A stretch of DNA of 41,043 nucleotides from a virus (Duplodnaviria; Caudoviricetes): positions 1-41,043 of the IMG/VR virus record IMGVR_UViG_3300020042_009526; one strand, given 5' to 3'. The position numbers and the translations under genes were made by a program. The notes beneath the pieces were generated by a model. It was not told the DNA's origin. It saw nothing but the letters and a program-made list of their open reading frames with translations, and ran no database searches. Shown in pieces: positions 1-41,043 of this stretch; the first letter of the stretch is position 1, and every line of letters begins with the position of its first letter.

Positions 1-7202: not shown

Positions 7203-9226
7203 AATCAATACCGATTGAAGCGTTTCCACCGTCGTATTGGAGATTGATACAGGGAAACTTAGATGATACAAGTGCATTATCGGTAGTAAATGCATATAGA
7301 AACGTGCCGGTATTACATCGTGCCGTTGATATTCGCTCTAAAGCGATTTCATCATTGCCATATATTCTAATGAAAGGGGAAGAAGATATTACCAATTCCC
7401 CTCAAATTATTGATTTTATGCGCATCATGCGACCGCTCTTAGGCACAATTGAGATGCACCTATGTTTGTTTGGCGCAGCGTATTTGTATATTGAGCGCAA
7501 CCGATACGGTTTAAATGCTAAATTGCGACCAATGTTGCCAACATCAATTAAACCATTATTTGATGAGCAACAAGGATTAATAGGATTTAATCGTGCTGTT
7601 GGAAACAAAGTAATACGGTTAGATCCTAAGGATGTAATTTATGTATGGATGCCAAATGTTGAATATGAAGTTGGGCCAGGGCATTCGCCAGCACAAGTAG
7701 CAATACGTAGCGCAGCAACATTGTATTTTCTTGATACATTTCTTGAAAACTTTTGGCGACGTGGTGCAATCAAGGCAACACTACTTTCCGTTAATGGGCC
7801 AACGCAACCAGCTGAAATGGAAAAGCTGGAAAATTGGTGGAAGCGTTTTATGTCTGGTGTAAAAAACGCATTTAATACCGTAGCTATTCGTGCTGACATC
7901 AAACCAATCATCATTGGTGACACGCTTAAAGATACGGTTAATCCAGAGCTTACAGAACAAGCACGCACTGACACACTTACTGCGCTTGGCGTGCCACACT
8001 CGCTTGTACTTTCCAACGCTGCTAACTATGCAACAGCAAAAGTAGATACACTTGCATTCTACGAAAACACTATTGTGCCTGAAGCGCATATGATTTGTGA
8101 TGCATTGAATGAGCAATTACTTATGCGATCTGGCATCCGATTAGTGCCACGTCCAGACAAACTTGAAACGTATCAACGTGATGAGCTTGAAAAGGCACAA
8201 GGGTTGCTTACTCTTGTTGGTACGCCAATTCTTACCGTCAATGAAGCACGTGACATGATGGGGTATGGGCCAATTCAAGATGCACCAATGAACATTGATG
8301 ATAAGTTTGACACACCAGAGGAAGTGGTTAATGCTGTTGCACCGGCTACAGAGAATGCAACGTTACCGGTCAACACCGACACCACGACCGTACCGCAAAA
8401 ACTTAAATCACTGCCCAATCCTGATTTACAGAAGTGGAAATCAAAAGCAGTTAAGTCAATGCGGTCTGGCAAATCAGCTGACGTGTCATTTAATTCTGAT
8501 GTAATTCCATCAGCAGACGCATTTCACTTAAAACAGTTGCTATCAACAGTGGCAGATGTTGATTCATTGAGTCATGTGTTCAAGGCATTTAAAATTGATG
8601 CTGGCAGTGGTCTAACACAAGACGAACAAGAATTGTATGACATCCTAGTCAAAGCAATGAACAAAATTCGTCGTGATGCCATCAATGCTGGTATTGAATT
8701 GAATGTAAATCAATTTAGCCAACGTTTGGCACAGGAAGTTTCACTTGCGCTTAATTTATCGTTTACCAATATCTACCAATCGCTGATTAAAGAAACAATC
8801 AGCAAGATGGGTGTTGGTGTTGATCCGGTAGATATTGTGTTAGCAATCTCGCCTGAATGGAATAGCTATCTTTTGAAGCGCAAAGCGCAATTAGAAGATA
8901 CGACACGTCGTTATTTAATATCAATCATTAATGGCATTGATGCTGACAATTTATCTCCAGCACTTGACATTCCATTTGGCAATCGCAGAGCGGAAATAAT
9001 TGCCGTTACTGAATTAACCAATATGTATGCAATGTTTGCCGTGACAATGCAGAAGATTTTATTTAGTATTGGTATACAAACTAAATTAGTTTGGATAACT
9101 GCTGAAGATGAATTAGTTTGCCCAAAGTGCAATTCATACAACGGATTAGCACAAGGCAATGGTTGGAATGATGCGCCACCAATACATCCGTATTGCCGAT
9201 GTCGATTGGAGTTAGTCAAATCATGA
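7193..9226 (+). CDS. Portal protein with C-terminal Mu gpF/SPP1 gp7-like domain
   Basis: HK97-type portal features (ALGVPHSL, ANYA, LTVNEARDMMG); C-terminus RAEIIAVTE...WIT.EDELVCPKC...PPIHPYCRC. Confidence 0.88.
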   Translation: MGLKSIPIEAFPPSYWRLIQGNLDDTSALSVVNAYRNVPVLHRAVDIRSKAISSLPYILMKGEEDITNSPQIIDFMRIMRPLLGTIEMHLCLFGAAYLYIERNRYGLNAKLRPMLPTSIKPLFDEQQGLIGFNRAVGNKVIRLDPKDVIYVWMPNVEYEVGPGHSPAQVAIRSAATLYFLDTFLENFWRRGAIKATLLSVNGPTQPAEMEKLENWWKRFMSGVKNAFNTVAIRADIKPIIIGDTLKDTVNPELTEQARTDTLTALGVPHSLVLSNAANYATAKVDTLAFYENTIVPEAHMICDALNEQLLMRSGIRLVPRPDKLETYQRDELEKAQGLLTLVGTPILTVNEARDMMGYGPIQDAPMNIDDKFDTPEEVVNAVAPATENATLPVNTDTTTVPQKLKSLPNPDLQKWKSKAVKSMRSGKSADVSFNSDVIPSADAFHLKQLLSTVADVDSLSHVFKAFKIDAGSGLTQDEQELYDILVKAMNKIRRDAINAGIELNVNQFSQRLAQEVSLALNLSFTNIYQSLIKETISKMGVGVDPVDIVLAISPEWNSYLLKRKAQLEDTTRRYLISIINGIDADNLSPALDIPFGNRRAEIIAVTELTNMYAMFAVTMQKILFSIGIQTKLVWITAEDELVCPKCNSYNGLAQGNGWNDAPPIHPYCRCRLELVKS

Positions 9227-9693
9227 AAATGACAGTTAATATGAGTAAGAATCTTCAGCATATGTTGGATGCACATAATTCTGGAGAGGATTATGCAAGA
9301 AAATTTAAAAAATATATTCCTGTAGTTTTAGAGGAATTATCAGCTCGTGGAAAAACATGGGTAGAGAAATATCCACCGCCACCAGAGCCTAAAGGTAATG
9401 GATCACGATGGGTGCGAGGATTGGGATTGGTTTACTACAAAAAGGATGGGTCTATGAGTTTGTATGTACCATCTGAAAAGATGAATACAAAATGGCAAAT
9501 AGACAAAATTAGCAACATCAAATACTCACTAACGAATAGTGCATCATACAGTGGATTTGTGCAGGTGCATATATCTCAAATAGATGTACATCAAGGCACG
9601 GGATGGCTTACTGATAGGCTGATGATAGCGTATTTGAAAACAAATATAAAGAAGATGATACCTAACTTAATGCAGAAGATTCGGAGTATGTAA
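9223..9693 (+). CDS. Putative virion morphogenesis protein (HK97 gp10-like)
   Basis: ATGA-coupled to portal; LTNSASYSGFVQ-type motif; weak similarity only. Confidence 0.45.
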   Translation: MKMTVNMSKNLQHMLDAHNSGEDYARKFKKYIPVVLEELSARGKTWVEKYPPPPEPKGNGSRWVRGLGLVYYKKDGSMSLYVPSEKMNTKWQIDKISNIKYSLTNSASYSGFVQVHISQIDVHQGTGWLTDRLMIAYLKTNIKKMIPNLMQKIRSM

Positions 9694-10658
9694 TGACTGA
9701 AATTGTTATTCGTGATGGAATTGTCAGTTCATTAACGACGCAACCAACCATTGTGTGGGATGCCATTAGAAATGGAGATAATCCATATGGCACTTTTGAT
9801 AGCAATAGTTTTATAACATGGAATGATTATTCCACGTCAACCACGTTTAATCTTGTTTCGTATTTTGATGAAAATCATGATATGGAGCTTCCGCAATACT
9901 ACGAATGGAAAAATACGTTTTTTGATGTTACATCGCTTTCGTGGTCTTTGTATGGATTAAGCTATAATAGCTTTTTTAAATACAATGGTAGTAATATCCT
10001 TTTTAATACGAATGGTTATGGATTTGGAGCGGTGATTCAGTTACTGCCAAAAACAGATTCGATATTTAATAGTGGATCTAATATTTTTTCAATAATTTCA
10101 ACAACCGGTAATTCAAATGATTCACCATCTTGGATTCCAATTTCATTAGATTACGATTTGTCGCAAATATCTCCAACAACAATTCATCGGTTTCATTTTC
10201 GAGTCGGCAGGGAATATGCCACAATTACAATCAATGCTAGTAGTTTTGATATTACTAAACCACACGTATATTCAATACGTGGATTGCCAAGTGGTGATAT
10301 TATAGCTGTTTACTTATATATTGATAATAAATTGGTAGCGCAATTAACAGGGTTTGATTTCAGTGCTGCTCTAGGCTGGCAGACTTATAATACGGCAACG
10401 CCAAATTCATTTATTGTTGGAGGCAATGTTGGATTGGAATTACCATCGCCATACACAACTAAAAAAATGGGAGTGTATTCAATATTTTTCTACCAAGATT
10501 CGTATAATTATGCAGAGATTTTTGATTTATGCAAATACCGGTATAATGTACCTGATGTAACGTTTACGCCATCAGTAACTTACACTACATTTAATACACC
10601 ATATGTAAGTGTATTTGGTGCTACGTTTAATTTTAGTATATATATGTCGATTTTATAA
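9693..10658 (+). CDS. AT-rich beta-sandwich protein, possible receptor-binding or lectin-like virion protein
   Basis: Ser/Thr/Asn/aromatic-rich; HVYSIR...YLYIDNKLV resembles LamG/ConA folds. Confidence 0.45.
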   Translation: MTEIVIRDGIVSSLTTQPTIVWDAIRNGDNPYGTFDSNSFITWNDYSTSTTFNLVSYFDENHDMELPQYYEWKNTFFDVTSLSWSLYGLSYNSFFKYNGSNILFNTNGYGFGAVIQLLPKTDSIFNSGSNIFSIISTTGNSNDSPSWIPISLDYDLSQISPTTIHRFHFRVGREYATITINASSFDITKPHVYSIRGLPSGDIIAVYLYIDNKLVAQLTGFDFSAALGWQTYNTATPNSFIVGGNVGLELPSPYTTKKMGVYSIFFYQDSYNYAEIFDLCKYRYNVPDVTFTPSVTYTTFNTPYVSVFGATFNFSIYMSIL

Positions 10659-10667
10659 GGAGGTTGT

Positions 10668-11246
10668 ATGGCGACTTGGACAGCACCGGTTAATGTTATT
10701 ACCGGAGATAATTTATCTTCAGCACTTTGGAATAACCAATTAGGCACAAACGGATCATTGCGTTATTTGTATGACAATTTAATTGAAGCACAAGCAGACA
10801 TTTTAAGCAGAAATGTTGTACTGCGTCGTACTACAAGTCTTACATTGGCAGCTGCTGGTAATTCGGATATTGCATTTGATGCAATCACAAACAATTACAC
10901 CAACGAACAACTTAATTTTCCAATTACTCCACCGGTAACGGCAATTCCATTTCCACAAGCTGGTATATACATGGTTAGTTTCACAAGTCGATATACCGTT
11001 GCATCTAATATTACGGTAAGATTTATAGTTACCAATGGCACTACGGCAATTGCACAACAGCATCAGCAAGCATATATTGCAGCCGGCAATGTCACTGTAT
11101 CAACAATGGTTACAATTGAGTCTAGTAGTTGTACCATGACAGTTAACGTGTTATCTTCAGCTGCTGGTACGTTTACGGCAGCTGCTGCAACAGGTACGGT
11201 TGATGCCAATATGCAATTACGGATAGTAAAGATTACGGGTCAATAA
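10668..11246 (+). CDS. Putative fibre/minor virion protein with C1q/TNF-like C-terminus
   Basis: MATWTAPV...TGDNLSSALWN minor-tail-type N-terminus; IAFDA...AGIYMVSF; RBS AAGGAGG. Confidence 0.55.
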   Translation: MATWTAPVNVITGDNLSSALWNNQLGTNGSLRYLYDNLIEAQADILSRNVVLRRTTSLTLAAAGNSDIAFDAITNNYTNEQLNFPITPPVTAIPFPQAGIYMVSFTSRYTVASNITVRFIVTNGTTAIAQQHQQAYIAAGNVTVSTMVTIESSSCTMTVNVLSSAAGTFTAAAATGTVDANMQLRIVKITGQ

Positions 11247-11746
11247 TGAATGACGAAATAATTACTGCATACGAATCAGCAAAGATTGCATTAGACGGAT
11301 TAAAAGCCATTACCGTATCATCATACTCTCGCAACGGCAAACTTATATCTGGATATAATAAACGTGGCAACACTGCAAGTAATCAAGTGCGCAAACCAAG
11401 TGTGCGTGGTGAGTTACCTGTACCAGAGCAAGTCATGTTTCCAGCACTGTATAAACGTGCAAGAATTAAGGCACGTCAAAAGTATGCAGTGTGGCCAAGT
11501 GCGTATGCAAGTGCATATTTGGTATCTCAATACGAGAAAATGGTTAAAGCACGTGGTGCAAAACCATATCGTGTCACTAAATCACTTGAATTGTGTGCCA
11601 TGGGTGTGCTATCGTATATTCAAGAGGGTAAATCTATTGATGCAATAGACTACCTAAAAAATGTCAATGAGTGGTTTAACGAGGAATGGGTTAGTACAGA
11701 TAAAGGAATGTTGCCTAAATCTGTATTAGTTAAGATAGGTGATTAA
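11246..11746 (+). CDS. Conserved phage protein (DUF5872-like)
   Basis: LYKRAR...KYAVWPSAYASAYLVSQY and EWFNEEWV motifs. Confidence 0.6.
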   Translation: MNDEIITAYESAKIALDGLKAITVSSYSRNGKLISGYNKRGNTASNQVRKPSVRGELPVPEQVMFPALYKRARIKARQKYAVWPSAYASAYLVSQYEKMVKARGAKPYRVTKSLELCAMGVLSYIQEGKSIDAIDYLKNVNEWFNEEWVSTDKGMLPKSVLVKIGD

Positions 11747-12627
11747 TGCCATATACTGAAAAACAAATAATTACTGCTGACTCACTCAACATGATTGTCA
11801 CGCGATTTGGATTATTTGACCAAGATGATGATGCAAATGGTTGCGATTATCGCAGTGAAAGCGATAATAAAAATCATGCTGGCAAGTGTTGCATGGAATG
11901 CATTTTTCAACGTGGTTCTGGATGTGCAATCGTCAGTGGCACTATTGAGCCAATGGGTGTTTGCCGTTTTTGGATTATTAGTGAAGATCGGTTAACAGAA
12001 AGCGAGTACGCAGATGGCAGCGAAGAAGAAGATGGCAATGGGCAAAGCACCGATGGGCAAAGCACCGATGGGCAAGTCGCCGATGGGCAAAGCACCAATG
12101 GGGTATATGAAACCAGCAAAAGCATCCCCTACCAAGAAGAAATAAAATCCATTAGCGATGATGGTGAAGTTTATCGTGGGTTAGGGGTTGTCTGGGGTGG
12201 TAAAGACTTGGTAGGTGATACATTTACCAAGTCTACCGAAGTTGGCAGTGAAAGACCATTCAAAGGAATGCCATTGTATTTTGACCATGCTCAAGGTGAA
12301 ATCAAAGATGCAATTGGCACGGTATTGGATGCAAATTCTGATGATAGTGGTATGTGGTTTGATTTCCAATTAAACAAACGCCACAAGTATGCGTCAAAGA
12401 TTAAGGAATTAATCAAAACAGGTGCGCTTGGTTTGTCTACCGGCGCAATCTCTCACTTGGTGACTAGAGATAGTGGTGAGCTAAAATGCTGGGTAATTGG
12501 TGAGCTTTCGCTTACGCCTACACCAGCAGAGCCACGCACGCTCATTCATAATACGCCAAAGGTAAATGCAGAGGCATCTGATGATGCGCAGTTACGGCGA
12601 CCAACCGTCATTATTTATAAGAGGTAG
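11746..12627 (+). CDS. HK97-type prohead protease with N-terminal Cys-rich (HiPIP-like) domain
   Basis: DLVGDTF, LYFDH, GLSTG and ELSLTPTPAEPR protease motifs; N-terminal CxxC-x7-C-x12-CxxW. Confidence 0.85.
   Translation: MPYTEKQIITADSLNMIVTRFGLFDQDDDANGCDYRSESDNKNHAGKCCMECIFQRGSGCAIVSGTIEPMGVCRFWIISEDRLTESEYADGSEEEDGNGQSTDGQSTDGQVADGQSTNGVYETSKSIPYQEEIKSISDDGEVYRGLGVVWGGKDLVGDTFTKSTEVGSERPFKGMPLYFDHAQGEIKDAIGTVLDANSDDSGMWFDFQLNKRHKYASKIKELIKTGALGLSTGAISHLVTRDSGELKCWVIGELSLTPTPAEPRTLIHNTPKVNAEASDDAQLRRPTVIIYKR
12038..12102 (+). repeat. 15-bp tandem repeat x4.3 encoding (D/N)GQST in the protease linker
   Basis: ATGGGCAAAGCACCG units at 12038, 12053, 12068 (variant) and 12083. Confidence 0.9.
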
Positions 12628-12632
12628 TTACA

Positions 12633-13775
12633 ATGTCGAATCCTGAAAACATTGTTGTAGATTATGCGCAATTGGCAAACGCCATTATGCCGTCATTGAA
12701 AAATGACATTCTCCAACAGATTCTCAACGATCCTATTACCGCACGTGCTGGAGTCATTTCGCCTGATGGTGGCACTGCGGATAAGAGTGTCAAAAACTTT
12801 CCTGACTTTTTGGCTGCCGTCATGCGCAATGACTCAAAGCGATTGTCGGAAGTGTATGCGACCAAAGCGCAAGTAGAATCAAACGGCACGCTTGGTGGTT
12901 ATCTTGTGCCACCTGAATTCGCTAACATGATTGATGGCTATGCCATTGAGGAAGCTATCATTCGTGGTGGTGCAACCGTTATCCGCACCAGCAATCCCGA
13001 ATACAAAGCACCACGGTACGACCAGACTGTTGCACCTGATGGATCGTCAGCATTCTTGGCTGGTGTAAAATTGTTTTGGACGGCAGAAGCTGGTAACATC
13101 ACTCAAACGCAAATGAAGTTTGAAATGATTGACTTGAAAGTAAACAAGCTTGGTGCGTATGTGCAAGTGACTTCAGAATTGTTGTCAGATGCACCTGCAT
13201 TAAGTTCAATGCTTTCTCGCCAATTTGGTCAAGCCAAAGCATGGTTTGAGGATTACAATTTCATCAATGGTAATGGTGTAGGTAAGCCATTGGGGATTTT
13301 GAATGCACCTGCCACCTATTCGGTGACTCGCCAAACGGCAAGTGATTTCACGTTGCTTGATGCCAAGAACATGATTGCACGTTTGCCCGCAGCTGCCATG
13401 GGTCGTGCGGTATTTATCATGCATCAATCGGTAATGCCTAAATTGTATAGCATGGCTGAAACCGGCAATTTTGTCACTTTCTTGCGTGACTTACAAGGTC
13501 GACCATCAACGCAATTGCTTGGTCACACTGTATTGTTTACGGAAAAAGTGCCGGTGCTTGGCACTGCTGGTGATGTGTTGTTGGTTGATCGTAGTGCATA
13601 CTACTTGCTTGATCGCCAAGATACCACTATCAGCACGAGTGATGCACCTGCATTCTTGACCGACATGATGACTTTGCGCATGACGGCACGCCTTGATGGG
13701 CAACCAGCATTGAAAGACAAAATCTTGCTTGCTGATGGTGCATATCAAGTTTCGCCGTTTATTAAGTTGAGCTAG
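12633..13775 (+). CDS. Major capsid protein (HK97 fold)
   Basis: GGYLVPPEF, WTAEAG, ELLSD, INGNGVGKPLGILN and RLDGQP motifs. Confidence 0.95.
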   Translation: MSNPENIVVDYAQLANAIMPSLKNDILQQILNDPITARAGVISPDGGTADKSVKNFPDFLAAVMRNDSKRLSEVYATKAQVESNGTLGGYLVPPEFANMIDGYAIEEAIIRGGATVIRTSNPEYKAPRYDQTVAPDGSSAFLAGVKLFWTAEAGNITQTQMKFEMIDLKVNKLGAYVQVTSELLSDAPALSSMLSRQFGQAKAWFEDYNFINGNGVGKPLGILNAPATYSVTRQTASDFTLLDAKNMIARLPAAAMGRAVFIMHQSVMPKLYSMAETGNFVTFLRDLQGRPSTQLLGHTVLFTEKVPVLGTAGDVLLVDRSAYYLLDRQDTTISTSDAPAFLTDMMTLRMTARLDGQPALKDKILLADGAYQVSPFIKLS

Positions 13776-13784
13776 GAGAAACCA

Positions 13785-14225
13785 ATGCAGTATACTGAAC
13801 AGTTAAGCCAAGCGTTGTCATTAATCGCAACAATTCATCCGGCATCATACAGTGCCAAAACGTCAAGCGATGGCGTTGATATGCGGTTATTTCGGCGAGT
13901 AATTTTTGTTATCAATAACGGTGTTATTGGCGCAAACACGGTTGCAGCTGCTGTTACCGGTTCTACCGACAATAGCACATTTGCCACGACCATTACCGGC
14001 AAGTCATTAACAGCTGGTGCATTTAGTGGTACTATTGATAACAATAAGGAAGCGATTATCGAAGTCACTGCCGAGGAATGTGAAACTGCTGGTGTGCGTT
14101 ATATTCGTTTAGATCTCACGCCAAGTGGTGCTGCTCTTTTGTCAGCAGTTGCACTTGCCGGTGTGGCACGATATGAGCCAGCAAGTGACTATAACTTAGC
14201 ATCGGTAAATGAAATCGTAGCGTAA
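13785..14225 (+). CDS. Putative head decoration/structural protein
   Basis: Follows the MCP; RBS AGGAG; small Ala/Thr-rich beta protein with RYIRL. Confidence 0.55.
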   Translation: MQYTEQLSQALSLIATIHPASYSAKTSSDGVDMRLFRRVIFVINNGVIGANTVAAAVTGSTDNSTFATTITGKSLTAGAFSGTIDNNKEAIIEVTAEECETAGVRYIRLDLTPSGAALLSAVALAGVARYEPASDYNLASVNEIVA

Positions 14226-14244
14226 TTAAGACAAGGAATTGCTT

Positions 14245-14904
14245 ATGAAGTTGTTCATGTTTATGCCAAGAATGCGTACCATTGGACGTGTGCATACTGC
14301 ACTATGGCAAGCCAGACTTGCATGGGCACAACCACATATGTATATTGAGTATATGCATGAACAACCTTATAAAGATGGGTATGATAATGTCACTCATCAA
14401 TATAAGTTAGCACGTGAGCAATTCCTCGCTTCTGATTGTGATGCGTTTTTGTCTATTGAGGATGACATTATTATTCCACAAGATGGCATTATTATGCTTG
14501 CAAGAGCAAATATGGATGTGGCTTTTGGAATATATTGTTTGCGTCAAAAGCCAAATCTGCGTTGGAATGCATTTGTTACCGTCAGTAAAGATGAGGGATT
14601 GTCTATTACCGAACACTCATACCTTGAAACAGTGCAATATTGTAACAACAATTCCATTATTGAGATGAAAGGTGTTGGTTTAGGTTTTACGATGATTAAG
14701 CGTCATGTATTGGAAAAGATTCCATTTCGTCGAGATGGTGTTGCGTGTAACGATTGGTTCTTTTCGCTAGATTGTCAAACACACGGGATCAAACAACACG
14801 CACATTTTGGTGTACGATGTGGACACGTACATCAAGTGTCAACACGGAAGATTTTATGGCCAGATCAACACGCTGATAATTTTCATCGGGAAGAATTGAT
14901 TTAA
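14245..14904 (+). CDS. Glycosyltransferase (GT-A fold, GT2-like)
   Basis: FLSIEDDII DxD-like motif, GVGLGFTMIKRHVLEKI, DWFF and CGH. Confidence 0.75.
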   Translation: MKLFMFMPRMRTIGRVHTALWQARLAWAQPHMYIEYMHEQPYKDGYDNVTHQYKLAREQFLASDCDAFLSIEDDIIIPQDGIIMLARANMDVAFGIYCLRQKPNLRWNAFVTVSKDEGLSITEHSYLETVQYCNNNSIIEMKGVGLGFTMIKRHVLEKIPFRRDGVACNDWFFSLDCQTHGIKQHAHFGVRCGHVHQVSTRKILWPDQHADNFHREELI

Positions 14905-15551
14905 TGGCATACACGACATTAGCAAAAGTAAAAGGGTATTTGAAAATACCATCGGGCGAAACATCTGATGATGCTTTGCTTACTGATTTTGTTGCACAAG
15001 CGCAATCAGTAATTGAGAGTATGACGGAGCGCAAGTTTGAAGCGTCAAGTGATACTACTCGAAAATTCGATGCGGTACGGTATCAAGATTATGTAGATAT
15101 AACGCAGGTTGCATATAATCGTTATTACGATTACTACGATCAACGAGTGTTATGGTTTAACCGATATGATTGTTGTCAAATAACAACGGTCACTAATGGT
15201 GACAATACGGTTGTTGATAGTAGTAAGTATGTAACACTGCCGATTAATGCAGTTGCTAATGGTGATCCGTTTTTTGCAATCCGATTGAAGATGAATTCAA
15301 GTGTGGTATGGACATGGGATGATTCGCCTGATGCGGCGATTTCTGTTACAGGACGTTGGGCATATTCAATTACCGCACCAACGGATATTGCATATGCCAC
15401 AATGGTGTTGGCAGCGGAAATGTATCGGAAAAAAGACAATTCCATTGATGCTAATCGTACAATTGTGACACGTGATGGGATTATTTCTAAGGTGTCATTT
15501 CCTGAAGATGTTATGGCTATTATTAATGAATATCGGAGATTAGTAATATGA
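14904..15551 (+). CDS. Head-tail connector (gp6-like adaptor)
   Basis: YTTLAKVKGYL...DDALL...IE and PTDIAYATMVLAAEMY. Confidence 0.8.
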   Translation: MAYTTLAKVKGYLKIPSGETSDDALLTDFVAQAQSVIESMTERKFEASSDTTRKFDAVRYQDYVDITQVAYNRYYDYYDQRVLWFNRYDCCQITTVTNGDNTVVDSSKYVTLPINAVANGDPFFAIRLKMNSSVVWTWDDSPDAAISVTGRWAYSITAPTDIAYATMVLAAEMYRKKDNSIDANRTIVTRDGIISKVSFPEDVMAIINEYRRLVI

Positions 15552-15985
15552 GTAGCATTGACACCATCGTAGCACAAATTGCCGGTTTATCTATCAATGG
15601 ATATGTTGGACATTATTCTACAACCTTGCGTGATAGCGCAGAATCAGCAGTGTTGCCGTATCGGTTTATTAGCCATCGTGGATCTGGTATATCAGTTGGC
15701 GAATTCACACGCACGACATTCTCTGGTTATGGGTATAACGCACAATGGTTAATCCGTGATATTTGCTTGTTGCGAGCTATTAATGCAGGCATTGGTTTAT
15801 CCGATGTTTCGTTTGATGTATATTCGTATCTTGGGGAATTTGTTTCTCAAGCACGAAATATTGCAACCGACAAATATTCAATTGAGATGGTGGATGGTGA
15901 ATGTAGCGTACTAGAATGGCCAGATAAATCTGGCAAGTTTTACGATGCAATCATTGTTACTTTAGTGGTCAAAGAAACCAATTAG
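15548..15985 (+). CDS. Putative tail terminator/completion protein
   Basis: Size and position between connector and tail tube. Confidence 0.5.
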   Translation: MSSIDTIVAQIAGLSINGYVGHYSTTLRDSAESAVLPYRFISHRGSGISVGEFTRTTFSGYGYNAQWLIRDICLLRAINAGIGLSDVSFDVYSYLGEFVSQARNIATDKYSIEMVDGECSVLEWPDKSGKFYDAIIVTLVVKETN

Positions 15986-15994
15986 GAGGTTGTC

Positions 15995-16501
15995 ATGGCA
16001 CAAACTAGTGGTGCAATCAGTGGTGTAATCGCACGTGTTGAGATTTGCTTTGATTTGAGCAGTTCGGCAAATTGGAAAGACATTTCTGGTGCGATGCAAT
16101 CAGTGCAAAGCACGGATCAGACTCGCAATACCGGTGAGGGATATACGTTGGATGGCGACACGGCAATCGTGACTGCTGGCAAACGCCAACCAATTGAGCT
16201 TGAATTCAATTTGGTTTATTCCGAATCGTCAACCGAGGCATTTGAAGTTGCACGCTCTGGTTTTGAAGCGACTGCAAATGGAAGCGTTGTCTATGTAAGA
16301 TGGATTCCGGCTGGTGGTAGTGCTGGTGCTAACTTCTTGTTTCGCACGCCGGTTACCGGATCGCCAGCAGTAATGTCTGGATTTAGGTATCCACCTGTTG
16401 ATGCGAGTGCAGCTGGGCCTGTTATGGGTAGTTTTAAGGTTAAAACGCCTAGTGTGCAAAAGACTAGTGCGAATAACACTGCCGGAGGGAGTGGCACGTA
16501 A
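15995..16501 (+). CDS. Major tail (tube) protein
   Basis: RBS AGGAGG; MAQTSGA start, WKDISG, YVRWIPAG; precedes chaperone and TMP. Confidence 0.75.
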   Translation: MAQTSGAISGVIARVEICFDLSSSANWKDISGAMQSVQSTDQTRNTGEGYTLDGDTAIVTAGKRQPIELEFNLVYSESSTEAFEVARSGFEATANGSVVYVRWIPAGGSAGANFLFRTPVTGSPAVMSGFRYPPVDASAAGPVMGSFKVKTPSVQKTSANNTAGGSGT

Positions 16502-16755
16502 TGTCAAATCAACAATATCTGTATAAGTTGAAAAAGGAAAAGCTGAAACTTCCAGACATGAAAACTGTTTGGCGCATCAGAAAAGGGGAAGCAAATGATG
16601 CAGAGATTATTGATTGGCTTGATCAAGTAATTGAGGGTGGCGTTGCGCACATTCCATTGGAAGATTTTCCAAAGGTGTGGGAGCAAGTTATCGTACAATT
16701 CTATGATTTGGATAATCCCAAAGACCAAGAGGGAAAAGCCTCGAAATCCGCTTGA
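16501..16755 (+). CDS. Tail assembly chaperone (gpG-like)
   Basis: Between tail tube and TMP; slippery G GGA AAA near its 3' end. Confidence 0.75.
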   Translation: MSNQQYLYKLKKEKLKLPDMKTVWRIRKGEANDAEIIDWLDQVIEGGVAHIPLEDFPKVWEQVIVQFYDLDNPKDQEGKASKSA

Positions 16756-16928
16756 TGGCGCACCTTCATGTCGGTGGTGAGGCGATGCCATATGAATTAT
16801 TAATCTTACGACTCTGCCGTGAATTCCATGTATTACCTAGTGCGCTAGAGGCAGAGCCGTTAGAGAATATACTTCCCTTGTTGACGTGTATGGCAGTTGA
16901 GTCCAAGGTTAATTCTTTTCGTTATTAA
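16731..16928 (+). CDS. -1 frameshift extension of the tail chaperone (gpGT-like C-terminal part)
   Basis: GGGAAAA at 16731-16737; the -1 frame reads SLEIRLMAHLHVGGEAMPYELLILRLCREFHVLPSALE...RY to TAA 16926-16928, just before the TMP RBS. Confidence 0.8.
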   Translation, partial: GKSLEIRLMAHLHVGGEAMPYELLILRLCREFHVLPSALEAEPLENILPLLTCMAVESKVNSFRY

Positions 16929-16938
16929 GGTAGGGGAT

Positions 16939-19900
16939 ATGGCTGAAACATTTCATGTAGATTTTACGGGTAATGATCAGTTATCCCCTATCCTTAAAGA
17001 AGTCAGTACTAAATTTGAAAGTACGGTGACATCTTCGGAAGATGCAAAAAAAGCATTGGCTTCTTTTGCAAGTACATTAACACGTACATCAAAAATTAAT
17101 ATTGGAAATATTACAAACGATTTAAGTAAGTTTTCAACAACAACATCTAATATGTCGAAAATTGGCAGTTCGTCAGCCAATTTAGATGCCTTTGTAAAGT
17201 CATTAAGTAAGATTAGTAAAATTAGTTTAGGCAACAGTGCAAGTGAATTAAATTTACTTGTTACTTCAATGGTTAAAATGTCAACGGTAGGTTCACCTGC
17301 TGGTTTGAATAACATGATAAATGCACTAAAAGGTGCATCATTTGCAAAATTAGCCACTCAAATGGATCGTCTTGCAATTTCAACTACAACTGTTGCTAAG
17401 AATATGGCATTAATTGCACAAGCAGTGGCAAAATTGCCAGCAACAAATATTGTTGTAAGAAATCAAAACACAAGTTCACCTACACCACAATTAAGTGGTG
17501 GTGGTACTGCTGGTGGTGGCAATGCTGTTAGTAACATGAATAAAACATGGCAATCAACATTGCATTCGTTTAATTCACTTATGTTTGCACTTTCCGTAGT
17601 TAGACATGGATTTGAAAAATTATATGACATGATTCAGCGTGGGAATGAATTAGAAAAATCACAAGTAACTTTATTAGGATTGGTGCAAACTGCTGGATTA
17701 ATTCCAAGTGCAAATGCTGCAATAAAATATGCACAAGCCATGCAAGTTGCATATGCCAATCAAATGAAATTTGGTGGAACACTAAAAGAAAACATTGATT
17801 CATTATTAGTTTTCCAGCAAATTAGTAACACAAGCGGTGTGTCATTGCAAAACCTAAATGACATCATCAATTTGTTGTCATTGCGAGATCCAGCACAAGG
17901 CATCCAAGGTGCAACAATTGCGCTTCAAGAATTATTGTCTGGCGATCCCATGTCGTTGCGTCGTCGTTTTGAATTACCAGCAGATGAGGTAAATAAACTT
18001 GCAAGTTACGCTGGTGATGCAAATGCACAAATCGCTGGCTTAACTGAATTGCTTAACAAGCAAGGTATTACTGCTGACATTTTATCGGCACGTTTGAATA
18101 CTACAGCAGCGTCATATGACAGATTAAACGCAGCTGCAAATAATTCATTAGATATTATTGGTCAATCAACTGCTAGATTTTTCCAAGGCCCAGCAGATGC
18201 AATTGCTGCTTTTTTGGCAAGAAATTCTGCAACATTAATGGCTGACCAAGCGGTTGACGTTGATTTGTCTAAGGGTGAAAAAATTGTTGATATTACAAGA
18301 AGAATGACTGCTGAGAAAAAAGCATATTATGAGGAATTAGTTCGTAGTGGCATAATTGAAAATGAGGTGGTAAAAAATCGCCTTATAGCAGAAGATGTTG
18401 CATATAATAACGCAGTTGAATATGATCGAAAACAACGATTGTTAATTGCAGAGCGCAATCGTTTAGCACGCATTGCATTTGTTGAATCAACAGGGGCTGA
18501 TCCGGTTATTGCTGGTTATTCGTCAAAGTTTGACGACATGATTGACAAACAGCGTCAGTCAAACGAAAACAAGGCGACAGAGGTTGTGTTAAATGCGGCA
18601 GTGCGTGCATCCGAGGAGGGGCATGAAAATGTTGCCGAGCGGTTATCTCGCATTCGTGGTATTTCGATTGAGCAAGCTCAAGAAATGATTCAATTAAAGT
18701 TAGACGAAAATGCCATCACGCAAGAACAAGCGGATATTGCGATGGGATTGTCTGCAAATATTGAAACCTTAAGTGAAGCCTATCGTAGTTTAATTGATTC
18801 TATGATTGCATCAAATCAAGAGGGATTAAAACAACAGAATGTCACGTCGTTACTAGATGAAGCGAATAAGGCACTTATTGGTGGCACATTGCAATTATCA
18901 GCAGCGCAAGGCATTATTGCATCTGCATTTGGTGTTACCAATGACAAGGCTAAGGAATTATTGCTTGGCATGATGAAACTTGCCAATTTTGATATTTCAG
19001 CTATTACAAGAAAAGTTACCGGCATTTACATACCTGGTACTGAAGAATTTTATGGTGGTCAAGCTGGTCAAGCGCAACGAGAAATGTTGCGAGCGTATGC
19101 TGATGATGGTAAGGGATATGTGCGCAATGTAGCGTACATGGATAAAGTAAATAAGATTTTGAATGAAAAATCAAAAGAAAAAACCGGCATTGTTAAAGAC
19201 AACAATGACAAAATGCTGGAAATCGAACAAGATACATTGCAGAAGTTACTTGCATTTGATGAGGAATCATACCGCAAGCGAATTAGAGCATTGCAATCAT
19301 ACTATGCATCTACATTGCAAATGCAACAAATGCAATCATATGAGATGATGGCAAATGATCTTGACTTGGTCGAGGGCAAGGGCAAGGAAATTGATGCTAA
19401 AGAAAAGCAACGATTGTTGGCACGTGAAAACATTGAAGCGTATCATCAATTAAAAACCAATGAGGCAGTGCGCAAAGCAAATGAAATTGCAGCTGCTGGT
19501 GAGGGCAAGTTTGCACAAACTTTCTTATCTATTCAAGAAGAAAAGTTTGCCAAGCAAGACGAATTAGCATGGAAATATCACGACACACAAGTCAGACTTG
19601 GTAAAGATCCAGAGGCACTTGAGCGTGCCAAAACAATTTACGATAAATCATTAGCTGCGTTAGATGAGTATTACGGCACAAAAACCAGCATAGCTGAAGC
19701 TGCGTCACGAGATGAAAGTGAAGCGGAGCGAATGCAACGCAAGCAGATTATTACCGATGCAATTGATGCCGTAAAAGATTTAACTGATGTTGACGAAACC
19801 GGTCGTAAGAACATCATTGACAATCTTACTATTGCTGGCAATAGCATTAACGATTTATCTGGCAGGTATGTTGCCGGTGTTGATGCCATGCGTGGTTCGT

Positions 19901-20160
19901 TAGAATTGCTTGCAGCTGCAATGCTAAAGGTGAAAGAAAACGCTAGCATCCTTACACCAGAGCAGTTAGCTGGATTCAATGGAATGCCATCTGGCATTGG
20001 TGGTGGTCAAGGTACGATTTCCATTACTGATAGCAACAACACGACCAATGTAAATGTTGGTGGCATTAGCGTATCAGTAACGAGTCAAGCTGATCCTAAT
20101 GAAATTGCCAAAACAGTATTGTCAATTCTTCAAGGTCAAATCAATGATCGGAGGCCTTAA
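16939..20160 (+). CDS. Tape measure protein
   Basis: ~1070 aa, helical and Ala-rich, after the chaperones; start placed at ATG 16939 behind AGGTAGGGG. Confidence 0.88.
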   Translation: MAETFHVDFTGNDQLSPILKEVSTKFESTVTSSEDAKKALASFASTLTRTSKINIGNITNDLSKFSTTTSNMSKIGSSSANLDAFVKSLSKISKISLGNSASELNLLVTSMVKMSTVGSPAGLNNMINALKGASFAKLATQMDRLAISTTTVAKNMALIAQAVAKLPATNIVVRNQNTSSPTPQLSGGGTAGGGNAVSNMNKTWQSTLHSFNSLMFALSVVRHGFEKLYDMIQRGNELEKSQVTLLGLVQTAGLIPSANAAIKYAQAMQVAYANQMKFGGTLKENIDSLLVFQQISNTSGVSLQNLNDIINLLSLRDPAQGIQGATIALQELLSGDPMSLRRRFELPADEVNKLASYAGDANAQIAGLTELLNKQGITADILSARLNTTAASYDRLNAAANNSLDIIGQSTARFFQGPADAIAAFLARNSATLMADQAVDVDLSKGEKIVDITRRMTAEKKAYYEELVRSGIIENEVVKNRLIAEDVAYNNAVEYDRKQRLLIAERNRLARIAFVESTGADPVIAGYSSKFDDMIDKQRQSNENKATEVVLNAAVRASEEGHENVAERLSRIRGISIEQAQEMIQLKLDENAITQEQADIAMGLSANIETLSEAYRSLIDSMIASNQEGLKQQNVTSLLDEANKALIGGTLQLSAAQGIIASAFGVTNDKAKELLLGMMKLANFDISAITRKVTGIYIPGTEEFYGGQAGQAQREMLRAYADDGKGYVRNVAYMDKVNKILNEKSKEKTGIVKDNNDKMLEIEQDTLQKLLAFDEESYRKRIRALQSYYASTLQMQQMQSYEMMANDLDLVEGKGKEIDAKEKQRLLARENIEAYHQLKTNEAVRKANEIAAAGEGKFAQTFLSIQEEKFAKQDELAWKYHDTQVRLGKDPEALERAKTIYDKSLAALDEYYGTKTSIAEAASRDESEAERMQRKQIITDAIDAVKDLTDVDETGRKNIIDNLTIAGNSINDLSGRYVAGVDAMRGSLELLAAAMLKVKENASILTPEQLAGFNGMPSGIGGGQGTISITDSNNTTNVNVGGISVSVTSQADPNEIAKTVLSILQGQINDRRP

Positions 20161-21591
20161 TTGTTTATCACATGGGGTACGTATTTTAAGCCATTACATT
20201 TAAATAACACGAGTGGTATGGGTATAGTAAGTGGTAGTGTATCATCTGCGACAACTACTCCAATTGTTGTGACTTCCGAGGCAGATGGTCGCACCTATAC
20301 GCCAACAGCAACGCAACTGATTGACGTGTATTCTGGTGGCGCACCATTTACATTGACACAAGAATTAGTGCAACGTGGAGCGGAAATCCAAGAAGATACT
20401 ATCGAGGTTGCCGTAATAGGATCGTCGCCAAATAACTGCATGGAAATTGTGCAAACAATTCGCAAGGCACTTACTTACCAAGAATATACCGGCCCACAAA
20501 TCTTGCGCATCAAACACGCACAACAAACCACATACACCGAGTGGTTAATCCATAGTGCGTTAGTTCAAGAAAAACCGGAAACATTTGGACGTGATTTGAA
20601 AAACTATAAAAATCCGATTGTGTATCTGCAATTAACACTTACTCGCTCTCCATACGGAAGTGATAGCAGTTATACATCATCAGCAGTAATTCAAACGCTT
20701 GCATTCCAAGATGCACCGGTATCTATTGTCAATCCATCAACGTCATTACTTGGAAGTTTAGTAAATGTTGATATAAACTTTTATCTATCAGCAACCACTT
20801 ACAAATTTGGGCCTGTTGCGCTTGCGATTACCAGCAATGATACATTTAGCGCAACAAACACTACAACGAGTGGCACGATTACAGCTGGCAATACTTACAC
20901 ATACGCAACACTACTTACATACAATGTGCGAGATAACAGCAATGTAACTGCGCCATTGCAAATTGCAGTAGTTATGAGCAATGTGCAATCAAACGAAATC
21001 GAAATGAGAGCATCAATCAAGGGGTATAACACTCCATATGTGCGATCTGTTGGTACGCAAATTAACAGCAGTAACGCCACAAATCGTTTGTTTATTTTGC
21101 CACCTATTGATATAGATAACTTGTTTAGTGGATATGCTGATTACTACATCAATTTTAATTTGCCGGTGCAAATTCAACTGCGCAATATTAATCGTGGCTC
21201 ATCTCGCACATTTACTTTTTCTAAAATATTTATGTATCGTAGCAATCAAATTGTGGAATTATTTCCAACAAGTGATTGGACATCCCGTACTGAAGATAAT
21301 GTTTCGTACAATTTAATTTCATTTTATGACCAAGTGGAATTTCCTGCACAACCATTGCCATATCTCAAAGGATTTATTACTACGACAAATATTGGCGAAA
21401 GATACACGTTTAATGAAGCGTGTGAAATCCGAGGCACAAACATTCGCATATCGGACCAAACAGGTGTATTGAATTGTGTGATGTATGTCATGGATTCAAC
21501 GTGTTCTTATTATCCTTATAGTGCGCTTGACTATCCATTAATTGAAGCGGAATTTAAATTTGCCTCTATCTATCAGTCAATAAAGGGATAA
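20161..21591 (+). CDS. Minor tail protein (distal tail-like)
   Basis: Immediately after TMP, beta-rich, TTG start behind GGAGG. Confidence 0.6.
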   Translation: MFITWGTYFKPLHLNNTSGMGIVSGSVSSATTTPIVVTSEADGRTYTPTATQLIDVYSGGAPFTLTQELVQRGAEIQEDTIEVAVIGSSPNNCMEIVQTIRKALTYQEYTGPQILRIKHAQQTTYTEWLIHSALVQEKPETFGRDLKNYKNPIVYLQLTLTRSPYGSDSSYTSSAVIQTLAFQDAPVSIVNPSTSLLGSLVNVDINFYLSATTYKFGPVALAITSNDTFSATNTTTSGTITAGNTYTYATLLTYNVRDNSNVTAPLQIAVVMSNVQSNEIEMRASIKGYNTPYVRSVGTQINSSNATNRLFILPPIDIDNLFSGYADYYINFNLPVQIQLRNINRGSSRTFTFSKIFMYRSNQIVELFPTSDWTSRTEDNVSYNLISFYDQVEFPAQPLPYLKGFITTTNIGERYTFNEACEIRGTNIRISDQTGVLNCVMYVMDSTCSYYPYSALDYPLIEAEFKFASIYQSIKG

Positions 21592-21592
21592 C

Positions 21593-22747
21593 ATGATAGA
21601 CAAATTGACAGTCAACTTGCTGACAGGTAGCACATACAATACACCAATTTACACAAATGTTACGCAGATAGCTGGTAATATTTCTAGTTATGCTCATTCA
21701 ATAACCGCACTTGGTGGATGTGAAAGCGCAACCATTAAGTTAGATGTTCCTGTTAAACAGGCAGCGCAATACCTGAATTCAGTACTAAACCATGTACGAG
21801 TGTACGATCAATACGCACAACAAATCTGGTGTGGTATCGTAAATCGCGTGACGATTGACTTTGGCAGTGCAACTACATCAATTGGTGTAGAGAATTATGC
21901 CAGCAGGTTTGCATTGTATACCGGCAATGGTACGCTTGCATCATCATCGTTGTATGATGATAATGTTGCCAGAGCGTATGGTGATAAATTCCAAGTCATA
22001 CGGTTAAACGGCACAACCATATCGGCTGCAATGCAAACAGCATTGCTCACACGCCACCTTAATCGCTATGGCGCACCTACTATCGAAACAAAGACTACTG
22101 CCGAGTCTAGAAGCCGACAGGTGTGTAGTATCACACTTGAATGTATTGGGTATTACCAAATAACCAATTGGAAGTGTCCAACTGCAACGTTTGCTGGCAC
22201 TGCTGTTGATATTGCACAAAGCATTGTGAATGTCATGGGATTGGTGCTGAATCCAAATGCATGGTTTACGATTGGATATACACTGCCAACAACCGGCAAT
22301 CTTAACGCTGCAACAAACACATGGGATGCATATACAAGCTACAATCAGATTCTCAATGATTTGTATGAGGTAGGCACATCAGCTGGTCAAACACTTATGT
22401 ATGGTGTGTTTGGTGATGGTCAATACACATTAGATATAGCGCAAATTAATTACTCAACAATTCACTATATCAAGCAACTTGGTAGCTCCAAGATATACTC
22501 AATTGCCGGTAACGAAATCCCTCCAACACAAGTTATACCAGATCGCAATTTAAGTATTCAAGAGCTAAAACCGTTGTATAGTACATATGCACAAACTTAC
22601 CCTGGTTTGCAGTATATTAACCGTGTCAGTCTGCAAATCGACCGCAATGGTTATCAGCTAAACTTAGAGCCAGCAGATTTGTACGATGCCGGATTGGAAT
22701 TAGCACTGCTTGTAAAGGCAAACAAATTCAAGCACTCGAATAAGTAA
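21593..22747 (+). CDS. Minor tail/baseplate hub protein
   Basis: GGCESATI, VRVYD...IWCGIV and YGDK motifs; position in tail module. Confidence 0.6.
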   Translation: MIDKLTVNLLTGSTYNTPIYTNVTQIAGNISSYAHSITALGGCESATIKLDVPVKQAAQYLNSVLNHVRVYDQYAQQIWCGIVNRVTIDFGSATTSIGVENYASRFALYTGNGTLASSSLYDDNVARAYGDKFQVIRLNGTTISAAMQTALLTRHLNRYGAPTIETKTTAESRSRQVCSITLECIGYYQITNWKCPTATFAGTAVDIAQSIVNVMGLVLNPNAWFTIGYTLPTTGNLNAATNTWDAYTSYNQILNDLYEVGTSAGQTLMYGVFGDGQYTLDIAQINYSTIHYIKQLGSSKIYSIAGNEIPPTQVIPDRNLSIQELKPLYSTYAQTYPGLQYINRVSLQIDRNGYQLNLEPADLYDAGLELALLVKANKFKHSNK

Positions 22748-22757
22748 GGAATGCCAT

Positions 22758-23222
22758 ATGCGAATTTTAGGTGGGACTAAAACATCACACGAACATCTTT
22801 ATAATTGGATGGGATCATACACACGACATTTGGATGTTGATGTGCGACATGAGTTAAGCATTGCCTACACCACGTTTGGACATCTTACGAGTATAGGCAA
22901 TGTATGGATATTTGCTCATGCCATTCATGAAAGTGATTTTTTTAAAAAAGAAACATTCATGAGAGCAAATAATCCTGCCATCAATAGCAAGCACGTGTTT
23001 GATACGGCAACAGCTGGTGTTGCAGCGCACTTTGCGCACGTACTCGCTTATGCCACCTTAGATGATGGATTGGATGATATGACCAAAACATTCATTCGTC
23101 TATCGCCAGCACTATCGCAGATACAAAAATCGGGATTGCGTTGTAGCGTACAAACTTGGGAAGATTTGGCTAAAGTCAATTTTGAGAGCGTAAAGCAAAT
23201 TGTGAAAACCATTGGCTACTAG
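22758..23222 (+). CDS. Divergent glucosaminidase/lysozyme-like protein
   Basis: AHAIHESDFF...NNPA...FDTATAGVAAHFAHVLAYA resembles GH73-type domains. Confidence 0.5.
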   Translation: MRILGGTKTSHEHLYNWMGSYTRHLDVDVRHELSIAYTTFGHLTSIGNVWIFAHAIHESDFFKKETFMRANNPAINSKHVFDTATAGVAAHFAHVLAYATLDDGLDDMTKTFIRLSPALSQIQKSGLRCSVQTWEDLAKVNFESVKQIVKTIGY

Positions 23223-23577
23223 TGTCACTGTTAAAATATACAATGACTTTTCCCTGCTTAACCACGGTTTTCCTTGTTACTGCAAGCGTAGTTACCATGC
23301 TATCATCAAGATGCAATCCGTCAAAGATTGCATCTTGAAGCACCTTGATGATGTTGTCTAGATCTCGTTTGCGCTTGTCTGGTGGATATACTTCAATGAA
23401 CAGCTGAAGTGGTGGCAGTGGTAATCCACGTAGTTGCTTTCCATTTGCAACAAGTGTGCGTACTATGTATTTGAATTCAATGAATTCTGGTTTGAGCAAT
23501 CGCTTACCACTTTTAATTGTCATGTACGCATGATTAATTGTTGGTGGATATGGTAGCTCTATGCTCCATCCGTCCAT
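23176..23577 (-). CDS. rusA: RusA family Holliday junction resolvase
   Basis: LPYPPTINH, PPDKRKRDLDNIIKVLQDA and DDSMV; start may be 23577-23607. Confidence 0.9.
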   Translation of the reverse strand: MDGWSIELPYPPTINHAYMTIKSGKRLLKPEFIEFKYIVRTLVANGKQLRGLPLPPLQLFIEVYPPDKRKRDLDNIIKVLQDAIFDGLHLDDSMVTTLAVTRKTVVKQGKVIVYFNSDTSSQWFSQFALRSQN

Positions 23578-24179
23578 TTGATTACTCTGCCGTTTTTCCA
23601 TGCCCAAGTTTCTACTTCCTGTTTATTCCAGATTTGTTGATTTGGATACTTGATAATTGATGGTTTTGGGAATTCATTCAAGCGCAACCAATTGGTAATC
23701 GTTTGGTTTACTACGCCAAATGCGGTTACTACTTCCCTGCGATTGACTAACCACTTGCTAGACTTCTGCCGGCACTCATCGACCAATCGCAAAAACCGAG
23801 GATCTAGTACATCCCTGCGATTCCATTGAATATCTGCCATGCCACCAATTAGCCAATCCTTTATTTGCTGAATTGTGAAATAGCGTTTAGCACCACGAAT
23901 ATATCCATTCAATCCATGTGTCAAATAGTTTTCAATTTGTGTGCGATGCACTGCCATCATCGCAGCTAAATCATGTGCGCTTATATCGCTATCTTCAAGC
24001 GGTGTGTTCATGTTTAACTTTAGTCTACTGACTTGTGTGTACACACTATAGGTAGATCGTTTTAGTGTGTAGGCAATATCTCGCACTGACAATCCTGCTT
24101 GGTGCATCTTCTGCAACCAGAGCAATTCTTCTTCTTGCCAATTCCGATATGTGCGGTTTTTGTATCGTGGCTCACTCAT
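23559..24179 (-). CDS. Multi-HTH DNA-binding protein
   Basis: W..EE...L...GLSVRDIAYTLKRS HTH, a central HTH, and C-terminal AlpA-like TITNW...FPKP...W. Confidence 0.65.
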   Translation of the reverse strand: MSEPRYKNRTYRNWQEEELLWLQKMHQAGLSVRDIAYTLKRSTYSVYTQVSRLKLNMNTPLEDSDISAHDLAAMMAVHRTQIENYLTHGLNGYIRGAKRYFTIQQIKDWLIGGMADIQWNRRDVLDPRFLRLVDECRQKSSKWLVNRREVVTAFGVVNQTITNWLRLNEFPKPSIIKYPNQQIWNKQEVETWAWKNGRVIKWTDGA

Positions 24180-25419
24180 TGTTATACTCCATAATTCGTT
24201 TACCAATCCACTCTGCAACATTTACTGATACAGCGTTGCCTAATTGTTTGTATCTTTGGGTATCTTGTTGTCCATCAGTCCATCCATCGGGAAAGCCTTG
24301 CAATCGCTCACATTCTGTTGGTGTTAACCGTCGCACACCAACAAGTGGCACATTGTTACCACCTGTGCCCATTTTAGCCGATAGCGTTGGTACAATATCT
24401 TGATTATTTGATACACGAATAGGATCATAACCGTGTGATGCTTCCCAAAGTGTATTATCAACAATCAGCATTTGTGCGTGATGTGATGTAGTAGCTGGTT
24501 GTAATGCTTGCAATGCAAGTGACTTATCTATTTCCGTTAATGAAAATGTATTTGCCTTATCATCTTCTCGCATACTATACGTTATTGGAATTAACGTGCC
24601 GGTATCACCTGAATGTCGCATACCCTCTTTAGTAGTAATTGGATTAGATGATTTTGGAATACTAAATGAAATGTACTGATCTTGTGTAGCAGAAATAGTA
24701 AATGCACATTCATTGGATTCAAGATAGCCTAATCCGCCTGGTTTTGTTGCAACACCGCCTCGCTCTCCGGTTGGATTTCCACCATTTCTAAATTTCCAAC
24801 ACCAGCTACGTTTATCAGTGCATTCATCAGTGGGGCTGGTATTTTTTTCCCCCTTTTTTCGGCTCGTCGAATGATGCCTTGAGATGCTATTTTGCTCAAA
24901 TAATACTTTGGCAAAACTTGTTGTTCCAAAACTTGCGACAATGAACACTCTTTTTCGTCGCTGGGCCAATCCGAAATATTGAGAGTCAAACACTCGCCAG
25001 CCCACACCATACCCCCTGTTTGCCAGCCATTGAATGATGGTGGCAAAATCTTCTCCGCTTGCTGAAGAAAATAAACCTGGGACGTTTTCGATGACCACCC
25101 ATTTTGGCTCAATTTCGTCAATAATTCTTGCGAATTCAAACCAAAGTCCGGATCGTTTCCCATCCAATCCAGCACGCTTTCCTGCAACCGAAACGTCTTG
25201 ACATGGGAATCCTCCGGAAATAAGGTTAATTGTTCCTTTGGCATGATTACTTGCTCCAATCTTTTTTACATCATCATATAATTCGGCATCGGGAAATCGC
25301 TTGCGTAGCACCTTTTGTGCGTGTTTATCAATCTCGCACATACCAACAATATCCATACCAGCACGTAAAAACCCTAAATCAAATCCACCTATCCCACTAA
25401 ATAAGGATAATGCTTTCAT
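24172..25419 (-). CDS. DNA cytosine-C5 methyltransferase
   Basis: LFSGIGG, GGFPCQD, ENVPG, QRRKRVF, RRLTPTECERLQGFP and YKQLGNAV. Confidence 0.95.
   Translation of the reverse strand: MKALSLFSGIGGFDLGFLRAGMDIVGMCEIDKHAQKVLRKRFPDAELYDDVKKIGASNHAKGTINLISGGFPCQDVSVAGKRAGLDGKRSGLWFEFARIIDEIEPKWVVIENVPGLFSSASGEDFATIIQWLANRGYGVGWRVFDSQYFGLAQRRKRVFIVASFGTTSFAKVLFEQNSISRHHSTSRKKGEKNTSPTDECTDKRSWCWKFRNGGNPTGERGGVATKPGGLGYLESNECAFTISATQDQYISFSIPKSSNPITTKEGMRHSGDTGTLIPITYSMREDDKANTFSLTEIDKSLALQALQPATTSHHAQMLIVDNTLWEASHGYDPIRVSNNQDIVPTLSAKMGTGGNNVPLVGVRRLTPTECERLQGFPDGWTDGQQDTQRYKQLGNAVSVNVAEWIGKRIMEYNNE
24729..25259 (-). CDS. Nested alternative-frame ORF inside the C5 MTase (possible beta-subunit-like polypeptide)
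   Basis: 176 stop-free codons within the MTase gene; CSLSQVLE...KYYLS..A..GIIRRAEKRGK.IP..L recalled from overlapping ORFs of similar MTases. Confidence 0.6.
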   Translation of the reverse strand: MEQVIMPKEQLTLFPEDSHVKTFRLQESVLDWMGNDPDFGLNSQELLTKLSQNGWSSKTSQVYFLQQAEKILPPSFNGWQTGGMVWAGECLTLNISDWPSDEKECSLSQVLEQQVLPKYYLSKIASQGIIRRAEKRGKKIPAPLMNALINVAGVGNLEMVEIQPESEAVLQQNQAD

Positions 25420-25649
25420 TTATTATCCCCTAGCTGCACAATCGAATCTACATAGTACGAATCAAAAAACACGGTATTGGTTTCCTTTTTTACTATGTTG
25501 GCAGAGAACAAATTACCATTTGGTGTTCTAAAAGTGATTGTCGTTTTATTTTCACCAATCAATGGCAAAATAGATACAACTTCATCATCAATTTCAAAAC
25601 CAAACATACCATTTGATTGCTTTGCCACAATTCGCACTAGTTTAGCCAT
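25416..25649 (-). CDS. Hypothetical protein
   Basis: 77-aa ORF coupled to both neighbours; RBS AAGGA. Confidence 0.6.
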   Translation of the reverse strand: MAKLVRIVAKQSNGMFGFEIDDEVVSILPLIGENKTTITFRTPNGNLFSANIVKKETNTVFFDSYYVDSIVQLGDNK

Positions 25650-26178
25650 TGCATTTATCCTTACTAATCACAACACCATATTGTTCAAAATGTAATTTAA
25701 AATTACAAGAGTCATTGCCAAAATAGAAAAATGTTTGACCACGTGTGTTGCCGGTTGAAGCTCTGCTATTGGCATAAATGAATTTGATTCGATGATTTGT
25801 AAAACACATAGCAGAGGAATGTTTTAGCAATTTTTGATACCACGATGTATCAGTGCTGGAATTGACAACCATGATAATCTGTGTATCAACATCCATATTT
25901 GATGCATATGTAATAACAGTATCAACTGATTTATTGATTAATCCACGCTCGTATGGTGGATTACACCATACTGATTTTGCTTTTGGCCAATCCAATAAAA
26001 ATGCATCATCATTTTTTGTAAAATATGATTTTGCTTGAATCAGTAAATTTGCTTCATGACAACTAAAAGGATCAAAATGGATTTCACCATCAAATACTTT
26101 TTTTGCTGATTCAATGTATTTTTTTGGCGTATACCAATCATTATCAACCGATTGGATTAAGTACTGTAATTTAGTCAT
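25642..26178 (-). CDS. Phage DNA N6-adenine methyltransferase
   Basis: DWYTP, FDPFS and VWCNPPY catalytic motif. Confidence 0.88.
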   Translation of the reverse strand: MTKLQYLIQSVDNDWYTPKKYIESAKKVFDGEIHFDPFSCHEANLLIQAKSYFTKNDDAFLLDWPKAKSVWCNPPYERGLINKSVDTVITYASNMDVDTQIIMVVNSSTDTSWYQKLLKHSSAMCFTNHRIKFIYANSRASTGNTRGQTFFYFGNDSCNFKLHFEQYGVVISKDKCNG

Positions 26179-27149
26179 TATGCTTTTCCTTTCTCACGGA
26201 TAACTTGACGATACGATTGTAGTGGCAACCAAAGACGGTTTGCTTGATTGATGCGATCTGCAATGCGCTCATCCAGCTTATCGTACAAATCTGCCGGATC
26301 AACGTTGCTGGTGTAGAGTGTCTTACGATGTGTACGACCATCAATGATGCGGAATATGCGCCCACGAATCCAATCAGAGTGATCATCCTCTGCGCCAACG
26401 TCGTCTAATACAAGCACGTCAATGTTCGCTAACCGCTCAATGATAGAGTCTACGGTGTTGAGCTTCACTGCGTGGCGCAGCTCATCAATCAGTGACGGCA
26501 TGACACGGTACATGACACCACATCCCATCTCTGAAAATCGGATTGCCCAAGCCCTCGCCAAGTGGCTTTTGCCACATCCTACATTGCCCCACAAGTAGAA
26601 TGATTTGCCGTTGCCGTATTCGTCGTTGCTCAATACATCGAATGCTTTTTGCAATCGTTGCTTTTGGAAATCAGCAGTGATGGTGTGGTCACCAGATTTA
26701 TAACTTGCCATTGGTCGTGCCAATTCAAACGTATCGAATGTATCATCACCAAACACGTCTAACGACTTCTTGAATAATGTGCCAGCACCATTACACTGAC
26801 ATCGTTGCAGCTGCCCATGTCGGTAGTCTGCCTTGTCTACATCTAACAGATACCATCCAGCACCATCACACTTACAACCTACTACCCATGGTTGTGTGCG
26901 ATACACCACTTTGCGCTTCTTAGCACGGTTTTTGTAATACTCTGCCCAATACTTCTTGGAAGCCTCGAACACTTCCCTACCGGTCATACCATCATGGATT
27001 ATTCCCATTTCCATCAATGGGGATTTCGTCTGCGTATTCGGCAAGATACGATCCCATCCGGCTTTCACGGTGTTGTCGTTGGGTATCCCCTCGTTGTGTT
27101 GATTTGGCATTGCCTTTCCATCCTTTCTGGTACACTTCCAAGCATCCAC
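26178..27149 (-). CDS. DnaC/IstB-like ATPase (helicase loader)
   Basis: Zn finger CKC..AGW...CQC, Walker A GNVGCGKS, Walker B LVLDDVG, TSN and RIADR; true start probably 27110 or 27014. Confidence 0.88.
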   Translation of the reverse strand: MDAWKCTRKDGKAMPNQHNEGIPNDNTVKAGWDRILPNTQTKSPLMEMGIIHDGMTGREVFEASKKYWAEYYKNRAKKRKVVYRTQPWVVGCKCDGAGWYLLDVDKADYRHGQLQRCQCNGAGTLFKKSLDVFGDDTFDTFELARPMASYKSGDHTITADFQKQRLQKAFDVLSNDEYGNGKSFYLWGNVGCGKSHLARAWAIRFSEMGCGVMYRVMPSLIDELRHAVKLNTVDSIIERLANIDVLVLDDVGAEDDHSDWIRGRIFRIIDGRTHRKTLYTSNVDPADLYDKLDERIADRINQANRLWLPLQSYRQVIREKGKA

Positions 27150-27765
27150 TCACATTGCCTTTACGGTAGCCACGTGCTACCCACTCACGACAAATAGATT
27201 CCCACTTGGCCAAGTCTTTTACCGTTGACACCACTTGCTCTCTGATAGCAATTGGCACTTGGAGGCGATGTGTTGACCGAAATATTCCTAGTGCATCTGG
27301 TGGCAAATCTTCTTTTGGTTTTGCATCACGCTTTGCCTTTGGCGCAACATCGACAGATGTTGTAGCAATACTTTCTTTCCTTTCTTTATATGTATGCAAT
27401 TTTTGCATAGGTGGCGGTGCAATTTTTGCTATAGCAATTTCTTCTATAGCAATTTCTGCAATACCAGAAGAAGAAGAAAGCTCATCGCACACCACATCTG
27501 GTATGCCATTGTCTATTGGCGTGTATACATACCCTAATTGACTCTCTACGTGCGTAAGTATTCCCATGGCTATAAGGCGACCACTTGCAGTGCTACACTG
27601 CCTTACAGAGCATCCTGTGAGCTTTGCCAATGTTGATAGCGAAAGCGTCGCAGATTTCCGTTGCCATCCATAGGTGTTTCGGTATATCACCATCATAATC
27701 ATCGCTTCCGTGCCAGATAGCGATGGCAGAATATCAAAGAAACTATTTGGCACTTTTGTATACAT
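26992..27765 (-). CDS. Replication initiator (lambda O-like N-terminal wHTH)
   Basis: YTKVPN.FFD.L..LS..E...IYRNTYGW...LSLSTLAKLTG; internal iterons; upstream of the loader. Confidence 0.88.
   Translation of the reverse strand: MYTKVPNSFFDILPSLSGTEAMIMMVIYRNTYGWQRKSATLSLSTLAKLTGCSVRQCSTASGRLIAMGILTHVESQLGYVYTPIDNGIPDVVCDELSSSSGIAEIAIEEIAIAKIAPPPMQKLHTYKERKESIATTSVDVAPKAKRDAKPKEDLPPDALGIFRSTHRLQVPIAIREQVVSTVKDLAKWESICREWVARGYRKGNVSGCLEVYQKGWKGNAKSTQRGDTQRQHRESRMGSYLAEYADEIPIDGNGNNP
27370..27463. promoter_or_regulatory. Putative replication origin: iterons plus AT/purine-rich tract within the initiator gene
   Basis: GCAATTTTTGC-type palindromic repeats at 27393-27409, 27418-27440 and 27444-27460; lambdoid origins lie inside O. 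Confidence 0.75.
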
Positions 27766-27793
27766 TACATTTGCATCCTGCTACAATACTATA

Positions 27794-27830
27794 GATGGCT
27801 AGTGCCTTCCACTTCCCCTCACTAGCCATC
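27794..27830. other. Perfect 11-bp stem hairpin with a pyrimidine-rich loop (+ strand) upstream of the initiator
   Basis: GATGGCTAGTG/CACTAGCCATC, loop CCTTCCACTTCCCCT; preceded on + by TG-C-TACAAT (27779-27787). Confidence 0.7.
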
Positions 27831-28107
27831 ATCCCTTGTAATGATACCAAGTAAGCGCAATGCGTATCGCATGAGCAACACTGATACGCCGACGTTTGGC
27901 AACATCTCGCACACGATGGTATTGCTCATCACTGAAATAGGCTGCAACACCTACTCTAAACTTATCCATACTCACTTCACACAACGGCGAATCAGCATCA
28001 ATCCATCGTTGCATCACGTTACGGATGTGATCCGATACCGTGGATAATTCTGCCTTTGCTCTGATAACCGTAAGCATATGGAGATCCGGCGATAAACTAC
28101 TACTCAT
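27829..28107 (-). CDS. Putative ribbon-helix-helix DNA-binding protein
   Basis: VAAYFSDEQYHRVRDVAKRRRISVAHAIRIAL; start moved to 28107, overlapping the upstream stop. Confidence 0.6.
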   Translation of the reverse strand: MSSSLSPDLHMLTVIRAKAELSTVSDHIRNVMQRWIDADSPLCEVSMDKFRVGVAAYFSDEQYHRVRDVAKRRRISVAHAIRIALTWYHYKG

Positions 28108-28261
28108 TAGTGTGACGGCTGAATTGGCTTTTGTATAATGCTCTGATTGCATGACGGATTACATCTCCCTTACTGATGCGTAATCGAATGGATAATTCGT
28201 GCATCATATTGTCTACTTCTGAATCCATGCGTAGTGTAAAAAATCGTGTTAGTGCATTCAT
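28100..28261 (-). CDS. 53-aa CopG/Arc-like RHH protein (below ORF-track cutoff)
   Basis: MNALTRFFTLRMDSEVDNMMHELSIRLRISKGDVIRHAIRALYKSQFSRHTNE; ATGA overlap with the upstream gene and overlap with the downstream start. Confidence 0.7.
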   Translation of the reverse strand: MNALTRFFTLRMDSEVDNMMHELSIRLRISKGDVIRHAIRALYKSQFSRHTNE

Positions 28262-28662
28262 TGCAATCCCTGCGCTTCATCACGACCAATCGGGATGCCA
28301 TGCCTTTCAATATGCTCATACAAGCGCAACATGGCATCTGCCAACAACAAGCCGTGCTGACTCTCACTCATATGAATCTCGCCCAGCTTACCCATTTTTT
28401 CATTCAGCTGGTCGATTGCAAAATCCATCATCCGTATTTGACGCATTCGTTGTTCCTCAATGGTAGACAATCCCAATCGTGCAATTCCCAATGTAGCAAT
28501 GTGAATCGTGTTCAATTCCTGTATCATTGATTCCATATGTGTGATTCGCAACCTCATTACATCACGCAGATGATTCGCATAATCTGAGGTTTCCTTAAAA
28601 ACGTTTGGCATATATTCCTTTAAATTGCATCCATACCTGCCATACGACAAGTATGGATGCAT
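28258..28662 (-). CDS. Hypothetical coiled-coil protein
   Basis: ORF in the early operon; start may be 28611. Confidence 0.6.
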   Translation of the reverse strand: MHPYLSYGRYGCNLKEYMPNVFKETSDYANHLRDVMRLRITHMESMIQELNTIHIATLGIARLGLSTIEEQRMRQIRMMDFAIDQLNEKMGKLGEIHMSESQHGLLLADAMLRLYEHIERHGIPIGRDEAQGLQ

Positions 28663-28671
28663 ACAATGATA

Positions 28672-29232
28672 TTACTTTGTGACTTGTGCCTTGAGATACT
28701 TGCCTAGCTGAATGATTTCAGCTATGTCTAAATCTTCCCATGGCATATCCAGATACTGATGCGTTACCGTAATTTGCTTTTCCACTGCTTGTGCCAGCAA
28801 TTCCTCGCAGCGTGCTATGATTTCATTGCGGTTTGGTTGCTTTGCCACCACCGCTTCAGATCGTCGTTGCGCTTCCTCGATTTCCTCTTTCGATGCAATA
28901 CTGAATCCCATACGCTTGTCGGCACTATATCCTAGAAAAGCCAACGCACGACCGACGGCACTAGTTTCACAATCCTCGATAGGATTGGTTGCTTTGGCAG
29001 AATTGCCACCAAGATCCAATCGGAATGTAGCAGTGCCTGTTGCGGTGCGGTCGTTTCGCATATAAACGGTACATCGAATATATCCCATCTGTTCATTGAG
29101 CATGATTGGCGCAGTGGTTTCAATACGCAACAATTCGCCTTGTGCATCATGCACTCTCTCTGCGACCGATACATAGTTTGCTAACCGATTGCTACCAGCA
29201 TTGCCAGCATTGCTATTGTTCTTATACGTCAC
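28672..29232 (-). CDS. Putative ssDNA-annealing recombinase (Rad52/Sak-like)
   Basis: YVSVAERV, ATGTA, IEDCETSAVGRALAFLG and ASKEE motifs. Confidence 0.6.
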   Translation of the reverse strand: MTYKNNSNAGNAGSNRLANYVSVAERVHDAQGELLRIETTAPIMLNEQMGYIRCTVYMRNDRTATGTATFRLDLGGNSAKATNPIEDCETSAVGRALAFLGYSADKRMGFSIASKEEIEEAQRRSEAVVAKQPNRNEIIARCEELLAQAVEKQITVTHQYLDMPWEDLDIAEIIQLGKYLKAQVTK

Positions 29233-29563
29233 TTAATGCCTCGCTTTCTTTGCGCTTCTTTTCCTTAGCTGCCGTGTGTAGATTGTTCAATACCGTATCA
29301 TAGTCAGACAACACAATCTCAATGGTGCGACCAAGCACATTCGTAAACCAATCCTCGCATTGTGAGAGTGTGCCCCAAAACGATTTCGTGTCTTGGTTAG
29401 TTTCCATTTGAATCATGTAAATCGTTACTGATCCCCACTTGATGTATACCATTTTAATCACGTGTACGCAGTCATTTATCACAACCGTTGATTGCCATCC
29501 AGACTTCCAGCTTGACACAAGGCAATCCACGTCGTGAATGGTACGCTCAAATTTGATTTTCAT
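29222..29563 (-). CDS. Hypothetical protein
   Basis: 113-aa ORF coupled to neighbours. Confidence 0.6.
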   Translation of the reverse strand: MKIKFERTIHDVDCLVSSWKSGWQSTVVINDCVHVIKMVYIKWGSVTIYMIQMETNQDTKSFWGTLSQCEDWFTNVLGRTIEIVLSDYDTVLNNLHTAAKEKKRKESEALSDV

Positions 29564-30072
29564 TATTCTACCGTTTCTAACCAGCTATTCTGGTATTCGA
29601 CAATTTTGCTATACGCACTAATTGCCATAATCATATGCTTGTCACGTTTCTCACCATCCAACATCATAGCAGTTTTGCGCTCTCCAATAGCGATGCGTAC
29701 CATGGCATCAATATCCTCTAAAATCGCATCATCTCCGCATCCCAATGGTTGTTTGGTGTTATTCCATTCTGATGTGACGGCATCAATAGCAGAGAGATAC
29801 CTGCTTTCCATCCAATGCTGTTGTACGGATAGCAGTGCCGTATTGAAATCTTGTACGTCGTTGTCACCACACACGTTTACTTTAATCATCATCGTTGCCG
29901 TAGGCATGATGGTAGGCTTTTCAAGTGTAATCGTTGGCAACATCGTTGGCGATACCGTTGGAGCTTTCGATGCGAGATCGGATGCTTTCCCAAGTAATCC
30001 ACACACTGACAACATCAACACCGCACCTACTGCAATTCCACATCCTTGTTTCTTGTTCAAGTTATTGCTCAC
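29563..30072 (-). CDS. Membrane-anchored protein with Pro/Thr-rich linker
   Basis: KKQGCGIAVGAVLMLSVCGLLG TM segment, then PTVSPTMLPTITLEKPTIMPTAT. Confidence 0.65.
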   Translation of the reverse strand: MSNNLNKKQGCGIAVGAVLMLSVCGLLGKASDLASKAPTVSPTMLPTITLEKPTIMPTATMMIKVNVCGDNDVQDFNTALLSVQQHWMESRYLSAIDAVTSEWNNTKQPLGCGDDAILEDIDAMVRIAIGERKTAMMLDGEKRDKHMIMAISAYSKIVEYQNSWLETVE

Positions 30073-30358
30073 TTTCTACATCATCATCTGAATCATCATC
30101 ATCGTCGATACCCCATTCATCATCACCATCCATGGCTTCATCTGCTTCATAATCCTTGTGCTTGATGCGATTGGTGTGGAATTGCTTAAGCAATTTGACC
30201 ACATCTTTGGACAATGATTCTAATCGCTCTAATGAATCAATCTCCGTGCTATTCATATCATGATAATTATTTCGAATAGCTTCTTCCAGAATCTCAACAA
30301 CTTGTTCAAGCTCACTAACAGTATTTTCCATGGCACAATAAGACATTGACGGTGACAT
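30062..30358 (-). CDS. Hypothetical acidic-tailed phage protein
   Basis: MSYCAMENT..EL N-terminus; C-terminal Asp/Glu run. Confidence 0.6.
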   Translation of the reverse strand: MSPSMSYCAMENTVSELEQVVEILEEAIRNNYHDMNSTEIDSLERLESLSKDVVKLLKQFHTNRIKHKDYEADEAMDGDDEWGIDDDDDSDDDVESEQ

Positions 30359-30361
30359 AAT

Positions 30362-30691
30362 TTATTTCTCCTTTTTAATCATTAGGTATCCATTTGATAC
30401 CTTTTCTTCACGCAGATTAGCAATAGCATTTGCCGTGTGCAATTCTCCATCACGCAACAATTGGGCAGTAAGCGAATCTAATCCATCCACATCATACGTG
30501 ACACGCTTCTTATCGGCAGTAATCATGGCAGTGCCAATGTGATCTGCTTTCACTTTCGTTACACCAAGCGATTTCATGTGATTCAATAGCTGATCACGCA
30601 ATCCCTGCTTTTGAATCTCCAACATCTTAATCTCTGACTCAATCTCGCCAATCTCACTAATCCATGCCGCAACATTTGTAATTTGTTCCAT
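30362..30691 (-). CDS. Hypothetical coiled-coil protein (Gp157/Gam-like region)
   Basis: IKMLEIQKQGLRDQLLNHMKSLGVTKV pattern; near the recombinase; RBS AAAGGTG. Confidence 0.5.
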   Translation of the reverse strand: MEQITNVAAWISEIGEIESEIKMLEIQKQGLRDQLLNHMKSLGVTKVKADHIGTAMITADKKRVTYDVDGLDSLTAQLLRDGELHTANAIANLREEKVSNGYLMIKKEK

Positions 30692-30703
30692 CGTCACACC
30701 TTT

Positions 30704-31399
30704 CTACTCAATAATCCACTTAACTTTATGCGATCCCATCAGATGCATTGCAGTTTTAATCATATCCATCGCAATGTTCTCATCGGTGTATGCACCATGC
30801 ACAATCTCATTCTTATCCAAGTGTGCAAAAAACTTGGACACGTATTCCTTATAGGTGTGTGGTCGAATCTTGCACCAAATCGCACTATTCATACCATTCT
30901 CGCCACCTCTTTGTCGGATAATACCACTTTTGGTTGTACGACAAATCTCAAACTTCCAATCGTATGCTGGTCGAATACCCTCATGAACAACCATGTTATC
31001 CATGTTTGCAGGTACTACCCACATATCGCCTTTGCCATCAAACGTTACAATGGTTTTATCAAATACAATGGCATACTGCTGAATAGATTTAAGTGTTGCT
31101 TCCCACCACTCTGACTCTGTACGAAATCCCATGTACTGATAATACTTAATCGTATTGTGTGCTACCTGCAACCAAAGCTCATGCTCACGTTTTTTGATAA
31201 CATCACTAGTTTTTAATTCAGGAAACAAATCAAACGATTTAAAATTCACTTGATGATACTGCTTAATCTGTTTCCAATAGCTCCGTGATGATTTCATGTC
31301 TGTCGCAATCCGTCGCATCTGCGTTTGCACATCTCCGTTGTACTGCAAGAAATCGTTTAGCTCAATCACTTTTGGTTTCCTTTCTACTAACTTCAACAT
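30704..31399 (-). CDS. Hypothetical protein, probably leaderless
   Basis: Start placed at ATG 31399, 5 nt after TG-T-TACAAT on -; the longer 31582 frame just reads through DNA repeats. Confidence 0.6.
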   Translation of the reverse strand: MLKLVERKPKVIELNDFLQYNGDVQTQMRRIATDMKSSRSYWKQIKQYHQVNFKSFDLFPELKTSDVIKKREHELWLQVAHNTIKYYQYMGFRTESEWWEATLKSIQQYAIVFDKTIVTFDGKGDMWVVPANMDNMVVHEGIRPAYDWKFEICRTTKSGIIRQRGGENGMNSAIWCKIRPHTYKEYVSKFFAHLDKNEIVHGAYTDENIAMDMIKTAMHLMGSHKVKWIIE

Positions 31400-31486
31400 G
31401 GTTGATTGTAACACAAAGAAAAGTGGTTTGGTAGGCATTTTTATGAGAATTAGATGAGAAGCAGATGAGATGAATCTCATAATACA

Positions 31487-31619
31487 TATGCGTAGTTGCA
31501 ATCGCCTATAAGGCTTAAGAGAAAAAACAGAATCTCGCCGTATGCGTAATTGCAACCGCCTATAACGCCGATGATGATGCAATCATCACACATTCGCGCG
31601 TAGTGGCAACCGCCTATAA
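31487..31619. repeat. Three 22-25 bp direct repeats at exact 54-bp periodicity
   Basis: GCGTA(G/A)T(T/G)GCAA(T/C)CGCCTATAA with CGTA at 31491, 31545 and 31599; unique intervening sequences. Confidence 0.85.
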
Positions 31620-31800
31620 TGGTATATATATAATCTGATATGTGTTGTGATAGCAAAACACAATGAATATTGATACCTTTATTTGCATCAATTTTGCCTT
31701 ACTTTAGAATGTAGGCGGTAGGCATGGTATACCACTAATGATTATATTAGCTGTAGAGGCTTCTGAGGCCTCAGCTACCGCCTCAGCTACCGCCTCTACA

Positions 31801-31951
31801 GCTAAGCTATAGCACGTGCTGAGGCATCTACTGAGCTATGGGCTGAGCTATGGGCTGAGCTATGGGCTGAGCTATGGGCTGAGCTATGGGCTGAGCTGCA
31901 GAGGCATCTATAGAGGCGGTAGCTGAGGCTAAGCTATAGCACGTGCTGAGG
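31801..31951. repeat. 12-bp tandem array CTGAGCTATGGG x5.6 flanked by 24-bp direct repeats
   Basis: Array at 31831-31897; GCTAAGCTATAGCACGTGCTGAGG at 31801-31824 and 31928-31951. Confidence 0.92.
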
Positions 31952-31978
31952 TATCAGCTGAGGCGGTAGCCCATGCAT

Positions 31979-32030
31979 ATACATATAATAATGCCTCAGC
32001 TTTTAAAGGCTGAGGCATTATTATATGTAT
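31979..32030. repeat. 52-bp near-perfect palindrome (terminator or cruciform)
   Basis: 22-bp arms ATACATATAATAATGCCTCAGC/GCTGAGGCATTATTATATGTAT around TTTTAAAG. Confidence 0.9.
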
Positions 32031-32094
32031 TGTATTTATTTAATTCTGTTTTTTGTATAGTGATAAATAAAGCAGATAATTAATACTAATAGCT

Positions 32095-32661
32095 CTAACA
32101 GATCACACCTCTCAGCTCATTCTTAATAATCGAATTATCACGGTATGAATAATCTAATAATAGATATATCTGTAGTAATTCATTATATGTAATTGTAGGA
32201 TTGTATACAGAATATTCTATACGCTTATACTTAGCTGCTACCTCATTATTAGCAAAATAAGAGGCTAAGTATTGATAGTATGAGGCTAAGTTAATAATAT
32301 TCTTAGATAATACGTATCTAATACGCTTCTGCATATATACATCATAGCTAACTAATGATATTTTGCTATTATGCTTAATTGCCTTTAATAGCTCATCAGC
32401 CTCAGCAGTAGCCTCAGCCTTATTAGCTTTATTGTAATTAGATAATAGTGCTATATATGTAGCTGTATATTGCAATTCTACATTAGCCCATTGTATACAA
32501 TCATCTATCATAGAATTATCATAATAGGTAGTACTATCATTGTAGTGTGTAAAGCCTATATGAGTATAGTGATCCTCAATACGTGTAATCTTATTAGCTA
32601 ATTCTGTAGCATTATCATACGTAGCCTTATACAGGTTAATCAGTGTATTATTCATTATCAT
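32095..32661 (-). CDS. Hypothetical Tyr/Asn-rich protein
   Basis: Last ORF of the coupled chain; likely start 32655 (ATGAATAA overlap). Confidence 0.55.
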   Translation of the reverse strand: MIMNNTLINLYKATYDNATELANKITRIEDHYTHIGFTHYNDSTTYYDNSMIDDCIQWANVELQYTATYIALLSNYNKANKAEATAEADELLKAIKHNSKISLVSYDVYMQKRIRYVLSKNIINLASYYQYLASYFANNEVAAKYKRIEYSVYNPTITYNELLQIYLLLDYSYRDNSIIKNELRGVIC

Positions 32662-33328
32662 TAGCCTTAGTAATTAAATAAATTGTAAAATACTTGTATG
32701 AATTACCATATAGAATATTCATGTAATCATTCATACATTTATGATTACAATTATACGCTAGCGTATCAGTAAAATAGTTAGCATTCGCTTCAGCTACCTT
32801 GGCTGCATTGCCTTTTACTCTGTAGTATTTGGCTTTAGCTTTATACTTTTTATCTGCTTTAGCATCATACTTCTTATTCATAACTTCAGTTATATCTAAA
32901 GATAATAGATACAGATAATACGTATATGCGATAATATAGGCATCTGCAAAAGCCTCATCTTTTATATAAAGATGATTATTATAGCCTTTATTATGTAGCT
33001 CAGATAACACGCTATTGTATATAGGCGGCTTATTCATAACCATATAAGCATTCATAGATGAGGTTAATGTAGCCTCAGCAGATGCCTCAGCCCATGTAGT
33101 AAAAATATCTTTTTGATCATCAGTAAAGCTATAATTATTAGCCTCATAGTTATATGCCTTACTTGCCTCTAAAGCATAATCTTTAGCCTCAGCAGTTAGC
33201 TCATAGGTAGCTAATGCATCATACTCATAATTCATAGCATGATAATCAATAGCTGCTAATGCCTTAGCCTTTAATAATACTTCTCTATTAAAGGCTTGGC
33301 GTGATGTATTAATAATTTTATTTTGCAT
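32648..33328 (-). CDS. Hypothetical Ala/Tyr-rich protein
   Basis: 226-aa ORF with GAGG RBS; overlaps neighbours. Confidence 0.55.
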   Translation of the reverse strand: MQNKIINTSRQAFNREVLLKAKALAAIDYHAMNYEYDALATYELTAEAKDYALEASKAYNYEANNYSFTDDQKDIFTTWAEASAEATLTSSMNAYMVMNKPPIYNSVLSELHNKGYNNHLYIKDEAFADAYIIAYTYYLYLLSLDITEVMNKKYDAKADKKYKAKAKYYRVKGNAAKVAEANANYFTDTLAYNCNHKCMNDYMNILYGNSYKYFTIYLITKANDNE

Positions 33329-33551
33329 CTGTAGCCTCTGCTAACTTAATAATTAACTTCTGATTGTAGTAAAGGCTAGTATAGCCTACTAAATAAGCAA
33401 ATGCCTCTTTAATGCTATTCGCTACATAATGACTATTATCTACAAAATACTCATTATGATAGCCTACTGAATATCTACCATTGTATCTATTAACGTATAA
33501 GCCTACCGCCTCAGCACGTATTTTTAGATCTGATAATTTAATTCTCATCAT
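33318..33551 (-). CDS. Hypothetical protein
   Basis: 77-aa ORF with GAGG RBS; the most globular-looking ORF of the block. Confidence 0.55.
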   Translation of the reverse strand: MMRIKLSDLKIRAEAVGLYVNRYNGRYSVGYHNEYFVDNSHYVANSIKEAFAYLVGYTSLYYNQKLIIKLAEATDAK

Positions 33552-33560
33552 CTTATGCCT

Positions 33561-33905
33561 CTACTTCTTTTCATTCATTAATGAATAATATGCATAACTA
33601 TTCTTTATAGCCTCTAATGCCTCATAGGCTTTAGCTACCTCAGCCTCAGCCTCAGCTATTAATGCCTCAGCACGTGCTAATGCCTCCGCTTCTTTACTCA
33701 TTAAATTAGATTGTAATTCTAGCATAGTATATATATAGTATGCTTTATTCTTATCATCTGAGCTATTAAGGCATATAGAATGATATTTATATGCATTAAC
33801 TTTTGCATCATCAGCTACCTTAGCCCATGCCTTGGCGTTATTATTAGCCTCAGCTACTGCTACCTCTTTTACTAAAAAAGCTAGCTGCTTATAATCTTTA
33901 TTCAT
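33561..33905 (-). CDS. Hypothetical Ala/Glu/Lys-rich protein
   Basis: GAGG RBS and ATGAATAA overlap at 33898-33905. Confidence 0.55.
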   Translation of the reverse strand: MNKDYKQLAFLVKEVAVAEANNNAKAWAKVADDAKVNAYKYHSICLNSSDDKNKAYYIYTMLELQSNLMSKEAEALARAEALIAEAEAEVAKAYEALEAIKNSYAYYSLMNEKK

Positions 33906-34362
33906 TATTAGCCTCATTCATAATTGATACAGCATGATTACAAAAAACATTATACTCATCTAATGCCCATAGCTCATTTTTAGCATAAAGCATAATTACA
34001 GTATTAGTATACTCATTAGATGCCTTAGCACTAAAATATGTAGCATTAGCCCATGCCTCAGCCTTAGCCTCTAATGCCTTTATTACTCTGAGCTTAGCAT
34101 TAATCAATACCTTATAAGCATTAGCCCATGCCTCAGCCTCTTTATACTTAATATAATTACTTAGGTGTATATGCTTTAAGCCTACTTTACTATCAGCAGT
34201 ATACTCTAGCCCATTAACACTCAGATTGTATGTAGAGTAGCTAATAGTATAACTAATTAATGCCGCCTCAGCTATATCAGCCCATACTTTAGCATCAGCT
34301 ACCGCCTCTGCTAGTGTAATTTTAGTAGCCTTTATTACTTCACTAGTGTTATTACTCATCAT
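33898..34362 (-). CDS. Hypothetical Ala-rich protein
   Basis: GAGG RBS before ATGATG; frame open from 34371. Confidence 0.55.
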   Translation of the reverse strand: MMSNNTSEVIKATKITLAEAVADAKVWADIAEAALISYTISYSTYNLSVNGLEYTADSKVGLKHIHLSNYIKYKEAEAWANAYKVLINAKLRVIKALEAKAEAWANATYFSAKASNEYTNTVIMLYAKNELWALDEYNVFCNHAVSIMNEANNE

Positions 34363-34372
34363 ATGCCTCATT

Positions 34373-34951
34373 CTACTTTATGCAAATATTATAAATTAGC
34401 TCAGCCTTGGCTACCTCATACTCAGCCTCAGCTTTATCAGCCTTAGCCTTGGCTAATAACATTTTGGTATTAGCATGATGCTTTTGTGCATTATGTAATA
34501 AATACATAGCATCAGCATACGCTTCTCTACTCTCATCACTGTAGTGCGATTGTAGACTATTACTAGCCTCAGCCCATGCTGTATCATATGTATATACTAC
34601 CGCCTCTGAGGCTTTATTATTAGCATCTACCGCCTCTGCTAGCTTAATATCAGCCTCTAATAATAAGCCTTTTAGCTTCACTACTAACACTGATGCATCA
34701 TAAGCCTTAGTAATAGCATCTACTTCAGCTACCGCCTCATCTGTATCATTATTAAAGTTATTAATACAATCATGCCAAGCCTTGGTATAGTAGTAGTAGC
34801 TATCAATATCATTAGCAAATACATTAACCTTAGGCATATAAGCACGTGCTAATAATTTAATAGATGCCTCAGCCTCAGCCTTGGCTTTTTGGTATATTTT
34901 AGCCTCAGCCTCAGCCCATAGCTTAATCATTGCTTTATCTTGGTTATTCAT
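34373..34951 (-). CDS. Hypothetical Ala-rich protein
   Basis: GAGG RBS and ATGAATAA overlap at 34944-34951. Confidence 0.55.
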   Translation of the reverse strand: MNNQDKAMIKLWAEAEAKIYQKAKAEAEASIKLLARAYMPKVNVFANDIDSYYYYTKAWHDCINNFNNDTDEAVAEVDAITKAYDASVLVVKLKGLLLEADIKLAEAVDANNKASEAVVYTYDTAWAEASNSLQSHYSDESREAYADAMYLLHNAQKHHANTKMLLAKAKADKAEAEYEVAKAELIYNICIK

Positions 34952-35180
34952 ACGTAGCCTCATTATCTGTATAATACTCATTCAGTGCATCAGCTAATGC
35001 CTTATATTTGCTAATAGCTTTAGGCTTTACCATAAATACAGTAGCCTTAGCTGATGCCTTGGCTACAGCCTTAGCTGCTTTAGCCTTAGCCTTGGCTTTT
35101 CGCTTAATTGATACCTTAGCCTTAGCCTCTACCGCCTCTACCGCCTCAGCAGTAGCCTCATACTCATATGCATACATCAT
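34944..35180 (-). CDS. Hypothetical Ala/Lys-rich protein
   Basis: 78-aa ORF with GAGG RBS; AKAKAKA run. Confidence 0.5.
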   Translation of the reverse strand: MMYAYEYEATAEAVEAVEAKAKVSIKRKAKAKAKAAKAVAKASAKATVFMVKPKAISKYKALADALNEYYTDNEATYE

Positions 35181-35277
35181 GTAATAGCCTCATTCATATA
35201 ATAATAATTATTAGCCTCTATTGCCTCTGCTAAATCAGCCTCATCTAAGGCGGTATACAATTAAGATAATACATATG

Positions 35278-36009
35278 CTAGCCTTTACCATTAATAGCAA
35301 ATATGTAGGCATCTCTATGAGCTAATACTACCGCCTCATATTCTTTAGTAGTAGCGAATGTAGATGCATACCATTTAATGGTATTAGCCTCTGTATTAAT
35401 TCGCATACTCTCAGCTTCAGCTTCTGCTACCTTAGCCTCAGCCCATGCCTCTGCTATATTCTGTAATCCTTTATGCATAGATACAATCTTATTAGTAGTA
35501 GATTGTAAATAATTGCAATGGGCTAGTAATACAGCCTTTAGCTTTACAGTATAGGCATATTCTGCTAAGGCATCTATATATACATCTTTAGCAGTATGTA
35601 TAGCTGTATCAGTACTATTATTAAGCATACTGTAGGCTTCTGTAGCTAGGCTATTATAAGAGGCATCTATTACTAATACATTAGTAATTACATATGATGC
35701 ATACATAGATACAGCTACAGCATAAGAGGCTGCAGAGGCATCAGCTGATGCTAATTTATGCTTAATAGCCCATGCTTTTGCTAGTGTATCTTTAGCCTCT
35801 ACCGCCTCTGCTATGGGCCTCATATAATCATAAATATAATTACTTGGCTTTACATACCGCCTTTTCATAGCATCAGTAGCTAATTCAATATCTACCGCCT
35901 CAGTGTATAGGCTATATAATTTTGTGGCATATTCATAGATTGTATTATGATATACAGTGTATGCTAATGCCTTAGCCTTGGCTACCTTTAGCTCATATAA
36001 GTTATTCAT
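35278..36009 (-). CDS. Hypothetical Ala/Tyr-rich protein
   Basis: 243 aa; GAGGT RBS; ATGAATAA overlap at 36002-36009. Confidence 0.55.
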   Translation of the reverse strand: MNNLYELKVAKAKALAYTVYHNTIYEYATKLYSLYTEAVDIELATDAMKRRYVKPSNYIYDYMRPIAEAVEAKDTLAKAWAIKHKLASADASAASYAVAVSMYASYVITNVLVIDASYNSLATEAYSMLNNSTDTAIHTAKDVYIDALAEYAYTVKLKAVLLAHCNYLQSTTNKIVSMHKGLQNIAEAWAEAKVAEAEAESMRINTEANTIKWYASTFATTKEYEAVVLAHRDAYIFAINGKG

Positions 36010-37231
36010 TGCCTACCTCTTTATTGTAATAATTGTACAATTGCCTATAGTGATATAATCGTACCTTATATACAGAATTAGCTACCGCCTCAGCCTCTTT
36101 AGCCCATAGTAGGCTATAGGCATTATCTAACTTTTGACGTGTATCAAAAAATACAGCCCATACTTCAGCCTCAGCCTCATTAGCCTCATTCAATGCCTCA
36201 TTATACTTAGCCTTTGATACCTTGGCTATGGTAGCTGATGCCTCTACTATATCAGCCCATGCTTTAACCTTGGCTACCTCATCAGCTACCTCAGCCCATG
36301 CTGTATATGTAAATGATGCCTCTACCTTGGCTAAGCCTTTAGCATTAATATATCTGTTATATACTTCACTATGAAAAGCCTCAGCCTTAGCCTTAGCCTC
36401 AGCCCATATAATACTAAGAGTAGTATAATCTGTAGCCTCATCAGCCTTAGCATTAGCCTCAGCTACTACAGTATCATCTTTATAGCTCATTAGCTTCTCT
36501 AAGGCTTCATTATACTTACATAGTGATAATTCTAATGCCTCAATTGCCTCAGCCTTGGCTAACTTCACTGTATAATATGCCTCAGTGTAACGCTTAGCCT
36601 TAGCTGCTACAGTAGCTTCTTTTAGCTCAGCTAGCTCAGCCTCATACTTAGCTACCTCAGCCTTTACAGCCTCATACGCTACATTAATAGCATTCTGCTT
36701 TATAAATGCTTTATCTATAGCCTCAGATATATCTTTTGTAGTATTGATATATTCGCATAGATATATATCAAAATTGCGGTAGCTATATTCATACATCATA
36801 GCTTTATAGTAGCTTCTGCTAGCATCTACCGCCTTATACTTGGCATCAGCATATGCTTTAACTTTTACCTTTGAAGCCTCAGAGGCTTTAGATAAAATAT
36901 CATGCATAGGCTTTTTGTGCATATTAGATACAATCAACTTATACAGCATAGCCAAGGCTACCGCCTCTGATGCATTAATAATATATTGCATATGAGCATC
37001 TATATATATTACTTTTTTGATACCATGGGCTTTTACTAAGGCCTCATATAATTCTACCGCCTTTACAGCCTTAGCCTCTACTAACGATACTACAGCCCAC
37101 GCTTTAGCCTCAGCTGATGCCTTGGCTATGCTAGCCTCTGATACCTTGGCATTATCTACAATGCTTAAGTAGTAGCTTAATGCTTTACTAGCCTTAGCTG
37201 CAGATGCCTCTACCGTATTTTGTGTAATCAT
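36002..37231 (-). CDS. Hypothetical Ala/Glu/Lys-rich helical protein
   Basis: 409-aa stop-free frame; GAGAGG RBS. Confidence 0.6.
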   Translation of the reverse strand: MITQNTVEASAAKASKALSYYLSIVDNAKVSEASIAKASAEAKAWAVVSLVEAKAVKAVELYEALVKAHGIKKVIYIDAHMQYIINASEAVALAMLYKLIVSNMHKKPMHDILSKASEASKVKVKAYADAKYKAVDASRSYYKAMMYEYSYRNFDIYLCEYINTTKDISEAIDKAFIKQNAINVAYEAVKAEVAKYEAELAELKEATVAAKAKRYTEAYYTVKLAKAEAIEALELSLCKYNEALEKLMSYKDDTVVAEANAKADEATDYTTLSIIWAEAKAKAEAFHSEVYNRYINAKGLAKVEASFTYTAWAEVADEVAKVKAWADIVEASATIAKVSKAKYNEALNEANEAEAEVWAVFFDTRQKLDNAYSLLWAKEAEAVANSVYKVRLYHYRQLYNYYNKEVGNE

Positions 37232-37233
37232 TC

Positions 37234-37536
37234 TTAGCCTCTCATCTCTAATGTATCAGAATATACAGCCCATGCCTTGGCTAATGCCTCAGCAGATACA
37301 GCCTTAGCATTAAATGCCTCAGATACCGCCTTAGCCTTTATAGCTACTTGGCTATGTATCTTATAATCTACCTCAGCCCATGCCTCAGCTTTAGCTGATA
37401 CCGCCTTGGCTTTATTCGCTTCAGCCTCTACTACCATTTTTTGCATAGCCTCAGCTATTACAGATGCTAATACAGATGCTACATAGTGATTTGCTACAGA
37501 TGCTATGGTAGCCTTAATTGCCTTTTGCTTATTCAT
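37234..37536 (-). CDS. Hypothetical Ala-rich protein
   Basis: 100 aa; GAGAGG RBS. Confidence 0.55.
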   Translation of the reverse strand: MNKQKAIKATIASVANHYVASVLASVIAEAMQKMVVEAEANKAKAVSAKAEAWAEVDYKIHSQVAIKAKAVSEAFNAKAVSAEALAKAWAVYSDTLEMRG

Positions 37537-37553
37537 TGCTTAGCCTCTCATCT

Positions 37554-37583
37554 GCTGAGGTAGTAGCCTCTTACTACCTCAGC
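37554..37583. other. Perfect 12-bp intergenic hairpin
   Basis: GCTGAGGTAGTA/TACTACCTCAGC with a 6-nt loop. Confidence 0.75.
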
Positions 37584-37600
37584 CTCTTATACTATTACTA

Positions 37601-38872
37601 CTAACTATTAACCACTAAGTTATTATATACAGCCCATGCATTCGCTAGTGCTATATGAGCTGAGCTGATAGCCTCAGCACGATTAAATACTACAGCCTTA
37701 GTCTTAGCCTCAGCTAATGTAGCTACAGCCTCTGCTACCTCAGCCCATGCCTCAGCTATTGCCTTAGCCTCAGCCTCAGAAGCCTCAGCTACCGCCTTAG
37801 CCTCTGCTAGCATAGGCATATGCCAACCATTAAAGTTATAGCTTTTAAGGTTATTGATAGCTTGGATTAATTCAACCTCAGCCTTGGCTTTATTATTAGT
37901 AGCTAAAATTATCTCATCAGCTACCATAGCAGAAGCCTCTGTATTATCGTTAGCCTCATCTACCGCCTCAGCCTCTGAGGCTTTATGGTAGCTAAGATAA
38001 TTGATATGCTGATGCATATGGTTATATACCATATAGTGGTATTTTGCTACAGCTACCGCCTCTGTAATGCCTACAGTAAAAGCTTCATCATCTGTTGTAG
38101 TATCGTATATGTGTTCTATGAGGCTATAAAAGATTGTATATACCTCTACTGATAGCTCAGCCTTTAATGCATAGTGATAGTTATCGTAGCTGATAATATT
38201 AGCCCATGCCTTAATATCTGCTGTATACTCTGCATTATCTGCTAATTGTGTAACGCTTTTCGTTAGCTCAGCCCATGTATTAGCCTTGGCGGTAGCCTTG
38301 GCTTCTTTAGCCTTGGCTGATACTAAGGCTATTAATTCATTGTGAGATGCCTCAGCCTCTGTAGGATATTTAATGGTATACTTTTCTATATCACGGTAGA
38401 TTGTATTGTATACCGCCTCAGCCTCTAATACAGTAGCTTGGCACGAATTAACTGTATCTCTGAGATTGTAATTATCTAAGCTACCATAGCTATGTGTACC
38501 ATTTAAAGCATTCGCATATGTATCAGCCCATAGCTTAGCAGATGCCTTAGCCTTGGCTAATGCCTCTGATGCCTCTGCTAAGTTATACATCATATAGATA
38601 TACTTAGCCTTAAAAGCCTTATCTTTAGCTAGCAATAAGCCCATAGCTTCAGCCTCAGCCTCAGCCTTGGCTGCAATGCATTCAGTTATCTCTGCTGTAA
38701 TAGGATTACAGAGGTAGGTATTATATACTGTTGCCATGTAGCTATAGGCTAATAATGTAGCCTCAGCTTTTTTAGCCCATGCTACCATTGAAGCTTTTAC
38801 TACTTCAGCCTTAGCATTAGCCTTAGCTTCAGCCTCAGCCTCTAACACTTCAGCCCATGCTACCTTTACCAT
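37601..38872 (-). CDS. C-terminal part of a frameshifted ~940-aa Ala/Glu-rich protein
   Basis: No GAGAGG leader of the type seen at neighbouring starts; the frame continues upstream as AEAKAEAEA to ~39000. Confidence 0.55.
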   Translation of the reverse strand: MVKVAWAEVLEAEAEAKANAKAEVVKASMVAWAKKAEATLLAYSYMATVYNTYLCNPITAEITECIAAKAEAEAEAMGLLLAKDKAFKAKYIYMMYNLAEASEALAKAKASAKLWADTYANALNGTHSYGSLDNYNLRDTVNSCQATVLEAEAVYNTIYRDIEKYTIKYPTEAEASHNELIALVSAKAKEAKATAKANTWAELTKSVTQLADNAEYTADIKAWANIISYDNYHYALKAELSVEVYTIFYSLIEHIYDTTTDDEAFTVGITEAVAVAKYHYMVYNHMHQHINYLSYHKASEAEAVDEANDNTEASAMVADEIILATNNKAKAEVELIQAINNLKSYNFNGWHMPMLAEAKAVAEASEAEAKAIAEAWAEVAEAVATLAEAKTKAVVFNRAEAISSAHIALANAWAVYNNLVVNS

Positions 38873-38895
38873 ATCACTATAGATATAGTTAGCCT

Positions 38896-40428
38896 CTACC
38901 GCCTCAGCTTTAGCCTCAGAAGCCTCAGCCTCAGCCTTAGCCTCAGCTTCAGCCTTAGCCTCAGCCTCAGCTTCAGCCTTAGCCTCAGCTTCAGCCTTAG
39001 CTCAGCCTCAGCTTCAGCCTTAGCCTCAGCTTCTCTAATACGTGCTAATGCATCAGCCTTAGCCCATGCCTCAGCCTTGGCTTTACTATATTCGTTAGCA
39101 TCAAAATAGTTAGCATTAGCTATAGCACGTGCATTAGCCTCAGCCTCATCTACCTCAGCTATAGCACGTGCTACCGCCTCTTTACCTTTAGCCTTAGCCT
39201 CAGCTACCATAGCTACCTCAGCCTCAGCCCATGCCTCAGCACGTGCTGTATCAATATCAAAAGCCTCATCTTTATCAGTGGTAGCTACCTCTGCTACAGC
39301 TACCGCCTCAGCTACCTCAGCTACCTCAGCTGATGCCTCTACCGTATTAGCCTCTACCGCCTTAGCCTCATATGCTACAGCCTCTACTTCAGCCCATGCT
39401 TTTGACCACACTTCTTTACTTGCCTTACTTCTCTCAGCACGTGCTGTTTTAGCTGTAGCCTCAGCCTTTTCTACTTTAGCCTCTGCTACCGTGATACGAT
39501 ATACAGCAGATGCTAGCTTAACCTCATCAGCAGAAGCCTCAGCATAATACTTAATTAGCTCAGCCTCAGCTACTTCAGCCTTAGCATTAGCCTTGGCTAC
39601 ATTAGCCTTAGCCTCTTTTAGCTCAGCCTTGGCTTTTTTAAGGTTAGCTAATACGGTAGCTACTTTACAGCTATTGAGGTAGCTATAAGGATTATTCTGA
39701 AGCTCATCAGCCTTAGCCTTTAGCTCAGCTACCTTAGTAGATGCCTTTACAATATCCTGTTGAAGCTCATTCGCACGTACCATGCTATGCTTTACTTTAT
39801 CCTTTAGAGCTTTAGCCTCTACAGCCTCTACAGCCTCTACAGCTACAGCCTCTACAGCTACAGCCTCTACAGCTACCTCAGCCTCAGCTACCGCCTCTAC
39901 AGCTACAGCCTTAGCCTTGGCTACGTTAGCTACTGCTACCTCTACAGCATAGGCTGATATATCAGCCTCTACTGAGGTTTCTACCTCAGCCCAAAATAAC
40001 TTGCTCATCTTTACCTCTAATTCTGCTACCTTGGCTACTAGTGCCTCTACCTCATAGCGATATCTATCATTAGTCTTCATCTTGCTAGCCCATAGCTTAT
40101 TTTGCTCATACTGTTTTTTCTTGGCTATGGTATACATTCGCTTGGCTGATGCTAGCTTATTCTTAAAGCCTTTATGCGTATATTCGCTATAGCTGAGGCT
40201 ACTGTAGCTATGGGCTGATAGGTACATATCTTCAGCCTCATAGGCATCAGCTACCATAGCCTCATACTTCTTGGTTACCTTTGCTAATGCTGTCAATGCC
40301 TCATAGGCGGTAGTACGTGCTGAGGCGGTAGAGGCTTCATTAGCTACTGCTACCTTAAGCTCAGCCTTGGCTTCTGCTTGGCGAATGTAGTACATATTGA
40401 ATAGTGAAGTGTTGATTGTGATAGTCAT
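38896..40428 (-). CDS. N-terminal part of a frameshifted ~940-aa Ala/Glu/Val-rich protein
   Basis: GAGAGG RBS before ATG 40428; the LRLKLRL tail is the out-of-frame reading after a 1-bp loss near 39000. Confidence 0.6.
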   Translation of the reverse strand: MTITINTSLFNMYYIRQAEAKAELKVAVANEASTASARTTAYEALTALAKVTKKYEAMVADAYEAEDMYLSAHSYSSLSYSEYTHKGFKNKLASAKRMYTIAKKKQYEQNKLWASKMKTNDRYRYEVEALVAKVAELEVKMSKLFWAEVETSVEADISAYAVEVAVANVAKAKAVAVEAVAEAEVAVEAVAVEAVAVEAVEAVEAKALKDKVKHSMVRANELQQDIVKASTKVAELKAKADELQNNPYSYLNSCKVATVLANLKKAKAELKEAKANVAKANAKAEVAEAELIKYYAEASADEVKLASAVYRITVAEAKVEKAEATAKTARAERSKASKEVWSKAWAEVEAVAYEAKAVEANTVEASAEVAEVAEAVAVAEVATTDKDEAFDIDTARAEAWAEAEVAMVAEAKAKGKEAVARAIAEVDEAEANARAIANANYFDANEYSKAKAEAWAKADALARIREAEAKAEAEAELRLKLRLRLKLRLRLRLKLRLRLRLRLLRLKLRR

Positions 40429-40475
40429 GGTATTGTAGCCTCTCATTATAATCTGCTGATACTGTTATCTGATGC

Positions 40476-40973
40476 CTAGTAATTGCTATTCATTCGCTTG
40501 GCTGATACCTTTACATCAGAAGCTACCGTCTTAACCAAGGTAGCTACTACTGTATGCTTAGCTTCAGCCTTAAGCAGTGCTACCAAGGTAGCTGATGCAT
40601 CAGCCTTAGCCCATAGCTGATACCATGCTAAGCTTTTCGCATACTCTGATACCTTGGCAATAGCCTCTACAGCTAAGCTAGCTACCTCAGCTGATGCCTT
40701 GGCTAATGCCTCTGCTACAGCTACCTCTTTATTGCTACTGTAGCTGATGTAGCTGAGCTTGGCTACAATCTCTGCATCAATACCATAGCCTTTAGCATCT
40801 GCTACCTCTACTGACGCACTGATGAGATGAGCATAGTTAACAGTGTAATCAGCGTAGGCTTTTACAGCCTCTTTAGCCTCATACTTGGCTACCGTCTTAG
40901 CAATAGCCTCAGCCTTGGCGGTAGCCTTGGCATTCATTGCCTTAGCAGTGTTGAGTGTGTGTAACATAGTCAT
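40476..40973 (-). CDS. Hypothetical Ala/Lys-rich protein
   Basis: 165 aa; GAGAGG RBS; first visible ORF of the chain. Confidence 0.55.
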   Translation of the reverse strand: MTMLHTLNTAKAMNAKATAKAEAIAKTVAKYEAKEAVKAYADYTVNYAHLISASVEVADAKGYGIDAEIVAKLSYISYSSNKEVAVAEALAKASAEVASLAVEAIAKVSEYAKSLAWYQLWAKADASATLVALLKAEAKHTVVATLVKTVASDVKVSAKRMNSNY

Positions 40974-41043
40974 TGTAGTAACCTCTCATATAGTCAACTG
41001 TTGAATACTGTCATCAACATGGATAACTATAAGGCTTATATAT

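Follow-up and report, generated by a model that had tools for sequence, protein, structure and literature searches.

A freshwater phage with a 41,211-nt (41.2-kb) circular genome carries a block of about 9,758 nt (9.76 kb, 24% of the circle) written in a restricted vocabulary of short DNA words, and nine colinear relatives contain non-homologous blocks at the same position, with seven vocabularies in all. The finding that different modules, each in its own vocabulary, are swapped between near-identical phages, and that a shared gene is respelled in them, is new here; in the literature searched, whose coverage excluded most subscription journals, no prior description of such modules was found. 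The block is interpreted as an exchangeable operon module, and the cause that we favour for its word set, with a confidence a little short of even, is weak selection at each site by a sequence-selective, DNA-acting protein inherited with the module.

The block and its operon

The window, i.e. the whole stretch of 41,043 nt that was analysed, contains the following features.

1..93, no strand: inverted copy of 877-969
94..206, no strand: far block end, an array of words in non-coding DNA, located upstream of the promoter of the block
504..1022, + strand: amidase/endolysin, first core gene past the outer edge, used as anchor for relatives
5702..13775, + strand: packaging and head module with terS, terL (TIGR01630), portal, protease and HK97-type capsid
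24172..26178, - strand: core genes for C5-cytosine and N6-adenine DNA methyltransferases, not part of the block
30362..30697, - strand: weak Gp157-like gene on the inner side, last core gene kept in relatives
31487..31622, no strand: three 28-nt repeats with 54-nt spacing, immediately outside the inner edge
31660..41043, no strand: main part of the restricted-vocabulary block, which runs on via a 261-nt unassembled gap into 94-206
31748..31962, mixed orientation: non-coding word arrays past the terminator (12-nt tandem units, inverted pairs)
31979..32030, no strand: 26-bp terminator-like hairpin, the stem of which is the commonest block word
32095..32661, - strand: block ORF 13, 188 aa
32648..33328, - strand: block ORF 12, 226 aa
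33318..33551, - strand: block ORF 11, 77 aa, predicted alpha-beta-beta-beta-alpha fold
33561..33917, - strand: block ORF 10, 118 aa
33898..34371, - strand: block ORF 9, 157 aa, weak similarity to ORF 10
34373..34981, - strand: block ORF 8, 202 aa
34944..35180, - strand: block ORF 7, 78 aa
35278..36009, - strand: block ORF 6, 243 aa
36002..37231, - strand: block ORF 5, 409 aa, predicted all-helical (pLDDT 55, low)
37234..37536, - strand: block ORF 4, 100 aa
37601..38872, - strand: block ORF 3, 423 aa, orphan
38896..40446, - strand: block ORF 2, 516 aa, with an LRLKLR tail from a run of a 6-nt unit in a shifted frame
40476..40973, - strand: block ORF 1, 165 aa, orphan with a single weak match (E 0.002)
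41026..41031, - strand: -10 hexamer TATAGT of a consensus sigma70-type promoter (consensus match only)
L103 1136-1141: TTGACA of the same promoter, 17 nt beyond the -10 and just past the window end

The original prediction placed the block at 31740-41043; it is real there, but its left edge lies at about 31660 and it crosses the contig end to reach 94-206 (L103). The block has sharp edges; the outer one is at 206/207, where similarity to the relative G005 starts again, and positions 1-93 are probably a fold-back artefact outside the block. A repeat related to those at the inner edge (CGCG...GTAG, three or four copies) occurs at the same place in relatives G002, G003 and G006. The block and the amidase gene are joined on an independent contig, and contigs from seven runs extend along the block. 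The ratio of block to core contig depth was 1.05, 0.87, 1.01 and 1.48 in four runs, with no clear doubling, contig depth being a measure that gives no copy number and leaves ends invisible.

One consensus promoter and one strong hairpin are present within the window, and the promoter is predicted to drive a 13-gene block operon. The consensus host promoter, the terminator and the orphan genes suggest that the block is expressed first; for some time it may be the only phage module in the cell. The selecting factor would be linked to the module. The 13 block proteins gave no convincing PHROGs, Pfam or PADLOC match, with no nuclease, modifier or DNA-binding domain found among them, and PADLOC defence profiles matched none of 17 proteins; the block of this phage had no cultured match by megablast, and only 3 of the relatives' 44 block proteins have any PHROG match. 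A Pfam Peptidase_A17 match of ORF 8 was taken as chance, while ORF 5 has one homologue, with 54% identity and the same restricted dipeptide set.

In the core, TerL passes TIGR01630 and the portal is HK97-like but under the cut-off; the closest cultured terminase has 28% identity. Word-pattern scans returned 61 and 30 viral loci, none of them in the block vocabulary, and searches using two flanking genes returned no loci. A genome scan for the host gave one 1.7-kb contig, with 54% terminase identity, in a genome that contained no other phage match and no photosynthetic reaction-centre match, and no host was found. The palindromes avoided by the core may resemble the site lists of filamentous cyanobacteria or Herpetosiphon.

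Word use and its target

On the + strand of 31740-41043, compared with the rest of the window, GGA occurs 6 vs 354 times, TCC 5 vs 310, GAC 5 vs 241, GTC 9 vs 251, CCGG 0 vs 61, GCGC 0 vs 80 and GATC 4 vs 72, counts that agree with the original prediction that these words are scarce in the block and common elsewhere. Conversely, GCCTCAGC is found 66 times on the + and 6 times on the - strand of the block, vs 3 and 0 in the rest of the window, and the block has 88 copies of CCTCAGC where the core has 2. On both strands, 34 of the 136 four-mers are nearly banned, and the bias amounts to 0.365 bit. The block lacks 31 four-mers, vs 7.8 (maximum 13) in 300 shuffles that keep the proteins and the block codon usage, and 385 five-mers, vs 184 (maximum 207); the word bias therefore goes beyond what amino-acid sequence and codon choice produce, a comparison that had been proposed earlier. 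Rare words defined on one half of the block are also rare in the other half (66 found vs 887 expected; 31 vs 460).

The depletion of a word tracks that of its reverse complement (r 0.5-0.6), while the correlation is about 0 for the reversed or the complemented word. The untranscribed flanks obey the same ban: one of them, 363 nt long, has 3 rare words and the other, 435 nt long, has 1, where about 67 would be expected in each; immediately past the block edge there are 38 hits in 297 nt. A ban covering the flanks is also present in G002, G005 and G006. The reverse-complement correlation, together with the spread past promoter and terminator, supports the view that the constraint acts on duplex DNA and not on protein or RNA, as had been proposed along with the extension of the words into non-coding DNA.

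The proteins follow the words, as was also anticipated: Ala follows Trp in 32 of the 37 cases in the block (19 of these are AWA), ARA is spelled GCA CGT GCT in 6 of 6 cases, and Gly (1.0 vs 6.3% in the remaining proteins), Pro (0.4 vs 3.6%) and Phe (1.2 vs 3.3%) are low. Thirty-nine dipeptides that are nearly unwritable in the block occur 16 times, vs 94 expected.

Modules of the relatives

The core stretches beside the block are 95-98% identical between G002 and L133/G004, and divergence begins at the block edges; modules have been exchanged, at their edges and between phages with 97-98% core identity, among these close relatives, as well as between G000 and G005, and a single-gene swap is seen between L133 and G004. 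The block type of L133/G004 is that of the more distant G003 (profile r 0.78, vs 0.21-0.25 with G002), indicating that the vocabulary follows the module and not the core. The earlier expectation that relatives would keep the words but not the proteins holds in its second part, since the proteins differ, but the words differ too: the top word of each block is rare or absent in the other block types. Repeated hairpins lie between the genes in G001, L135, L133 and G003. All ten blocks under-use GGA/TCC, and rare five-mers overlap above chance in most pairs; this indicates that part of the constraint is common to the blocks and may be set by the host. A rule by which blocks favour the words avoided by the cores is not general; it applies only to particular words in G002, G003, G004, G006 and L133.

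ORF 11 belongs to the one family that was found recurring across blocks with different vocabularies. Its copies are best fitted by the word model of their own block in 7 of 7 cases: the shared gene is respelled in each block's own words. L133 contains a G002-type copy within a G003-type vocabulary, which makes this family a poor candidate for setting the words. The predicted ORF 11 structure aligns with a dsRBD (Z 4.2, rmsd 2.3, 49 aligned) and with lambda integrase (Z 3.4, rmsd 6.8, 59 aligned), and has a TM of 0.65 to an integrase cluster of the Atlas; the best Z among solved structures is 4.3, with no clear match, and neither a Foldseek PDB match nor a solved relative by sequence was found.

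Origin and meaning of the vocabularies

According to the favoured reading, the whole duplex DNA of a module would be kept to module-specific short words by weak selection at each site. The factor could be a nuclease or a modifying enzyme that attacks the DNA of the host and must spare its own module, an idea of self-sparing that has been proposed for T5 A1 (bioRxiv 10.1101/866236); alternatively, it could be a protein coat that shields the module. If words of 3-8 letters were preferred to graded degrees, the disliked ones would be purged and the favoured ones would pile up, for which a tiny cost per site would be sufficient if the population is very large. Banning all unseen 5- and 6-mers yields less than half of the four commonest words (29.5, 16, 11.5 and 6 vs 63, 36, 25 and 22), so that a positive preference exists too. 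The presence in relatives of a different module in different words suggests that the spelling serves a module-tied, DNA-recognising factor rather than simple hiding from restriction.

Host-defence avoidance, which we regard as rather doubtful, would make each module a host-range cassette in an exposed early region, stripped of the many short motifs (restriction half-sites, PAMs, toxin motifs) that a single host lineage recognises, the favoured words being the remainder. The core shuns 20 palindromic patterns (13 occurrences where about 374 would be expected, the patterns overlapping), which implies hosts rich in restriction systems; the block of the window obeys the list, with 16 of the 20 absent, and the depleted component common to the blocks also fits. 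Moreover, sites in the early region decide restriction in the sources on murciaviruses (PMC12455610) and T5-like phages (PMC10644984). Yet the block, with 7 sites or 0.72/kb, is no cleaner than the core at 0.42/kb, in a comparison that favours the core because the patterns were picked as core-rare. The blocks of L133 (17.8 vs 1.7 per kb in its own core) and G004 (21.1 vs 0.8) are rich in the avoided sites, whose density falls below that of the own core in 1 of 10 records only (G006). CCSGG is nearly absent in 10 of 10 cores and abundant in three blocks (26 in block vs 2 in core for L133, 28 vs 0 for G004), and CCGG ranges from 0.3/kb in the G002 block to 10.5/kb in that of L133, despite near-identical cores. 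Furthermore, bans do not regenerate the favoured words, and the first regions of T5, SPO1 and T7 have 0-2 rare four-mers and 0.04-0.06 bit, vs 34 and 0.365 here. The description of the block as purged of defence sites is thus not supported in that form, and the original idea of a "stealth leader" is partly supported overall.

Copying within the module, by slippage, template switching or short gene conversion, might instead have spread the repeats of terminator and flanks through the genes, each lineage drifting to its own words without selection on them. This is an unlikely explanation, although the terminator stem is the commonest word here and in several relatives, L133 and G004 differ by runs of microsatellites and by changes inside genes through which the palindrome of the block is completed, and strain variants display word-to-word swaps. 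Repeated 14-20-mers also exceed order-4 and order-5 Markov expectation, but an order-6 model nearly explains repeats up to 16 nt. The rare words are missing even from unique AT-rich stretches without a template (the Asp codon GAC is used in 0 of 114 cases in the block and the Val codon GTC in 0 of 214), and strain variants shun them (2 of 26, with 7.4 expected, and 3 of 24 events, with 8.7 expected; p about 0.01 in both comparisons). Clustered substitutions are not specific to the block (0.38, vs 0.00-0.44 in six core stretches); block-specific clustered mutation, at which read tables had hinted (22/66 vs 0/13), was not seen in genome pairs.

A further reading, the second option of the original prediction, takes the words as an oriented track on which a nicking enzyme or a DNA-pulling translocase would act; it was suggested by strand polarity and by the CCTCAGC excess, and is very improbable. 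Five non-palindromic words together occur 170 times on the + and 14 times on the - strand, so that the same-strand claim stands inside genes; there, each word is nearly always in one reading frame, and the polarity follows the frame. The left flank shows no polarity (6 vs 7), and GCACGTGC, being a palindrome, has none either. The block genes of L133, G004 and G003 run in the opposite direction, the block words of several relatives are palindromes, and such a track has no need to ban 34 other words.

A bias at the protein or RNA level (alanine-rich helices, codon choice, mRNA features) or an assembly artefact, to which the 20% Ala of the block proteins, their predicted helicity and the fold-back piece at the contig start could point, is largely refuted and has very little chance of being correct, given the shuffles, the covered untranscribed DNA and the independent contigs. 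Avoidance of pyrimidine dimers was ruled out for the window, the template strand being rich in CT, TC and CC, as was avoidance of Shine-Dalgarno sequences, since the coding strand contains an excess of GAGG and TCC is missing as well.

Among the closest known systems, the block shares sequence features with the first-step-transfer (pre-early) DNA of T5/BF23, of about 9.7 kb, with a host-type promoter, mostly unknown genes and inner-edge repeats (PMC10644984; bioRxiv 10.1101/866236; T5 record); a comparable repeat-rich non-coding stretch is present here at 31487-31622 and 31748-32030. In the T5 segment, however, the number of rare four-mers is 0 and the loss only 0.06 bit per base, and, unlike in T5, the whole segment is exchanged here between near-identical phages; the A1, A2 and dmp families had no PHROG or Pfam match among the 13 block proteins, remote homology being possible. 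In Murciavirus and T7-like phages, too, closely related members have different early regions, which could determine the host range, but the account in PMC12455610 concerns single sites under type I restriction; the T7 early region is not word-restricted, and no RNA polymerase gene was found among the 60 proteins scanned in this phage. The hyperplastic regions of T4-type phages with PeSL promoter-terminator cassettes, as described in PMC2839356, share orphan genes between sigma70-like promoters and hairpins, and module shuffling; there the cassettes sit between genes, whereas here the words pervade coding DNA and change amino-acid use. The host-takeover module in the SPO1 terminal repeat also groups small early genes over about 10 kb, but its word use is that of the remaining SPO1 genome, with 2 rare four-mers within the module and 2-3 elsewhere. 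Plasmid leading regions are first-entering DNA of distinct composition in which palindromes are not consistently fewer; the signal described in PMC13478746 consists of GC content and host-adapted codons, whereas here a two-strand ban includes non-coding DNA.

It is possible, at a confidence slightly below that given to the favoured cause, that interchangeable early modules define self by spelling, each with its own attacking or coating protein, with its DNA, genes included, rewritten to match and moved genes respelled. If so, the vocabulary of a module would be a readout of the specificity of an uncharacterised protein, and phages would have a form of self/non-self discrimination based on sequence composition. 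Selection on short words in DNA is usually mild and genome-wide; here it removes a quarter of the four-mers from one bounded module. Composition-based binning would split such modules from their genomes, and respelling may be one reason why early genes appear as orphans. Since near-identical phages carry differently worded modules, the family represents a natural experiment in which host-imposed and self-imposed constraints can be separated, and it is relevant to the still unanswered question of how a phage can destroy host DNA without harming the part of its own that is expressed first.

Genome context and anatomy of the block

The window is an entire contig and carries tailed-phage genes (amidase, dCTP deaminase, terminase, portal, protease and HK97-type capsid), besides DNA methyltransferases, an O-like initiator and a DnaC-like loader; no cultured relative was found by a nucleotide search with the block or by a terminase search. 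The presumed tail region (16897-23222) comprises four genes (1087, 476, 384 and 154 aa), conserved in relatives, none of which has a PHROG match; the three longest also gave no Pfam match. The segment under study and two of its genes are:

31660-41043, continuing through a 261-nt gap into 94-206 (~9.76 kb): the block, of restricted DNA vocabulary; the rest of the genome is the core
36002..37231, minus strand: ORF 5, 409 aa
33318..33551, minus strand: ORF 11, 77 aa

An independent contig, L103, runs from the inside of the block through the 261-nt gap to window position 94 and the amidase, closing the circle at 41,211 nt. Window positions 1-93 are an exact inverted copy of 877-969, probably a fold-back chimera at the start of the contig. 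Some of the block's words occur in 23 of 24 listed sequencing runs, and half or more of them in three; contigs matching the window came from seven runs: six of freshwater or lake origin, and a seventh whose label is fungus metagenome.

The block contains 13 tandem ORFs on the minus strand, between a consensus sigma70-type promoter, which straddles the contig end, and a 26-bp hairpin. Rare words are k-mers nearly banned from the block. A set of them defined on the genes alone is avoided also in the DNA that precedes the promoter and in that past the hairpin, up to a sharp end at 206/207, and the same holds for the flanks outside the transcription unit in three relatives (G002, G005 and G006). 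Thus, the word rule belongs to the DNA segment, not to the transcript.

A repeat of the form CGCG...GAGTAG lies at the inner block edge (31487-31622); relatives have it at this edge too, and also behind hairpins inside the block (L116 8048-8233; L118 6481-6654; L124 6646-6808; L133 4630-4785 and near 6815; L137 near 5570, 6660 and 7650). It may serve in recombination, as a stop signal or for binding. The ORFs at 38896-40446 and 37601-38872 are one base out of frame relative to each other; the former closes with the tail LRLKLR, encoded by a series of 6-nt units near 39000. One strain has several indels there, and slippage may switch the pair between a single long protein and two shorter ones.

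Strength of the word restriction

A recount confirmed the word counts of the original prediction, in the block and in the rest of the genome. In the block, 34 of 136 strand-merged four-mers do not exceed 15% of the count expected from base composition, and the order-3 loss amounts to 0.365 bit per base, compared with 1-2 rare four-mers and 0.06-0.07 bit in three core stretches as long as the block. Values are also low for T5 first-step DNA (0 rare four-mers, 0.06 bit), the SPO1 terminal repeat (2, 0.04-0.05 bit) and the T7 early region (1, 0.05 bit). Three-kb windows within the block lose 0.33-0.46 bit, exceeded by one of 349 windows from 91 unrelated viral loci (median 0.07 bit). The latter window, L082 1-3000, has 29 rare four-mers and loses 0.59 bit, a stronger restriction than that of the block.

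The proposal that the bias exceeds protein content and codon use was borne out, as shuffles preserving both left 184 five-mers absent vs 385 in the real sequence. Depletion of a word is common to its reverse complement, and rare words number 3 per kb in the block vs 101 per kb in the core; this set was defined on the block itself, but the contrast holds in cross-validation. Proteins are affected as well: 39 dipeptides are unwritable without a rare four-mer, and these occur 16 times in block proteins vs 94 expected; the homologue of ORF 5, the only one found (54% identical), has 1 vs 11.5 expected.

With proteins fixed and core codon use, the four words commonest in the block, present 63, 36, 25 and 22 times in the real sequence, reach 7, 3, 1 and 0.7 copies when rare four- and five-mers are banned; with even codon use and a ban on all five- and six-mers that the block lacks, they reach 29.5, 16, 11.5 and 6. 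Since bans under-produce these words, preference acts beside avoidance, or avoidance is graded; for the Trp word, bans alone reproduce the count (19 vs 18).

Strain variants respect the word rule, in counts taken without polarity of change. The first set lists 40 of 518 variants, 27 of them in the block; after removal of one that lies in a repeat with foreign depth, 2 of 26 produce a rare word, where 7.4 were expected, and 18 of the 26 are third-position changes. From the second set all 40 listed variants, of 121, entered the count: of 24 events, 3 produce a rare word, where 8.7 were expected, but third positions account for only 16 of the 37 coding changes, which indicates modest protein constraint.

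Related phages and exchange of the module

Nine related records (G001-G007, L133 and L135) extend into the region, with a core colinear with the window; G003, G004, G005 and L135 stop within the block or at its edge, and five other capsid relatives (L062, L065-L068) yielded no block sequence. Each of the nine has a restricted block (0.10-0.45 bit, against a maximum of 0.07-0.10 for the core windows matched to it), weakly so in G001, G007 and L135, and seven vocabularies exist, the window included. Word restriction of this extreme kind is real and is found throughout the family. Relatives had been proposed to keep the words and not the proteins; proteins are indeed not kept, as tblastn gave no match to the 13 block proteins in the nine relatives, but neither are the words. 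G005, whose shared core is 84-94% identical in DNA to the window, has no CCTCAGC in 3.1 kb of its block, where its own top word occurs 50 times.

The block is an exchanged module with defined edges: between G002 and L133/G004 likeness breaks at the block edges and returns beyond, and G003 shares the block type of L133/G004. One family of ~75 residues recurs across blocks of different vocabulary; a profile of seven copies finds ORF 11 at E 2.8e-7 (~100 proteins; best decoy 0.026), and leave-one-out recovered 7 of 8 copies, one of them weakly, missing one from L135. The word model of its own block fits best each of the seven copies tested, with small margins in four; thus, the genes were inherited and then respelled.

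Other differences among the blocks were observed. At L133 6134-6691, compared with G004, one gene is exchanged for an AT-rich G002-type copy, which lacks the main word of the block and came recently from another block type. In L133, G004 and G003, transcription of the block genes runs in the direction of the amidase; in the window, G002, G005, G006 and G001 it is opposite. The first gene of the CCCCGG-type block (L133 5023-5838, L118 6946-7698) matches a PHROG labelled RusA-like (E 1e-6 to 1e-8), and its end resembles that of a DNA sliding clamp. The G007 block includes a cysteine-rich DUF7227 protein on its own strand (L137 6872-7552), and in G007 about 6 kb between methyltransferase and lysis genes (14404-20549) have no match to the window.

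Origin of the vocabulary

In layout the block is like the pre-early segment of T5-type phages, but it cannot be classed as one; it would be expressed early and exposed alone in the cell. Tentatively, we favour as selecting agent a sequence-selective DNA factor linked to the module, which would set the block's words, because these go where the module goes, are opposed in phages that are otherwise nearly identical, and show positive preference. The weakness of this reading is that no such factor was found among the block proteins. ORF 11 has a confidently predicted fold (pLDDT 89) but its only matches are uncharacterised phage proteins, and the swap of a gene of its family in L133 left the vocabulary unchanged.

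The cores of the window and its relatives strongly avoid many palindromes (28 six-mer palindromes at 0-1 copy in window 204-31400; GATC 0 vs 133 expected in the G001 core), which points to hosts that may be rich in restriction systems. The original prediction saw in the block a first-entering 'stealth leader' purged of motifs read by host defences. The block does obey the core's list of avoided palindromes, but it is no cleaner than the core: core-avoided sites per kb are higher in the block in nine of ten records, by a measure that itself favours the core, and reach 17.8 in L133 and 21.1 in G004. The window's words sit on CTNAG (block 201, core 25) and AGSCT (block 208, core 13); a general preference of blocks for core-avoided words was tested and did not hold. 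Avoidance of host-strain defences is a less likely source of the vocabulary; in its favour, every one of the ten blocks is poor in GGA/TCC, and the sets of rare five-mers overlap above chance in most block pairs, an overlap that may partly stem from the simple expectation model. Internal copying within the module is less likely still.

A literature search found nothing relevant on word-restricted early blocks. If defence avoidance shaped the words, the block would be a variant of an already known kind.
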